Origin: Candidatus Undinarchaeota archaeon
Lineage (GTDB): Archaea > SpSt-1190 > JASMDC01
Reading direction: 5' to 3'
Length of the DNA: 64,000 bases
Assembly (NCBI GenBank): GCA_964519305.1
Contig: CAZFHY010000001.1
Coordinates: forward strand, 410,132 to 474,131
Below are positions 1 to 64,000 of the stretch, piece by piece (within the stretch, counting starts at the first letter, position 1; the number at the start of each line of letters is the position of its first letter). The notes below the pieces were generated by a model that was given only the letters and a program-made list of their open reading frames with translations, was not told the DNA's origin and did not search any database. A program made the position numbers and the translations under genes.

Positions 1-1190
1 TGGTCTCGCACGTGCTGGAGGAACGTCCCGGCCTGCTCATTGCCCGGCTCCAGCTCGACCACTAGGGCGAACTCACGCTCCGCCTCATCGAGACGGTCGA
101 GCATCCAGTAGCAGCTGGCCAGCTTGAACGCGACGAGCGGATCCCGCGTATGATGCTCCTTCATCCGCTCGAGCACTGTCAGCGCCTCGGGGACCTTGTC
201 GAGGAGCATGTTCGATGACGCGACTGTCTCGGCGGCGGCATACCAGTCCCTGTCGTCGGGATCTAGCCCGAGCGCTGGTGTCGTGAACCTGATAGACTCC
301 TCGTAGCGCTGGGTGTGTCTGTACAGCTGACCGAGGAGCACCTTCGCACGGAGGTTGTCCGGGTCCAGCTTAACGGCCCGCAGGAGCGCCAGCTCAGCAC
401 GCTCGACGACCTCCTTGGCCTCTGGCGCCTCGTCAGCGCTGCGTATCTTCTCCGGATGGGCATGCACTAGGGCCCAGCCCAGGTTGTATTGGAGATCGGC
501 GTTCTCCGGCTCCGCCTCGCTCTTCTTCGTCCAATGGGCTACCTCGGCATCCCAGTCCTCGATGTCCTCGGCCCGCGGGTCCTCACGGGCTGCGGCCCGC
601 TCGGCCGCCAACCGCTCCTGCTCGATCTGCTCGCGCACCTGCCCAAGGAAGGTATGCCCCTCCTCGCTCTCGGGATCGCACTGCACCAGTGTGACGAACA
701 CACGCTCAGCGTCGTGGATGCGACCGATGTGCCAGTAGCAGCTGCCAAGCTTGAGCAGCACCATGGGATGCTCGGAGTAGTGCTTTTCCATCCTCTCCAG
801 CACCATGATGGCCCCATCTATGTCGTTGAGCAGCATGAACGAGGACGCGACTGTCTCGGCGGCGTTGAACCAGTCCTGGGTGTCGGGGGATAGTGTCATG
901 CCACGACGGGCGAAGGTGATGGCCTCGCCATATCGCTTGACGTGCCGGTAGAGCTGACCGAGGAGGATAGTGGCCCTGTGGTGGTCAGGATCGAGCTCGA
1001 GCACTCGCTTGAGCGTATGCTCCGCCTCGTCCACCGCCCCGCGCGAAGCATCGTCGAGCTCGTAGTTCAGGAGCGCGCCCTCGTGGGCGTTGACCAGCGC
1101 CCAAGCGAGGTTGTAGACAATATGTGGATCGTCCGGGGCGGCCTGTGCGGCCTTGCGCCATGAAGCGATCTCAGTGTCCCAGTCGGTCAT
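1..1190 (-). CDS. TPR-repeat protein, partial (runs off the window start), built from two ~209-aa units
   Basis: Not in the ORF track because no stop lies in the window. Manual translation from ATG 1190 (GGGAGG RBS upstream) gives MTDWDTEIASWRKAAQAAPDDPHIVYNLAWALV...VLELDPDHHRATILLGQLYRH..., which is TPR-like. Confidence 0.8.
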   Translation of the reverse strand, partial: MTDWDTEIASWRKAAQAAPDDPHIVYNLAWALVNAHEGALLNYELDDASRGAVDEAEHTLKRVLELDPDHHRATILLGQLYRHVKRYGEAITFARRGMTLSPDTQDWFNAAETVASSFMLLNDIDGAIMVLERMEKHYSEHPMVLLKLGSCYWHIGRIHDAERVFVTLVQCDPESEEGHTFLGQVREQIEQERLAAERAAAREDPRAEDIEDWDAEVAHWTKKSEAEPENADLQYNLGWALVHAHPEKIRSADEAPEAKEVVERAELALLRAVKLDPDNLRAKVLLGQLYRHTQRYEESIRFTTPALGLDPDDRDWYAAAETVASSNMLLDKVPEALTVLERMKEHHTRDPLVAFKLASCYWMLDRLDEAEREFALVVELEPGNEQAGTFLQHVRD

Positions 1191-1258
1191 AGGGCCTCCC
1201 GTGGTCGAGAAGTCGGGCAAGCATTATATGCATATGGGGGGCGGGCGCGCCAACCCGC

Positions 1259-1468
1259 TCATCCCTCCAGTTCGCCCTCTTCGAACAGGAACAGCTCCTC
1301 CACGCCGATCTCGAGCGCCCGGGCGACCTTCATGGCCAGCACCAGTGACGGATTGTACTTCCCCTTCTCTAGGAACACGATCGTTTCACGTCGAACGCCC
1401 ACTTTCTTGGCAAGGTCCTCCTGAGTTAGGTCGTGTCGGGCGCGCAGCTCCTTGATCCGGGTCCTCAT
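1259..1468 (-). CDS. XRE/Cro-C1 family HTH transcriptional regulator
   Basis: [42 protein letters not shown] is a typical XRE sequence. ATGA overlap with the upstream gene. Confidence 0.92.
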
Positions 1469-1911
1469 TCGACCTCCCCCGTACGGTTGTGATACCAGTA
1501 CCAGAACGCGAATAGGGCCGCCAAACAGATGACTGCGATCCCCAGCGCCTGCGAGGCGTCCCTGAACGCGGCAGTACCGGTTGAGTCCAGCACATAATCG
1601 TCGTACCAGCTCATGGCGAGCATCAGGTAGATCCCCGAGTAGAACGTCCACGCTCCCGCCTTGTCCTTCACGCGCTGCGAGCGCTCGTCATCGAGAGGGA
1701 TGCCGTTCTGGACGTTCCCCCATTCACCTTTGAGGAACATCGCGCCGAGCGCGGCGATGGACAGAGCGATGATTCCAGGGATGAGGGCACCCTGGGAGTT
1801 CCCGTTCTTCACCATGGTGGCCGCGAAGATTATCCATGTCATCACGACGAGCGCCACTACGGTAGCTATCCCGTAGAACCTCATCCGGTCCTTTCCATTT
1901 TCCTTCGTCAT
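1465..1911 (-). CDS. Membrane protein, DUF2178-like
   Basis: 4 hydrophobic segments, a DER motif ([12 protein letters not shown]) and ATGA coupling to the XRE gene. Confidence 0.7.
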
Positions 1912-2273
1912 TCGTCAGACCCCCTTGTAGACACTTCATCTGTTCCGTCCTCTCCACCCGCCTTGTCATAGTAGAACAAGGAGATAAGACACACAAGCAG
2001 CGAGCCCCCGAGCAGCACCACGAACGCTGGAGCGAACAGTGCCTCGCTACCTGTCAGGTAGATGTACATAAGGGCAGCCACTCCAGCAAGGACCGTGAAC
2101 ATGAAGGAGTTGGTGGTAGCCCTGCCAAGGTTCTGGTCCAGCCGCTCGTCACTCACGTTATAGAGAGCGAAGTAGGGGATGAACGCAAGGAACCACAGGA
2201 AAGCGGTCTTTCCTTCGACGAAGTACAGCACGCTCACCAGCGAAAGGAATCCCAGATACCAGAGCTTGTTCAT
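1908..2273 (-). CDS. Small membrane protein (DUF3796/DUF2178-like)
   Basis: MNKLWYLGFLSL..., a DER motif and ATGA overlaps on both sides. Confidence 0.65.
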   Translation of the reverse strand: MNKLWYLGFLSLVSVLYFVEGKTAFLWFLAFIPYFALYNVSDERLDQNLGRATTNSFMFTVLAGVAALMYIYLTGSEALFAPAFVVLLGGSLLVCLISLFYYDKAGGEDGTDEVSTRGSDE

Positions 2274-2719
2274 TCCTCACACCCCCCTGTGAGCCGGTCA
2301 TATTCCGATTCCAGCTCGCCCATCTCGTTCTGATCGTTCACCTGATGATAGATCACGACACACTCGGCGACCAGGAGCATGACGTACGCCGTCGACGCAA
2401 GGGCCTCCAGCGCGGTCAGCTGCATCCTGCCCATCACGTCCAGCCCCATGAGCACCCCCACCAAAAGTAGCGTGGCGACCCACGAGTAGGACAAGGCCAA
2501 GAATCCTATCCTCTCGGTCCGCTCATCCCTCTTCATCTCCCCGTACCTCATGTGCTTGACCACTCCGGCCGCGGCCAGCATCACGAGGACGATCAGCGCC
2601 CGAACGATCCAGGGGTTAAATCCCTGGGTCACCAGCGCAATGGCCAAGAACAGGACCGGGACCGCAACGAGCCCCCTGTAGAAGAGCTCCCATGGTATCG
2701 AGATCACCCTTTCCATCAT
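2270..2719 (-). CDS. Membrane protein, DUF2178-like
   Basis: 4 TM segments, KRDERTERI motif and GGAGG RBS. Confidence 0.68.
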   Translation of the reverse strand: MMERVISIPWELFYRGLVAVPVLFLAIALVTQGFNPWIVRALIVLVMLAAAGVVKHMRYGEMKRDERTERIGFLALSYSWVATLLLVGVLMGLDVMGRMQLTALEALASTAYVMLLVAECVVIYHQVNDQNEMGELESEYDRLTGGCEE

Positions 2720-2750
2720 AAGCTACCTCCGTTAATTATCTCGCACATTT

Positions 2751-2789
2751 TGTTGGCTTTTTCAAACATTATGTTAGAAGTATATAACA
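2751..2789. promoter_or_regulatory. Tandem palindromic operators TGTT-N10-AACA (x2, 21 bp apart), next to a minus-strand TATA at ~2798-2805
   Basis: tgttggctttttcaaaca (2751-2768) and tgttagaagtatataaca (2772-2789), upstream of the XRE-containing operon. Confidence 0.6.
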
Positions 2790-2875
2790 TTCCTGCTATT
2801 TATAGTTATCGATGGGGTGGAGAAGGACAAATCCGCTCTGAGTGGAGGAAAAAGATTGGAAGAGAGACTTGTTGC

Positions 2876-3205
2876 TTACTCGGCGATGCCGTCGAGCACC
2901 TGCTTAATGCGGGCGCGATATTCCTTGAAGGCCGTGCGACCCTGTGCCGTGAGCTTCGCCATGGTATGCGGCTTGCGGTCCACGAACTCCTTGACTATCT
3001 CGATGTACCCTGCCTTCTCCAGCTTGGTCATGTGGCTGGAGAGGTTCCCCCAGGTGAGCCCGGTCTGGCGCATAAGGAACACGTAGTCGGCGCTCTCCAC
3101 CACGTAGAGAAGGGAGAGGATGAGCAGCCTGGCCGGGGCGTGGATGACCCGGTCGATGTCCATGATAGGGGCCGTCACGCCCTTGTCGGGCTCACTCTGC
3201 GGCAT
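2876..3205 (-). CDS. Winged-helix transcriptional regulator (ArsR/MarR-like, HTH_34 type)
   Basis: IDRVIHAPARLLILSLL...GLTWGNLSSHMTKLEKAGYIEIVKEF. Confidence 0.88.
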   Translation of the reverse strand: MPQSEPDKGVTAPIMDIDRVIHAPARLLILSLLYVVESADYVFLMRQTGLTWGNLSSHMTKLEKAGYIEIVKEFVDRKPHTMAKLTAQGRTAFKEYRARIKQVLDGIAE

Positions 3206-3839
3206 CGACGGCCTCCTCTCCCGGCAGGGCGTCGGTCAGCACAGGATTGTCGCGCACGAAGCGCGCAAGGACGTACTGGCCAATCGCGAGCATCACCGCT
3301 CCGGTCACCATGAATGCGATCGGATCGTTGTTCAGGAGCACGTGGGTGAAGCTCCCGGCCCAGAGCAGGGCATAGAGATAGAGGCGTGCAAGGTCGTGGG
3401 CACGGGCCAAGAGACTGAACGCCACCAGGAGGAGCGCGCCCGGGACATACCGGAGCCAGTGTGCACCAAGCCAAGGCTCAAGCTGCTGCAGGCGCCCGGC
3501 GCCCATGGCCAGGAGCACCCCGAACAGCAGTATCCCCACCGTGACCACGATGGCGAACACCCCCTCGGAACGCTCGATCCGCTCGGAGCGTTCAGGGGCA
3601 TCCTTCACCACCCCGATGCGCGGCTCAGTTATGGTACGCTTGGCCACAGGGAGCCCGAACACAATCCCCATCATCAGGAATATGAGCAGGGGCTCTAGCT
3701 GGGTGGACGCACTCGTGTAAGGCAGGAAACCCCCCGCCACCAAGAGAACGAGGCCGGAGCCGATCTCCAGCAGTCCGTCGGCGAACAATCCTCGATGGAC
3801 GTCCCGCTCCAATGCTGGAAGGTCGATGTCCTCGGCCAT
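3192..3839 (-). CDS. Multi-pass membrane protein, paralogue of 3843-4496
   Basis: Hydrophobic. Shares DGL.(E/D)I..G and K..IT.PR.G.V motifs with its neighbour. Confidence 0.7.
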   Translation of the reverse strand: MAEDIDLPALERDVHRGLFADGLLEIGSGLVLLVAGGFLPYTSASTQLEPLLIFLMMGIVFGLPVAKRTITEPRIGVVKDAPERSERIERSEGVFAIVVTVGILLFGVLLAMGAGRLQQLEPWLGAHWLRYVPGALLLVAFSLLARAHDLARLYLYALLWAGSFTHVLLNNDPIAFMVTGAVMLAIGQYVLARFVRDNPVLTDALPGEEAVDAAE

Positions 3840-3842
3840 GGC

Positions 3843-4496
3843 TCACGCCTCCTCGACGGCGTTCATCTCCGGCAGCGGATTATCCTCAAGGAAGGTGTTG
3901 AGCATCGTCCAGCCGTTGGCCAGAATGAAGGCACCCGGGATCAACATGGCCAGGGGAGGAGGGGGGCGGGTGAGCTGCCCCACGACAAGGACCGCCGTGA
4001 GCATGAGCGAATAGCCAAGGAGTCGCTGGATCTGGAGCACGGCCCCTGTTATGCAAAGAAGGAATACCACGGGGACCAGGAGCGGGGCCGCGGCAAAGAC
4101 GTTGGCCCGGATCCAGGTCTTCGAGGCCGGGTCCGTCACAATGATGAAGACCAGATAGATCGAGAGGATGCCATAGGTGAGCCCCAGGATGCCGAGCGAG
4201 CTCTTGAGCATCTCCATCTTGGCCTTCCGCTCGGGGGAGAACCGCACCTCGCCCATGCGCGGGACGGTGATGGCCTTGCGCAGGCCCACCCACATGGTCA
4301 AGAGCGAGAAACCGGCGACGCCCACGATCCAGGCGAAGTCCCCGGCCATCCCCCATCCCGCTATGATGAACCACACTCCGAGCATGATGTCGGCAAGACC
4401 ATCGTCGTGATAGCGAGTGAAGACCGAGCGCTCGAGGCGTGTAAGGTCTAGCTTGGCAATCCTCTTCTCGACATCGGTTTCCGCATCGGCTACCAT
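3843..4496 (-). CDS. Multi-pass membrane protein, paralogue of 3192-3839
   Basis: DDGLADIMLG and RKAITVPRMGEVRF motifs. Confidence 0.7.
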   Translation of the reverse strand: MVADAETDVEKRIAKLDLTRLERSVFTRYHDDGLADIMLGVWFIIAGWGMAGDFAWIVGVAGFSLLTMWVGLRKAITVPRMGEVRFSPERKAKMEMLKSSLGILGLTYGILSIYLVFIIVTDPASKTWIRANVFAAAPLLVPVVFLLCITGAVLQIQRLLGYSLMLTAVLVVGQLTRPPPPLAMLIPGAFILANGWTMLNTFLEDNPLPEMNAVEEA

Positions 4497-4569
4497 CTCA
4501 CATCACTCCTGGGCGATCACCCGTCTCGCTCGCGCCCATGATGTACTCTATTGCGTTCCTGCAATTTAT

Positions 4570-4586
4570 ACTTTGCGTTACAAAGT
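4570..4586. promoter_or_regulatory. Perfect palindrome ACTTTG-N5-CAAAGT abutting a minus-strand TATA box
   Basis: actttgcgttacaaagt, upstream of the operon ending in the winged-helix regulator. Confidence 0.6.
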
Positions 4587-4599
4587 TCTTTGCCTTTTT

Positions 4600-4668
4600 T
4601 GTTGTAATTCGATTAACAACAAACTATAAAAAGCTGCACTGACTAATGTTGTTAGATATTTTACAACA
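4600..4668. promoter_or_regulatory. Two TGTTGT-N10-ACAACA palindromes flanking the TATA box (4625-4632) of the TrmB/ABC operon
   Basis: 4600-4621 and 4647-4668 share the same arms and spacing. Confidence 0.65.
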
Positions 4669-4681
4669 AGTGGTGCTCATT

Positions 4682-5491
4682 ATGACCGACCTTGCCGAAC
4701 GCCTCACGGACCTTGGCCTATCCCGCAACGAGGCAGATCTCTACCTAGCCCTCCTCAAGAGCGGCGAGGGTACTGCGTCGGAGGTTGCCAAGGACGCAGG
4801 TATCGCCCGTCCCGCAGTGTACGCTCTGCTGGACTCCCTTGTCGACATAGGCCTGGTGGAGGTGTTCCCGGTACGACCGCAGCGGTACCGGGCAAAGGGG
4901 CCTAGGGCCGCGCTCGCCGCACTGGTGGAGGGACGCAAGGGCAGGCTCGAGGAGGCACGGGAGTCGGTGTGCGATGAGCTCGAACAGCTCTATTCGGCCC
5001 CTGTCGCCACCCGGACACAGGTGTGGATCAACCGCGATCTCATGACGTGCGCAGGCAAGTACGCCGAGGTCCTCGGCAAGGCGAAGGAGGAGGTCATCAC
5101 CCTCGTGGGCTGGTGCTCCCGGAATGAGGTGTCCATCATCCTAGGAGCCCTCCGGGACGCGGCCGAGCGCGGGGTGGCCGTCCACGCCTACGTCATCGAT
5201 AACACCATCTACGACGACCAGGTGCCTACGGACGAGGTGTGTGAGCTTGCCAGGGACATCCCAGGGGTGCGTGTGCTCTCACCACCGTTCTCCCTCCCAT
5301 TCTCCCCGCCGATGAAGGTCCTCACCGTGGACGAGACCGACGCGGTGATAGTCGCCGGGGAGTTCGAGGGATCTGCGCTGGAGGATGTTGTCTCCATCCA
5401 CTACCAGCACCTGGGCACCCTAAACCGTGTGATCAGGAGCGTGCACACCAACATCCACAAGCTCCCCTTCGCAAAGATCTGGGGGCTGTGA
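4682..5491 (+). CDS. TrmB family transcriptional regulator
   Basis: LGLSRNEADLYLALLKSGEGTASEVAKDAGIARPAVYALLDSLVDIGLV wHTH followed by a PLD-like effector domain. Start moved to ATG 4682 because the ORF-track start lies inside the promoter. Confidence 0.88.
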   Translation: MTDLAERLTDLGLSRNEADLYLALLKSGEGTASEVAKDAGIARPAVYALLDSLVDIGLVEVFPVRPQRYRAKGPRAALAALVEGRKGRLEEARESVCDELEQLYSAPVATRTQVWINRDLMTCAGKYAEVLGKAKEEVITLVGWCSRNEVSIILGALRDAAERGVAVHAYVIDNTIYDDQVPTDEVCELARDIPGVRVLSPPFSLPFSPPMKVLTVDETDAVIVAGEFEGSALEDVVSIHYQHLGTLNRVIRSVHTNIHKLPFAKIWGL

Positions 5492-5495
5492 GGCC

Positions 5496-6431
5496 ATGGA
5501 CGCCATGATCGAGACCAAGGGGCTCCGCAAGGAGTTCGGCGAACTTGTCGCTGTCAACGACGTCTCGATCACAGTGAAGAAGGGAGAGGTGTTCGGATTC
5601 CTTGGCCCCAACGGCGCCGGAAAGTCGACGACCATCAACATGCTCATCACCATGCTCCCGATCACCGCGGGCTCGGGATCCGTGGCGGGGTGGGACGTGG
5701 CGAAGGACCCTGCTAAGGTCCGCGCCTCCATCGGCGTCATCATGCAGTCCAACTCCCTGGAGCCCGAGCTCACCACCCAGGAGAACCTTGAGTACTATGG
5801 CAGGCTCAACCACATGGACCCTACCGAGATGCCGGATGCCGTGCGCGAGGTGCTTGCCGTCGTCGGATTGGCCAAGAAAGCGGACGAGCTCGTCAAGAAC
5901 CTCTCCGGCGGGATGAAACGAAGGCTCGAGATCGCCCGCTCGTTCCTCCACCGGCCTGGCCTCATCTTCATGGACGAGCCCACCACGGGCCTGGACCCGC
6001 AGACCAAGCAGGCGATCTGGCGTTACATCCGCCATCTCAATCGCGACCAGGGGCTCACCATCTTTCTGACCACACATTACATGGAGGAGGCCGACGCCCT
6101 GTGCGACCGACTGGCCATCATCGACCACGGCCGCATCATCGCCGAGGGGACGCCCGTCGAGCTCAAGGACATGATCGGAGAGGGCGACATCATCGACGTT
6201 GCGGTGGACAGCGGCGAGGAAGAGCGCTTCGCTGTCATAGCCAAGGAGCTCGGGATGACAACGCGCTCCCACGAGGGCCGGCTGCGGCTTTACACCGACC
6301 GGGGCGAGGAGCGCATCCCGGATCTCATGGCGGCGTGTGCCGGGAAGGTCCACATACGCTCGATAGCTCTCCACGAGCCGACTCTCGAGGATGTGTTCAT
6401 CCATTTCACCGGGAGGTCCATGCGGGAATGA
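5496..6431 (+). CDS. ABC exporter ATP-binding subunit (DrrA-like)
   Basis: Walker A GPNGAGKST, LSGGM signature, Walker B FMDEPT and H-loop TTHY. Confidence 0.95.
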   Translation: MDAMIETKGLRKEFGELVAVNDVSITVKKGEVFGFLGPNGAGKSTTINMLITMLPITAGSGSVAGWDVAKDPAKVRASIGVIMQSNSLEPELTTQENLEYYGRLNHMDPTEMPDAVREVLAVVGLAKKADELVKNLSGGMKRRLEIARSFLHRPGLIFMDEPTTGLDPQTKQAIWRYIRHLNRDQGLTIFLTTHYMEEADALCDRLAIIDHGRIIAEGTPVELKDMIGEGDIIDVAVDSGEEERFAVIAKELGMTTRSHEGRLRLYTDRGEERIPDLMAACAGKVHIRSIALHEPTLEDVFIHFTGRSMRE

Positions 6432-7495
6432 GCATCGCCGACGACCTCGGGGACGTGTACACAATCTGGCATAAGGAGATGTTGGTCTGGCTCAGGAACC
6501 CGATCATCGGTATCGCCCGCTCGGCTATCTTCGGGATCATCTTTCTGCTGGTGTTCGCCCGGGCCATCGGTGGCGACGTGTCGAACCTGCCCGTCGCAGT
6601 TGTACGTCTGGGAGCGAGCCCCGCCGGTGACGCGTTCATCGCCGACGTCTTCGAGGGACCTGCTCTCCATATGGCCACGGACACGTCCTATGCCGAAGCG
6701 CTGGCCTTATTCCGGGCCCAGAAGGTCAAGGCCGTCGTGGTCGTTACCGCTGATTTCCCGCGGGGAGTACGGCTGCTGGTGGACGGGACCTCGCCGACGG
6801 TACGCAGCGCCATCGCCGGACGGATCAAGCAGGCCCTCCTTGCCCGCAACGACGCTGGGCTGCAGGAAGAGGTGCTCTACGGCTACGGCCTCGACTACGT
6901 GGACTTCCTCGTCCCGACCGCCATCATGATGGTCGTAGCGTTCACCGGCATCTTCGCCGGAGGGATAGGTCTCCTGCAGGACAGGGAAAAGGGAAGCCTC
7001 GCCGCCACACTGCTAGCTCCCGTACGGATGGAGTCAATCCTCGTGGGCAAGCTCCTGTCGGGCGTCACCCAGGCGGTCACCGGAGGGACCATCGCACTAC
7101 TGGTCGCCATCTTCATCGGGACGGGGCTCAGGACGGGTCCTGCCGAGATCCTCATGCTCATGGTCGTCATGACCCTGCTCGGGTTCGCCATCATCGGTGC
7201 CTCCATCGCAATCGCCTCCTCCGTATCGGAGCTGCAGGTGTTCCTGCTGGTGTTCCAGCTCTTCCTAATGCCGCTGTGGATTCTGTCCGGCGGCATCTAC
7301 CCGGTGGAGTCACAGCCCGCGTATCTGAGCTGGATAGTGCCTTTCAATCCCCTCCACTACGCCATCGATGCCATGCGCGCTGTGATGGCCCGCGGCGTCA
7401 TCTTCGAGTCCATCGCGGTGGACATCGCCTATCTCACGTTCTTCTCCTCGCTCATGGTGGCCTTCGCCACCCGAAGGTTCAAGCGACAGGTATGA
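6428..7495 (+). CDS. ABC-2 type permease
   Basis: ATGA-coupled to the ATPase. DREKGSL...LLAP and LSGGIYPVE...NPLHYAIDAMR motifs. Confidence 0.9.
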   Translation: MSIADDLGDVYTIWHKEMLVWLRNPIIGIARSAIFGIIFLLVFARAIGGDVSNLPVAVVRLGASPAGDAFIADVFEGPALHMATDTSYAEALALFRAQKVKAVVVVTADFPRGVRLLVDGTSPTVRSAIAGRIKQALLARNDAGLQEEVLYGYGLDYVDFLVPTAIMMVVAFTGIFAGGIGLLQDREKGSLAATLLAPVRMESILVGKLLSGVTQAVTGGTIALLVAIFIGTGLRTGPAEILMLMVVMTLLGFAIIGASIAIASSVSELQVFLLVFQLFLMPLWILSGGIYPVESQPAYLSWIVPFNPLHYAIDAMRAVMARGVIFESIAVDIAYLTFFSSLMVAFATRRFKRQV

Positions 7496-7496
7496 G

Positions 7497-9545
7497 GTGA
7501 GCATGATGTACGAGAGCTATACACAAGGACAAAGTGGACGACGGGGGGCGCAAGCCCTCATCCTTGCCGCCCTTCTGGTGGCGTCCCTTGCCAGCGGCCA
7601 GGCCCAAGGAACACAAACCGTGTGGGCACAGTTCGATGACCTGCGGTTCTCTCCCGCGCAGGTCCGCCCGGGCGAGCCGTTCACCCTCTCCTTCGAGGTG
7701 CGTAACATCCTCGATGTGGAGATGGAGGACATGCACCTAGAGCTCTCGCTAGCCGGACCCTTCGAGGACCTGGACGCCAGCTACGTCTACATCGGCGACA
7801 TGAGGCCTAACGCCACCGCGCCCGTCTCGTTCCACCTCCAGGTGGACGAGGACACACCAGCCGGTGTGTACCCGCTCACGGTCATCGTTTCCATGGAGGC
7901 CACGGCCCAGGCGGTCCAGGGTACGCGGTTCCTAGAGATGAAGACTACCGGCTACTCCTTTACTAAGCTCGTCAACGTCCGTGTCCACGGCGAGCCCCAT
8001 GTAGTGGGTGCCGTGGCGGCCGGCGACATTCGTGACATCCACCCGGGCGACCGGTTCACAGCCACACTCCGCCTTGTGAACAACGGGACAGACATCGCCG
8101 AGGACCTGCGGATCACGGCCGTACCGACGGACAAGCTCACAGCCGAATGGGGATTCGCTGACCAGTTCGTGGGCGATCTGCCACCAGGAGCTGCTGCCGC
8201 TATCACCCTTGTCGGTACCGTCGAGGAGGGTGCGGGGACCGGGGAGCACGCCCTTCCGCTCACCCTATTGTGGATAGGTGACGGCGGCGCGTACACTGGT
8301 TCGTTGGAGGTTATGGTCGACGTCCGTCCCGCAATGCCCGCTCTCGATGTCGCCACCGTGGCATCGGAGCCGGCCATCGTCGTCCCTGGCGATCCCTTCG
8401 CACTCACTGTCAGGATGGTGAACGCAGCCACAGATCCCGGGGATGCTGCCGAGGAGGTCACCGTGTCCCTGAGCTCCACCGGATCGCTGCTCATCGGTGC
8501 CGCGGGCCGCACACAGGTGCTGGGTACGCTCCCCGGCGGGGCCGCCGCACCGGTCGTTTTCGTTGGCGAAGCGCTCCTGAGCGCCGTCCCGGGGGATCAC
8601 GAGATTCCCATTACCATCACCTGGACACAGGACGGCAGGTCCGAGCAACTGGCGTCGACAGTGCTCCTGAGCGTGGCAACGTCCTCGCCCTCGCTCGCCG
8701 TCTCTTCGGTGATCTCCCAGCCGACATCGCTACGTCCCGGTGAGCCGTTCTCGGTCACACTCCGCGTCGTCAATACTGGCGCGGCCCCTCACCACAAAGG
8801 CCAGGACGTGGTAGCGTCCGTCGCCTCGACGGCCGTGTTCAGCTTCCACGCCGCCGGTCGTGAGCAGATGCTCGGCACCATCCCGCCGGGCGGCTTTGCC
8901 ACGGCCACCATCGCTGGCGAGGTGGACGATAACGCGACGGCAGGGGATCATACCGTACCCATCAAGCTCGTCCACAGGTCAGGAACGGTCGAGGGCGTTA
9001 TAACCCTCACGGTCGCGGAAGCCGCCGACTTCGCCATCAGGGGAAGGAATCCCCCGCTCCTGCGGGACGAGACCCGCCAGCCTGTCAGCTTCGTGGTCCG
9101 GAACACCGGCACCACTACCGCCGAACAGGTGAGCCTCACCCTCATGGCGTCCTATCCGATCACCCCGGCGGGGCGTACGGCCTACATCCCACTGCTCCCA
9201 CCCGGCGAGAGGGAAGAGGTAGTGTTCCATGTGGACGTGGACGCAGAAGCCACGCCCCAGGGTTACCCGTTGGAGGTCGTTATCGCGTGGCAGGAGGGCA
9301 GCGAGCGCATGCGACGCCAGCAGACGGACATGGTGGCCCTCGAGGTGTCCCAATCCAAGCCCCGCTTCAGGTGGGAGATACCGCTCGCGATTGTGCTGGT
9401 CGTCCTGCTCATCGTTCGGATGCAGATGCGCAAGGGACATGGCAAGGCACGTAAGGGTCCGTCCGCCACTGAGGAAGGTCCCGCTCCGGAGGATGAGAGC
9501 GACAAATCTGAGAGGAAGAAGAAAGGGAAGAAGGGGCGCAAGTAG
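7497..9545 (+). CDS. Secreted, C-terminally anchored COG1361/CARDB-like repeat surface protein
   Basis: Signal peptide, five repeats of PG(E/D).F.(L/V)...(V/R)N type, C-terminal TM and a Lys-rich tail. Exact start uncertain. Confidence 0.75.
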   Translation: MSMMYESYTQGQSGRRGAQALILAALLVASLASGQAQGTQTVWAQFDDLRFSPAQVRPGEPFTLSFEVRNILDVEMEDMHLELSLAGPFEDLDASYVYIGDMRPNATAPVSFHLQVDEDTPAGVYPLTVIVSMEATAQAVQGTRFLEMKTTGYSFTKLVNVRVHGEPHVVGAVAAGDIRDIHPGDRFTATLRLVNNGTDIAEDLRITAVPTDKLTAEWGFADQFVGDLPPGAAAAITLVGTVEEGAGTGEHALPLTLLWIGDGGAYTGSLEVMVDVRPAMPALDVATVASEPAIVVPGDPFALTVRMVNAATDPGDAAEEVTVSLSSTGSLLIGAAGRTQVLGTLPGGAAAPVVFVGEALLSAVPGDHEIPITITWTQDGRSEQLASTVLLSVATSSPSLAVSSVISQPTSLRPGEPFSVTLRVVNTGAAPHHKGQDVVASVASTAVFSFHAAGREQMLGTIPPGGFATATIAGEVDDNATAGDHTVPIKLVHRSGTVEGVITLTVAEAADFAIRGRNPPLLRDETRQPVSFVVRNTGTTTAEQVSLTLMASYPITPAGRTAYIPLLPPGEREEVVFHVDVDAEATPQGYPLEVVIAWQEGSERMRRQQTDMVALEVSQSKPRFRWEIPLAIVLVVLLIVRMQMRKGHGKARKGPSATEEGPAPEDESDKSERKKKGKKGRK

Positions 9546-9572
9546 CGCCCCTCTCCGCGTTGCGTCTAGCGC

Positions 9573-10091
9573 CTATTCCTCGTGGCCGAACATCACCTTG
9601 ACGGCGGTGGCTTCGCGGTTGTACTCGTCGGTGTAGGTGGAGCTCACGGTGCTGGTGAGAACGCTGTCCTCGACATCGTGGGCCGCCTTCAAGCCTGCCC
9701 TGTAGCCTTTGAAGCTCTGGATCGGGTGCTTCCAGTCTGCCAGTGGCGACATGGTCTCCGGAACGCCTAGGTCAGCCTCGGCGACCCTGCTCACAAGCTC
9801 CTCAAGACCTTCCTTGGATCCTACGTAGGTGACCTTCGTACCGGACTCCTCACCCATGGTCATGAGCGCGCGGGAGTAGCTGTTCAGGCTCTTCTCGTAG
9901 GGCTCGACGGTCACGTCCATCTGGTATCCGTCTGCGGCCATGGCGTCCATGACGTCCGTGATGGGCGATCCGAACTCATCGGCCCGCTGCGGATAGGCTG
10001 TGACCACGTGGGTAGGGAAGTCGATGCATGAGTAGGTCCTGATGTCCCTGTCAATAGCATAGTTCAGTTCAGCTCGGACGAGTTCTTCCAT
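9573..10091 (-). CDS. Hypothetical protein
   Basis: Coding-like codon usage. A TATA (tatataa) at ~10128-10136 supports a start near 10091. Confidence 0.6.
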   Translation of the reverse strand: MEELVRAELNYAIDRDIRTYSCIDFPTHVVTAYPQRADEFGSPITDVMDAMAADGYQMDVTVEPYEKSLNSYSRALMTMGEESGTKVTYVGSKEGLEELVSRVAEADLGVPETMSPLADWKHPIQSFKGYRAGLKAAHDVEDSVLTSTVSSTYTDEYNREATAVKVMFGHEE

Positions 10092-10190
10092 GAGCAAACA
10101 CCTGAGGCCCCCGGCTCCCGTAAGGCCCTTATATAGCTTGTGTTTGGGTGTAAGTATGGGAAAAAAGGTCACGAACTACCGACATCGGTC

Positions 10191-11183
10191 CTATTCGCTC
10201 TTGCCAGAGAGCTCATCGAGGATCTCGCGGAACTCGCCGACCTCGGTTGCGATAGATTCGTAGGTGCCCTTAATCATCTGGGCGTCCTTCATGATCTCCT
10301 TCCGATCGTTCCCGCTCTCCGCTGCGTAACGTTCCATGTCGTCGGCCTCTTCCTTCGAGAGAGGCTGAGAGTACTCCGGTCTGAGAAGGATCTCGAGGTT
10401 ATAGGTGACCTTGTCGGCGCTCAGGTTCCGGTAGGCAGGCTCGATAATGTCCTTGATACCCTCGAGCCCCAGCTCACCGTCGCCCAGAGGGAGGTGGTCG
10501 GGGACACCGTACCAGGGGTGGCCCTGTGTCATGTCGCAGTCGTGTACGTGGAAATGGACAGGTTTCCCGATATTGGACACACGCTCCACCACTTCCCGGC
10601 TCCTCTCCACAGCAGCGTCACGGTCGAGCCCTTCCTGCGCCCTGAAGTGCTGGTAGAGATGGCCTATGTCGACACATGCGGACACGCTGTCCGATGTCAC
10701 CCTAGAGACCACGTCGATCCAGTCATCAGGATCGCTCGAACAGTATTCTAGGAAAATGGTACCTTTACCGTCGATCTTGCTGAGTGCCGCGGCATAGTTC
10801 TTCTTCTCGGCCTCGGTCATTCGCCCTTCCCCACCGCGCTCCTCATGGAGGATGAAGCCACGGGCCTTGTCCCCGTAGGTATCCAATAGCTCCGAGATGC
10901 GGTAGGCACTGTCCCGGGCTACCTGCTGGTCCGGGGTGTTGAAGTTGTACATGAACGGCTCGCCCGGATCGGCACGGAGGTGGATCGTGCGCAGGGGCAT
11001 GCCCTCGGTCGCTTGCAGCTGTGTGTCGAGCGCTTCGTAGGTATGTGCGTTGATCTCTGCACCGATGTTGATCCGGTCCATGATATCCGTCTGTAGAGGT
11101 AAGTACTGCTCCCGTCCGCGATACAAGTGCAACTTGCAGACGATACCCTCTTCAGGACCGACCTCGGTCGAGTACATTGTCAC
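10191..11183 (-). CDS. Xylose isomerase-like TIM barrel (AP endonuclease 2 / sugar phosphate isomerase-epimerase superfamily)
   Basis: Metal-ligand motifs IFLE, DIGH, HFHVHD, DHLPLGDG and a late LE. Confidence 0.75.
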   Translation of the reverse strand: MTMYSTEVGPEEGIVCKLHLYRGREQYLPLQTDIMDRINIGAEINAHTYEALDTQLQATEGMPLRTIHLRADPGEPFMYNFNTPDQQVARDSAYRISELLDTYGDKARGFILHEERGGEGRMTEAEKKNYAAALSKIDGKGTIFLEYCSSDPDDWIDVVSRVTSDSVSACVDIGHLYQHFRAQEGLDRDAAVERSREVVERVSNIGKPVHFHVHDCDMTQGHPWYGVPDHLPLGDGELGLEGIKDIIEPAYRNLSADKVTYNLEILLRPEYSQPLSKEEADDMERYAAESGNDRKEIMKDAQMIKGTYESIATEVGEFREILDELSGKSE

Positions 11184-11202
11184 TACTAATGAGTAGTTAA
11201 TT

Positions 11203-12456
11203 CTATTTAAGGGTTTCGGTTTGGACGTCCACCGCCAAACGGACGATGTTCACCAGCACTTCACAGGCTTTGACCATGCTCTTGACCGGGACGAACTCGG
11301 TACGGGAGTGGAAGTTGTGTCCACCGTCAAAGAGGTTCGGTGTCGGCAGCCCCATGAAGGATAACCGGGCACCATCGGTCCCTCCTCGCACAGGGACTAT
11401 GTGCGGTTCCATGCCCGCCTCACGCATGGCGCGTTCAGCGAGCGAGGCCGCCTGCGGATGCTCGTCGAGCACTTCGCGCATGTTCCGATAACTGTCCTCG
11501 ATCACCAGAGCGACGGTGCCGTCGCCGTAACGCTCGTTCATTCCATCGGCGAACCCGGTCAGCAATCCCTTCCGTTCCTCGAACCTTCCTACGTCGAAGT
11601 CGCGGACGATGAGCTTGACGGTAGCCTTCTCGACCTTCCCCTCGATCCGCGTGACATGGAAGAACCCCTCGCGTCCCTCGGTCGTTGAAGGACGCTCACT
11701 GGAAGGGAACAGGGCGATTAGCTCAGCTGCGATGAGAAGGGCGTTCTTCATCCTTCCTTTGGCGTAGCCCGGGTGAAGATTGAATCCCGTGATGATGAAC
11801 GTTGCTTCGGCCGCGTTGAAGGTCTCCAGTTCGAGCTGTCCGAGCGGTCCGCCGTCAACGGTGTACGCCAGGTCTGCGGCGAAAGCATCGACATCGAAAT
11901 CATCTGCCCCCTCACCGATCTCCTCGTCGGTCGTGAAGGCCACGCGAATGGTACCGTGGGGGATGTCCGGATGAAGGACTAGATGCTCGAGAGCAGTTAC
12001 CACTTCTGCGATGCCCGCCTTGTCATCGGCGCCCAGAAGGGTGCTGCCGTCGCTGGTGATTATATCGTCACCCTCGAACTCGGCGAGGTGCGGCGTGTCG
12101 GCGACGGTGATGGACCCGCCGGCCGGGAGCTGGATGTCGCCGCCCGTGTAATGGTGCACAAGGGGTGTGACGTCCTTACCCGACACTTCAGGAGATGTGT
12201 CCAAGTGGGTGATCAGGCCGATGACCGGCGCTGTCCGTCCCTCCGGTAGGTTGGACGACAGCGTGGCGAACACACGTCCCCGGTTGTCCCGGCCCACATC
12301 GGTGCAGCCCAGGTCCCGCAGTTCGTCCATGAGGTGCAAAGCCAGCGCCATCTGCCCTGGGGAAGAGGGACGGTGACGGGAACCCTCGTCAGAGGACGTG
12401 TCCACCCTCACGTAGGCTAGGAACCGCTCTACAACTCGCTGACGCATTACATCCAT
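11203..12456 (-). CDS. pepT: Peptidase T (M20 tripeptide aminopeptidase)
   Basis: HLDTS, LLGADDKAG, DEEIG, HPGYAKG, RGGTDGARLSFMGLPTPN and NFHS motifs. Confidence 0.95.
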   Translation of the reverse strand: MDVMRQRVVERFLAYVRVDTSSDEGSRHRPSSPGQMALALHLMDELRDLGCTDVGRDNRGRVFATLSSNLPEGRTAPVIGLITHLDTSPEVSGKDVTPLVHHYTGGDIQLPAGGSITVADTPHLAEFEGDDIITSDGSTLLGADDKAGIAEVVTALEHLVLHPDIPHGTIRVAFTTDEEIGEGADDFDVDAFAADLAYTVDGGPLGQLELETFNAAEATFIITGFNLHPGYAKGRMKNALLIAAELIALFPSSERPSTTEGREGFFHVTRIEGKVEKATVKLIVRDFDVGRFEERKGLLTGFADGMNERYGDGTVALVIEDSYRNMREVLDEHPQAASLAERAMREAGMEPHIVPVRGGTDGARLSFMGLPTPNLFDGGHNFHSRTEFVPVKSMVKACEVLVNIVRLAVDVQTETLK

Positions 12457-12543
12457 AGGCTCATCAACTCCCGTTCACGGCGGGCAAGCACCACCCCCGA
12501 GATATATTTAAATGATAGATTGCTCGGCCGCCCGGAATTCGCC

Positions 12544-13788
12544 ATGGGTCATGATTATTTCAAAGAAGTCGTACAGGACATGGAGCGGGCCGCCAAGGTC
12601 ATAGACCTGCCCAAGGACCATGTCGAACGACTTGCCTACCCTCGCGCAGTGATCAGGGTCGCAGTTCCTCTGGTACGTGACGACGGCTCCATCGAGGTGT
12701 TCACGGGCTACCGCATCCAGCACGATAACGCCCGCGGTCCCTTCAAGGGAGGCATCAGGCTGGACCCCGATGTCGAGCCTGATATGCTCAAGGCAATCGC
12801 CGCCATCATGAGCCTGAAGTGCGCGGCCATGGACATCCCGTGGGGCGGGTCCCATGGCGCCGTCTCGTGCGATCCTGAGAAGCTCTCCAGGGGCGAGCTG
12901 GAGCGGGTCGCCCGGCGCTACACATACATGCTCCTCCCATTTATCGGTCCCAAGAAGGACATCCCCGCTCCCGGCCGTGGCACGGACGCCCAGGTCATGA
13001 GCTGGATCATGGACACCTTCAGCACTATGCAAGGTCACACCATCACGGGCGTCGTCACCGGCAAGCCCGTGGAGGTCGGGGGGACCAGGGGGCGTAAGGA
13101 CGCCACCGGTCGCGGCGTCATGTTCATCACACGACGGGCGCTCGATGATGCGGACATCCCTCTCCAGGGAGCAAGGATCGCCTGTATCGGGTTCGGTAAC
13201 GTCGGGAGCTTCGCGGCCTACCATCTGGCCCGCAAGGGATGCAAGGTACTGGCCGCTTCGGACCGCCACGGCGGAGTACACAACCCTTCCGGTCTCGACA
13301 TCCACGCACTCAGGGAATGGGTGGAGGAGAAGGGAACGGTAAAAGGATTCCCGGGGGCCGAGCCCATCACGGACGACGACATCCTGGCCATGGACACCGA
13401 CGTGCTCGTCTCTGCGGCACGCGAGTTGACGGTCACCAGCAAGAACCAGGCCAAGATCAATGCCCGTATCATCGTGGAGGCGGCCAACGCATCCGTCACG
13501 TCCAAGGCAGCGAGCGCCCTCCACAAGCGGGGGATCGTCGTGCTCCCGGACATCCTTGTCAGCGCGGGCGGAGTGACCGCCTCCTACTTCGAGTGGGTCC
13601 AGGACACATCGTCCTTCTTCTGGGGCGAGCACGAGATCGCCGTACGGCTCCGCGACCTCATGCTCCAGGCCTACGACGATGCCAACGCGATAGCTAGAGA
13701 GCATAATGTGGACCTGCGGACCGCGGCCTATGTCCTTGGAGTAGGCCGACTGGTCGAGGCACAGGTCCAACGTGGCATCTGGCCCTGA
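12544..13788 (+). CDS. Glu/Leu/Phe/Val dehydrogenase family protein with a degenerate active site
   Basis: RGPFKGGIR, VVTGKP, GFGNVG and SYFEWVQ are present, but GGSHGA and PAPGRGT replace the catalytic motifs. Confidence 0.9.
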   Translation: MGHDYFKEVVQDMERAAKVIDLPKDHVERLAYPRAVIRVAVPLVRDDGSIEVFTGYRIQHDNARGPFKGGIRLDPDVEPDMLKAIAAIMSLKCAAMDIPWGGSHGAVSCDPEKLSRGELERVARRYTYMLLPFIGPKKDIPAPGRGTDAQVMSWIMDTFSTMQGHTITGVVTGKPVEVGGTRGRKDATGRGVMFITRRALDDADIPLQGARIACIGFGNVGSFAAYHLARKGCKVLAASDRHGGVHNPSGLDIHALREWVEEKGTVKGFPGAEPITDDDILAMDTDVLVSAARELTVTSKNQAKINARIIVEAANASVTSKAASALHKRGIVVLPDILVSAGGVTASYFEWVQDTSSFFWGEHEIAVRLRDLMLQAYDDANAIAREHNVDLRTAAYVLGVGRLVEAQVQRGIWP

Positions 13789-13792
13789 ACCA

Positions 13793-14983
13793 TCACCGTC
13801 GTCGGCGGAGAGCGAGCCAGGACACCGCGAGCACACCACCGGCCACGAGGTATAGCACGAGCGTCCGCCCCCGTCGCCGAGATGCGCATGAACCCTTCAG
13901 GCACTCACGGCCCATGGGACAACCGCAGTCCTGACAGCAGGAGCCCATGTCCTCACCACCCCAGCATACACCGTCACCGCAACGGGCGGGGAAGCGGATG
14001 GGCGTGGCGTTGGGTCCATCCACCTCGGAAGGCCCCATGATACCCACGAGCTTGAACACCTCTGCCATCGTGTCCTCGTTCTCTGAGCTGTCGATCACGG
14101 TACACCATAGCTCGTAGCTGCCCTCAGACCAGCCGCCAACGTCCTCGCTCGTGAACCGTACGTTGAGCACGGTCCCGTTAGGGCCGGTCGGTTTGAGCGG
14201 GGGGCATAGGTCGATACCGATCTCACCTGTGAGGCAGGTCTCAAAAGCATCAGGCGCACCCACACGTCTGAGAGTGCACCTACCAGTCCAGGCCGAGCCC
14301 TGCTCCAGGACCTCGATGTGAGCCTCGACCGCCCGGATGGCCTCGAGCGCCCAGGAGGGGTCCGGAGAAAAGGGCGCATGGAGCCGCACCATAGGTCGGG
14401 TGTCTTCCGGGCCGGGAGAAGGGCCGGATGGCGGTATATCGACCTCGACCGGACGTTCGACGCATGCAGCGCACTCCTGTTGCCACCCGTCGCAGGCGGT
14501 GGTGTTAAGGCATAGGCGGACCAGGGCACCCGCCGGACCGAACAGTAGGTTATGGGTTGAGATCTCCACGCGTTCCGTCCCGGCGGGGAATGTGAGCACG
14601 ATCGCAGGAGCGGACCCCGTTCCGATGAACAGCGCCGCATCGAACGCGGTGTCCGCGGTGACGCCCCCCACCGATATACTGACAGGTACCTTTTCGACCG
14701 GTCGTGGAGGATTGTCCTTGAACCACTGGTCGAGCCCGGCGTGGACACAGTACAAGTCCTCTTTCCAGATGCAGATGGGTTGACGTGCGCATGCGCTCTG
14801 GGTGACGCGACGGGCACAGTCCAAGGAGCCTGGCGGGAGTGATGGCCCATCTCCCGCCGATGGCGGTACAATTGGCGGATCGATGACCAAATCCCCCGTC
14901 ACGATGGGCATGGTCACTGCCCCCACTATCGGGATGGCGATAAGTAGCCACGTCAGGAGGATGACGGGAGCGGAGCGCGTCAT
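13793..14983 (-). CDS. Secreted Cys-rich protein with C-terminal membrane anchor
   Basis: Signal peptide MTRSAPVILLTWLLIAIPIVGA, a CGDGVC...CCQDCGC...C...C module, then TM + RRRR. TATA at ~15012-15019. Confidence 0.7.
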   Translation of the reverse strand: MTRSAPVILLTWLLIAIPIVGAVTMPIVTGDLVIDPPIVPPSAGDGPSLPPGSLDCARRVTQSACARQPICIWKEDLYCVHAGLDQWFKDNPPRPVEKVPVSISVGGVTADTAFDAALFIGTGSAPAIVLTFPAGTERVEISTHNLLFGPAGALVRLCLNTTACDGWQQECAACVERPVEVDIPPSGPSPGPEDTRPMVRLHAPFSPDPSWALEAIRAVEAHIEVLEQGSAWTGRCTLRRVGAPDAFETCLTGEIGIDLCPPLKPTGPNGTVLNVRFTSEDVGGWSEGSYELWCTVIDSSENEDTMAEVFKLVGIMGPSEVDGPNATPIRFPARCGDGVCWGGEDMGSCCQDCGCPMGRECLKGSCASRRRGRTLVLYLVAGGVLAVSWLALRRRR

Positions 14984-15049
14984 GGTGCCATCGAGATGAT
15001 AGCGACGCTCGTTTATAATCCTGTGCCCGGTGCGGAAGGTCCGCACGGC

Positions 15050-16318
15050 CTATTCCGCGTCCTTCTTTTCGTTCCCGGGGACCAACGACTGGTACAGCTC
15101 GACTGTGTCCTTTGCTGCCTGCTCCCAAGTAAAGTACTGGAGCACGCGTTTGCGGCCGTTCTTCCCCAGCTCCCGGGCGCGTTCAGGATCACGAAGGCAC
15201 TCGCCCACTCCCCAAGCGATATCCGAGGGATCGTGCGGGTTAATGTGGAAACCGCAATGGTTCGGTCCCGAGGGCATGATCTGCTCCCGCAATCCGGACG
15301 TTCCGGTACCGCCGACGACCACCGGACGCTCCATGGCCATCGCTTCGGTGCACACTATGCCGAAAGGTTCGTATTTCGATGGGAACACTACCACGTCCGC
15401 TGCGAGGTACCGCAGGATGCGCTCGTTCTCAGGTATGAACTTGTACTCTAGGATGATGTGATCATCGAGCCCTTGGCGCTTAACCAGCATCTCAAGGTCC
15501 CGCTGTTGCTCACCCAGACCCACAATATTGAGCTTGGCCTGAGGGAACTCCCGGAGCAGTGTCGGCATGGCTCGGACGAGTGCGTCCGGCCCCTTCACGG
15601 TGGACAACCGTCCAATGAAGAATATTAGCTGCTCGTCGTCCTCTACGCCAAGTCTTCGCCTGACCTCGGCGCGTTCGCCATCAGAGAAGCGTGCCGGATT
15701 GTACTTTGAAGCGTCCACGGCATTCCAGATCACACGTACCTTGTCACCAGGGAAGTCGAGCCCGGCAAGCTCATCGCGCATGGCGTAGGACACGGTGACG
15801 ATGAGGTCCGACTCCTCAGCGGCAGCCATCTCGATGTCCTGGATCACCCCGGACGGCTTCCCCTGGCTCCGACCATGCTCGGTCGAGTGGATATGTAGCA
15901 CGTATGGCAGCCCCAACTCCCGTTTAGCGATCATCCCCCCAATCGCCGACAACCAGTCGTGCGCGATGATGACATCGAACTTGTTCTTCTCTGCAACGCT
16001 GTGCACTAGTTTCGTTGCAGTAATGACATTGTAGCACAGGAGGTCGGAGAAGAACCGGATCGCTCCAGCCCCCCACTTACGTATGCCCTCCCCGAAGAAG
16101 AGCGGTGTGACCGTGGAGCAGTCGGTGATCTTCGGGCGATGTACCTCCACTCCATTGGGGAACACTTCCCGCGTCTTGAACTCGCCCTCGTAGTTGAGCG
16201 TGAACACGACCACGTCATGTCCCATACGTTGCAGCTGGTCGGTCATCTCCATCGCATAGGTCCCAAGACCCCCGAGTATCTTTGGAGGGAATTCCCAGAC
16301 GAAATATGCGATACGCAT
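15050..16318 (-). CDS. GT4 glycosyltransferase (archaeal glycogen synthase-like)
   Basis: WEFPP...GGLG, HDWL, HIHSTEHGR and EPFGIVCTEAMA motifs. Confidence 0.88.
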   Translation of the reverse strand: MRIAYFVWEFPPKILGGLGTYAMEMTDQLQRMGHDVVVFTLNYEGEFKTREVFPNGVEVHRPKITDCSTVTPLFFGEGIRKWGAGAIRFFSDLLCYNVITATKLVHSVAEKNKFDVIIAHDWLSAIGGMIAKRELGLPYVLHIHSTEHGRSQGKPSGVIQDIEMAAAEESDLIVTVSYAMRDELAGLDFPGDKVRVIWNAVDASKYNPARFSDGERAEVRRRLGVEDDEQLIFFIGRLSTVKGPDALVRAMPTLLREFPQAKLNIVGLGEQQRDLEMLVKRQGLDDHIILEYKFIPENERILRYLAADVVVFPSKYEPFGIVCTEAMAMERPVVVGGTGTSGLREQIMPSGPNHCGFHINPHDPSDIAWGVGECLRDPERARELGKNGRKRVLQYFTWEQAAKDTVELYQSLVPGNEKKDAE

Positions 16319-16383
16319 GATACCGTCCACTCAGTAGAGTATCTTTTTAAAAATGAGGTGCGGAGGGCATGTTCGGTGTGTCA

Positions 16384-16566
16384 ATGCCAAAACCTGTAAT
16401 AGGCCTTGAGAATTGTGAGGGGTGTGGCACCTGTGCCGAAGTGTGCCCCAACGAGGTCATCGAGATGCAGGACGATGTCCCCAAGGTAGTGAAGGGAGAG
16501 GAGTGCATCGGTTGTCGCTCCTGTGAGGTCCAGTGCCCCACAGAGGCTATCGATATCGAGGAATAG
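16384..16566 (+). CDS. 2x[4Fe-4S] ferredoxin
   Basis: Two CxxCxxCxxxCP motifs (CEGCGTCAEVCP, CIGCRSCEVQCP). Confidence 0.93.
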   Translation: MPKPVIGLENCEGCGTCAEVCPNEVIEMQDDVPKVVKGEECIGCRSCEVQCPTEAIDIEE

Positions 16567-16725
16567 GGGAGTTCTCCCATCACCATTCTACGATTTCTAT
16601 AGAGGGAAAAACCGCGAAATGCACCTTAGTTACTACTCTAAAATGGTAACATTTATATAGTTCCAATGCCATATATTATCAAGCTTGTTGGGCAGCACGA
16701 CTGCTCGACATGCGATGGAGTGAAC

Positions 16726-18756
16726 ATGATGGTGTACGAGATTCATGCTGATATGGCACCCAAGATGGAGATCGCCGACAAGATCGTCGGTCAGTACTCC
16801 GAGGCGGGTGTGTACGTGTCACTTACCATCGAGGAGAACGCCGCGTCCACCTATGCTGCGACGGATGGTGAGCTCAACGGGAAGAGCGACTCCCTGAGCA
16901 AGGGTGCTCGCGTCCACGTTGTCGGTCACGACCAGGAAGGCATGGCCTGGGAAGTGTACGGTATCACCCAGGACACCACCAAGGACGGCCTCGAGAAACT
17001 GGCCGATTACGCTGTGAAGACACTCCAGTCCGGCGACTCGATACAGAACATCACCAAGAACTTCGTCTCCGCCGGTGCTTCCAAGGTCTACCTCTCCGTG
17101 CCCCACAAGATCCTCGCTTACGAGAACGAGACAAAGGTCGAGGACCACTACGAGGCCTCGGCCAAGCGCTCCTTCGACAGCGTGTCCGCCAAGGAGAAGC
17201 AGGAGCTCGTGGAGGAGCTCTCCAAGTCCGCCATGAAGGACGGCATCGTCCACTCCCGCGGCATCTACGCGGAGACCGAGCGCAAGAGCTGGTTCGCGGA
17301 CACCAACGGTTCGCGCATCAGCCAGATCATCCCCCGTCCCTACGCGGGCGTCTCCGCAACGGCCCAGAAAAAGGAACCGGGGTACGAGGCCCCCGTTGAT
17401 TTCACCAACTTCGACAGCTTCGGTCTTGGAGAGGGCGGCTACGAGCTCGTGGCCAAGGCTCTCAAGGAAAAGGGCCCCGCCGCGCGCGGTGCCGAGGTGG
17501 CCGACTCTGCTATCAAGGTCATCAACGGCGAGCGGTACAACTCCGGGGCCACTACCGTGGTCATGGACGGTCAGATGGCCGGTGTGTTCATCCACGAGGC
17601 GCTCGGCCACATGGCCGAGGCCGACCATATGGTGAACTACGATGCTCGCATCCTCAAGGACAAGATCGGGGAGAAGATCGGCGTCGACGGCCTCAACGTG
17701 GTCGACGATGGTCGCGCGCTCAAGGGCGGGAAGCTCTCCAGCAGGGCCCGAGGTTCGTTCAAGTACGATGATGAGGGTACACCCAGTCAGCGCACCGAGA
17801 TCATCAAGGACGGAGTGCTCACCAACTTCCTCGCTGGCAACAAGGAGGCGTCCATCTTCAACAAGAAGGAGTTCTCCAAGTTCGCTGAGAAGGAGGGCTA
17901 CGGGGACGCTACCTTCGACCTCGCAAAGGAGATCACGAACGAGATCACGAAGGCCACCAAGGACCTCACCAGGACCTACATGCAGGACCACGACAAGATC
18001 AAGGACGCCACCGATGAACAGGTGATGGCCTACATCAAGGAGCACGGCACTACCGACGAGGACTACCAGACGGTCCTCACCCAGGGGCTCCAGACGGTCC
18101 AGATGGAGGCAATGACCAAGGTCATGGCCAAGCAGCAGGAGATGCAGGCCGCCTGGGAGAAGGCCGATAAGCACGAGTACACCTCTACGGGCAACGCCCG
18201 CGCCGAGGGCTGGTACGCCGTGCCCCAGGTCCGCATGACCAACACCATGATCCTCCCCAACGAGAAGGGCCCCAACACCGAAGAGATGGTCAAGGACGTC
18301 AACGACGGAATCTACATGACCGGTTCCTGGGGTGGCTACGTCGAGATGAACGGCAACTTCGCCTTCTGGCCGAAGGAGGCCTACAAGATCGAGGACGGCA
18401 AGGTCAACTACGACAAGCCGATAAAGGGCACAATCCTCATGGACAACACCCTCAAGGCGCTCAAGAACATCAGCGCCATCGGTAACGGTGAGTCGTACGA
18501 GCGCTTCGGAGGTACCTGCGGCAAGGGAGGCCAGGGTGTCCCCAACGAGTGCTCCGGCCCGGCAATCCGCATCGACGACATAGTCGTCCAGGGCACACCG
18601 GGCGACAAGGTGGGCCACCAGACCATCCGTGAGGAGATCGAAAAGAACAACGGCATGTACCTCGGCCTTGACTCAGAGGGCGAACACGGCCCCGTCACGA
18701 GGACGTTCGACAGGGACGGGCTCCAGACGCCCTGGAAGGAGTCCAAGGTCAAGTAG
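16726..18756 (+). CDS. tldD: TldD-family metalloprotease, copy 1, with large insertion
   Basis: HEALGH (HExxxH), DDEGT, TGNAR, RMTNT and CGKGGQ motifs. GGAGTGA RBS before ATG 16726. Confidence 0.85.
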   Translation: MMVYEIHADMAPKMEIADKIVGQYSEAGVYVSLTIEENAASTYAATDGELNGKSDSLSKGARVHVVGHDQEGMAWEVYGITQDTTKDGLEKLADYAVKTLQSGDSIQNITKNFVSAGASKVYLSVPHKILAYENETKVEDHYEASAKRSFDSVSAKEKQELVEELSKSAMKDGIVHSRGIYAETERKSWFADTNGSRISQIIPRPYAGVSATAQKKEPGYEAPVDFTNFDSFGLGEGGYELVAKALKEKGPAARGAEVADSAIKVINGERYNSGATTVVMDGQMAGVFIHEALGHMAEADHMVNYDARILKDKIGEKIGVDGLNVVDDGRALKGGKLSSRARGSFKYDDEGTPSQRTEIIKDGVLTNFLAGNKEASIFNKKEFSKFAEKEGYGDATFDLAKEITNEITKATKDLTRTYMQDHDKIKDATDEQVMAYIKEHGTTDEDYQTVLTQGLQTVQMEAMTKVMAKQQEMQAAWEKADKHEYTSTGNARAEGWYAVPQVRMTNTMILPNEKGPNTEEMVKDVNDGIYMTGSWGGYVEMNGNFAFWPKEAYKIEDGKVNYDKPIKGTILMDNTLKALKNISAIGNGESYERFGGTCGKGGQGVPNECSGPAIRIDDIVVQGTPGDKVGHQTIREEIEKNNGMYLGLDSEGEHGPVTRTFDRDGLQTPWKESKVK

Positions 18757-18767
18757 GTCTACGTGAA

Positions 18768-18798
18768 GCTCCGGGAGCGGTACTCACCCTCCCGGAGC
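18768..18798 (+). terminator. GC-rich hairpin after tldD copy 1
   Basis: gctccgggag...ctcccggagc, 10-bp stem. Confidence 0.55.
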
Positions 18799-18973
18799 AC
18801 CTCGATTTCGAGCAGGATTTCACTGTGTTTTTTCCGGCCGGGCCCGGACTGACACTATGTGTCACAGTCGCAGTCTCCCGATTCTTGGGCTCGGACATCG
18901 CCGTATGGTCACGATTACGTCATGACGACGTAAAGGAAAACTATATATTCCGCGCCTCGGGCCGCTGCTCCTC

Positions 18974-20983
18974 ATGATGGGGTATGAGATACACGGCGAG
19001 ATGGCCCCCAAGATGGAGATGGCGTCCGAGATCGTGAACCAGTACGCGGAGGCAGGGATCTACCTGTCCCTCACGGTCGAGGAGAACGCCTCGTCCACAT
19101 ATGTTGCGACGGACGGCGAGCTCAACGGAAAGGGCGAGTCGATGATGAAGGGTGCCCGGGCCCACGTAGTGGGCTTCGATCAGGAGGGCATGGCCTGGGA
19201 GGTCTATGGCATCACCCAGGATACCACCAAGGACGGGCTCGAGAAGCTCGCTACCTATGCGGTACAGACCCTCCAGTCTGGTGACTCTATCCAGAGCATC
19301 AGCAAGGCATTCGTATCTGCCGGAGCATCGGGCGTCTATCTATCCGTACCCCATAAAATCTACGCCTTCAAGAACGAGAACAAGGTCCAGGACCACTACG
19401 AGGTGCCGACGAACCAGCCCTTCGACAGCGTTTCCGCAAAAGAGAAGCAGGATCTCGTCGAGGAGCTCTCGACGGCTGCCATGAAGGACGGTATCGTCAA
19501 CGCCCGTGGTATCTATAAAGAGACCGAACGCAAGAGCTGGTTCGCGGACACCAACGGTTCTAACATCACCCAGGTCATCCCGCGCCCGTACGCCGGTATC
19601 TCGGCCACGGCACAAAAGCAGGACCCTGCGTACGAGGCACCCATCGATTTCACAAACTTCGACAGCTTCGGCCTTGGCGAGGGTGGTTACGAGCTCGTGA
19701 CCTCGGCCCTCAAGGAGAAGGACACCACAGCACGTGGTAATGACGTCGCTGACGCGGCCATCAAGGTCCTCGGCGGTAAGAGGTTCAACTCCGGGACCAC
19801 GACAGTGGTCATGGACGGCGAGATGGCAGGTGTGTTCATCCACGAAGCGCTCGGCCACATGACCGAGGCCGACATGTATACCCACCACGACGCCCGCATC
19901 CTCAAGGGCAAGCTCGGGGAGAAGATCGGTGTCGACGGCCTCAACGTGGTCGACGACGCACGCGCTCTCCAGACGGGCATGCTCTCCGGCAAGGGCCGCG
20001 GTTCGTACAAGTTCGATGACGAGGGTACAGCCAGCCAGCGCACCGAGATAATCAAGGACGGTGTGCTCACCAACTATCTGATGGGTAACAACGACGCTTC
20101 CCTCTACGGCCACAACCAGAAGGGCGAGTTCATGCGCGAGCAGGGCTTCGACTCTTCCACCTTCGACCTTGCTAAGGAGATCGAGAAGCAGGTCCAGGAG
20201 TCCGTGATGGACTTCACCAAGACCTACATGAAGGACCACGATAACATCGACGATCCCTCCGAGCAGGAAGTGGCCATGTACATGATGACAAAGCAGCAGG
20301 ACCAGGGCTTCCAGGAATCCCTCGGTCAGGAGCTCCAGAAGATCCAGACAGGGGCCATGACAAAGATCATGGCCAAGCAGCAGGAGATGCAGGCGGCATG
20401 GGAGAAGGCCGACAAGCGCGAGTTCGTGTCCACCGGGAACGCCCGCGCCGAGGCCTGGTATGCTGTTCCTCAGGTCCGCATGACCAACACCATGATCCTG
20501 CCCAACGAGAACGGTACTGACACCGAGGACATGGTCAAGGACGTCAAGGACGGCATCTACATGACCGGCTCCTGGGGCGGCTATGTCGAGCTCAACGGTA
20601 ACTTTGCCTTCTGGCCTAAGGAAGCCTACAAGATCGAGGACGGCGAGATCAAGTACGACCAGCCCATCAAGGGCACAATCCTCATGGACAACACCCTCAA
20701 GGCGCTCAACAACATCAGCGCCATCGGTAACGCCGATACCTACGAACGCTTCGGCGGCACATGCGGAAAGGGCGGCCAGGGCGTGCCCAACGAGTGCGCA
20801 GGGCCTGCCATCCGCCTCGACGACATAGTCGTCCAGGGTACCCCGCACGACAGGGTGGGCCACCAATCCATAAAGAAGGAGATCGAGGACCACGACGGTA
20901 TGTACACAGGCCCTGAGTCCGAGGTGGACGCCGGCCAGCACCGCCAGGTCGAGAATCTCGATACTCCCTGGAAGGAAAAATAG
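18974..20983 (+). CDS. tldD: TldD-family metalloprotease, copy 2, with large insertion
   Basis: Same motifs as copy 1 and colinear with it over the full length. Has its own TATA at 18942-18948. Confidence 0.85.
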   Translation: MMGYEIHGEMAPKMEMASEIVNQYAEAGIYLSLTVEENASSTYVATDGELNGKGESMMKGARAHVVGFDQEGMAWEVYGITQDTTKDGLEKLATYAVQTLQSGDSIQSISKAFVSAGASGVYLSVPHKIYAFKNENKVQDHYEVPTNQPFDSVSAKEKQDLVEELSTAAMKDGIVNARGIYKETERKSWFADTNGSNITQVIPRPYAGISATAQKQDPAYEAPIDFTNFDSFGLGEGGYELVTSALKEKDTTARGNDVADAAIKVLGGKRFNSGTTTVVMDGEMAGVFIHEALGHMTEADMYTHHDARILKGKLGEKIGVDGLNVVDDARALQTGMLSGKGRGSYKFDDEGTASQRTEIIKDGVLTNYLMGNNDASLYGHNQKGEFMREQGFDSSTFDLAKEIEKQVQESVMDFTKTYMKDHDNIDDPSEQEVAMYMMTKQQDQGFQESLGQELQKIQTGAMTKIMAKQQEMQAAWEKADKREFVSTGNARAEAWYAVPQVRMTNTMILPNENGTDTEDMVKDVKDGIYMTGSWGGYVELNGNFAFWPKEAYKIEDGEIKYDQPIKGTILMDNTLKALNNISAIGNADTYERFGGTCGKGGQGVPNECAGPAIRLDDIVVQGTPHDRVGHQSIKKEIEDHDGMYTGPESEVDAGQHRQVENLDTPWKEK

Positions 20984-20999
20984 CTCGAGTATAGTGAAC

Positions 21000-21027
21000 A
21001 CCGGGAGGGATCAATCCCCCTCCCGGT
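21000..21027 (+). terminator. GC-rich hairpin after tldD copy 2
   Basis: accgggaggg...ccctcccggt, with the same CCGGGAG/CTCCCGG core as 18768-18798. Confidence 0.55.
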
Positions 21028-21134
21028 CCACTTCAATCCTATCACTTTCTATTTAGAGCGCGTATCTGAAAGTTGGAAATTGTGATACATTTCTAGGTAA
21101 AATCAATGAAAGGTGATGAAACGGGTATCTGAAC

Positions 21135-21425
21135 ATGATCGAGGGAAAGCTCGTCGGTGTCGACCATCTAAAAGATGATTGTAAGTTGCACATGCACGTG
21201 GAGATCGATAGCGATCGGCTAAGCGAACAGTTCCAGCTCGGTAACAAGATCATCCTCATCGGCGACCAAGGCTACCACACCACGTCCAAGCTCGTTGACC
21301 GCGGTTCCCAGTACCTTCTTGTACCATCGCGCCTGCGTGTGGACGGGGAGCGGACGGCACTTGCTAAGAAGGTCGAGCTCTCCCGTCCGGACCGCACGAT
21401 CTTCGTGTTCAAGTGCGACGGGTGA
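21135..21425 (+). CDS. Small beta-rich hypothetical protein (AbrB-like segment RGSQYLLVPSRLR)
   Basis: 96-aa ORF with an AT-rich upstream region. Family resemblance is weak. Confidence 0.55.
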   Translation: MIEGKLVGVDHLKDDCKLHMHVEIDSDRLSEQFQLGNKIILIGDQGYHTTSKLVDRGSQYLLVPSRLRVDGERTALAKKVELSRPDRTIFVFKCDG

Positions 21426-21434
21426 CGTCGGCTA

Positions 21435-21605
21435 CTAAGCCGCCTTCTCCAGTTCCTTCCAGAGCTTGTACGGAACAAGGCTCAGCGCCAGGGCGATCTC
21501 GGAGGGATTGAGCTCCGCGACCTCACCGGTATAGTCCTTGACTACCTTCAGGAGGCGGTTTGAGAGTTCCTCTACCTCTTCGTTGTCAACCTGCATAGTC
21601 GGCAT
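21435..21605 (-). CDS. Small helical hypothetical protein, paralogue A (56 aa)
   Basis: MPTMQVDNEEVEELS...LNPSEIALALSL, nearly identical to the neighbouring copy. Confidence 0.75.
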   Translation of the reverse strand: MPTMQVDNEEVEELSNRLLKVVKDYTGEVAELNPSEIALALSLVPYKLWKELEKAA

Positions 21606-21714
21606 GGTCTTGCTGAGCGGACCAAGAAATAAAAACATGGCCCTAGGGCGCACCCGGAGCAGAGTTCACGCTCAAGAGCGGTCCTGCGTTCCTTCCCCGT
21701 TCTGAGCGCGTATC

Positions 21715-22005
21715 CTATTCATCCAGGAACGAATCTATGGCATCGTCATCGCTGGATGACTCTTCCGCAGGTGCGGGAGGTGTCGGAGCAGGGGTTGGAT
21801 CGGGCTCCGGTCCTTTCGCAGGAGCATCACCACTCCCGTCTGTTGGCCCCTCTCCCTCCCACAGTTTGTGTGAAGCCAGGCTCAGCGCAAGGGCGATCTC
21901 GGAGGGATTGAGCTCCACTACCTCGGTCATGTACTCACCGATGACCTTCAGGATGCGTTCGGAGAGCTCCTCGATCTCCTCGTTGTCCACCTGCATCGTT
22001 GGCAT
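21715..22005 (-). CDS. Small helical hypothetical protein, paralogue B with Pro/acidic tail (96 aa)
   Basis: MPTMQVDNEEIEELS...LNPSEIALALSL followed by a tail ending DDDAIDSFLDE. Confidence 0.75.
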   Translation of the reverse strand: MPTMQVDNEEIEELSERILKVIGEYMTEVVELNPSEIALALSLASHKLWEGEGPTDGSGDAPAKGPEPDPTPAPTPPAPAEESSSDDDAIDSFLDE

Positions 22006-22057
22006 GGAAAAGGCAAGTGACCTAAACAATATAAGCGCTCCCGTGGGAGCCGGAGGT

Positions 22058-22330
22058 CTAATCTACAGGGCCGCCGGGTGTGTCGTCGTCCATCTCATCC
22101 CAGTCATCTCCGCCCTCGTCCACGATCCCCACGGCACAGCCGATCCACATCCATCCACCCAACATCACAAGAGCGAGCGACAGCATCACAGCACCCCACA
22201 TGTCCGATGACTCGGGGGAAAGGGCACCTGACTCGATGGAGTTCATGACGCCGGTCAGCACGACGAACGACGCCAGGATGCACGCCGAGCCGATGAACCA
22301 GAAAAGGATATTGCCTGTATTCACACTCAT
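22058..22330 (-). CDS. Small 2-TM membrane protein
   Basis: ATGA-coupled to sepS, GGAGG RBS and two hydrophobic segments. Confidence 0.65.
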   Translation of the reverse strand: MSVNTGNILFWFIGSACILASFVVLTGVMNSIESGALSPESSDMWGAVMLSLALVMLGGWMWIGCAVGIVDEGGDDWDEMDDDTPGGPVD

Positions 22331-23910
22331 ACCTCCTTGTCGGTCCTACGTACGTGCACACACACGAACACAGGACCACGAACGTCGATGCGCCGTTTTT
22401 TCCCGCGGATGAAGTCACGGGCCAATGGATCGATGGTGACATTCACATCGGACGCGCCCTTGGCCATCCGCACCTGAACCATGACCTCCCCCTCATCCTT
22501 CAAATCCCTTTCGGCCCGGACCGCGGCCAGGGCGGTCACTGCGTCAAGGACGGTTATCCCCGTTTCCACGGCGTCGGCGGTGTCGTTCCCTTCAGGCACC
22601 GCGCGTACGCTGCCATCACGGACAACGAGGCGGTTGCGGGCAGCTGGCCCGAGCAGACGGGCGCCCTCTTCGGTCTCTGTGAGCGATACCTCGACGGGTA
22701 CGCCGGCCAGTTCGCCCTTCCAGGCCTTCACCGTGACGGGGCCGGGATCGTCGGCGTGCTCCCGTGCCGTGGTGGCCACGGCCTCTGCCATAGCCTTGCC
22801 GCTCTCTGTGGCAGGCGCCTCGGTCAGGTTGACCATGCCCGCCAGTTCCTCGTCACTGAACGATAGCTCACTGTGGAACTGCGGGTACATCAGCGCGCGC
22901 ACGTCGGAGGCCCCGGTGGCGAGCATTACTATGCGCTCGATACCGAATCCAATATTGAGCACGGGGTACTCGATACCGTAGTGGGCGAGAGCTACCGGGG
23001 AGTACATCCCGAGGTCCGCGATCTCCACCCACCCGACCTCGCGGCTGAATCCGAAAACCTCTACTTCCATGTCGGGGGCGTAGTACTTGGAGGTTGCGGC
23101 CTTCACATCGAACCGGAGCTTCTTGAATCCCAAGGGCTTGAGCACCTGGCGGGCCAGTAGCTCGCCGTCCTTCATGCCGATGCCCTCGGCCATGATCGCG
23201 CACGAGGCACCGTAATGGGCCCTGAGGTGAGTGGCGTCCTCCCGTTGTTCACGGCGGAAGCGTAGGCCAGTAGTGAAGAGCTTCAGCGGGGGTGGCCGCT
23301 TCTGTGCGAGCTCTGCGAGTGTGAGGAACCACGGCGTGGTCATATGGGAGCGCAGGGTCTGTCGTGAGGGGACGGGAGCGAGCTCACGGAAGGATGGGAA
23401 GAGCGTGTCGATGATACGCGTAGCGTCCTCGTTCCGAAGGCCCATACGCGAGACCATCTCTTCGACGAAGTCGTCACCCTCCACGAGACCTTTCTTGTAG
23501 TCGCGGAGCAGGGTCTGGAGGCCAGCAACGTCGTTGAAGTCCGGCACCAGTTCCTTCAGGCGCGCCACGGTGGCATCAGGGAGGCCGATGTCGGGCCGTG
23601 GAAGACCTGCTAGGTAGAAGCAGCGGTCGAGGATTACCGATGCCTCAGGACCATATTGAGCGAACACGTCGCCTTCGTCGACGATGACGGGATTGACAAT
23701 CTCCTCGAAGCCCAGTTTCAGGAAGATCTCCCTAGCCTGCTGAATGGCCGCCATCACAGGATGTTCGTTCCCGGGGCCCTTCATACCCAATGCCTTGAGG
23801 CCAATGCCTTCCTCAGCACCGCACTCCTTCAGGACCCGGGCACCCTCCAGCCAGGCGTCCTCGAAGTCGTCCTTTGCACGTGCCCGTAACCGCTCCACAT
23901 CGAAGAGCAT
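22327..23910 (-). CDS. sepS: O-phosphoseryl-tRNA(Cys) synthetase (SepRS)
   Basis: QYGPEASVILDRCFYLAGLPRPDIG, TLRSHMT, FRREQREDATHLR and SKYY motifs. Confidence 0.95.
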   Translation of the reverse strand: MLFDVERLRARAKDDFEDAWLEGARVLKECGAEEGIGLKALGMKGPGNEHPVMAAIQQAREIFLKLGFEEIVNPVIVDEGDVFAQYGPEASVILDRCFYLAGLPRPDIGLPDATVARLKELVPDFNDVAGLQTLLRDYKKGLVEGDDFVEEMVSRMGLRNEDATRIIDTLFPSFRELAPVPSRQTLRSHMTTPWFLTLAELAQKRPPPLKLFTTGLRFRREQREDATHLRAHYGASCAIMAEGIGMKDGELLARQVLKPLGFKKLRFDVKAATSKYYAPDMEVEVFGFSREVGWVEIADLGMYSPVALAHYGIEYPVLNIGFGIERIVMLATGASDVRALMYPQFHSELSFSDEELAGMVNLTEAPATESGKAMAEAVATTAREHADDPGPVTVKAWKGELAGVPVEVSLTETEEGARLLGPAARNRLVVRDGSVRAVPEGNDTADAVETGITVLDAVTALAAVRAERDLKDEGEVMVQVRMAKGASDVNVTIDPLARDFIRGKKRRIDVRGPVFVCVHVRRTDKEV

Positions 23911-23963
23911 CGGTGGAACGGGGCACGATAAAGGATATAAAAGGATGGATGGACCCCTCGGTC

Positions 23964-26003
23964 ATGGGTGTTCTCGCATCCCGTGCGGCACCTGCGCTCC
24001 TCCTCCTGCTACTTCTATTCAATCCGGTATCGGCCGCAGAAGCTGTGCTGGAGGTACCAGCCGTGGGCGACGGTGGTGCGGGCGTGCTCGTACGGATGCA
24101 GGTAACGGCAGGCCCCGGATCGGGCCAGGTGTCCATCGAGGGTATCGATTCGCCCGACAACACGACTCTCGTTGCTGCCGAGGACGCGGTCGCAGCGCTC
24201 CGGACAATTCCCGGGCTGGACCCTGACGTTCTGAACGTCATTATTGCCTTTGATCCGCGAGGACCACTTGTAGCCGGACCTAGCGCAGGGCTGGCCATAG
24301 CGGCAGGAGTGGTCGCTGCCGTCCAGGGATGGGAGCCCGCGCAGGGAGTACACGTCACAGGCAGGATAGAACGCGACGGTTCTGTGCGACCTGCTGGTGG
24401 GATCCTCGCAAAGGCGCGGGCCGTGGCCCTCGCCGGCGGACATACTCTCCTCATCCCCCCGGACCAAGGACATGAACGTGTGACGGTACCTACCGGCGCA
24501 GGAGATGCATCCGTGGTCGTCGACCTCGCAGCACACGCTGCCGGTAAGTGGGGTCTTACCATGGTCGAAGTGATAGACCTTGCCACCGCTATTACCTATC
24601 TGAACGGCACGCGTGGACCGGAACGTGTCGCGCGGCCAGCACCCCCTGACATATCCCTGGTATCGGCCGATCCCCTGAAGGACATGGCGTTCCATCTAAT
24701 CGATGTCGCTAGCGTCCGTGCGGACGAGGTGGCTGGGCTCGTACCCGCGCAGCTCGGTGACGAGCCGACGGGGCCACGACTCAAGTCGGGCCGGGACATG
24801 GTCGACCAAGCCCGGAACAAGGTCGCCATGAACGCGACCTACCTAGGTGCCAACGATGCGTTCCAAGCGCTCGTCGATGTAGAGCTGCTGAGCATGCTCG
24901 CCACCTACTCAGCGACGGCCTACCCTGAGAGCATGGTGCTGTCGTGGCACGAGCGTGCAGAGGCGGAGATAGCCCTTGCCAACAGCACGGTCCCCCACCA
25001 TCTGCTCGCGGATACCGGTGCCTTGGAATGGGTGCTCGCAGCACAGTTGCGCATCGCGTGGGCACGGGCCCATCTGCGCGCTGCGGGCGACGATCCTCTG
25101 GACGTCGCGTACGCGACAGCAGGCGTCCATGCTTGGTCAATAGTCATCACGGACCTTGCACAGATCGCAGTTGACCGGGCCACGGGCGACATCCTGCCAC
25201 TCGAACAGGACCGGCTGGTCGAGCGTGCACGACAGCTTCAGGGATTGCTCGTGTCCCACGTTGCCCTTGGCCATGCTCTCGGGACCGACCTTCATGGAGC
25301 GGAAGCACACCTGCTGTCCTCACCTTTGCTCACCGAGCAGGGTCTCCATCTGGCAGCATTGGTCGACGCTTCCCTGGGTCTAGCACGGATAGAGGCAGGG
25401 GCCGTGAACAGCACCATTGCTCAGCGCGAGGCGTCGTTACTGGTCGAAGCGCTAGACGGTCTGGGAACGGATGATCCGACCGCCTACTGGGCACGCGCAA
25501 TGCTCCATGCTTCTCAGGACAGCTCTGCTCCCGTGGACAGCTTCCTTCATGCACGGACTGCCAGGGCGTTCATCGTGCTCCCACGGACAGCGATCACCAA
25601 TGCGACGTATCCTGCTGACCTTCTTCCGCCAGAGCCCTCCCTCCCCCCTGACTTCCACCGACGTGCCTGGGACCGCCTCGAGCAGAGGTTCGGGAACCGT
25701 ACACGTCTCCCCAAGATGGGCATGGGCACACGCAGTGACCAGGGCCGAGGCCTGGCCCTCGTGGGGGGCGTTGCAGCACTGCTCTTCCTGATCACTCGCA
25801 CTTCAGGGACCACTGATAAGAAGAAACCGACACCACACGAGGTACGGGAGGCCCGTAGGCGGGCTCGCGCAGCAGGTCTCGCTGCGCTCAAACGGAGCCG
25901 GCAGGACGGCCTCATCGATGACCGGACCTTTAAACGTTTGCAGCGAGAGCTCGAGACCGATGTGCGGCAGGACCAGGAGGTGAAGAGCAATGGGGACAGA
26001 TGA
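23964..26003 (+). CDS. Secreted, membrane-anchored Lon-like S16 serine protease (no ATPase domain)
   Basis: Signal peptide, GPSAG catalytic Ser, GGILAK Lys and a C-terminal TM. Start placed using the TATA at 23936-23942. Confidence 0.8.
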   Translation: MGVLASRAAPALLLLLLLFNPVSAAEAVLEVPAVGDGGAGVLVRMQVTAGPGSGQVSIEGIDSPDNTTLVAAEDAVAALRTIPGLDPDVLNVIIAFDPRGPLVAGPSAGLAIAAGVVAAVQGWEPAQGVHVTGRIERDGSVRPAGGILAKARAVALAGGHTLLIPPDQGHERVTVPTGAGDASVVVDLAAHAAGKWGLTMVEVIDLATAITYLNGTRGPERVARPAPPDISLVSADPLKDMAFHLIDVASVRADEVAGLVPAQLGDEPTGPRLKSGRDMVDQARNKVAMNATYLGANDAFQALVDVELLSMLATYSATAYPESMVLSWHERAEAEIALANSTVPHHLLADTGALEWVLAAQLRIAWARAHLRAAGDDPLDVAYATAGVHAWSIVITDLAQIAVDRATGDILPLEQDRLVERARQLQGLLVSHVALGHALGTDLHGAEAHLLSSPLLTEQGLHLAALVDASLGLARIEAGAVNSTIAQREASLLVEALDGLGTDDPTAYWARAMLHASQDSSAPVDSFLHARTARAFIVLPRTAITNATYPADLLPPEPSLPPDFHRRAWDRLEQRFGNRTRLPKMGMGTRSDQGRGLALVGGVAALLFLITRTSGTTDKKKPTPHEVREARRRARAAGLAALKRSRQDGLIDDRTFKRLQRELETDVRQDQEVKSNGDR

Positions 26004-27675
26004 TCACACTCCCCTGAATCGCGATGCTGTAGCCCTGCTCATCCTCATAGTAGGGATAGTCGCTTTCGACCAGCTCTACGCTACCACTTCCTGGGGCACC
26101 CCCGTGTTCGCCGACGTGGCAGTGGCCGACCTCCGAGGCGTGTGCAGCGAAGGCGTCCTCAGAACGCTCGAGCTACGGCCCCTCCCGCCACTACCCGGCC
26201 TCACCTACCGTATCAGAGTCAAGGACAACGATTTCCTAGAACGTGAGCTCAGCACCACACCCGGAATGCCCGGAGGCACGGTCCGGCTCATGCTACCCGA
26301 TCCCGTCCTAGCGGGTCAGGGCTTCATCCTCACGATGCTCGACCAGGGCGGTGCCATCGTGGGCGAGACGTCCGTACGGCTCCCCGCATCCCTTCCGGAC
26401 GGTAACGTGGACCTGGAACCATGGCGGATGGGAGGAGTAATCAGGGCCGAGCCCGGGCCTCCCGCCACAATGGACCACCCAGGCCAGGTGGAACCGAGCA
26501 CTCTCTCCCGGCTCGAGGGGGCCATCATCGCACTCCTGCTCCTGACGTTCCCCGCCCTCCTGATCGCTGCACGTCGCGAACTCCTGGCCGAGACGATGGG
26601 CGAGCACCGCCATCACCTCGTGCTCCTGCTCCTGCTCGCCGTGTTCGCCACCGCCGCCCATGCTGCGTCGGACCACTACCAGGGCACTCAGCTCCTGAAC
26701 GCGAACCAGCACCTGGGGATCATCAAAGGGCTCTTGGCAGGTGAGCCCGTGGCGCTCGTGTACGAGACGGGCTATTACGCGATAGGGACCATCTGGTTCG
26801 CTATCAATGGGATAGGCTCACCCGTCGAGATGGAGGCGTCAGGCATGGTACTAGGCCTGTGCCTCTCCTTGGCGGCCCTGGCCGCCGTGTACGGCGCGAC
26901 CGCGGCCATTGCCCGTGATCCCGATGCAGGCCTTTGTGCTGCTGTGCTCTTGGCGTGCACTCCCCTCTTCCTGAAGTACGCCATGACGGTCCAGCGGGAC
27001 ATCGCGTCCACCGCCTTCGCTGCGATGGCCGTATGGGCGGGTGTGGTCCACCTCCGCCGGGGCACGGACCTGAGCCGCTGCCTGACCGCTGTTTCCCTGG
27101 CGCTAGCGGTGTATACCGTTGCCATCAATATCCTTCTCGTCCCAATCGTGTTCTTAGCTATTGCGACCTTGAGCGCCTCTCCGCGTCGTGATGCCCCATG
27201 CGCGCTCCTATTCTTCGTGGTGTGCGTGGGCCCCATCTGGCTGAAAGTGGGAGGGTCCATCGCTGCGGTCGGCGCTCCGTACTCACTGGACACGGCCTAC
27301 ATCGCCCGCAACACGGGCTGGCTCGCGGCCTTCTGGCTGGGACTGTGGCACCACTCCCTGCTCCTGTCCGTGCTCGCTCTGAGGGGGACCACCGTGCTGT
27401 GGCAACGTGACCGCCGCTCGACGCTCGCCCTCGTTGCCTGCTTCGCGGTGTTCTTCGTGTTCCTGGCCGCGAACCGCGTGAGCATAACCTTCTGTGACCA
27501 GGACAGGCACCTGCTCTACTCCTATCCGTTCATGGCAATGGCCGCGGGCGTGGGATTACGCAGCCTCGTCCGTGGACGGCCTCGAGACCTCGTGGTATGG
27601 ATAGTCCTTCTCTACATCCTGCTGGTGCACTGGAACGTTGCCCTAGGGCCGCTGGACGTCCGGCGGTGCATCTAA
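25990..27675 (+). CDS. Multi-pass GT-C/PMT-like membrane glycosyltransferase
   Basis: >10 TM segments with A..LLA..P.F and late RH/YP motifs, next to a GT2 gene. Confidence 0.55.
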   Translation: MGTDDHTPLNRDAVALLILIVGIVAFDQLYATTSWGTPVFADVAVADLRGVCSEGVLRTLELRPLPPLPGLTYRIRVKDNDFLERELSTTPGMPGGTVRLMLPDPVLAGQGFILTMLDQGGAIVGETSVRLPASLPDGNVDLEPWRMGGVIRAEPGPPATMDHPGQVEPSTLSRLEGAIIALLLLTFPALLIAARRELLAETMGEHRHHLVLLLLLAVFATAAHAASDHYQGTQLLNANQHLGIIKGLLAGEPVALVYETGYYAIGTIWFAINGIGSPVEMEASGMVLGLCLSLAALAAVYGATAAIARDPDAGLCAAVLLACTPLFLKYAMTVQRDIASTAFAAMAVWAGVVHLRRGTDLSRCLTAVSLALAVYTVAINILLVPIVFLAIATLSASPRRDAPCALLFFVVCVGPIWLKVGGSIAAVGAPYSLDTAYIARNTGWLAAFWLGLWHHSLLLSVLALRGTTVLWQRDRRSTLALVACFAVFFVFLAANRVSITFCDQDRHLLYSYPFMAMAAGVGLRSLVRGRPRDLVVWIVLLYILLVHWNVALGPLDVRRCI

Positions 27676-27677
27676 GA

Positions 27678-28775
27678 CTATCGTCCGCTAACAAGGTCGC
27701 GAAGCACGCTGGCCGCGACACGCGGGTACTCTCTTGGCGAGAACACGAGGCTCGAAAGGATAGCGCATTCCCATGTGCACGTGCACTCGCCGACACGGAT
27801 CGATCTGAGCACCTCCGTCGCTTTTTCCGAACCCAGCACACGCATGACATCGTAGCCATTGTCCCGGAGATTACCGAGGGATACGTTCAACGGTTCACAC
27901 GGCAGGACATCACCGATGTCGGTGATGACGATCCCCCGCTGCCCGGCCACACAGGGCTCGCAGCGGTCATCCTGATCAAGCCTGGCGAGCGTCCTCTCCG
28001 AGGTCAGCCTGTAGAGCGAGCGGAACGCCCATGACTCGGGTTCGCTGTTCAAGTCCCGAGCCAGCTCCGCTATCCGGGGCAGGAGCTCCCGATATCGGTC
28101 CCTGGAGAACGAGAGGGTGGCTGGATCGCGTACGTTCCCTCGCACCAGGGTTATCCCGTTCGCATCCAGGTCCATGCGACGCGCCTTGTACGCCAGCACC
28201 TCCTCGATCACGTCCTGGTTCAGGGCGGAGAAGGTCGTACAGCTGGAGAGCGTTATGTTCGGGTACTCGTGCCTCAGCTCGTCAAGGAGGTCATAGGTGT
28301 GTAAGGCCTTCTCGAAGCTGCCTGGAACACCCCGTATCTCGTCGTGGAGCTCGCCGATGCCATCGATACTGACAGACATCTTGAACACGGTACGCGGGCA
28401 CGATTCGCACAGTTCCCTGACCTGACGCTGGATGCGCTCAGGCATGAGGCCGTTGGTCGGGTAGGTAACCTGCGGGATACGGTTCCGCCGGTAGAAGGCA
28501 CGTACGATATCCACAAGGTCGTCGCGGAGCGATGGTTCCCCACCAGATAGGGTCAGCTGCTGTATGTGGCCCAAGCTCTTGGCGATCCGCTCGTACTCCT
28601 CGATCGCGAGCTCGTCACGCGTCCCAGTGTCCTCGGCGAGCTGCCAATTGAAGCACATCCGGCAACGGGAGTTGCATCGTCCGGTCACGAACAGGACTAT
28701 GTAGGTGGGCTTGCGAGCGGTAAAGGTCCGAACGGCGTTCGTCATTCGCGTAGCAATGCCGTAGGGCAGCGTCAC
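27678..28775 (-). CDS. Radical SAM protein with SPASM/twitch domain
   Basis: CNSRCRMC, SGGEP, and C-terminal CVAG...PCE...CTCTWEC. Confidence 0.9.
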   Translation of the reverse strand: MTLPYGIATRMTNAVRTFTARKPTYIVLFVTGRCNSRCRMCFNWQLAEDTGTRDELAIEEYERIAKSLGHIQQLTLSGGEPSLRDDLVDIVRAFYRRNRIPQVTYPTNGLMPERIQRQVRELCESCPRTVFKMSVSIDGIGELHDEIRGVPGSFEKALHTYDLLDELRHEYPNITLSSCTTFSALNQDVIEEVLAYKARRMDLDANGITLVRGNVRDPATLSFSRDRYRELLPRIAELARDLNSEPESWAFRSLYRLTSERTLARLDQDDRCEPCVAGQRGIVITDIGDVLPCEPLNVSLGNLRDNGYDVMRVLGSEKATEVLRSIRVGECTCTWECAILSSLVFSPREYPRVAASVLRDLVSGR

Positions 28776-29758
28776 GATGGTTCACACCGCCCTTTGGACC
28801 GCGTGATTACTTCGGGTAGTGCAGCGACCGCACCGATAACTCCACCCACACCTGCAGTGGTCGTAAGAAGGTAATCTAGTGGGATTGTAGCTAAAAGGAA
28901 GGGAGCCCCCCGTTCCCGTTTGATGAACGCGAAGACCTCTGCCCTGCTCGCACCATACACGGTAAGAAGGGTGAGAATGCCTAGAGGGGAACGGGCGATG
29001 ACTGCGAGAGGTGCGGTTGCGGCTGCTAGGGCCCCGACGCTGTGGACGATCGTGAGCTCGCTCTTGTCGAAAATTAAATCGTGAGAGACGATGAGCCGGG
29101 CTGAGCCGTAGCTGCGGGAGAGGTACTTGCTCAGAGAAGCGAGTAATCCGGGCTCCCTGTGTCGACCCCGGATAGCACGCCGAACCCTTACGCGATATTT
29201 CTGGTTGACACGCCTACCAAACTCTTCATCCTCCACGATTGCATCGGAGTACGAGGTATCGAATCCGCCGAGTTCCTCGAACACGCTCCGCCGGATGGCA
29301 CCGCATCGCGTGTGGAACGTTATATGGAAGTCGTGCTCCGCCATTTTCTCCGTAAAGTGCGCATTGCACAGGGCACGGTACGTCGGAACGAATCCCTCAT
29401 TGAACGGCTCCTTCTCAGTGACGCCCTGGCACGCCATCATCTCGGGATCGGAGAAGGCACCCTGGACACCTCTGAGAGCTCCGGGGGCCAGGATCATGTC
29501 GGCATCGATGAAAAGGAGCAGGTCACCTTTAGCCCGTTCCGCACCATCGTTCCGGGCCGCTGCCGGCCCTTCGCGTTCATCCTTCCGGACGTATTCACAG
29601 GGGAAATCACGGGCGATCTCGGCCGTTTCATCCGTGCTCGCGTCATCGATGACGATTACCTCGTACTCCCCTTCGGAGGTGTTGGATGAGAACACGGCCT
29701 CAAGACAAGCGCGAAGTGTCGCCCCGCCATTGTGGACGGGGATGATGACGGAAATCAT
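28772..29758 (-). CDS. GT2 glycosyltransferase with C-terminal TM region
   Basis: ISVIIPVHN, IDDASTD, GPAAARN.G, FIDAD, GGFD and VED motifs. Confidence 0.9.
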   Translation of the reverse strand: MISVIIPVHNGGATLRACLEAVFSSNTSEGEYEVIVIDDASTDETAEIARDFPCEYVRKDEREGPAAARNDGAERAKGDLLLFIDADMILAPGALRGVQGAFSDPEMMACQGVTEKEPFNEGFVPTYRALCNAHFTEKMAEHDFHITFHTRCGAIRRSVFEELGGFDTSYSDAIVEDEEFGRRVNQKYRVRVRRAIRGRHREPGLLASLSKYLSRSYGSARLIVSHDLIFDKSELTIVHSVGALAAATAPLAVIARSPLGILTLLTVYGASRAEVFAFIKRERGAPFLLATIPLDYLLTTTAGVGGVIGAVAALPEVITRSKGRCEPS

Positions 29759-29829
29759 ACCCCTCAAGCTTGCTTGCACGAAAGTAACAATTTAAATGAT
29801 GTCCGCTACCGACGGCATCGGGAAGAGCT

Positions 29830-30495
29830 ATGAAGTACAAGACCGTCGCCATCCTAATCGCCCTGGTCCTCGTGGCCGGCTGCGTTGACACCAGCGAGCT
29901 CGAGGCCAAGATCGATAGCCTTGAAAAGGAAAAGGAAACCCTGACAAAGTCCAAGGACGACCTCACGAAGGAGGTCGCGACCCTTCGCACCGATAAGGAC
30001 ACGCTGAAGGCCGACCTGGACGACTACAAGGCCAAGTACGACGATGCGGCGGCGAAACTGGAGAGCTACCAGTCGGCCGTGCTCAAGGTGACCCGGTCCG
30101 CTACCAAGGACATAGAGAACGGTAGGAAGATCGGGGAGGAGTACGAATGCAAGGACCACGCCATCGAAGGTAAGTTCGTGCTCAACAACACCGGAAAGGC
30201 CATGGCCAAGGACATTAATATCGTGTTCGGCGCCAAGGTCGGAGAGGTCGTTCTCTGGTCCGAGGAGAAGGAGCTCGAGGACATCGACCTTGACTCCGGC
30301 CAAGAGATCCGTATCGAGACCAAGCCCGATGAGAACCTGTGCGACGCTTTCGCCGTGGATATCGACGAGGCCTATCTCGTGGTCAAGTTCAAGGATGAGC
30401 GCGCGACCCCCGCCAACTACTACAAGTTCCAAGTGGACAAGGCCGGGGAAGAGTCCGAGCTCACCGGCGAAGAGGCTGCCGAGGGCGTGTTCTGA
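29830..30495 (+). CDS. Lipoprotein with coiled coil and Ig/CARDB-like domain
   Basis: Lipobox MKYKTVAILIALVLVAGC followed by heptad repeats. Confidence 0.78.
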   Translation: MKYKTVAILIALVLVAGCVDTSELEAKIDSLEKEKETLTKSKDDLTKEVATLRTDKDTLKADLDDYKAKYDDAAAKLESYQSAVLKVTRSATKDIENGRKIGEEYECKDHAIEGKFVLNNTGKAMAKDINIVFGAKVGEVVLWSEEKELEDIDLDSGQEIRIETKPDENLCDAFAVDIDEAYLVVKFKDERATPANYYKFQVDKAGEESELTGEEAAEGVF

Positions 30496-30540
30496 ACACG
30501 TCCTCGCCGTCCCCTTTGATCGAGGGTAGTTATTTATTCC

Positions 30541-32880
30541 GTGAGGTCCACCTGTAACAGCGTGAAAGCAGCCCGGGCACTATTGGTAGTAATCTGCCTG
30601 CTGCTGCTCTGTACAGCGTTCAATGATGCGCTGGCCCTTGATGAGGGAGGTGACGCGTTCAAGCTCAAGGTCGTCACCAAGGACCCCTGGGAGGGAATGA
30701 TCGACGTTGACATGGCCAGCCTTGCGTCCGACGGTTTCATCATCGATGTCCCAGAGGATTACACATTGGACGCGGTATACCTCGATGCCACTGAAGTGAT
30801 CACGCTCCTTCATGGTGAAAAGGAGTTCACCACAGGTGAGATACCGGTCACCATCCCCGATCCGGTCCCCGGGAAGCGTATCTTACTGAAGCCGATCCCG
30901 GGCTCACTTGATGAGGGTATTCTCTTCCTGCTCATGCCCGAGGGCTCTGAGAACAATCCCGCGTTCATTACCGAGATGACCTTCCCGGTTTGTACAGGTG
31001 CTACGGGAGCGTTCACGCCCGACTATACAATTCGCTCCATTCCGATAGGTATAATCTCCAACATTTCTGACACAGAGGACAAGTTCGCGGTCCATATCAC
31101 ACCTGAAGGTCTGAAGGAGGTGCTGGCCGCCTTCGACCATGACACGATATCAATAGATGCTTCTGTATTCTCGTTCGAGCTCACTCGTAACTACTTCACG
31201 CCCGAGGCGCCATGTAAGATGTGCTTTCTCCGCTGCCTGGCAGAGTGCGCCCCATGCGAGGAACCATGCAACAAGGAATGCGATCCATGGGCGTTTGGAT
31301 GCAATAGAAGAGGTGCGGTGTTCATACCTGAGGAAGAGGCGTGCCAGGACTGCATCTTCGGAGAGAATGAGGAGTGCCGCATGTGCTTAGGCCAGGCATG
31401 TAAGAACGAGTGCTTTGGAAAAGAGAAGCGGCCACTCACGGCCACGATCGAGCGTCATGACTGCCTTCAGGACAAGGGCGTCACCTGTCCGGGGTGCGCG
31501 GGGCAGAGCTTGGTGAACGACACCCTTTCCGTAACAGGGGACGGGACCGAACAGGAGATTATCATCAACGCGGTCGAGGATGTCGATGGCACCCTTGAGT
31601 GCGAGCTCACATACAAACCACCGCCAATCTCTCATCTGAATCCCAAGGGATATGTGAACTGTGACAGTGAGACATGCACGAACTCCTCAAAGTACACGGC
31701 GACCATGAAGGCCATCAAAGGTGATATACGCTTCTCATTCCTTTTCGGTCTCCCCGAGGCTACAGAGAACCTTGTCGCCCAGATGCCGTTCTCTTATACG
31801 TGCATGGACCCCTCCGTCCAGAAACCATGCCTGAGCACGGTGAAGGCCGCCATCCCGTGCCCACCCGAGCCGCCGTTCAACGCACCTCCGGATGTAAAGA
31901 AGATGTATGGAGATTGTATCAACAGGGTGGACCGGCTCTCTGAGCTATGCTCCCACTCCATCCTCTCCCAAGAGATCTGGTTCGAGTTGTTCGTCACAAG
32001 TCCAGAAGAGACCTCGCCATCCCCGTCCGCGACCACTGTTCCAACCGTGTCCCCCGAAATAACACCCACAATAATTTCCTCTCCGACACCCGTACCAACA
32101 CCCACTCCTGCCACGACACCTACACCCATCCCCCCCGGTACACTGGTGCCTCAGCTGGAGGCAGAGGTTAGGAGACATTCTGTATTCGTCGAGGAACGTG
32201 ACCGGCTCAATGCCATCGGCTATCGCATAGAGGGTGGTCTCACAGTTGAGACCACTACGTTGGAGGAGCTCTACACAGTGGAGGCCGTGTTCACCCGGGG
32301 AGATGATCCCGTGATCCGTATCCTTGGCTCCTATTCCGCTAATGACAAATCGCTCCAGCTCAAGGTGAAGGGGAACGCAACGGCACCTACGACGGTCCCC
32401 ACGGCCACGTCCGCTCCCTTGCCAACCCCGGACGCAGGGACGGTCGTGGATCGGGGCGATGCTGAGGAGGCCTTGTCCAAGGTGGAGCGTCTCATGGGAA
32501 GGGCCGAGGCAAAAGGGCTAGATACTGCCGAGATCGACTCCCTTGTTACCGCGGCGCGCGCGGACATGGACGACGGTGCCTACGCCGATGCCCTGCGAAG
32601 GCTCTCCACCGTCGAGGCCGATCTGGCCGAGAAGCTATCCGAGGGGGACAAGGGTGGTTCGCGCAATCGGATGGAGATGTTCATGCAGTTCCTTGAGGTG
32701 GCCTTCGGTGCTGCTGCCTTCATCATCGCGATGCGCGAGGCGCGTCGTCGCGAGTGGGTCCCGGGGGCAAGGGGCACGACATATGCCGGAGCGGCAGTGC
32801 AGCCCCAGGTAGGGGCCTACGCCAATTATGGGTCTTATTACGGCACGTACACACAGTATCCCGGGTACGGCCCCAGGTAG
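30541..32880 (+). CDS. Secreted Cys-rich surface protein with Pro/Thr linkers, C-terminal TM and Tyr/Gly-rich tail
   Basis: Signal peptide, CKMCFLRCLAECAPCEEPCNKEC, PTP repeats, TM, then ...YANYGSYYGTYTQYPGYG. Confidence 0.75.
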   Translation: MRSTCNSVKAARALLVVICLLLLCTAFNDALALDEGGDAFKLKVVTKDPWEGMIDVDMASLASDGFIIDVPEDYTLDAVYLDATEVITLLHGEKEFTTGEIPVTIPDPVPGKRILLKPIPGSLDEGILFLLMPEGSENNPAFITEMTFPVCTGATGAFTPDYTIRSIPIGIISNISDTEDKFAVHITPEGLKEVLAAFDHDTISIDASVFSFELTRNYFTPEAPCKMCFLRCLAECAPCEEPCNKECDPWAFGCNRRGAVFIPEEEACQDCIFGENEECRMCLGQACKNECFGKEKRPLTATIERHDCLQDKGVTCPGCAGQSLVNDTLSVTGDGTEQEIIINAVEDVDGTLECELTYKPPPISHLNPKGYVNCDSETCTNSSKYTATMKAIKGDIRFSFLFGLPEATENLVAQMPFSYTCMDPSVQKPCLSTVKAAIPCPPEPPFNAPPDVKKMYGDCINRVDRLSELCSHSILSQEIWFELFVTSPEETSPSPSATTVPTVSPEITPTIISSPTPVPTPTPATTPTPIPPGTLVPQLEAEVRRHSVFVEERDRLNAIGYRIEGGLTVETTTLEELYTVEAVFTRGDDPVIRILGSYSANDKSLQLKVKGNATAPTTVPTATSAPLPTPDAGTVVDRGDAEEALSKVERLMGRAEAKGLDTAEIDSLVTAARADMDDGAYADALRRLSTVEADLAEKLSEGDKGGSRNRMEMFMQFLEVAFGAAAFIIAMREARRREWVPGARGTTYAGAAVQPQVGAYANYGSYYGTYTQYPGYGPR

Positions 32881-32903
32881 GGACGCGGCCCGTCAGGATA
32901 ACA

Positions 32904-32911
32904 TTTTTAAA
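32904..32911 (+). promoter_or_regulatory. TATA box of tRNA-Ile
   Basis: TTTTTAAA about 24-31 nt upstream of the tRNA 5' end. Confidence 0.65.
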
Positions 32912-32934
32912 GGTGCACACCCCGTTTTGGGAAC

Positions 32935-33041
32935 GGGCCCGTGGCTCAGCTAGGTTAGAGCGTCCGATCGTACGGGGTGTTCCCCCGGGCGAGGCGAGGC
33001 TGATAACCGGGAGGTCCGGGGTTCAAATCCCCGCGGGCCCA
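32935..33041 (+). tRNA. tRNA-Ile(GAU) with a 32-nt intron at non-canonical position 30/31 (CCA not encoded)
   Basis: Acceptor stem GGGCCCG/CGGGCCC-A, D arm GCTC..GAGC and T arm CGGGG-TTCAAAT-CCCCG. Removing 32967-32998 restores the anticodon arm TCCGG-CT-GAT-AA-CCGGG. Confidence 0.93.
32967..32998 (+). other. Archaeal tRNA intron with bulge-helix-bulge motif
   Basis: Central helix CGTC/GGCG, 3-nt bulges CG|A and AG|G, flanking helices TCGT/GCGA and AG/CT, internal hairpin GGGG-TGTT-CCCC. Confidence 0.85.
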
Positions 33042-33070
33042 CTACCTCCCCATTGTACGGTGTCCTGACC

Positions 33071-33730
33071 ATGTATGTTATCGTCGTCGGAGGAGAGGGA
33101 ATCGGTGAGCACCTCGCAAAGCTCCTCGTTCGTGACGGGGTCAACGTGGTCATCCTCGAAAGGGACAAGGCCGTTTGCGACAAGCTCGCCAAGACCACTG
33201 ATGCCCTCGTCGTCAACGGTGATGGCGACGACGCTGACATCCTTCGAGAGGCCGGTGTCGACCGGGCCGATGTCCTTGTGTCCGTGACCCGCGACGATTC
33301 GCTTAACCTGATGTCATCCATGCTCGCTAAGGACCGTGGTGTCAAGAGCATCGTTTCCGTGGTGAACGATCCAAAGCACATCAACATCTTCGAGAAGGCC
33401 GGAGTGTCGACGGCCATCAGCCCCGACATCGCTACTGCACGTTATCTCGCCGATGTGGTCAAGCGGCCCGATATCTCCACGCTCTACTTCCTGGGCGGAG
33501 GCAGGGCTGAGATGTTCGAAGTGGTCGTCCCCCCAGAGTCGAAGATCGCTGGTATGAAGCTCAAGGAGATAGAGTTCCCCGAGGAGAGCCTAATAGTAGC
33601 TATCTACCGTGACGAGGAGCTCATCATCCCTAAGGCGGACACTCTTCTCAAGATCGGCGATAAGGTGACGGTGTTCGCATCCCTTGAGGTCCAGAAGCAG
33701 GTGAAGGCCAAGCTTACGGGGACCGAGTGA
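33071..33730 (+). CDS. trkA: Trk potassium uptake NAD-binding subunit
   Basis: VIVVGGEGIG, GDGDD..IL.EAGV, and a TrkA-C domain (IVAIYRDEELIIP). Confidence 0.92.
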   Translation: MYVIVVGGEGIGEHLAKLLVRDGVNVVILERDKAVCDKLAKTTDALVVNGDGDDADILREAGVDRADVLVSVTRDDSLNLMSSMLAKDRGVKSIVSVVNDPKHINIFEKAGVSTAISPDIATARYLADVVKRPDISTLYFLGGGRAEMFEVVVPPESKIAGMKLKEIEFPEESLIVAIYRDEELIIPKADTLLKIGDKVTVFASLEVQKQVKAKLTGTE

Positions 33731-33731
33731 G

Positions 33732-35216
33732 ATGTTCTTTGGTTCTCGCATCTCCAATATCCTCGGTTATCTCGGGGTCGTCTTTCATATCACGGCCCTC
33801 ATGACGGCCTCGCCCGTGATCATCTGCCTCCTCTTCGGTGAGAATGATTACCTCCAGTCTTTCCTCGTCCCTGCTGTGTCCGTTTTCGTGCTGGGCACCA
33901 TCCTTCGCGACCGGTTCTCACCCGAGAACATCTCCCGTGGTGAGGCGATGGTGGCCTCAGCACTTGCATGGATCATCATCCCCGCTGTAGGGATTTTCCC
34001 CTTTATCCAGTTCTTCCAGTTCGAGACGCCGGAGCTCCATCCGGGAGCAGAGGCATACGTGGACGCCTATTTCGAGAGCGTCTCGGGATACACGGCAACG
34101 GGTCTGACGATGATCCCTGACGTGGAGAGCGCGCCCCGGGCCATCCAGTTCTGGCGTTCGGCCACCGAGTGGTTCGGCGGTGTGGGGGTGATCGTACTGT
34201 TCCTCGCTGTGCTGCTGACACCGGGCTCTGCCGCGGCCCAGCTCTACACCGCTGAAGGTCGGACCGACAGGATCGTCCCCTCCATCACAGAGACCGCTCG
34301 CATCATCTGGTGGATCTACCTGTTCTATACGGCCGCGGGGGCCATCGGCCTCATGGTCGCCGGGATGCCCGCGTGGGACGCCGTGAACCATTCCATGACC
34401 GGTATCGCCACGGGTGGGTTCTCGGTGAAGAACGCCTCCTTCGGGTACTATGACAACCTGAATGCCGAGCTTGTGTGCATCCCCCTCATGCTCGCAGGCG
34501 CCGTCTCCTTCGTGGTCCATAAGAAGCTGTTCGAGCGTAACTTCAGGTTCCTGTTCGGAAACGTAGAGGTGAGGGCACTGCTGGCGGTGACCCTCCTCAG
34601 TACACTTGCCATTGCCGGGCACCATTTCCTCGTGCTCTACGCCAATGATTCACCAGAGCTGAACGCGGAGGTCACCCTTCGTGGCCGCCAGGCCCTGTTC
34701 CAGACGGCATCTGCGGTCTCCGGTACGGGCTTCGGTACCGCGGACCTGTCCAGCTGGACGGACTTCGCGAAATGGATCCTGACCATCCTCATGGTCATAG
34801 GGGGCGGGTACGGCTCGACCTCATCTGCCATCAAGCTCATCCGTTTCGTAATCATCTTCAAGGCGGTCATCTGGATAGTCCGCAAGCTCTTCCTACCTTC
34901 CAGAGCTATACTGCCATTCAGGGTCGGGGACAAGGTGTTCGAGGAGGAGGAGATCATGTCCGCCTCGCTCTACGCATTCCTTTACCTCGTGTTCCTCTTC
35001 GGTGGCGCCCTTGCCTTCATGAGCCTGGGCTATAACGGTACGGACTCCTTCTTCGAGGTCGCATCGGCACAGGGGAACGTGGGGCTGTCGGTGGGCGTGA
35101 GTGGCCCACAGCTCGAGCCCATCGGTAAGATAGTGCTCATCTTCGAGATGCTCGTCGGTCGGCTTGAGATCCTCCCTTTCATAGCCCTGGCCGGCTTCAT
35201 GTTCGGAAAGCGATGA
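33732..35216 (+). CDS. trkH: Trk potassium uptake membrane subunit
   Basis: Four pore loops SGYTATG, ATGGFS, SGTGF and GNVGLS, plus GRLEI. Confidence 0.93.
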   Translation: MFFGSRISNILGYLGVVFHITALMTASPVIICLLFGENDYLQSFLVPAVSVFVLGTILRDRFSPENISRGEAMVASALAWIIIPAVGIFPFIQFFQFETPELHPGAEAYVDAYFESVSGYTATGLTMIPDVESAPRAIQFWRSATEWFGGVGVIVLFLAVLLTPGSAAAQLYTAEGRTDRIVPSITETARIIWWIYLFYTAAGAIGLMVAGMPAWDAVNHSMTGIATGGFSVKNASFGYYDNLNAELVCIPLMLAGAVSFVVHKKLFERNFRFLFGNVEVRALLAVTLLSTLAIAGHHFLVLYANDSPELNAEVTLRGRQALFQTASAVSGTGFGTADLSSWTDFAKWILTILMVIGGGYGSTSSAIKLIRFVIIFKAVIWIVRKLFLPSRAILPFRVGDKVFEEEEIMSASLYAFLYLVFLFGGALAFMSLGYNGTDSFFEVASAQGNVGLSVGVSGPQLEPIGKIVLIFEMLVGRLEILPFIALAGFMFGKR

Positions 35217-35343
35217 TAGCCCGTTCGAGCAAGAACGGCCCCCCGACCTTAGGCGCGCGAACGGTAGGTTTTTTTACTGTGATGGTATCATCACCAATCG
35301 TTAAGGTGAGCCCGTGGGGCTGGCCGAGGCGTAGGTTGAAGCT

Positions 35344-35817
35344 ATGACGCCCGCTGACCAGCAACAACAGCCCTATCTGTCCCCGTCGCCCTACGGTCAA
35401 CAGTCCTACTCACAATACTACAGTCAGGTCTACGGCTACAATACCTATGACCAGCAAGGCTACGCGACACAGCAGCAGCAGCAACAACAACAACAGCCTG
35501 TGGCTGCGCCCCCGGAGGAGGAAAAGGAAGAAGAGGGAGGGCACTTCTGGCTCATTGCCCTGCTCGCTGTCTTCTTCATCCTCGTGCTCACGGGCGTCAT
35601 CATCTACGCTGCCAAGTACATGCCCGAGGACACTACCAAGTACCGGACATGCGATGAGAACAGCCGCTGCGTCCCGCGGTGCTGTGACGGCGAATGGACC
35701 TGTATGAACTTCGACAGCCTTGAGGGGAACGTGTGCGTCGATCAGACACCGTGTCTGAAGAAGAGCTCTACGATATCAGCTTGCATCTGCCAGGATAATG
35801 GTTGCACGTTCAGCTAG
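35344..35817 (+). CDS. Single-pass membrane protein: Gln/Tyr-rich N-terminus, TM, 10-Cys C-terminal domain
   Basis: Poly-Q encoded by CAG/CAA at 35470-35496, hydrophobic FWLIALLAVFFILVLTGVIIY and a Cys-rich end. Confidence 0.72.
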   Translation: MTPADQQQQPYLSPSPYGQQSYSQYYSQVYGYNTYDQQGYATQQQQQQQQQPVAAPPEEEKEEEGGHFWLIALLAVFFILVLTGVIIYAAKYMPEDTTKYRTCDENSRCVPRCCDGEWTCMNFDSLEGNVCVDQTPCLKKSSTISACICQDNGCTFS

Positions 35818-35828
35818 GAACGAGAGCC

Positions 35829-36365
35829 CTATTCGTCCTTCTTGTCGTCACCGGACGGTGTGCAGATGTCCACTGTGCGCCCCGACTCTGTCTCCAGCAT
35901 CCTCTTGAATGCCACGAGAAGATTGGGGAGCGCCTGGGGACTCTTTAGGAAACGCTGGAGTTCAATGAATCCCAAGAGGATGAAGGCGCCCTTGAACAGG
36001 GTGAAGTAGGTCGTCCCTACGCTCACGAGCTGGCGTACCAGCTCGGGCAGGACAATCCCTACAGCGCCTAAAAGGCCGAGCGTGCTGAACACGGACGCGA
36101 TAGCGAGGTAGCAGAGTCCGCAGCCCACGAGGAGCGCAACGCGAGCGAACTCGGTGTTCTCCAGGTACTGGTACATGCGCCAAACAACATATACGGCGAT
36201 GAGCTCACCAAGCGTACCCATAACTGCAGCAAGGAGCTCGAACTGGCCGGATAGAGAGGATAGTGTAGTCAACGGTCGGGCCTGGAGGATGAACAGTGCG
36301 AAGATGACAAAGACTATGAGCGATAGAGCGAAGGTGCGCTGGATGGTATGCTGGTCCATTTGCAT
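35829..36365 (-). CDS. 4-TM membrane protein
   Basis: Hydrophobic. Lies 7 bp downstream of the roadblock gene. Confidence 0.65.
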   Translation of the reverse strand: MQMDQHTIQRTFALSLIVFVIFALFILQARPLTTLSSLSGQFELLAAVMGTLGELIAVYVVWRMYQYLENTEFARVALLVGCGLCYLAIASVFSTLGLLGAVGIVLPELVRQLVSVGTTYFTLFKGAFILLGFIELQRFLKSPQALPNLLVAFKRMLETESGRTVDICTPSGDDKKDE

Positions 36366-36372
36366 TGTGTAC

Positions 36373-36741
36373 TCACTCCAGGATCATCTTGATCTTATCG
36401 GCCGCTTTTCCCAACTCGATGAGGATGAGACCTAGCCCCGCCTCGGGAGAGGTCATGACCACAAGGAGCGCTTTAGGGCCGGTGCCGATAGCGATGAGCT
36501 TCGTCTCCTCCGACTCGACGATTATACGGTCAGGAAGGCCACGCCCCAGTTCGGCGGCAGCGGTCTCAGCTGCACCAAGCATAGTGGCGGACATGGCCGC
36601 GAAGGTCTCCGCGTTGATACCTGTTGCTATGTCGGAGGCCATGAGAAGTCCGTCCCGGGAGACGATGGCGGACGCCTCGATGTCACCCACGGACCGGAGG
36701 CCGTCGAGCACCTTCTCCAGCATCTCCTTGACCGTGGCCAT
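36373..36741 (-). CDS. Roadblock/LC7 (MglB-like) domain protein
   Basis: IEASAIVSRDGLLMAS...FAAMSATMLGAAETAAAELG. Confidence 0.92.
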   Translation of the reverse strand: MATVKEMLEKVLDGLRSVGDIEASAIVSRDGLLMASDIATGINAETFAAMSATMLGAAETAAAELGRGLPDRIIVESEETKLIAIGTGPKALLVVMTSPEAGLGLILIELGKAADKIKMILE

Positions 36742-36777
36742 CGTTAGTGGCGGTCATCGTGGATAATATATAAAACT

Positions 36778-37563
36778 TCACCCGCGGTGCCCGGCAGGCC
36801 TGTCAGGTACCACGAGCACAGGGAGGTCCACTGCCCTGAAACGCTCGGCGATGGCCTCGAGCTCTTCCTGTGAGAGCGCATGGACGTACCCCTTCGCAGG
36901 CCGTCGGACGCATGTATTGACATCCACGCGGTCGGGCCTTATCCTTTTCGCTGCCGCCACAAGGGCATCGATGGACGCGTCGTCGACGTTCGATGGGCCT
37001 TCGTCCGAGCGTACGAACATGATCTCCAGCCAAACAGTAGCTGAAGAGCAGGCCACATCCGCGATACCAGCGATTATATCCTCGGCACGGAACCCTGCTG
37101 CTGGTCGGTTGACACGTGCGATGCCCTCATCGGTCGCGGCGTCCAGCGACGGGACCACCAGATCGAACCGCGAGGCCGTGCTCCGGGCGGCAGGTGAGAC
37201 GAGCAGAGTGGCATTGGTGATGAGGGCGAGCGGCACGTCGGTCAGGTCGCGTAATCGCGTGACGACCTCGCCAAGATAGGGCGAGAGCATCGGCTCCCCA
37301 CGGCCCGACATGGTTATGTAGTCCAGTCCGGGATTATCGTCCAATACCCGCTGCACCGCTGTCACGATCTCATCGGTCGTGGGAAAGCGACCGGGGGCCT
37401 CATCGGCTGATGACACGAGATGCTGCGTCCCCCCCAGCTGACAGTACACGCAATCGAATGTACAGGTGTGAGGCGGTAGGATGTCCACACCGAGGGAGGA
37501 GCCCAGGCGCCGGGAGCGCACAGGCCCGTACACACGGGCACCGTAGAGTTCCTCCACCGCCAT
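36778..37563 (-). CDS. Radical SAM Fe-S oxidoreductase (COG0731-like)
   Basis: YGPVRSRRLGSSLGVD, CTFDCVYC, SGRGEP and PSLDA motifs. Confidence 0.88.
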   Translation of the reverse strand: MAVEELYGARVYGPVRSRRLGSSLGVDILPPHTCTFDCVYCQLGGTQHLVSSADEAPGRFPTTDEIVTAVQRVLDDNPGLDYITMSGRGEPMLSPYLGEVVTRLRDLTDVPLALITNATLLVSPAARSTASRFDLVVPSLDAATDEGIARVNRPAAGFRAEDIIAGIADVACSSATVWLEIMFVRSDEGPSNVDDASIDALVAAAKRIRPDRVDVNTCVRRPAKGYVHALSQEELEAIAERFRAVDLPVLVVPDRPAGHRG

Positions 37564-37571
37564 GGTCGCAC

Positions 37572-39155
37572 CTACCCGAACATCAGCATATCGGGCTTGA
37601 AGAGCATGATGAGGCCGAGGACGAGCATGATCGAACCGCCCGCGAGCTTCATCCAACGGCCTTCCCGCTCCGTAATCTTACGGTTGCGTTCCATGAATAC
37701 GAGGAACACCGCCAGCACACACGCATCGGGGATTATATAGACGATGTTGTAGAGCACGAGGTAGAGGTAGTAGCTCATACCGGTGAAGCCCTGCTGGGTC
37801 AGGATCTGTGTGTAGATGACCGGGAATCCGGCGGTGCAGGGAAGCTCGATGAGGCTGGCGGACAAGGCCATGAACACGGTCCCACTGAGAAGGGCCCAGC
37901 CTTCGGCCCTGGTGAGGTTCCGCATCTGTCGAAGGAGGAAGGGCTTGAACCGCTGGGGGATGACCAGCGAGATACCCTTGCCGAACCAGAAGAAGTCCTT
38001 GATGTTGATAAGCCCCGCTACAACTGCGATAACGCCGATGGAATAGCGTATCCAGTCGATATACCCGATATAGAGGAAAGTGTTCAGCCAAGCGGCCATG
38101 AACATGAAGTACACCGTGAACACGGTCACTAGATAGACCAGGCCCACCATGATGATCCGCCTGCGCGACCGGGCATAGAAGAGCATGGACAGGAGGAAGG
38201 AGAGAACCCACATGGTGCACGGGTTCACGCCGTCGACCAAGGCGATCGCTACGGTGAGGGCGGGGAGGAAGGCATTAATGGGATTTATGCACCCCAAGAA
38301 TGGGAGACATACTTGAACATCTGGTGGCGTCGTGACATCGTCACCGGGACCCGGCACACCAGGTGTGAACGGTACGACGTTACCCGCCGAGCACATGCAG
38401 TCCCTTTTCGGGCAATCCTCTAGTAGCGAGGGGAGGTGGTCGCGTATGAGACCCTCCCCCATGAGGTAGTAACCTGAGATGAACGCCAGGGGAAAACCCA
38501 CTTCCTTGATACCGTGGCGCTGGCGATAATCCTTGTAGATGGCGTTCTCGATCGGATTGTTGACCTCGTATGTCGTGATGTTGATGTTGTATCGCGTCTC
38601 CAGTTCATCCAGGAAGGGCAGAAGTCGTTCACAGGGACTGCAGGTCATGTTCAGGAAGACGACCAGACAGACGTCGACATCGCTCAGGTCCGGATAGCCA
38701 CTTGGTGTTGTTTCGGTTGTGATCCCTGCTTTCACGAGCGGGTCCACGCATCCCTTCTCCAGGCACTCCTTGACGTAACCCTCGATCCGTTTTCCCGAAG
38801 TGGCTGTCGAGCCGTACCCGACCATATAGTGCTCTCCGATGAAGGTGCCCGGCACTCCCCGGGCCTCCCCGTCGTAGCCGGCCGCCACCTTCTGGTAGAG
38901 TTCCGCGTTCTTCGGATCGCTCCACGTCTCATATCGGTAGACCTCTAGCGAGGGATAGGTCTCCTCAAGATAGTCCAGGAAAGGCTCTTCGTCCCGACAA
39001 TGGGGACATCCCTCACCGTAGAAGAAGTGGATACTGACGGTGTCGTTCGCAGCCTTTGCACATGATATACTCAGGAGAAGAGCGAAGAGGGCGACCATGG
39101 TCATGGCGCGCCTCGAACGGGTGATGTCCCTACTTGAGGGGGCGCGGGTACCCAT
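37572..39155 (-). CDS. Exported double thioredoxin/glutaredoxin fused to a DsbD/CcdA-like membrane domain
   Basis: Signal peptide, CPHC and CSPC motifs, and membrane Cys motifs DGVNPC and ELPCTAGFP. Confidence 0.85.
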   Translation of the reverse strand: MGTRAPSSRDITRSRRAMTMVALFALLLSISCAKAANDTVSIHFFYGEGCPHCRDEEPFLDYLEETYPSLEVYRYETWSDPKNAELYQKVAAGYDGEARGVPGTFIGEHYMVGYGSTATSGKRIEGYVKECLEKGCVDPLVKAGITTETTPSGYPDLSDVDVCLVVFLNMTCSPCERLLPFLDELETRYNINITTYEVNNPIENAIYKDYRQRHGIKEVGFPLAFISGYYLMGEGLIRDHLPSLLEDCPKRDCMCSAGNVVPFTPGVPGPGDDVTTPPDVQVCLPFLGCINPINAFLPALTVAIALVDGVNPCTMWVLSFLLSMLFYARSRRRIIMVGLVYLVTVFTVYFMFMAAWLNTFLYIGYIDWIRYSIGVIAVVAGLINIKDFFWFGKGISLVIPQRFKPFLLRQMRNLTRAEGWALLSGTVFMALSASLIELPCTAGFPVIYTQILTQQGFTGMSYYLYLVLYNIVYIIPDACVLAVFLVFMERNRKITEREGRWMKLAGGSIMLVLGLIMLFKPDMLMFG

Positions 39156-39279
39156 GTCCCCAAAGCAGGAGGGATGTATATAAAAGGATTAAGGACGGGG
39201 GCGACGTGACGCTGCAAGTAAGGGGGGTACATCCACGAGCCTCATCGATGACCTGATAGGGGCTGCTGAGGAGCGTCCC

Positions 39280-39936
39280 GTGGAGGAAGTGACAATCGGC
39301 CCCCGGTTGGTTGTCGCACGCTCAGGGGACAGGTCTGGCCTGGCGCATTTCTTTCCCGGAACAGCTGAACGACATATCCCCGCATCACGTCTGACGGATC
39401 CATTGATCGTATCCCGACTCCGCTCGTCCGACCTCTTCGAGGCCGCTATCGGAGCTGCTGCCCTCAACGCTTGCCTCGTCCCCGTGCAGTGTCGCACACT
39501 GAACGTGTTCGACCTGATCGAGGAGCGTGCTTTGGACGCCCGCAGGATTGCCCTCGTCGGGGGCTTCGGTCCGCTCGTCAAGAGGCTGGATGCCCACGGA
39601 ATCAAACCTCTCGTGTTCGAGATAGAGCCCACGGACGGACAGCTCCCGGTGACCGCTGAGAAGGATATGCTACCCCGGTGCGACCTCGTCGTGGTGAGCG
39701 GTACATCCGTTGTGAACCACACCCTCCAAGACGTTCTCTCGTGGTCGGGGGGCTATACGTTCGTGGTCGGGCCTACGACACCAATGTCCCCTGTTCTGTT
39801 CGAACACGGTGCTGACGCGATCGCTGGTATCCGTATCCATGACCTTGGTGGCGCACGGGATATGCTCGAGCAGGGTGGCGGACGTCGGGACCTCAGGTCA
39901 TACGCGGACGATGTGTACATAGGACCATCACGATAA
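39280..39936 (+). CDS. DUF364 (Rossmann-like) family protein; start uncertain
   Basis: AIGAAALNA, VGGFGP, SGTSVVNHTL and VGPTTP motifs. Confidence 0.8.
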   Translation: MEEVTIGPRLVVARSGDRSGLAHFFPGTAERHIPASRLTDPLIVSRLRSSDLFEAAIGAAALNACLVPVQCRTLNVFDLIEERALDARRIALVGGFGPLVKRLDAHGIKPLVFEIEPTDGQLPVTAEKDMLPRCDLVVVSGTSVVNHTLQDVLSWSGGYTFVVGPTTPMSPVLFEHGADAIAGIRIHDLGGARDMLEQGGGRRDLRSYADDVYIGPSR

Positions 39937-39965
39937 CTTGAGGAGTGGATGTCATCCCGCTCTAA

Positions 39966-40271
39966 TCAGAGAGCACTGAGCTCCTCGTCAAGTATGAGCT
40001 TCGCCTCTTCCTCGTCCCCATCTGCCGCCTCCACCGCCTCTTGCCACAGAGATGCCCCTTCCCGCTGATCCGTGCTAGTTGTCGCCTCTTCGCGCTCATT
40101 CTCCGTCCTGGGGGAGCACGGCGGACTCTCGAGCCGCTCTACGAGACGTCGACATGCATCGCGTACGAACTCGGTCCGGTCAGCCCATCGACCCGTCCGC
40201 AAGATCGTACGGTCCATGTCGTCCACAAGACCTCGGGGGATACGGAGATGGAGGATACGAGTCGATGTCAT
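39966..40271 (-). CDS. Ribbon-helix-helix (CopG/NikR-like) regulator
   Basis: ILHLRIPRGLVDDMDRTILRTGRWADRTEFVRDACR. Confidence 0.75.
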   Translation of the reverse strand: MTSTRILHLRIPRGLVDDMDRTILRTGRWADRTEFVRDACRRLVERLESPPCSPRTENEREEATTSTDQREGASLWQEAVEAADGDEEEAKLILDEELSAL

Positions 40272-40322
40272 GTAGCGATTGTATACTTAATCGTTATTTA
40301 TTCGTTACCTTTATAGTCGAAC

Positions 40323-40829
40323 TCAGATCTCGAAACCTTCATCGAAACCGCCCTTGCGGAAGAACTCATGCATCCTACGTTGACGGGTCACTTCGTCCTT
40401 CTCCTTTTGAAATCGCTGCACACCGGCGACCAGTGACGCGAGCGCATGCTTCGCAGCATCGACAACTGTCCAAGCGAGCGCTACTGTGAGGACCAGCGCA
40501 AGAAGCGCCAGTAAAAAAGGGTCCTGGCCGAGCAAGGGTGCGTACAGGAGGGATACCGCTATGTAGGAAAGGACATTCGCAAAAAGGAACAGTCCCAGTA
40601 GGGTGAGCATAATGCCAGAACCACCACTACTCTCCGAAGGCCCTTTGGGTCGGTCCTCACCGGGCTTCGGACCGGACGAGCTCTTCTTACCACGTCGCGT
40701 TCCCGTGCGGTAGCTCCCGTCCTCCTCGACAAACACACGCGGTCCCGGCTCTTCCTCGATATCCCGCCCGATAGGTACGAAGGGCGGCATCTCCTTCTCC
40801 TCCTTGGGCTTACGCGGCATCTGGCCCAC
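40323..40829 (-). CDS. 2-TM membrane protein
   Basis: Charged N-terminus and two hydrophobic segments. Overlaps the stop of the upstream gene. Confidence 0.6.
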   Translation of the reverse strand: MGQMPRKPKEEKEMPPFVPIGRDIEEEPGPRVFVEEDGSYRTGTRRGKKSSSGPKPGEDRPKGPSESSGGSGIMLTLLGLFLFANVLSYIAVSLLYAPLLGQDPFLLALLALVLTVALAWTVVDAAKHALASLVAGVQRFQKEKDEVTRQRRMHEFFRKGGFDEGFEI

Positions 40830-43800
40830 CTCCCGTGCGCTGTCGTGCGAACAGTTCCGCCAACCGGGCTTCAGCCTCCGTCATCCGGGCCTCGACCGAA
40901 ATAGCGCACGCCAGATCATTGGCACGCAGGCATTCCACCTTCTCGTCAACCAAGGACTTCAGTGTGCTCAAGGCCTCGACCACCTCGTCATCCGTTGTAC
41001 CGGGGTGCGATGGCGGGGGTATCGTGACGTCCGGTGAAGGTTCTGTTGTAGGGGGCACAACCGTCGTCGACATCAGGTCGCGCAGAGCGCTGCTGAGGTC
41101 GTCGCCGAACCCGACGCGGTACTCGTCCCGTGTAGCGTTCGCCTGGTAGGAGCCTAGCATAGCGACCACCTTCTCGAGACGTGTGATACCCTTACCGGTC
41201 TCCAGATAGATTGGCCGGATATAGATCCAGTGCCGGCCGATGCGATAGAGGAGCATGTTACCTGGCTTGAGCGTTTCGCTCTCCTTAAGCCGTGCCCATT
41301 CCTGATACCGGGCATCACCTTTGTAGTTCCGCTCGATAGCTTGGTATGAGTAGAAGAGCCACCCGCCCTCGTCCCCGCCGGATTTGGGGAAGCGATAGAG
41401 GACGATATCACCGAAATGCGCAAGGTCATCCCTGAGGAAGGAGTTGCGCACTACGTACAATCCAACGAGACCTGTCTCGGTCTGCGTCTGGGCCTCTCCC
41501 TTGTCGAGCAATGCTGGCAGGATCCCCACGAACTCCGTGGCACCATCGTCCATCTGGAAGGGGGTGTAGTACATCGTCTGCTGCGAAGGGTCTGACTTGA
41601 AGAAGTCCAGCCCCTTGTAGTAGTCCTCGGGCATAGGGTGGAAGTCGAAGTGTTTGTGGGCGCGCCAGGTGAAGTACTGCTTGGGATACCGGAGCTGGCG
41701 CCGGACCTCGTCGGGGAGCTCCCGGCTGAGGTCGGGATACACGGAGCGGAGTAGTTGGGAGAGCTGGTCGTCGAAAGGTGCGTAGAGCTCGATCTCTCCG
41801 GTGTAGATATTGCCTAGTGCTATCACTGCGTACCGCGCGTATGCCTCTACAGGATCGCGGGAGCCCACACCACCAGTGACCTCCATTCGAGTAAGGGGGA
41901 TAAGGGCCGGATCGAGCGCGATGAACCCGTGCATGAGGAACCAGGTACTCCCCCGATAGGTGATCGGATAGGGATCGTTACCCTTGATGTCGAAGGGCTC
42001 GGTCGTGGCCAGCATGGGCAGCATATTGCGCAAGCGCAGGTCCAGCCGGCGTAAGAGCAGGAGCTTGAAACTGGATATATCACCCCTGTCGATGGCCTCA
42101 GCCCAGCGCCAGTAGAATGTCTCGTCCGATGGCACTCGCCACCGGCGCAAGGCGTTCGGGAACAGTCCGATATAATGTGCGTCATAGAAGAAAATGTCAG
42201 GGACGGGGACATCAAGGCCCTTACCCTCGTACGTGACCCCGCCGACCTCGGTCACCCCCTCCTCGGTCAGATAGCTCTCCAGAAGAGAGAAGTCCTCGTG
42301 GACCCCGTAGTACATCTGGTCCTCGGGATACGCGTTCTCAATACCATGACCTGTGTGGGCGTCCAGAGTCATGAAGCCCTGATCGGAGTGGGTGTAGAAC
42401 TGGTGGTTGTTGTAGAAGTCACCGTCCGTCACCTTGTCCCGTCGAAGAGGGAGCTCTACGGCCCAGAATGGTGCCATCCGACCATCCTCTTCTCGCACCA
42501 GGAAATCCTCGTTCCCGATATCCAAGTACGGTACCTCGCCCATGTTGCGATCGGTCCGCACACGGGCACGCTCACGGTCCCATAGGCGGACAGTGGAGAG
42601 CATGTCCGCGTTGGTGGTGAGGAAGTCTTCCTTGAACCTGAAGTTCTGACGGAGCGCCGCACCTCCGAGGTCGCTTACTTGGACGCTATCAACAGGGATG
42701 TCCGCAAGGTACCGATTGATGCTCAGGCCCGCCCGGATGAGGGTGTCATAATAGAGCTCTGGATGGCTCTGCACCTGGTTGTTCATGGGCGAGAGCACGA
42801 GACGATCTAGCACCGGTGCCAGCACGATGAACGCTACGAGCAGCCCTGCTATGAGCGCAATCGTCACCGACACCAACATCGCGGCCCGGGCGCCGTCCTT
42901 GTTCCCAGAGACACGGGCCATGACGTTAACGATGGTTCTGGCCAGGTCGAACCTGAGCACGACATAGGCCATCAGCATCCCGCCGAGCACGACCACCCAC
43001 CTGGCCATGAGGGTTATGATGGCAAGTAGGTTCGTCGGTGCAGTGGTCACACCGATGTCGCCCACAAGTGTCCGCAGACCAAGGTCCACGGAGGAAAGGA
43101 CCAACCAGGCGATTATGATGGTGAACAGCGCACGCGCCGTCGAGGAGAACACAGAGGTGTCGGTCCGTCGGGGGAGCACAAGCCAGATGAACGCGAAGTA
43201 GAGCAGAGTAGAGATTATCTGGGCTACGAGCGGAGTAAGGAGCGGGCCCACTAAGGTAAAGAAGAGGGCATTGTCAGTTACCAGTTCAGCGTACCGGGCA
43301 TGGTCGAACTGCTGCGCCTCCAGGCCGATGAGCCCCATGAGAGAGACGTACTCGGCAGGAAGGTGTTCCTTCGTGAGGATGGGGGCCAGGTGGAGCACGG
43401 CGATTTCGCGGAGGTCGGCGGGATCCGGGATAAGCTCGAAACCGTTCGTTTGTGCTTCGATTACGAATCCGGTCAGGTAGTATCGTTGTGCCTCGGGAAG
43501 GTCCAGCATGCCATGGAGGTCACCTGTGGCCGCCACAACGGACCGTGCACCGCCCATAATACCGAAGACCAGCATGAGGATGGCCAGCGAGTAGAACACT
43601 ATGACAGGCACGTGGTACATGGACAGGTCGATGACATCCCTCACTACAGGATCATCGAACGGCGCGCGGTCCGGTGTTCGCTTCTGGATCATCAGACGGG
43701 CCAGTGCCCAAGGGAGCACAAGGAAGAGTGGAACATACCTGAATGACAGGATGTGGAGATGATGGAGCAGCCCGTCCTTCTGCGCGAAGCGCTCTAGACG

Positions 43801-44178
43801 CATGCTCACCAGCGCCCACAGCACTAGCAGTCCCAGGCCGACCGGGAAGGAGAACCGCCAAGTACCCCATAGGAGGAGCATAAGACCGGGATCGAAGTGG
43901 AAGAAAGCAAGCCACGACACAAGTGCCCAGAGGGCCATGCCATTGACCGCCAAGGTGACCTGGCGCATGAAAGTACCGCCTCCGACAGGTACGTCCGTAC
44001 CGAGCACACGTATGGACTCGATACTGCCGTCCAGGATCGTGCCCTTCCATGCCAGATGGAGCATCTGTTGCTTGAAGGGCAGGTAGTGATTGAGATAGAA
44101 GCTGGTCAGGAGGAAAAGGCTCACGCCGAGGACGAGCAGGATGGCCTTCCCGCGGGGGCGGTTCCAAGTTTTCGCCAT
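40810..44178 (-). CDS. UPF0182-family membrane protein (large)
   Basis: ~10 N-terminal TM segments. VRLWD, NNHQFYTHS, DPY, QLRYP, LYRFPK, GNMLL and RPIYLE match UPF0182 motifs. Confidence 0.75.
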   Translation of the reverse strand: MAKTWNRPRGKAILLVLGVSLFLLTSFYLNHYLPFKQQMLHLAWKGTILDGSIESIRVLGTDVPVGGGTFMRQVTLAVNGMALWALVSWLAFFHFDPGLMLLLWGTWRFSFPVGLGLLVLWALVSMRLERFAQKDGLLHHLHILSFRYVPLFLVLPWALARLMIQKRTPDRAPFDDPVVRDVIDLSMYHVPVIVFYSLAILMLVFGIMGGARSVVAATGDLHGMLDLPEAQRYYLTGFVIEAQTNGFELIPDPADLREIAVLHLAPILTKEHLPAEYVSLMGLIGLEAQQFDHARYAELVTDNALFFTLVGPLLTPLVAQIISTLLYFAFIWLVLPRRTDTSVFSSTARALFTIIIAWLVLSSVDLGLRTLVGDIGVTTAPTNLLAIITLMARWVVVLGGMLMAYVVLRFDLARTIVNVMARVSGNKDGARAAMLVSVTIALIAGLLVAFIVLAPVLDRLVLSPMNNQVQSHPELYYDTLIRAGLSINRYLADIPVDSVQVSDLGGAALRQNFRFKEDFLTTNADMLSTVRLWDRERARVRTDRNMGEVPYLDIGNEDFLVREEDGRMAPFWAVELPLRRDKVTDGDFYNNHQFYTHSDQGFMTLDAHTGHGIENAYPEDQMYYGVHEDFSLLESYLTEEGVTEVGGVTYEGKGLDVPVPDIFFYDAHYIGLFPNALRRWRVPSDETFYWRWAEAIDRGDISSFKLLLLRRLDLRLRNMLPMLATTEPFDIKGNDPYPITYRGSTWFLMHGFIALDPALIPLTRMEVTGGVGSRDPVEAYARYAVIALGNIYTGEIELYAPFDDQLSQLLRSVYPDLSRELPDEVRRQLRYPKQYFTWRAHKHFDFHPMPEDYYKGLDFFKSDPSQQTMYYTPFQMDDGATEFVGILPALLDKGEAQTQTETGLVGLYVVRNSFLRDDLAHFGDIVLYRFPKSGGDEGGWLFYSYQAIERNYKGDARYQEWARLKESETLKPGNMLLYRIGRHWIYIRPIYLETGKGITRLEKVVAMLGSYQANATRDEYRVGFGDDLSSALRDLMSTTVVPPTTEPSPDVTIPPPSHPGTTDDEVVEALSTLKSLVDEKVECLRANDLACAISVEARMTEAEARLAELFARQRTGGGPDAA

Positions 44179-44182
44179 AGGT

Positions 44183-44641
44183 TCAGCCGCGCTTCCGTAC
44201 CTTGACAACGTCCCCGAGGGTGAGCGGGGCGTCATGGCTCTTGAGGGGCCCTACGTCCTCCTCTTCGAGCACGGCCACTAGCGTGATTTCCAGTTTCCGT
44301 TCGAGGCGGCGGGCCAGGGTGATCGGGGGTACCATGCGTCCTGCCTCGATGCGGGTAATCACAGACTCCTTCTCGTTGAGACGATCAGCGAGCTCCTTTT
44401 GTGTGATACCCATCCGTTCACGGGCCTGGTGCACCCGTAAGGCACATTCGGGGACGACCTCCTCCTCAGGCTTGCGTTTTGTGGGGATTCTCCTCACAGT
44501 ACGCTCTACAGGCCGCGGCTCGTAGGCAGGTCCTAGTCGGGCCCCCATGGAGGCGCAGTCCCTGCACACGGTGACGGTAGCACCCTCAAGGCGAATACGC
44601 TCGCCCCGGTGCATCTGACGTCCGCAAATCTCGCACTCCAC
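44183..44641 (-). CDS. mbf1: Archaeal multiprotein bridging factor aMBF1
   Basis: Zn ribbon CEICG...CRDC, HTH, and C-terminal LTLGDVV. Confidence 0.92.
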   Translation of the reverse strand: MECEICGRQMHRGERIRLEGATVTVCRDCASMGARLGPAYEPRPVERTVRRIPTKRKPEEEVVPECALRVHQARERMGITQKELADRLNEKESVITRIEAGRMVPPITLARRLERKLEITLVAVLEEEDVGPLKSHDAPLTLGDVVKVRKRG

Positions 44642-44704
44642 GGTCGATGGGGAGCCGGGTAGACATTAAAATGTTTGTGCCGGCCACGTTCTGGAACGCA
44701 CAAC

Positions 44705-45049
44705 ATGGCCCACATAGACGAGGTCGCCCATCGACACATCGTTGTGGACGGCCAGGCATTCAAGGAGGATATCGTGCTCACCCAGTGGGGCTGGGTGGAG
44801 TCCAGGACAGAGAAGGGGAAGGTCACCCTTCGCGAGCTTGAGCTCCTCCTACTCCATCACCATGCCAAGGTATTTGTGTTCGGACGTGGGCTGATCGGTA
44901 TCCATAACCTATCACCCGAGGACGAGAAGGCGATCGAGCGCATGGGCGTGAAGATGCACTCGCTCCCCACCCCTGAGGCTGCAGAACTGTTCAATCGGCT
45001 AGCCGACGAAGAGGATGGAGTGATAGGGCTGTTCCGCGTGCTCGTGTGA
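44705..45049 (+). CDS. Mth938-like (DUF498) protein
   Basis: FVFGRG..G and LPTPEAAELFNRL motifs. Confidence 0.75.
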   Translation: MAHIDEVAHRHIVVDGQAFKEDIVLTQWGWVESRTEKGKVTLRELELLLLHHHAKVFVFGRGLIGIHNLSPEDEKAIERMGVKMHSLPTPEAAELFNRLADEEDGVIGLFRVLV

Positions 45050-45054
45050 CGGGC

Positions 45055-45906
45055 CTAGACGGTCTCGACTGTCTTCTCTGAGAATACCTTGCGTGCCCTC
45101 TCGAGATCTTCCTTGGTGTCGATACCGATCCATTGGCCGGCCAGGTTGTACCCGGCGAGCTTCCCTTCCTTTGCCAGGTGAGGGAGCACGTCTCGCTCCA
45201 AGGAGCGTTGAGTGGCATCGAGGTTCGAGAATATCTCGCGCTCGAAGATGTAGATACCGCCGTTGATGATGAAGGAACGGTAATCGGTGGGCTTCTCTGT
45301 GTAGTCCACGACCTTGCTACCCTTCAGTTCGACGACACCGTAGGCCGCGGGGTCCGGGACGGTTGTCAGACCAACGGTCCCCAAGGCCTTTGTCTGCTCG
45401 TGGAACTCCACCATATCGGTGAGATCGAACTTGAAGAAATTGTCCCCATAGATAAGGATGAACCGACTATCGATAAACTTCTCAGCCCGGATGAGGGCGC
45501 CGGCCGTTCCGAGAGGCTCCGGATCCCGGATGTATGTGATCTCTACACCGAACTGGCTTCCGTCACCGAAGTAGTCCATGACCTTGTCGGCCTTGTATGA
45601 AACGGAAATGATCATCTGGGTGAATCCGAGCACTCGGAGATTGCGCACCACATGCTCCAAGATAGGCTTCCCCCCGACATCCAGCATGCACTTGGGCGTG
45701 TCCTTTGTCAGGGGCAGGAGGTCCTTGCCCTGGCTCCCTGCGAGGATGAGCACCTTGATCTTCTCCTCACGGAAATAGTTGACAAGGATGCTCTCGAGCG
45801 CGTGCGACCGGTTCCGGATAACGGTACCGTCGATAATATTATCTACGCGGTTGATGAGGTCCTCTCTCAAGGATATGGAGATAATCCGTCGGCGCATGTT
45901 TCTCAC
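45055..45906 (-). CDS. RHH DNA-binding domain fused to a sugar-phosphate nucleotidyltransferase-like domain
   Basis: N-term IISISLREDLINRVD...NRSHALESIL, then LILAG...PLT...PK, PLGTAGAL, YGD, EKP, INGGIY and W..ID motifs. Confidence 0.88.
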   Translation of the reverse strand: MRNMRRRIISISLREDLINRVDNIIDGTVIRNRSHALESILVNYFREEKIKVLILAGSQGKDLLPLTKDTPKCMLDVGGKPILEHVVRNLRVLGFTQMIISVSYKADKVMDYFGDGSQFGVEITYIRDPEPLGTAGALIRAEKFIDSRFILIYGDNFFKFDLTDMVEFHEQTKALGTVGLTTVPDPAAYGVVELKGSKVVDYTEKPTDYRSFIINGGIYIFEREIFSNLDATQRSLERDVLPHLAKEGKLAGYNLAGQWIGIDTKEDLERARKVFSEKTVETV

Positions 45907-45953
45907 CAGGGGGTGTGGGCGGTTGACCGCCCGACTTATTCTTAGGGCAGGTT

Positions 45954-46037
45954 ATCCTTAATAAATGCTTCGTAATGTTAAGCCATTTTCGTGTTTTTTC
46001 TTACATTTACGCCCCCTCCCAAGGATTTATTAAGGAT
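45954..46037. repeat. 17-bp inverted repeat (1 mismatch); each arm contains TTTATTAA, probably back-to-back promoters
   Basis: atccttaataaatgctt (45954-45970) vs aaggatttattaaggat (46021-46037). Confidence 0.75.
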
Positions 46038-46371
46038 TAATACAATTTATTCTGAAAAAGACCCGTTTTCCGAGATTTTTTCGCGTCAATGACATAGTAT
46101 ATCCGTTACAATGTCGACGTACTGGGTATCGGACCACGGGATAAACACAGACCCTCAAAACCGGCGTAAAGCCCCCCGTTCAGTTCATATCCCCTGAGAA
46201 ACGCGCCATTCTCATCTAAACAGCCCCATTGGCGCCAGTTAATGTAACACAAAGACATGCTCAGGAATCAAGCGTCCCATGGCTGTTCCGAGAATCCTAT
46301 TTATACATGGGACAGCAGGTATCGTTAGGAGGTCCACTCCGTCATAGATGGGCCTACCTAAGGTGATCATC

Positions 46372-49300
46372 GTGAAATCCAGATATGTTATCTTGGCCGT
46401 TATGGCAGTGGTGTTAATGAGTGCCGTCCCCGTGAGCTCGGAAGAGGGCGGAGAGCTCGTGTGGTGCATCCACGAGTACGAACCCGACGACGAGTTCGCG
46501 AAGTGTAGCAACATCGAGGATGCGGCCACCCTTATGCCGGGAGAGTGCGGGATGCTCAGCATCATGAAGGGAGACTACTTGGAGGACAACGACGATTACA
46601 GCTGGAAGGCATGCTCCTACCTCTTCAATCTGGGGGAACAGGCCTATGTGGGTCAGGTGTGCGTCGCAAAAGGCTGGATGGCCAACAGCCCGACCCGCGA
46701 GGAGCTCAATCTACCGCCCTGCGAGGAAAATCCCCCAGTCGAGGGCTCACCCTTGATCCAAGAAGGGATGATCCCCGGTCTCAAGAAACCGAAGTTCGAG
46801 TCCGAGGCCGAAGTGGACGAGCTCAACGTCTCGCTCCTCGACTGCCCCGAGCAAGGGGGGGTTGACGCGGCCAACTACGAGAACATGGCCGAGTACGTCG
46901 ACGCGACAATCCTCTACTATGAGAACTTCCTCAAGTTCTTCAAGGAGCTCAACAACGATTTCCAAATCGTATATTCCGCTGTCAAGAAGCAATGCTCAAT
47001 ATGCGAGAGCAGCGTCGAGTCGTTCAACGAGAAATACGCCGTCTGTGGTATGCCCGAGCAGAAGATGGAGGACCTTCCCGCCCCCACTATCTGCTGGAAC
47101 GTGGCCAAGCCATTCTGTGAGCGGGGCTCCGTCTGCAACGAGGGGAGCGGAGGCCAAGCAGGGATGGTGAAGATGTGCAAGATGTGCGAGGCCATCCCGT
47201 GCAACTACGGAAAGGAGTGCGAGAAGGGTGTACCCGGACCCGACGGAGAGTGCTGGTCCAATGAGAACTTCTGCGGGACCGATGACACTATCGGCTCACC
47301 AGGCGACGACTTCGGAGCAGCTGGATGCAACCCGAAGCCCGATCCCTCCACAGTGGACATGGGCGGGTGCTGCATGGAGGCCATGGTCATCTGTCAGGCC
47401 AAGTACGGTGCCTACCTCGAGGCCTGGGGCGAGTGGAACGAGGAGCAGGAGGAGAACCCCACCCCTGATGAGGAACCTCAGGAACCTTTGTGCACGGACA
47501 TCTACCAGTACAAGGACGAAGCGTGCTTCCAGGATAGCCCCTCCCACATAATCGCGGAAGCGTGGCGGACCCTTGTGACCGAGAAGTCCAAGCGGGCCGT
47601 TGTCGCCCCCATTGGTGTGCGGGAGTGCGAGAAGAAGCTCGCCGACCTACGCGACATCTGCGAGATGGACAAGGACCAGATCGCCTGTGATGTCGAGAAG
47701 GACATGAAGAAGACCCTCAAGTACCTCAAGAACCTCCTCACCCAGATGCCCAAGGCCATCGGTGAGCTCAAGAAGGTGAAGTCCAAGTTCCAGACATCCA
47801 TCAATCAGGGTGCGTCCTACGTCGAGATCAAGAAGAACATGGACACGCTGGTCGCCATCATGGAGAACATCGACAAGCTCGAGAAGAGCGGCGACGAGGA
47901 GGAACTGGACACCGATAAGTTCCAGAAGCTGCTCACCAAGCTGGTCAAGTTCTTCCAGACGAGCGAGTTCTACACCGACCTCACCAAGAAGCACTCCTGG
48001 AACGCGGTGGCCTGCAAGCTCGATGCCGCAGGGTGCGATCTCGCATTCCCGGGAGGAACACCTAAGGAGATGAAGCACAAAGGCGATGGCTGCGACAAAT
48101 GGGGCGCGTTCTGTAGCAAGTGGAACGTGATCCCCGGTGGTGGCGGTCAGTCAGGTGACGAACAGAGCTTTGCTATGACGTCCATGATGATGAGCGGTAG
48201 CGGCGAGGGAGCTCCCATCCTAGGGTGCGGCGGGTACCGCGGTGGATGCCACCACGTCCCCCAGATGTTCCACTGGAAGGACCAGAACATGGACGAGTGG
48301 GGCGAGGTCCATATGGAAGCGCTCCAGGAGTTCCGTGAGCTCGACCTCCGGGACATGTTCGTCGATTCGGGAGAGTGCTTCCGTCACAAGATCCCTACTG
48401 TATCGCTGTGCGAGGACATCTGCAAGTCGTGCCATGGCACGTCCATTGCACACTGTCATGCCCAGCTGGGTCTGTGCGTTTGCCGGCTGGGTACCGAGTG
48501 GAAGACCACCGCGTACGAATGTCAGGAGCCCATCCACAACGACACGGACAAAGCGCAGTTCCAGGCATGCTGCGAGGCAATGTACGCCGATGTGAGCGCG
48601 CCCACGGCTGGTACGGGGATACCTCACGTCGTATACAGGCCCGGCGGCGGTACCGCTAATCGCCAGTGCGTGGTGGGGATGGACAAGAACTGCCTCTTCG
48701 ACAAGGAACTCTGCCCTACACCGGACCACGTCCTCAACGCAGGCCCCCTCTACGACTACTGTCAGACCAGCACATCAGAGACTGGCCTGTGCTGCAAGTT
48801 CGGGTTCGAGGAAAAACCTATCACCTACTCCTGCGCTGAGAGCGCGTCCTGTCGCAAAGGGTGTCAGGAGAAGTTCAGGGGGAACCCGCTACGTGTCGAC
48901 GAGTGCACTGCCCGGTGCATGGCGGCCGAGGTATCATGCGAGCAGCAGTGCCTGACACAATCCCTGGACATCCGTGAGGAGCGGAGGTGTATCTACGAGT
49001 GCTGGAAGCAGGAGCAGGAGGAGATGCCCGAGTACACGTTCGATTGCATCCGCAACTGTCGGCCTGACCAGAAGGACGAAAAAGTACAGGAGGTATGCCA
49101 GCGCATCTGCAAGGCGCTCGCACCGGAGCTCGATGTGCAACTATCAGCGCTACGCGGGGAGAGCGATGTCCAGGCATTCTATGCAGGTGAGGACATCCGG
49201 TTCAAGGCAGCTGTTGACAACAAGGGCTTCCTACCGTTCCGCGGACGGGCCGAGGTGAAGCTCAGGCTCTTCGATTCGTGCGACTGCCCGCCCTGCCCCG

Positions 49301-50526
49301 AGGGGGCAGTGTGCGAGTGTGCGTGCGATGACCAGTTCAGCGCCATCCTGGCAACGATCCCTGTTCCCTTGGTGGAACCAGGGGAGTCCTCGGTCCTACT
49401 CTCGGATCCCAAGGCAGTGGACGCGGGGCTCGCGGGCAAGACAGTCCAGCCCGTGATGGAGCTCTATGATGAGGACAACCGGTTGATACGCTCCGCACAA
49501 GGACCCATCTCGAAGGTCCTCGAGATGGGGAAAGTGGCCATACAGGACGCTTGGTTCGTCGTGGACGGCGAGCGTGACACGAAGGCCTATGCCGGCTCGA
49601 GGATCAAGGGAGCTATCAACGTAAAAGCCATCCTCTTCCCCATTACTGTATACGTATCCATGGTGGACGCGGACGGGAACGAGATCGAGGGCTCACGTAG
49701 CTCTATCGAGATCGAGGACGTGCTCGACGGTAGCCAGCTCGAGACGCTGGAGATCGAGACTCCCGCCCGGTACGTCGGGTTCGTGCTGCGTCTCCGTGTC
49801 GAGGCCATGGACGAGGACAATACGACCCTCCTCGCCGAGACCCTCACCGAACAGGGGCTCGCTTCCGACGCCTGTGCAGGCGACGTGATGACCGCATGGT
49901 GTCAGAAGGAGACCGTGGACTTCCGCATGGACTACCCCGACGCTTACCTCGAGATCCGCCGGCCTGAGCTGAAGCTCAATGAGGCGGTGTTCGAGACCAA
50001 GGACGGACTGTCATCGGCGGTCATGTACGAGGCGACCGAGGTGCGTGCCTCCATCAAGCTGTCGGACATCGCCACCATACCCTTCGAAGGGATGGTGACC
50101 ATCTCCGCTCTGGACTCTTGGTCCGTGGAGGTCGAGGGAAGCTCTCGACAGGTTGACATAACCCTCGCTGGCAAGCAGGATACTACGGCATGGTCGGAGT
50201 ACTTCACCGCAGAGCCCGGGAACACCTACGTGATCATGGTCCGGGCCACGGACCACCAGGGCCGGGAGTGGGCCATCGTTCCCACGTCTTCAGGCCTGGT
50301 GAATCCTGAGCTCTTCCCCCTTGCCCGGCTGGAGGCGAAGGAGAAGACTCTGGTACAGGGCGAGGCGACGTACATCTACTCGTCCATCAGCTACTCGGAC
50401 TGCAACATCCAGGTCGCGTGCGAGGAATGCCTGCCTACGTGCACCCTCTGGCTCCACCGTAAGTCGTGCACGATCAAATCTGATCCTGGCACCTGTGCCT
50501 GCGAGTGTATCAGCTCGGCCACATAG
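46372..50526 (+). CDS. Giant secreted Cys-rich protein, paralogue 1
   Basis: AGGTGAT RBS + GTG 46372, signal peptide, ~80 Cys by manual count, helical/coiled segments, three Ig/CARDB-like domains and no C-terminal TM. TATA at 46298-46305. Confidence 0.85.
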   Translation: MKSRYVILAVMAVVLMSAVPVSSEEGGELVWCIHEYEPDDEFAKCSNIEDAATLMPGECGMLSIMKGDYLEDNDDYSWKACSYLFNLGEQAYVGQVCVAKGWMANSPTREELNLPPCEENPPVEGSPLIQEGMIPGLKKPKFESEAEVDELNVSLLDCPEQGGVDAANYENMAEYVDATILYYENFLKFFKELNNDFQIVYSAVKKQCSICESSVESFNEKYAVCGMPEQKMEDLPAPTICWNVAKPFCERGSVCNEGSGGQAGMVKMCKMCEAIPCNYGKECEKGVPGPDGECWSNENFCGTDDTIGSPGDDFGAAGCNPKPDPSTVDMGGCCMEAMVICQAKYGAYLEAWGEWNEEQEENPTPDEEPQEPLCTDIYQYKDEACFQDSPSHIIAEAWRTLVTEKSKRAVVAPIGVRECEKKLADLRDICEMDKDQIACDVEKDMKKTLKYLKNLLTQMPKAIGELKKVKSKFQTSINQGASYVEIKKNMDTLVAIMENIDKLEKSGDEEELDTDKFQKLLTKLVKFFQTSEFYTDLTKKHSWNAVACKLDAAGCDLAFPGGTPKEMKHKGDGCDKWGAFCSKWNVIPGGGGQSGDEQSFAMTSMMMSGSGEGAPILGCGGYRGGCHHVPQMFHWKDQNMDEWGEVHMEALQEFRELDLRDMFVDSGECFRHKIPTVSLCEDICKSCHGTSIAHCHAQLGLCVCRLGTEWKTTAYECQEPIHNDTDKAQFQACCEAMYADVSAPTAGTGIPHVVYRPGGGTANRQCVVGMDKNCLFDKELCPTPDHVLNAGPLYDYCQTSTSETGLCCKFGFEEKPITYSCAESASCRKGCQEKFRGNPLRVDECTARCMAAEVSCEQQCLTQSLDIREERRCIYECWKQEQEEMPEYTFDCIRNCRPDQKDEKVQEVCQRICKALAPELDVQLSALRGESDVQAFYAGEDIRFKAAVDNKGFLPFRGRAEVKLRLFDSCDCPPCPEGAVCECACDDQFSAILATIPVPLVEPGESSVLLSDPKAVDAGLAGKTVQPVMELYDEDNRLIRSAQGPISKVLEMGKVAIQDAWFVVDGERDTKAYAGSRIKGAINVKAILFPITVYVSMVDADGNEIEGSRSSIEIEDVLDGSQLETLEIETPARYVGFVLRLRVEAMDEDNTTLLAETLTEQGLASDACAGDVMTAWCQKETVDFRMDYPDAYLEIRRPELKLNEAVFETKDGLSSAVMYEATEVRASIKLSDIATIPFEGMVTISALDSWSVEVEGSSRQVDITLAGKQDTTAWSEYFTAEPGNTYVIMVRATDHQGREWAIVPTSSGLVNPELFPLARLEAKEKTLVQGEATYIYSSISYSDCNIQVACEECLPTCTLWLHRKSCTIKSDPGTCACECISSAT

Positions 50527-50632
50527 GCCGTAGCATCGGAAGGTAATGCATGACAGGGCGGACATACCGGTGGCGCTGACCAGGAAACTTGGGAAGGGAG
50601 GGGGGCCTGGCCACCCCCCGGCACGTGCTACA

Positions 50633-53600
50633 ATGCTCACCACCACGCTCGTCCTCCTGGCTCTCCTGTCAATGAATCTCGCCCTGGCACCCTCTGCTTG
50701 CTCCCCGAAGCTGGAGCCGGGCATGGAGACCTGGTGCATCATGGAGACCGAGGGTGCGTCCGACGATTGTGAGTTGGAGGAAAGCTCTCCAGGAATGTTC
50801 TTCCAGTGCCGGGGCTCGGTGGGCCTCTACGACGGAGACAACGCTTGCTGGGAATCGGGCGAGGATTGTCTACCGGGCGAGGACTGTGAATGCGAGGACG
50901 AGTTCTCCGATGACGAGGCCGCTTGTGACTCCATCGCCATCTCAGGCCACAGCGTGGGCCACTGCGGTCCCCTGAGCATCGGTGGGGGCGACGGCGGCGG
51001 TGCGGACGAACAGTGCCGCCAGTCCTTCAAGATGAAGATCTGCACCTGGCAGTGCGCTTTCGGGGGCGACGGGTACGTGGGCGCGGTGTGCGTTGACAAG
51101 GGATATGGCGAGGCCAACGGCGGACCACGCCCCGACCTCAACCTCCGTCCCTGCGAGGAGAACCCCCTCACGGAGGGTGAACCGTACATCTGCAACACCA
51201 TGATCCCGGGACTCGGGAAGCCGGAGTATACCGGATACGAGCCCGATGAGCTCAACGTGAGCCTGCTCGACTGTCCCGAGGACGTGAGCAAGATCGCTGC
51301 TAACTACGAGAGCATGGCCGACTTCGTCGAGACCTCTATCGTCTATTACGAGAACTTCAAGAAGTTCTACACATCGCTGGAGAAGGACCTGCGCAACATC
51401 TACAACGCTGCGAAGAAGCAGTGCACTCTGTGCGAGAGCTCCATCGAGGAGTTCAACGACAAGTACGGTGGATGCGCGCTCGAGGTGGAGATCGGTGACC
51501 TCCCCTCGCCCAGCTCATGCTTCCAAACGTCCAAGTTCGCCTGCATGGACAAGGAGAAGTGCGTCGAGGGCAACAACGGGATGTCCATGTGTCAGTCGCT
51601 GTGCGATCCCTACCCGTGTAACTACGGGGACAACTGTGACACTCACGGTGTGCCCCGAAAGCCCGTGGGCGAGAAGCACGAGTGCTGGCACAACGACTAC
51701 TTCTGCGGTGACAACAAGGCCATCGGGCACAAGGACGACCATGGCGGCTTCAAGGGGTGCGACACTGGACGCGATACCGTCAATCCAAAGGGACAGATAT
51801 GCTGCTGCGTGCGGCCGTGCATCAACGAGGAGTTCGATCCCTACGGTTACATGAACGCGGGCTGCTACAGGCCTAACCACATCATCGCCGAGGCCTGGCG
51901 CTCACTGGAGACCAAGAAGGCCAAGAACAGCCGGCCGTCACCGCGCAAGATACGTAACTGTGCACACGAACTTGCCGACCTCCACGACGTGTGCGAGCTG
52001 GATGAGGTGAACGGGACACGCCTCAAGGACTACAATCCCGGGGACTACGCCTGGCCTCCGCCCCCAACCGAAGGGCACCACTGCGTCCACTCGCCCATCG
52101 ACTTCGCGGCGTTCCGCCCGCCGGCGTCCCAGGCAGAGGAGGACGAGAAGAGCTACAGAACGCCCTGCGAGGTGGAGTACCAGCTGGAGCGCATCCTCGA
52201 CTACCTTGGGCATATGCTCAAGGAGCTGCCCAAGATGATCGGCCAACTAGAGGCCGTCAGGGCCAAGTACCAGCTAAACGTTGAGCAGGGTGCGACCTAC
52301 ACCCATGTCCAGGATCACTTGGAAGAGCTGGCCGCCATCGCCCTGAGGATCGACAAGTTCGAGGCGGAGGATGGAAAGCCCGACCGTATCCGCAGTTCTG
52401 ACGAGTTCCAGGAGGAGACCACCGACATGCTCCTCTTCCTCCAGAACGACAAGCTCTTGGCCGACCTCACCACGTTCCGTCATAATTTCCCTTCCGAGGT
52501 CAGTAAGTTCTGCTCCGACGTGGAGATCCAGGACATCCACTTCCCGCCGGGCACGAACCCGCACCTGAAGTACAAGTCGGAAGAGGAGCCACCGAACGCC
52601 GATCCGCACCGCCAGTGGGCGATATTCTGTCGTAACTACAACGTCAAGGAGTGCGGGAAACGGCCCGAGGACAAAGAGCCCGGCGGCATGCCCCCGCTCC
52701 CCCAGCCAAAGCCGCCCGTCCCCGGGTGCGGAGGTTACCGTGGAGGGTGCGCTCCTCACGAACCGGCCATCGCCAACATCAAGGACATCAACATGGACGA
52801 GTGGGCCGAGGAGCATCTGGATACACTCGAGATCATCCGGGAGACCGATGTAGAGGACGTGTTCGTGGACACCCTTAGCTGCCTCGTCCATAAGATACCA
52901 AAGGTCTCGCTGTGCGAGGACGTGTGCAAGAAGTGCTATGGCACGACCATGGCGCACTGTCATGCCCAGCTCGAACTGTGCGTGTGCCGGCTGGGCACCG
53001 AGTGGAGGACGACCGCGTACGAGTGCGCTGATCCCACTCTCAATGACACCGACCGGGCGAGCATCCATGCCTGCTGCGAGGGGATGTTCGCAGACGTGTA
53101 CGAGCCCGGACCACGGTCACCTATCCCTTGGTCGGCCACGCGTGCCCTGTGCGGTGAGGGTGTGGAGGGCGACTGTCCGTTCAATCCCGAGCTGTGCGAG
53201 TCACCATCGCATGCCCTGAGCGGTGGACCGCTCTTCGACCGCTGTCAGACCGCGCGCTCCCCCATTGGGCTGTGCTGCCGGTACGGATTCGATGAACGAC
53301 CTGTAACGCTGAGGTGCATGGGCAGCTCCTCGTGCCGGACCGCATGCCATCGCCTGTTCGGTAGCAACCGCGAACGCACGGACGCGTGCACGCGTCGGTG
53401 CATGGGTGCCAAGGTGGCGTGCGAGCGGACCTGTGTCACTCAGTTCCCTGAGACCAAAGAGGCACGTGCCTGTGTCGATGACTGCTGGGAAGGAGAGGGG
53501 GAACGGGATTGGCCTGACACGACGTTCGAGTGCATCCTCAGTTGTCCGCGCGACGAGCGGGACACGGGGATTTGGGACATCTGTGCGCGCATGTGCAAGG

Positions 53601-55012
53601 CACTGACACCCGAGCTGACGGTGAGTTTAGCTACACTCCGTGGCCAGAGCGAGGTCCAGGCGCTCTATGGAGGTGAGAACGTGCGTTTCCGGGCGGATGT
53701 GGCCAACTCCGGATTCCTTCCATTCTACGGTCGGTCCGAGGTCAAGCTCCGGCTCTTCGATGCCTGCGACTGCCCATTCTGCCCGGAGGACGCCGTGTGC
53801 GAGTGCTCCTGCGAGGACCTGTTCTCCGCCATCATGGCCACAATCCCAGTCTCCTCCGTGGATCCTAACACCGATGTCACGCTACTCTCGAACCTGAAAG
53901 AGATGGACGAGGATCTGGTCGGTAAGACGGTGCAGCCGGTGCTCGAGGTGTACGACGAGCAGGGGAGGGCCATTGCCACGGCCATGGGTTCCATCTCGAA
54001 GGTGCTACCCATGGGCACTGTGGCCGTCCAGGACGCTTGGTTCACAGTGGACGGTGAACGAGCTACCAAGGCACATGCCGGTACCCGTGTCAAGGGGACC
54101 GTTACTGTGAAGTCCGCCCTCTTCCCACTTACAGTGTCCGTCTCCATGGTGGACTCAGAAGGACAAGAGGTCCCTGGATCACTGGCGTCGATCATGGTGA
54201 TGGACGTGCTCGAGGGCAGCCTGCTAGAGACGCGGGAGGTGGATACACCCGCAGAGTACGTCGGATTCGTGCTCCGACTCCGGGTGGAGGCCATGGACGA
54301 GAACAACGTGACGGTGTTCGATCAGGTCCTCCCTGAACAGGGCCTGCCCTCCGAATCCTGTTCCGGTGAGGTCATGACCTTCTGGTGTCTTGAGGACGCG
54401 CTCGAGTTCCGTATGGACTACCCCCAAGCGTATCTCGAGGTCACGCGGCCTGTGCTCAAGGTCTCCGAGGCAGGGTTCGAGACCGACGGGGGGCTCACTT
54501 CGGCGGTGTTCTATGAGACCACCCGTGTCCATGCCACCGTGGACCTGTCCGATATCGCGACAGTGCCCTTCGAGGGGATGGTGTCCGTCGCAGTAATCGA
54601 TGCCTGGTCACTGGCGGTCGAAGGGAGCAATGCCGACACACAGGTCGCTATCTGGGGTGAGGGATCAACGACCGTCATGTCCGGCCCCTTCATGGCCGAA
54701 CCGGGCAACTCCTATATGATCGTGGTGAGAGCCAGGGACGTTCACGGCCGTGAATGGGCCGTCGAACCGACGTCCCACGGTATCGTGAACGCGGACCTCT
54801 TCCCTCTCGCGCGACTCGAGGTACGGGAGCCGACTGTCGTACAGGGCGAGAGCGTGTTCATCGACCACGGCATCGACTACTCCGGCTGTATGCTCCGTGT
54901 GTCGTGCAACGACTGCCTGCCGACATGCACATTGTGGCTCGATCGGAAGAAGTGCCTCATCCGCACCGATCCCGGCTCCTGCGCCTGCGAGTGCACCGTT
55001 ACGGTCGGATAG
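50633..55012 (+). CDS. Giant secreted Cys-rich protein, paralogue 2
   Basis: Signal peptide MLTTTLVLLALLSMNLALA. Colinear with paralogue 1 (DELNVSLLDCPE, HIIAEAWR, GCGGYRGGC, LCVCRLGTEW, CLPTCTLWL). Confidence 0.85.
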   Translation: MLTTTLVLLALLSMNLALAPSACSPKLEPGMETWCIMETEGASDDCELEESSPGMFFQCRGSVGLYDGDNACWESGEDCLPGEDCECEDEFSDDEAACDSIAISGHSVGHCGPLSIGGGDGGGADEQCRQSFKMKICTWQCAFGGDGYVGAVCVDKGYGEANGGPRPDLNLRPCEENPLTEGEPYICNTMIPGLGKPEYTGYEPDELNVSLLDCPEDVSKIAANYESMADFVETSIVYYENFKKFYTSLEKDLRNIYNAAKKQCTLCESSIEEFNDKYGGCALEVEIGDLPSPSSCFQTSKFACMDKEKCVEGNNGMSMCQSLCDPYPCNYGDNCDTHGVPRKPVGEKHECWHNDYFCGDNKAIGHKDDHGGFKGCDTGRDTVNPKGQICCCVRPCINEEFDPYGYMNAGCYRPNHIIAEAWRSLETKKAKNSRPSPRKIRNCAHELADLHDVCELDEVNGTRLKDYNPGDYAWPPPPTEGHHCVHSPIDFAAFRPPASQAEEDEKSYRTPCEVEYQLERILDYLGHMLKELPKMIGQLEAVRAKYQLNVEQGATYTHVQDHLEELAAIALRIDKFEAEDGKPDRIRSSDEFQEETTDMLLFLQNDKLLADLTTFRHNFPSEVSKFCSDVEIQDIHFPPGTNPHLKYKSEEEPPNADPHRQWAIFCRNYNVKECGKRPEDKEPGGMPPLPQPKPPVPGCGGYRGGCAPHEPAIANIKDINMDEWAEEHLDTLEIIRETDVEDVFVDTLSCLVHKIPKVSLCEDVCKKCYGTTMAHCHAQLELCVCRLGTEWRTTAYECADPTLNDTDRASIHACCEGMFADVYEPGPRSPIPWSATRALCGEGVEGDCPFNPELCESPSHALSGGPLFDRCQTARSPIGLCCRYGFDERPVTLRCMGSSSCRTACHRLFGSNRERTDACTRRCMGAKVACERTCVTQFPETKEARACVDDCWEGEGERDWPDTTFECILSCPRDERDTGIWDICARMCKALTPELTVSLATLRGQSEVQALYGGENVRFRADVANSGFLPFYGRSEVKLRLFDACDCPFCPEDAVCECSCEDLFSAIMATIPVSSVDPNTDVTLLSNLKEMDEDLVGKTVQPVLEVYDEQGRAIATAMGSISKVLPMGTVAVQDAWFTVDGERATKAHAGTRVKGTVTVKSALFPLTVSVSMVDSEGQEVPGSLASIMVMDVLEGSLLETREVDTPAEYVGFVLRLRVEAMDENNVTVFDQVLPEQGLPSESCSGEVMTFWCLEDALEFRMDYPQAYLEVTRPVLKVSEAGFETDGGLTSAVFYETTRVHATVDLSDIATVPFEGMVSVAVIDAWSLAVEGSNADTQVAIWGEGSTTVMSGPFMAEPGNSYMIVVRARDVHGREWAVEPTSHGIVNADLFPLARLEVREPTVVQGESVFIDHGIDYSGCMLRVSCNDCLPTCTLWLDRKKCLIRTDPGSCACECTVTVG

Positions 55013-55081
55013 GACCGGCTGGACGCGAGCACAATCCATTTAAAAGTGGCAGGTACTAGCTCTAGAGCAAGAGTGATTATC

Positions 55082-55750
55082 ATGGGATTCCTCGACGGGA
55101 TACCGTTCTTCGGAAGAGAGAAGGAGGACCAGGTGCTGACGCTGATCCGTAAGCACATGACCGTGGCCAACAAGGCCGTGGTGGCGCTGGAAGAGTTCTT
55201 CGACGCTATAGGTGAATGCGACAAAGAGACGGCCAAGGCCAAGCTCGCCGAGATACGGAAACACGAGAACGACGCGGACACATTCGTCCACAGCATACAG
55301 GAGCTCCTGTACTCAGGCGCGTTCCTGCCCGTGTCCCGCAGCCGCATCATCGACCTCGTGGAGCGGGTGGACGACGTCGTGGACGAGGCCAAGGACGCCG
55401 CCCAGATCGCCATGCTCCTTCTGGACCGCAAGTGCGATCCCAGTATAGCCTCTATGCTCAAGCGCATGACGGAGCTTGGGAAGGACGCTACCGAGCTGCT
55501 GCTCTTCGCCTATGACGCGCTCCAGGACAGGCGCCCAGAGGACACCAAGCGCGTGATCAAGCAGATCGCGTCCAGGGAGGTGGAGGCCGACCAGCTCAAG
55601 GGGGAGCTGTACGAGAAGCTCTATGAGATCAACGATCCCATCCTACTCTTCTTGGTAGCAGGCATCGCCGACGCCACCGCCGGCCTCACCGACGCCACTG
55701 AGAACGCATGCGACGTGCTGGCGATCATGCTCATCGTCGGAACCGCCTAG
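55082..55750 (+). CDS. DUF47 PhoU-like phosphate transport regulator
   Basis: HENDAD, LYSGAFLP.SR, E.EAD and D.TENACD motifs. Upstream of PiT. Confidence 0.9.
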   Translation: MGFLDGIPFFGREKEDQVLTLIRKHMTVANKAVVALEEFFDAIGECDKETAKAKLAEIRKHENDADTFVHSIQELLYSGAFLPVSRSRIIDLVERVDDVVDEAKDAAQIAMLLLDRKCDPSIASMLKRMTELGKDATELLLFAYDALQDRRPEDTKRVIKQIASREVEADQLKGELYEKLYEINDPILLFLVAGIADATAGLTDATENACDVLAIMLIVGTA

Positions 55751-55769
55751 ACCACCTCTAAGAGCGACC

Positions 55770-56939
55770 ATGGACCCCCTCTCCCTGTGCATCATCCTGG
55801 CCGGCCTGTTCGTTGGCTGGAACATCGGCGCCAATGATGCATCGAACGCCATCGGCACCACCGTGGGCGGGGGCATCTTGACCTTCCGCCAGGCCGTCAT
55901 TATCGTCATCGTGTTCGCCATGCTGGGGTCGCTGCTGGAGGGGTACAAGGTCATGAAGACCGTCGGGAAGGGCATCGTGCCCCCTATCGCGTGCAAGGCC
56001 GACGACCAGTGCCTAAAAGTTGAGTACTACTGCGACCTCAAGGACGATACCACTGAAGGCATATGTCGGAGCAAGATCAACGGCCAGAAAATCATCTACC
56101 TGGAGAAGGACCGTCGAGCGGTCCTGGCGGCACTGATGGCTGCCGGTACATTTGTCATCTTCATCACCGCGCTGAAGCTCCCCACCTCCACAAGCCAGGC
56201 CATCGTCGGAGCCGTCGCGGGTGCCGGTATCGGCCTGAAGATGTTCGGAGGGATGACTACATCGATCAACTATCAGGTGCTCCTGAAGGTGTTCGCGAGC
56301 TGGGTGCTCACGCCCGTGGGTTCTCTCGTCATCGCCTACATCCTCTACTATCTCTTCGCCAACACCATCGCTAAGGTGGGCAACCAGGCGACGTCGGCCG
56401 AGCTCATCAAGTTACTAACCCTGCTAGCGGCCATCTTCGTCTCGTACAACATCGGTGCTAACGACGTGGCCAACGCTGTAGGCCCCATTGTCGGTGCAAA
56501 TATCCTGAGCGATGTCAATGTGGACTGGGAGTGGAGCTCACCCCAAGCAGGAGAGGTATCCCTCAAGCTGCATTTCCTACCGACACTGGTGGGTGCGTTC
56601 CTAGGGGGAATCACTATTGGGTTCGGGGCCGTGATGTTCGGGCGCGGTGTGGTCGAGACCATGGGCGGCGGCATCACCACCCTGGGTCCGCTGACGGCAC
56701 TGGCGGCGCAGTTCGCGTCAGCAATCACCGTCTACATATTCACCCAGCAGGGCATCCCCGTGTCCACCACCCAGGCCATCGTTGGCGGTGTCATCGGTGT
56801 GGGCCTCACCAAGGGCGTTTCCACGGTCAACATGCGAACCATCCGCAACATCATGCTCGGGTGGCTGGCAACCCCAACGTCCGCAGCGCTTCTCTCCTGT
56901 GGGTACTACTACCTCCTACGGTTCGTGTTCACCGGGTAG
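55770..56939 (+). CDS. PiT-family inorganic phosphate transporter with Cys-rich loop insertion
   Basis: GANDASNAIG and GANDVANAVG repeats, PTSTSQAIVG and PVSTTQAIVG. Confidence 0.93.
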   Translation: MDPLSLCIILAGLFVGWNIGANDASNAIGTTVGGGILTFRQAVIIVIVFAMLGSLLEGYKVMKTVGKGIVPPIACKADDQCLKVEYYCDLKDDTTEGICRSKINGQKIIYLEKDRRAVLAALMAAGTFVIFITALKLPTSTSQAIVGAVAGAGIGLKMFGGMTTSINYQVLLKVFASWVLTPVGSLVIAYILYYLFANTIAKVGNQATSAELIKLLTLLAAIFVSYNIGANDVANAVGPIVGANILSDVNVDWEWSSPQAGEVSLKLHFLPTLVGAFLGGITIGFGAVMFGRGVVETMGGGITTLGPLTALAAQFASAITVYIFTQQGIPVSTTQAIVGGVIGVGLTKGVSTVNMRTIRNIMLGWLATPTSAALLSCGYYYLLRFVFTG

Positions 56940-57023
56940 CGCGCGGCCTCCCCAAGGATAGGCTTTTAATTATACGTCCAGCCCGGCTACTTCAAGGGAA
57001 CTGATTCCCGTAAGGTGACAATC

Positions 57024-57716
57024 ATGGCGTTCAAGATGATCTACGATGCGCTGATGCGCGGCAGTGCGCTGGAGGACGCGTTCAATGAGATGGACAAGAT
57101 GAACGAGCAGAGCAAGTCCATGTTCCGAGACTCGTTCAACTGCCTCCTTGAGGACAAGTGCAACATCGCCGAACGCATCTGTGGCGAGGACAAGCTCATC
57201 AACCGTCTGGAGGTCGAGGTGCGTATCAAGGTGCTCACCTATCTGGCTTTCAACACCTCCCCCGACCTCGCCGGTGCACTCTACCTCAACGCCATCGTCA
57301 TCGACTATGAACGCATCGGTGACTACTGCAAGAACATAGCCCAGCTCAAGCTACTCTATCCGACGATCCTGGACGACGATCAGTACCGCAAGGACGTCAT
57401 CGCCATATTCGGTCGCATCATCAAGATGTTCGACCTCACGCGCGAGGCGGTGCAGGAGGACGATAAGGAAAAGGCCAAGACGGTGATGGGAATGCACGAG
57501 GAGGGCACGAAGCGCAAGCACGCCGACCTCGCCCGCAAGCTCACCGAGGACAAGGACATCGATCCGAACAAGGCTATCGTTTACGCCCTTCTAACCAACA
57601 ACCTCCGCCGGATCTCGGCGCACCTGCGTAACGTGGCTTCTGGTGTCGTGCAGCCCGTGTCACAGATCGGTTTCAATCCGGAGAAAGACAACCTCGGTAC
57701 AGAAGACGAGGAGTAA
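57024..57716 (+). CDS. PhoU domain protein
   Basis: EDKLINRLE, DYERIGDYCKNI and RRISAH motifs. AGGTGA RBS. Confidence 0.85.
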   Translation: MAFKMIYDALMRGSALEDAFNEMDKMNEQSKSMFRDSFNCLLEDKCNIAERICGEDKLINRLEVEVRIKVLTYLAFNTSPDLAGALYLNAIVIDYERIGDYCKNIAQLKLLYPTILDDDQYRKDVIAIFGRIIKMFDLTREAVQEDDKEKAKTVMGMHEEGTKRKHADLARKLTEDKDIDPNKAIVYALLTNNLRRISAHLRNVASGVVQPVSQIGFNPEKDNLGTEDEE

Positions 57717-57748
57717 GAAAATGAGCCCGATCCCAAAACGGTGAGACC

Positions 57749-58858
57749 ATGAAAGAAGAGCATCCCCAGGTGATAAAGGACATCTTCCAAGTCATCACTC
57801 TGCTGCTCGCCATGTACCTCTTCATCCTGAGCATCAAGATGATGGGGACGTCGTTCAAGAACATCAACATCGGTCTCGTCGATGACCTGCTCATCACGGC
57901 CCAGAACCCCTTCATGGCGTTGTTCATCGGCATCTTCGCGACCTCGCTTATCCAGAGCTCGTCAACCATCACATCCATGCTCGTGGGGCTAGTGTCCAGC
58001 GGTGCAATGACGGTGAGCACGGCCGTCCCCATCGTCATGGGGGCCAACATCGGTACTTCCGTCACCAACACGATCGTCTCCTTCGCCCACGTAACGCGGA
58101 AAGAGGAGTTCAAGAAGGCCTTTGCCGGAGCGACCGTGCACGACTTCTTCAACTTCATGGCCGTAGGATTGTTGTTCCCCCTGGAGCTGGCCACCGGATT
58201 CTCGGAACATGCAGCCCATGCTGTGGCCGTCCGGATGGTGGACTCACGGGCCGCTGCCCTGGCGAATCCCATCAGTGCGATCACAAAGCCCGTGATCAAG
58301 CACATCCACGAGTACCTCTCCTACGAGTGGATGCTGCTCCTCTCGCTGGTTGTCCTGTTCATCGCCCTCAAGCTCATCGTGTCTATGATCAAGGAGCTCA
58401 TCCTCAACCGGTTCACCTCGTTCATCAACGAGTTCCTGTTCAAGAACGATGCGACGAGCTTCTCTTTAGGGCTAGTGCTTACAGGCGTCGTCCAGAGCAG
58501 TTCGGTGACGACCTCGCTGGTGGTGCCGCTAATCGGCGCTGGCGTGGTCACGATCTATCAGGTCTTCCCCTACATGCTGGGGGCCAACATCGGCACCTGC
58601 TTTACTGCGGTGATATCATCACTGGTCGCAGAAGAACACAAGCTGGCCGCCATGACGATCGCGTTCGAGCATTTGTTCTTCAACAGTGCCGGCGTGCTCC
58701 TGCTCTACCCCATCAAGCGGATCAGGCACATCCCCATCACCATCTCCACCAGGCTGGCCGAGGTCGCCACCCGGTCCAAGAAGGTAGCGATCCTCTACGT
58801 TCTGGGCATGTTCTACGGACTGCCCATACTGCTGATACTGCTATCGAAGCTGTTCTGA
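57749..58858 (+). CDS. Na+/Pi cotransporter (NptA/SLC34 family)
   Basis: Two QSSS motifs and two GANIGT motifs. Confidence 0.93.
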   Translation: MKEEHPQVIKDIFQVITLLLAMYLFILSIKMMGTSFKNINIGLVDDLLITAQNPFMALFIGIFATSLIQSSSTITSMLVGLVSSGAMTVSTAVPIVMGANIGTSVTNTIVSFAHVTRKEEFKKAFAGATVHDFFNFMAVGLLFPLELATGFSEHAAHAVAVRMVDSRAAALANPISAITKPVIKHIHEYLSYEWMLLLSLVVLFIALKLIVSMIKELILNRFTSFINEFLFKNDATSFSLGLVLTGVVQSSSVTTSLVVPLIGAGVVTIYQVFPYMLGANIGTCFTAVISSLVAEEHKLAAMTIAFEHLFFNSAGVLLLYPIKRIRHIPITISTRLAEVATRSKKVAILYVLGMFYGLPILLILLSKLF

Positions 58859-58870
58859 ATACGGTAGTGC

Positions 58871-59863
58871 TCAGAGCGTTATGGCCCGTGATGACGCGGG
58901 CTCCATGGAGCCGATGCCCGCGTCCTGGGCCTTCACGATATGACCCACCCCTGTGGGATCCACATCGAGCTCGCGAGAGCCTGCTGCATCCACGGCCACA
59001 ACGTCATAGCCCGCGATGACAAGGTCGCGCTGCTCCATGATACCGTTCATGGGACCCCCGGTCACCATGGCCTCTGTGCCGTCCACGAACACGACGTCCG
59101 GCGGGACGACCCGCATGAGGTCCGCGATGCTAGACTGGATGTCCATGTGGAACGACTTCATCTCGGCCCGGTGTATGGTGCCCATCATGTTCTTCATACC
59201 AAGGGTGATGATGGACTGGCCATGGAGCTTGAGCTTGGGGACGGAAACCAGGAGGTCGGCGTCCATTATCTCCTTGGCGACGTTCACCGAGCTGAGCCGT
59301 AAGCTGTTCGGGACGTCCACCGAAATGCGCTCAGAGTCCTCAAGCGCCTTGAAGGGGACACCAACGTCGCCACATACTGTCAGGAGCCCGGTGTGATCCG
59401 CGGCCTGTCGGGTGGAACCCCCGGAAGAGGAATCAGCGACCAGTACCTCGGCACCTCGGTCGATGAACTCCTTGGCGAGCGCTCCTACGAACTCAGGGAC
59501 ATTACAGGCCTTCTTGGAGGCCTGGAGCAGGTTGACCTTGAGTACTACCTTCGTGCCCTTGGTGACACGGGAATCTAGGCCGATGTTCTCGAAAGCGGTC
59601 CGTACCCTTTCGGCCAACGAACCTCCGCGGACGGAGCAGAGCTGGACAAGGTCCTTCGGGGAAGCGGCCGGAGCGGCAGAGGGTGTTGATGGAGCGGAAG
59701 GCGGAGGAGTGATCCGCGTACGTGGTGTGCCGGGGGTGGACGGGATGACCAGACTCTTGACCGGGAGGAAGCGGTACGCGGCAAACACTGCCACTCCGAG
59801 GCCCAATCCCCATCTTATGAACCTGCGTCTCCCGATATGCCCTCCAAGGGATTGTTCCTCCAT
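58871..59863 (-). CDS. DUF362 domain protein with Tat-like signal
   Basis: GRRRFIRW + hydrophobic stretch, VVLKVNL, PKLKLH, TLGMKNMMG, TGGP and D.VAVDA motifs. Confidence 0.85.
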   Translation of the reverse strand: MEEQSLGGHIGRRRFIRWGLGLGVAVFAAYRFLPVKSLVIPSTPGTPRTRITPPPSAPSTPSAAPAASPKDLVQLCSVRGGSLAERVRTAFENIGLDSRVTKGTKVVLKVNLLQASKKACNVPEFVGALAKEFIDRGAEVLVADSSSGGSTRQAADHTGLLTVCGDVGVPFKALEDSERISVDVPNSLRLSSVNVAKEIMDADLLVSVPKLKLHGQSIITLGMKNMMGTIHRAEMKSFHMDIQSSIADLMRVVPPDVVFVDGTEAMVTGGPMNGIMEQRDLVIAGYDVVAVDAAGSRELDVDPTGVGHIVKAQDAGIGSMEPASSRAITL

Positions 59864-59925
59864 AGTAACGCCGTTAATCGTAATACGGTATCTTAAGGAT
59901 TTCTCTTTTGCCTGGGCGAGCAAGG

Positions 59926-60603
59926 TCAACCATCGATGCGGTCGAGCTCGAGCACAAGGTCCGCAGCAGGGAGCAGATCCTCGCTCCCGGGATGCTTACC
60001 ATCTATGGTGAACACGAACCGCGTTGTCGATCCCCTGGCGTCCGAGACTATTTCCCGCAGAAAATCGACCGTGCGCGCAACACCGTAATGCGTTGTCATA
60101 TGTGTGATCGCATCCCCGGCAAAGATGAGGGGCTCGTCCTGTGAGAAGCCCTGATGCGCGTAGTGGATGAAGGCGATCCGGTCCTTGATATGAGAGGGAT
60201 CTCGCTCGAAGGAGGGGGCGGTCCAATCCCTCCCGAGTTCGAGCACGTATACCGACGACGGGCGCAAGCCGTACCTCGCGCATCGCTCAAGGACCTCCTC
60301 ACGGTCCTTATCACAGGATAGGTAGAATACGCGGTAACCGCAGGTGGCCAAGAGAGCGAGGAGTCTGTGATACAGCTCGGTGCGGGCATCCGGCTCCCGT
60401 CCACGGACCAGAGTGAGCATGGACGTGGCGACCTGCCGGACGGCCGATGCCGAGGGGGTGGTATCTGGCTGGAGGATGGTCCTCCAATCCTGCGTCACTG
60501 TAATGAGACGCTCGCGTTTCTTTACCGTTCTCGCTCCCAATCTGAATGACACCGTTCCCCAGTTATAAGGACATGGAACGGTAAATGGAACAACATGGGA
60601 CAA
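59926..60603 (-). CDS. RecA/KaiC-like fold protein lacking Walker A (DUF835/DUF7504-like)
   Basis: VFYLS, DAITHM and terminal ADLVLEL pattern. Downstream of the response regulator. Start uncertain. Confidence 0.5.
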   Translation of the reverse strand: MSHVVPFTVPCPYNWGTVSFRLGARTVKKRERLITVTQDWRTILQPDTTPSASAVRQVATSMLTLVRGREPDARTELYHRLLALLATCGYRVFYLSCDKDREEVLERCARYGLRPSSVYVLELGRDWTAPSFERDPSHIKDRIAFIHYAHQGFSQDEPLIFAGDAITHMTTHYGVARTVDFLREIVSDARGSTTRFVFTIDGKHPGSEDLLPAADLVLELDRIDG

Positions 60604-60624
60604 TCCATCATAGTTGTATCGGGC

Positions 60625-62193
60625 TCAACGCTCGAACAACCGTCGTCCCCGAGGCGCTAGCTCGAGCACCTTGGACCTTCCCTTCTGATGGGCGAGCACA
60701 TACTCCCCTGCAAGGAGCTGCTTGACCTTACGCCTCACCGTGGGTCTGCTCATCCCGAACTCGTGGCCGACCTCCGAGAGGGGGGGCTTGACACCCATGA
60801 GGTTCTGCCTGTGGATGAACCGCAGTATTCCCATGAGGTCCTCGGGCAGCCTCACTCCCTGTTGTGTCTCTATCCTCCCCGTCTCGTTCTCCAGTAGATT
60901 GCGCTGGTCGGACGTCACCGCTGCCGGGTCCAGCGCAAGGACCACCACGTGGCCTTGGACATACGCGACCTCGCGGAGGTGCTGGACGAAGGAGAGGGTC
61001 GCCTTGAAACCGTTCTTGAACAGAAGATAGTCGAGCCTTTCGATCAGCACGGCAGTCCGTCGCGATAGCCCCTTGATACGGGCCGCGACCATCCCGAACT
61101 CGGGAGGGAGGGCGTCCGAACCCTCCTGCTCCGCGAGCCATTCGAGATCGTACTCACCCTCGGTATCCTGCCGGAACTCCTCTCCGGGCGTACGGGTGAT
61201 GGCGAGCGCACGGTAACCGGCGCGGATCAGGTCCCTGAACGCCTCGAGGGCGAGCCCTGGACCGTGCTCCTCCACGAGATAAAGAGTACCTTCCTTGAGA
61301 CGGAACCGCATCAGACGTCGGCGCATCTCCTCCTCGGCAAGCTTGCGCTCGGTTATGTCCCGTGCGATCATGAACTCCACGAACTCGCCGCTCTCGTCCT
61401 TGACCAGGCTTGTACCTATCTCGATGGTCCTACGAGAGTCGTCGCTGGTAACCACATCCACGTCGTACGGTGAGATGTCCACTCCCCGCAGTCGCTGGGT
61501 GCGGTTCTCTGTGAGTATGGGGACATGCTCTGGGACCACATAGTTAATGAGCGCCTGGCCTAGAAGCTCCTCTTTCCCGTGACCTAGAAGCCTTTCAGCT
61601 GCCCGGTTCACCCTGACGAGCTTCCCCTCGCGGTCCAGTACGCAGATGATGTCCGAGGCATTCTCTATAAGGCATTCGCTGAACTCCTTCTCGAGGAACA
61701 GTTCCATAGTACGCTGCATCACTTTACGGTCTAGAGTCCGGTTCAGCTCCTCCAACTCCTCGCGAAGTATCTTGTGGTGTATGTGAGCGCGGATGCGAGC
61801 GAACAGCTCCTCCTTCCTGAAGGGCTTCTCTATGTAGTCGTCCGCACCAAGCCCAAGGGCATTGACCTTGTCTTTTGTCTCCGTGTTGACGCTGAGGATG
61901 ACCACAGGTAGTGTCGCGGTCCGCTCGTCAGCCCGGACGGTCCTGAGGACATCGCCACCGGACAGACCTGGCATGCGCAGGTCCAGGAGCACGAGGTCGA
62001 CCTCACCATGCTTGTCTAGCGTAGCAAGAGCGTCCTCCCCGGAGTTGGCAGGGAGCACCGTGTACCCGCGCTTGGTGAGTAGCAGGGTAATGTAATCCAC
62101 TGTGTCAGGCTCGTCGTCCACCACAAGGACGGTCCGTCCATCACCCTCGCTTTTTGTACTATCCTTGGCCATGATCAAATCCCCCTGTCTCAT
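60625..62193 (-). CDS. Response regulator REC-PAS-DUF835-like-wHTH
   Basis: VLVVDDE, LLDLRMP, KPF; PAS (VNRAAERLLG...ARDITERK); IERLDYLLFKNGF; C-terminal HTH SRPTVRRKVKQL. Confidence 0.85.
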   Translation of the reverse strand: MRQGDLIMAKDSTKSEGDGRTVLVVDDEPDTVDYITLLLTKRGYTVLPANSGEDALATLDKHGEVDLVLLDLRMPGLSGGDVLRTVRADERTATLPVVILSVNTETKDKVNALGLGADDYIEKPFRKEELFARIRAHIHHKILREELEELNRTLDRKVMQRTMELFLEKEFSECLIENASDIICVLDREGKLVRVNRAAERLLGHGKEELLGQALINYVVPEHVPILTENRTQRLRGVDISPYDVDVVTSDDSRRTIEIGTSLVKDESGEFVEFMIARDITERKLAEEEMRRRLMRFRLKEGTLYLVEEHGPGLALEAFRDLIRAGYRALAITRTPGEEFRQDTEGEYDLEWLAEQEGSDALPPEFGMVAARIKGLSRRTAVLIERLDYLLFKNGFKATLSFVQHLREVAYVQGHVVVLALDPAAVTSDQRNLLENETGRIETQQGVRLPEDLMGILRFIHRQNLMGVKPPLSEVGHEFGMSRPTVRRKVKQLLAGEYVLAHQKGRSKVLELAPRGRRLFER

Positions 62194-64000
62194 AGGTTCG
62201 AACGTACCTTTTTCAGCAGCTCCTTCCGCTTGAACGTCTTCGAGATGAAACCGTCGGCTCCGGCGTTCTCAGCATGCTCCCAGACATCCTTCCGGTCCGC
62301 CGAGGATAGAATGATGACGGGGATGTTCTTGGTCGCATCGCTCTCCTTCAGCACACGACATACTTCGTACCCGTCGAGCCCGGGCATGAGGATGTCCAGG
62401 AGAATCAGGTCAGGGCGGTGCCTGCTCGCTGCGGACACTCCCTCCTTACCACTGGTCGCCTTGACCACCTCGAAGTCCTTGCGAAGGACCAGTCCGATCT
62501 GGTCGCAATAATCCTCATCATCATCGATAACGAGCACCAGAGGCTTGCCCTTCCTATTACGTCTACCGCTCCCGGTCGCCGCTACCGTTGGGGAACTGAC
62601 GGACCCGGATGGGAGGTAGACGTGGAACGTGCTCCCAGCACCCTCCTCGCTCTCCACCCTGACGTTCCCGCCATGCTCCTCCACGACACCCTTCACGATC
62701 GGGAGCCCGAGACCGGTACCACCCGTCCTGAAATCGGTGCTCCTTGACCTATGATGCCCGGAAGCATGCTGGCCGCGGTAGAACCGCTCCCAGATATGCG
62801 GGAGGTCCTCTGAGGGGATGCCGATACCATCGTCCTCCACTTTCAGATGGACCCCGCCCGTATCGCCGCGTTCGGTACGGACGATGATCTTACCCTTATC
62901 CGGCGTGTACTTGATAGCGTTGCTCAGGAGGTTCGTTATGATCTGCGCCAGCCGGTCTGGATCCCCATCGACCTCAGGGATCCCGTCCTCCAGCTCGAGC
63001 GTCATCTTGTGGCCATGTCGGTCCGCCAGGGGCCGTATCTCCTCGAGGGTGTCCCGGACAAGACGGTTGAGGTTGACGGACACCATGTCCAGATGCAGGG
63101 CACCTGCCTCGATGCGTGAAATGTCCAGCAGGTCATTTATGATGGTGAGCAGGCGTTCCGTGTTACGCGACGCCACTGCGAGCATGCTCTCCTGCTCTTC
63201 GGTGACGGATCCGCCCTCGCCCTCCCTGACCAGTTCGATGTAACCACGGATAGAGATAATGGGCGTCCGCAGCTCGTGGGAGGCTACGGACACGAACTGC
63301 GACTTGAGCCGGTCCAGTTCCTTGAGCTCTAGGTTGGCCGTGCGCAGGTTGTCCAACGTCTTGCGCAGCTCCCCGGACATCCGGTTGAAAGCTCTTCCGA
63401 GCTGGCCTATCTCGTCGTCCCGCTGCACATCCAGCTCAATGTCGAGATCGCCGTCAGAGATGCGCTCGGCACCGTCGGTGAGCTTCATGAGGGGCTCGGT
63501 GAGGGTTATCGACATCCCGGCGCCTACAGTGGCCACGATCAGGGCCGAGGCGATGGCTACGAACACAAGGAGCACGGTCGTGACCCGGGCACGCTGGTCG
63601 ATCGTTTCGATGGTGAGCTCGACCGTCTCACGGATCCGCTCGCTCTGTGTCCGTGTGGCATTGTCGATCATCCACCGGGTCCGTTCCGCTGCCGCATGGA
63701 ACGATGCGCTGTCCGAGATCATGGTAAGGGTGCCGAACCCCTGGGGAGCCGTGTAGGGCCCAGAGAAGTACGGGATGGTGGCGTAGGTGGTCACAAGGTC
63801 CTCTCCTATCCACATGAACGTGAAGGATACAAGTCCACCATCGGCCGTCTCAGGTCGCCACTGTGGGCATGAGGGGAGGTGGGTGCCCAGGATCTCACAG
63901 TTCGTCGGATAGCTCAGGAGACCTTCGATTGTTGTATCGATATATTCTCGGCTCCCGATTCTCCCCTTTATATATCCCCAGATGCGGTCGTGACGGGGAT
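62190..64000 (-). CDS. Hybrid membrane sensor histidine kinase (sensor-TM-HAMP-HisKA-HATPase-REC), 5' partial
   Basis: DEIGQLGRAFNRM, SHELRTP, NLLSNAIKY, DDGIG, GTGLGL and LLDILMP motifs. The frame stays open without a stop from 63815 to the window end. Confidence 0.92.
   Translation of the reverse strand, partial: PRHDRIWGYIKGRIGSREYIDTTIEGLLSYPTNCEILGTHLPSCPQWRPETADGGLVSFTFMWIGEDLVTTYATIPYFSGPYTAPQGFGTLTMISDSASFHAAAERTRWMIDNATRTQSERIRETVELTIETIDQRARVTTVLLVFVAIASALIVATVGAGMSITLTEPLMKLTDGAERISDGDLDIELDVQRDDEIGQLGRAFNRMSGELRKTLDNLRTANLELKELDRLKSQFVSVASHELRTPIISIRGYIELVREGEGGSVTEEQESMLAVASRNTERLLTIINDLLDISRIEAGALHLDMVSVNLNRLVRDTLEEIRPLADRHGHKMTLELEDGIPEVDGDPDRLAQIITNLLSNAIKYTPDKGKIIVRTERGDTGGVHLKVEDDGIGIPSEDLPHIWERFYRGQHASGHHRSRSTDFRTGGTGLGLPIVKGVVEEHGGNVRVESEEGAGSTFHVYLPSGSVSSPTVAATGSGRRNRKGKPLVLVIDDDEDYCDQIGLVLRKDFEVVKATSGKEGVSAASRHRPDLILLDILMPGLDGYEVCRVLKESDATKNIPVIILSSADRKDVWEHAENAGADGFISKTFKRKELLKKVRSNL

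What the first reader, a model, noticed from the sequence alone, without database searches (positions are those of the whole stretch)
46372..55012. Tandem pair of giant, unanchored, disulfide-rich secreted paralogues of unknown family (best candidate for a new system)
Seen: two adjacent co-oriented genes of ~1,385 and ~1,460 aa, each with a signal peptide and about 80 or more Cys. They share a module order: variable Cys-rich head, long amphipathic helix, Cys-rich insert, second long helical block, GCGGYRGGC, defensin-like unit, CX3C hairpins, three Ig/CARDB-like domains (one carrying a CDCP.CPE.AVCEC.C loop), and an 8-Cys C-terminal cap. Neither has a TM anchor, lipobox or catalytic motif that I can see. 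The N-terminal heads and internal loops diverge while the scaffold is conserved. Inference: two subunits of a heteromeric extracellular assembly (filament, sheath, adhesin, or pore/fusion device) with variable recognition tips. I do not recognise the family.
Basis: partly seen in the sequence, partly recalled or inferred. Interest (0 to 1): 0.85.

Follow-up and report, generated by a model that had tools for sequence, protein, structure and literature searches.

The report
Giant cysteine-rich archaeal surface protein pair
Two neighbouring genes of an uncultured marine archaeon encode giant, secreted, disulfide-rich proteins that belong to a large, previously undescribed family whose other members carry enzymes that cut bacterial cell walls, so the pair is most likely part of the cell's equipment for touching or attacking bacteria rather than a stand-alone two-part machine.

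Summary
Window 46348-50526 and 50546-55012 (+) encode 1392-aa and 1488-aa paralogues that are 47% identical. They have 79 and 89 Cys, 74 of them aligned. Each has a Sec-type signal and no other hydrophobic segment, and neither matches Pfam, NCBIfam or PHROGs.

They are not a private pair. The same genome holds 19 full members of the family (1081-2846 aa). Six of the 19 carry murein hydrolase domains (M23, NlpC/P60, SLT), five of them with intact catalytic motifs. One carries C-type lectins and one FG-GAP repeats. The genome has no Mur ligase. Ten of the 19 lie within three genes of a recurring module: a ~930-aa secreted protein plus a ~600-aa protein with a type IV pilin signal. The window pair does not.

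The pair is old and constrained: it is conserved with its synteny in a sister genome, both orthologues occur in a third organism, and dN/dS is 0.06-0.09. The family is very rare, with 30 clusters among 1.84 billion proteins.

Best reading: these are enzyme-free binding or spacer members of a surface scaffold family aimed at bacteria. The heteromer idea was neither supported nor excluded. Unchecked notes from earlier in this scan describe similar pilin + Cys-rich giant + wall-cutter sets in other DPANN and Patescibacteria genomes.

The parts
46300..46305 (+). TATA-like hexamer TTTATA, 43-48 nt upstream of the gene 1 ATG. It lies in the 441-nt gap to the divergent NTP-transferase gene.
   Evidence: Read by eye. 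It was not tested statistically.
46348..50526 (+). Gene 1: 1392-aa secreted Cys-rich family A protein (P0001).
   Evidence: dN/dS against the sister genome is 0.057.
46348..46440 (+). Gene 1 Sec-type signal peptide (res 1-31): basic n-region, hydrophobic core, PVSS.
   Evidence: Sequence. It is the only hydrophobic segment. No signal-peptide predictor was available.
46441..46794 (+). Gene 1 acidic Cys-rich head (res 32-149). Fold unknown.
   Evidence: pLDDT is below 50. It is shared only with gene 2 and their orthologues.
46795..47223 (+). Helical block 1 (res 150-292), including a 54-residue helix at res 180-233. Family-wide.
47224..47586 (+). Cys-rich insert (res 293-413) between the two helical blocks. 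It is absent in minimal paralogues, where blocks 1 and 2 abut.
   Evidence: C15, C7 and C9 members; consensus.
47587..48027 (+). Helical block 2 (res 414-560). It packs with block 1 into a helical bundle in the model.
48223..48603 (+). GCGGYRGGC motif, a helix, and a Cys-stabilised helix/hairpin unit: CEDICKSC...HCH...CVC (CX3C ... CXC).
   Evidence: Model helix 96-104 and strands 109-133. The unit is present in about half of the 26 rows aligned.
48826..49119 (+). Six short helices carrying six CX3C motifs (res 827-924).
49129..50283 (+). Three Ig-like beta-sandwich domains (res 928-1052, 1055-1165, 1200-1312). The first carries the CDCPPCPEGAVCECAC loop.
50326..50523 (+). C-terminal 8-Cys cap (res 1327-1392). 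Together with the third Ig-like domain it is the most widely shared module.
   Evidence: It lies at the C-terminus of 18 of 19 family members and is also matched in four other ORFs of the genome, there mostly without the 8-Cys end.
50546..55012 (+). Gene 2: 1488-aa paralogue (P0002), 19 nt after gene 1. It has the same module order, an extra ~75-residue N-terminal Cys-rich extension, and a 46-residue insertion in helical block 2.
   Evidence: dN/dS is 0.088.
53594..55009 (+). Gene 2 C-terminal module (res 1017-1488): three Ig-like domains plus cap.

Best explanation
The two genes form one bicistronic unit encoding two old paralogues of a lineage-restricted family of giant, Sec-exported, disulfide-stapled extracellular proteins, here called family A.

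The family scaffold runs in this order:
- signal peptide
- variable head
- a helical bundle made from two sequence blocks that tolerate insertions between and after them
- a Cys-stabilised helix/hairpin unit
- six CX3C helices
- three Ig-like domains
- an 8-Cys cap

In other members the variable positions hold murein hydrolases, most with intact catalytic motifs, C-type lectins or FG-GAP repeats. The organism has no murein ligases. I therefore read the family as a scaffold that holds binding and wall-cutting modules against bacterial cells.

The window pair are the enzyme-free members, and I infer that they act as adhesive or spacer components. The conserved Ig3 + cap end is inferred to be the retention or docking module. 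Its probable partner is the recurring pair of a ~930-aa secreted protein (B) and a ~600-aa type-IV-pilin-like protein (C).

Shown: the genes, the family, the domain order, the payloads in paralogues, and the conservation.
Inferred: surface retention, docking to B/C, bacteria as the target, and the binding role of the pair.
For: Family and anatomy:
- There are 19 full members in the genome. All have an N-terminal signal and no C-terminal anchor.
- Helical blocks and the C-terminal module are shared family-wide.

Payloads (all 19 members scanned):
- 6 of 19 carry murein hydrolase domains; 1 carries three C-type lectin domains; 1 carries FG-GAP repeats.
- The M23 HxxxD/HxH motifs are intact in 3 of the 4 M23-bearing members, the NlpC/P60 Cys in 3 of 4, and the SLT Glu-Ser is present.
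- 4 of the 5 M23 matches in the genome lie inside this family.
- No Mur ligase domain was found in a genome rated 99.83% complete.

Link to the pilin-like module:
- C proteins begin with R-[GA]-Q followed by a hydrophobic helix.
- B and C are adjacent at 20 of 22 B genes.
- 10 of 19 family A genes lie within three genes of a B or C gene.
- One family A member contains a copy of the C globular domain (E 1.6e-54).
- One B-C pair follows a T2SSE-type ATPase gene on the same strand.
- Prepilin peptidase and T2SSE/T2SSF genes are present.
- The Ig3 domain, in one case with the Cys-rich end as well, is also matched in four other ORFs of the genome, three of them next to B or C genes.

The pair is real and constrained:
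- dN/dS is 0.057 and 0.088 at dS of about 0.52.
- Pair and synteny are kept in the sister genome.
- The duplication predates three organisms (tree).

Precedent: archaeal secreted peptidoglycan hydrolases that kill bacteria are documented (PMC12352652; abstract and section 6 read).
Against: - Neither window protein has any detectable enzyme, lectin or other known binding domain, so its role rests on its relatives.
- The pair has no B or C gene nearby, and 9 of 19 members lack one. Four of the six hydrolase-bearing members are among those nine, so the link to the pilin-like module is not general.
- No binding to B, C or bacteria has been shown.
- The head gave only a low-confidence model, so a hidden activity cannot be excluded.
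- The pair sits among housekeeping genes and evolves slowly. This fits a structural envelope role at least as well as a conflict role.
- No expression data were found.
Confidence: 0.5

Rival explanations
1. One reading: the two paralogues are the two subunits of one heteromeric extracellular assembly (filament, sheath, pore or fusion device) that works on its own.
For: - The genes are adjacent, co-oriented and 19 nt apart.
- The pair is kept as a pair in the sister genome, and both orthologues exist in a third organism on the same contigs.
- The duplication is old and both copies are under purifying selection.
Against: - The family has 19 members. Nine stand as single family members at their locus, and others form arrays of two or three, so pairing is not a family trait.
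- There is no membrane anchor or fusion-loop-like hydrophobic segment.
Confidence: 0.12
2. The pair are the organism's main envelope (S-layer-like or sheath) proteins. The enzyme-bearing paralogues are later derivatives that reuse the same envelope-insertion module.
For: - Selection is strongly purifying along the whole length.
- Synteny is stable in a housekeeping neighbourhood: a nucleotidyl transferase upstream and phosphate transport downstream.
- The pair has its own TATA-like element.
- No payload domain was found.
- Large, acidic proteins built of Ig-like domains are typical of archaeal envelopes (recalled knowledge).
Against: - There is no match to any S-layer family in Pfam or NCBIfam.
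- No TM, lipobox or archaeosortase-type end is conserved across orthologues.
- In the C-terminal tree the pair is nested inside the family rather than basal, although the root is arbitrary.
- No abundance data exist.
Confidence: 0.15
3. They are freely released antibacterial proteins. The conserved Cys-stabilised helix/hairpin unit (CX3C ... CXC, as in CS-alpha/beta defensins) binds a bacterial envelope target such as lipid II, and the rest is a carrier.
For: - The CX3C ... HCH ... CVC pattern is conserved in about half of the aligned family rows.
- The model places a helix and a hairpin there.
- There is no anchor.
- Paralogues attack murein.
Against: - The unit was not folded or searched on its own, so the resemblance rests on Cys spacing and secondary structure only.
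- 1400-residue carriers are unlike any known defensin-type peptide.
- The lipid II link is recalled knowledge about fungal defensins, not a result here.
Confidence: 0.08

Closest known systems
Secreted modular peptidoglycan hydrolases of archaea (Strock et al. 2025, PMC12352652; abstract and section 6 read)
   Same: Archaeal, signal-peptide-bearing proteins with M23 and other murein hydrolase domains in organisms without murein. They are proposed, and for two enzymes shown, to act on bacteria. Six of 19 relatives of the window pair fit this description.
   Different: - The published enzymes pair a catalytic domain with a known wall-binding domain.
- Here the catalytic domains are inserted in 1300-2350-aa Cys-rich scaffolds of a new family, with no known wall-binding domain detected.
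- The two window proteins themselves have no catalytic domain.
Type IV pilus tip complexes of bacteria: minor pilins plus the large non-pilin PilY1/PilC
   Same: A large secreted non-pilin protein is encoded beside proteins with a type IV pilin signal, in a genome with pilus ATPases and prepilin peptidases.
   Different: - There is no sequence or fold match to PilY1.
- The pilin-like partner here has a ~570-aa globular part.
- The window pair has no pilin-like neighbour.
- No pilus has been shown.
Giant Gram-positive adhesins built of tandem Ig-like repeats (Cpe0147 repeats 4mkm, antigen I/II C123 6e3f, PrgB Ig-like domains 8beg)
   Different: - TM-scores are below 0.31 and sequence identity is 8-12%.
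- The same scores are reached by glycosidase accessory domains and complement MG domains, so this is a shared fold class only.
- There is no LPXTG-type anchor, and no ester or isopeptide motif was examined.
Sulfolobales S-layer pair SlaA/SlaB (recalled)
   Same: Two adjacent genes for large extracellular envelope proteins, one of about 1400 aa rich in beta-sandwich domains.
   Different: SlaB is membrane-anchored and unrelated to SlaA. Here both proteins are paralogues, unanchored, and contain 6% Cys. No sequence match was found.
Coiled-coil-regulated murein hydrolases PcsB / EnvC type

Membership tests
Family A (the new family defined here) | N-terminal Sec-type signal, two helical blocks, and a C-terminal module of three Ig-like domains plus an 8-Cys cap at the very end. 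| tested here: met
   Both window proteins carry all of these features. There are 19 full members in the genome.
Modular peptidoglycan hydrolase | A recognisable murein-cleaving catalytic domain (M23, NlpC/P60, SLT, glucosaminidase, CHAP, amidase). | tested here: not met
   Pfam at E <= 1 and NCBIfam at E <= 0.01 give none for P0001 or P0002. The feature is met in 6 of 19 paralogues. The low-confidence head leaves a hidden fold possible.
Archaeal type IV pilin / class III signal protein | N-terminal [KR]-G-[QAS] cleavage motif directly followed by a ~20-residue hydrophobic helix. | tested here: not met
   The P0001 and P0002 N-termini are Sec-like, with no such motif. The motif is present in the separate C family. 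The consensus used is recalled.
S-layer protein families / anchored envelope proteins | Match to a described S-layer family, or a TM, lipobox or archaeosortase-type anchor. | tested here: not met
   No Pfam or NCBIfam match and no second hydrophobic segment. 'PSAC' after the signal of gene 2 is kept in the sister genome but not in P0005.
S-layer protein families / anchored envelope proteins | Very high abundance and lattice formation. | not testable with these tools
   No RNA or protein data. The run search listed DNA holders only.
CARDB / Ig-like domains | Sequence match to PF07705, or a beta-sandwich fold. | tested here: inconclusive
   There is no Pfam CARDB match at E <= 1. The model has three confident beta-sandwiches that match many Ig-like domains. 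The ESM Atlas lead to a CARDB cluster scored only 0.76.
CS-alpha/beta (defensin-type) fold | A helix carrying CX3C, disulfide-linked to a strand carrying CXC. | tested here: inconclusive
   The spacing CEDIC ... CVC is present and conserved, and the model has a helix plus hairpin there. Disulfide pairing was not examined and the unit was not searched on its own.
HAP2/fusexin class II fusogens | Three-domain class II fold with fusion loops and a C-terminal TM anchor. | tested here: inconclusive

The most novel reading that the evidence does not exclude
Family A, the ~930-aa B proteins and the pilin-like C proteins together form an undescribed, type-IV-pilin-linked archaeal surface apparatus, present in about twenty variant loci per genome. 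It presents murein hydrolases, lectins and other binding modules to bacterial cells. That would make it a contact-dependent antibacterial, predatory or episymbiotic device in an unusually large-genome relative of the Undinarchaeales. The window pair would be its most conserved, enzyme-free structural members.
Probability: 0.3. Interest if true: 0.85.

Novelty: new variant of a known kind. Interest (0 to 1): 0.62.

Why it matters
How archaea physically engage bacteria is almost unknown. Secreted archaeal wall hydrolases were shown to kill bacteria only in 2025 (PMC12352652), and the enzymes studied there were simple ones.

This work defines a new protein family with a conserved disulfide-stapled scaffold. 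The scaffold carries up to three wall-cutting domains per protein and is repeated about twenty times in one genome, often beside pilin-like genes. If the scaffold is a display or delivery device, it gives a concrete, testable molecular handle on archaeon-bacterium contact in marine waters, and a set of new antibacterial enzymes.

The pair itself shows what the bare scaffold looks like without payload, which makes it the natural starting point for structural work.

Tried and rejected
- **Complex prediction** on the C-terminal 472 residues of each window protein: score 0.00, no verdict. It says nothing for or against binding.
- **Sequence libraries** for P0001 and P0002. Pfam gave only sub-threshold noise (HD_3, BLOC1_2, TRIM_CC, EzrA). 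NCBIfam and PHROGs gave nothing. A PDB sequence search with profile A1 gave one chance-level hit at E 0.64.
- **ESM Atlas.** The whole protein gave a weak CARDB lead (0.76). Residues 140-925 gave no usable hit.
- **The search for related loci** with alignment A1 was not possible. With a single protein it found only the sister genome.
- **Sequencing runs:** no RNA holder was listed, only marine DNA metagenomes.
- **VKOR** was not found in the genome, so the route of disulfide formation is open. The thioredoxin/CcdA-like membrane protein 7 kb upstream was not followed.
- **Methanogen check:** no McrA.
- **Literature.** Four word searches found no description of this family. Supplements of the papers read were not opened.
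Full report
**Observation**

The window holds two co-oriented ORFs, 46348-50526 (1392 aa, P0001) and 50546-55012 (1488 aa, P0002), separated by 19 nt.
- They are 47% identical over 1425 aligned columns.
- They contain 79 and 89 Cys, of which 74 are in shared columns.
- Each begins with a basic/hydrophobic Sec-type signal and has no other hydrophobic segment.
- A TATA-like TTTATA lies 43-48 nt before gene 1, and a separate TTTAAAA lies between gene 2 and the next gene. Both were read by eye. I therefore read the two genes as their own bicistronic unit.

**Not a private pair**

A search of the window's own genome (3.63 Mb, 42 contigs, rated 99.83% complete) with P0001 found about twenty large open frames sharing its C-terminal half.
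- Local phmmer and jackhmmer on all ORFs give 19 full members of 1081-2846 aa, plus four partial, more distant matches.
- All 19 have an N-terminal signal. 18 of 19 end in the same 8-Cys cap.
- The genome as a whole is crowded with giant Cys-rich ORFs.

**Anatomy**

AlphaFold2 with an alignment of 26 family sequences gave a usable model of res 593-1392 (mean pLDDT 75.9). It shows, in order:
- a disordered linker
- a helix plus beta-hairpin unit on the conserved pattern CX3C-x2-C ... HCH ... CVC
- six short helices carrying six CX3C motifs
- three confident beta-sandwich domains
- a small beta cap

The model of res 32-640 (pLDDT 58.3) is confident only for long helices (res 180-233, 421-487, 495-546), which pack as a bundle. 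The head is unresolved.

Family comparison shows that the two helical blocks (res ~150-292 and ~414-560) abut in the smallest members and are separated by inserts in others. The bundle is therefore a core that tolerates insertions.

No sequence library recognises either window protein.

**What the relatives carry**

I scanned all 19 members with Pfam.
- Six carry murein hydrolase domains:
  - M23 + SLT (C19 locus)
  - M23 (C10, 99 kb)
  - NlpC/P60 (C6; C10, 31 kb)
  - M23 + NlpC/P60 plus a sub-threshold glucosaminidase match (C10, 38 kb)
  - M23 + NlpC/P60 (C12)
- One has three C-type lectin domains (C20), and one has FG-GAP repeats (C15).
- Eleven, including the window pair, have nothing above threshold.

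The catalytic motifs are mostly intact (motif definitions recalled):
- HxxxD and HxH are present in three of four M23 domains.
- The NlpC/P60 Cys is present in three of four domains.
- The SLT domain has its Glu-Ser.

Four of the five M23 matches in the whole genome lie in this family. The genome gave no Mur ligase match, so the organism is unlikely to make murein or pseudomurein. The wall that these enzymes cut would then belong to other organisms; this step is inference.

**A recurring partner module**

Neighbourhood clustering revealed two further expanded families.
- B has 22 members of about 920-1090 aa plus one 678-aa member. They are secreted, carry about 27 Cys, and share the conserved end GNPGNW..N....C.
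- C has 21 members of about 590-770 aa.
- Most C N-termini read R-[GA]-Q followed by a ~20-residue hydrophobic stretch. This is the archaeal class III (type IV pilin) signal as I recall it.
- B and C are adjacent at 20 of 22 B genes. They usually lie beside a giant Cys-rich ORF, either of family A or of another family.
- Ten of 19 A genes lie within three genes of B or C. Nine do not, among them the window pair and four of the six hydrolase carriers.

Three further links between A and the module:
- One A member contains a copy of the C globular domain (res 348-753, E 1.6e-54).
- The Ig3 domain, in one case with the Cys-rich end as well, is also matched in four other ORFs of the genome (three giants and an 875-aa protein), three of them next to B or C genes; the profile search also matches it in a trio of giants on contig C7 that follows a B-C pair.
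- One B-C pair follows a T2SSE-type ATPase gene and a 726-aa ORF on the same strand.

The genome also has further T2SSE and T2SSF genes and four prepilin peptidase matches.

**The pair through time**

In the sister genome G001 the two genes and the downstream phosphate-transport genes are in the same order. A third organism supplies orthologues of both (P0004 63%, P0005 60%).

In a maximum-likelihood tree of the C-terminal module, the pair and its orthologues form one clade (support 100/100). It splits into gene 1 (96/92) and gene 2 (95/89) groups, so the duplication predates these organisms (22 rows, midpoint root for drawing only).

Between G000 and G001, dN/dS is 0.057 and 0.088 at dS of about 0.52, and no 100-codon window exceeds 0.28. 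The heads differ between the paralogues, but they are not fast-evolving tips.

**Distribution**

- A scan of 1.84 billion representative proteins with res 193-1392 found 30 clusters at E <= 0.001. Each has its best match in one of the 19 paralogues, at 23-100% identity.
- Among 41 related genomes, only the own genome and the same-genus genome have the family.
- With the family profile, the figure is 2 of the 17 genomes held for the phylum.
- The sister genome's record is titled as a Candidatus Undinarchaeales archaeon.
- Class-level relatives in the collection have 0.6-1.2 Mb genomes, and published Undinarchaeales bins are 0.37-0.62 Mb (table passage in PMC7414124). This 3.6-Mb lineage is therefore unusual in itself.

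**Reading**

The most economical account is that family A is a surface or extracellular scaffold.
- The conserved C-terminal end serves retention or docking, probably to B/C or to the envelope.
- The helical bundle and the Cys-stapled units form a rigid stalk.
- The variable positions hold the working parts.
- Where the working parts can be named, they bind sugars or cut bacterial walls.
- The window pair has the scaffold without a nameable payload. I take its members to be adhesive or spacer components of the same equipment (confidence about 0.5).

Remaining alternatives:
- The pair could instead be the cell's own envelope proteins. Slow evolution, a housekeeping neighbourhood and the absence of a payload fit that reading, and I cannot exclude it without abundance data.
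- A defensin-like targeting role of the helix/hairpin unit is an attractive but untested idea.

**Known comparisons**

- Secreted archaeal peptidoglycan hydrolases are documented in about 5% of archaeal genomes, and two kill a bacterium (PMC12352652; abstract and section 6 read).
- A metagenomic study notes murein-like lytic transglycosylases in three DPANN bins (PMC10634959; passages only).
- Neither describes giant Cys-rich scaffolds or pilin-like partners. Four word searches found no description of this family.
- Unchecked notes from earlier in this scan report similar gene sets (pilin-signal protein, Cys-rich giant, wall cutter) in Woesearchaeota and Patescibacteria. A look-up by sequence found no look-alike of the window protein among them. 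Homology between those sets and this family is therefore open.

**Limits**

- No experiment, expression data or signal-peptide predictor was available.
- The complex prediction gave no verdict.
- Several modules were never searched as single domains.
- The gene set used for neighbourhood counts is my own greedy ORF call, not an annotation.

Noticed in passing
G000, many contigs (e.g. C19:1070-12084, C15:29781-39027, C7:54680-86793, C10:90741-105112): About twenty loci combine a ~930-aa secreted protein (22 genes), a ~600-aa protein with a type IV pilin-like signal (21 genes), and one to three giant Cys-rich ORFs of several families.
   Followed up: partly
G000:C1:22048-29964: A 2638-aa family A member contains, at res 348-753, a copy of the globular part of the pilin-like C protein (E 1.6e-54). 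This fusion ties the two families together.
   Followed up: partly
G000:C11:61164-73556 and G000:C1:224716-249852: A 4130-aa ORF with 636 Cys (15.4%) and an 8378-aa ORF. About 70 ORFs of 900 aa or more have at least 3% Cys.
   Followed up: no
whole genome G000 compared with G002-G016: The genome is 3.6 Mb (its sister 3.8 Mb), while all 15 class-level relatives held are 0.6-1.2 Mb. The sister's record is labelled Undinarchaeales, a group published with genomes below 1 Mb.
   Followed up: partly
window 37572-39155 (-): A 527-aa protein with a thioredoxin-fold segment (res 161-209) and a C-terminal membrane domain matching SfLAP below its cut-off. It is a candidate extracytoplasmic thiol-disulfide protein in a genome with a very Cys-rich secretome and no VKOR match.
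   Followed up: no
window 40810-44235 (-): A 1141-aa protein with a partial UPF0182 match, next to an HTH regulator (44183-44641).
   Followed up: no
window 16666-20983 (+): Two tandem PmbA/TldD-like paralogues of 696 and 669 aa. As I recall, the usual size of this family is about 450 aa.
   Followed up: no
window 6101-9545 (+): An ABC-2 type permease is followed by a 682-aa protein with NPCBM-associated, CARDB and Ig-like domains.
   Followed up: no
G000:C2:1045-10170: A T2SSE-type ATPase (767 aa), a 726-aa ORF with no Pfam match, a B gene (951 aa) and a C gene (658 aa) lie in a row on one strand. This is a possible complete assembly locus for the pilin-like module.
   Followed up: partly
window 55046-58858 (+): A phosphate uptake cluster (PhoU_div, PHO4, PhoU, Na/Pi cotransporter) lies directly after the pair and is kept there in the sister genome. 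It appears to have its own TATA-like element.
   Followed up: partly
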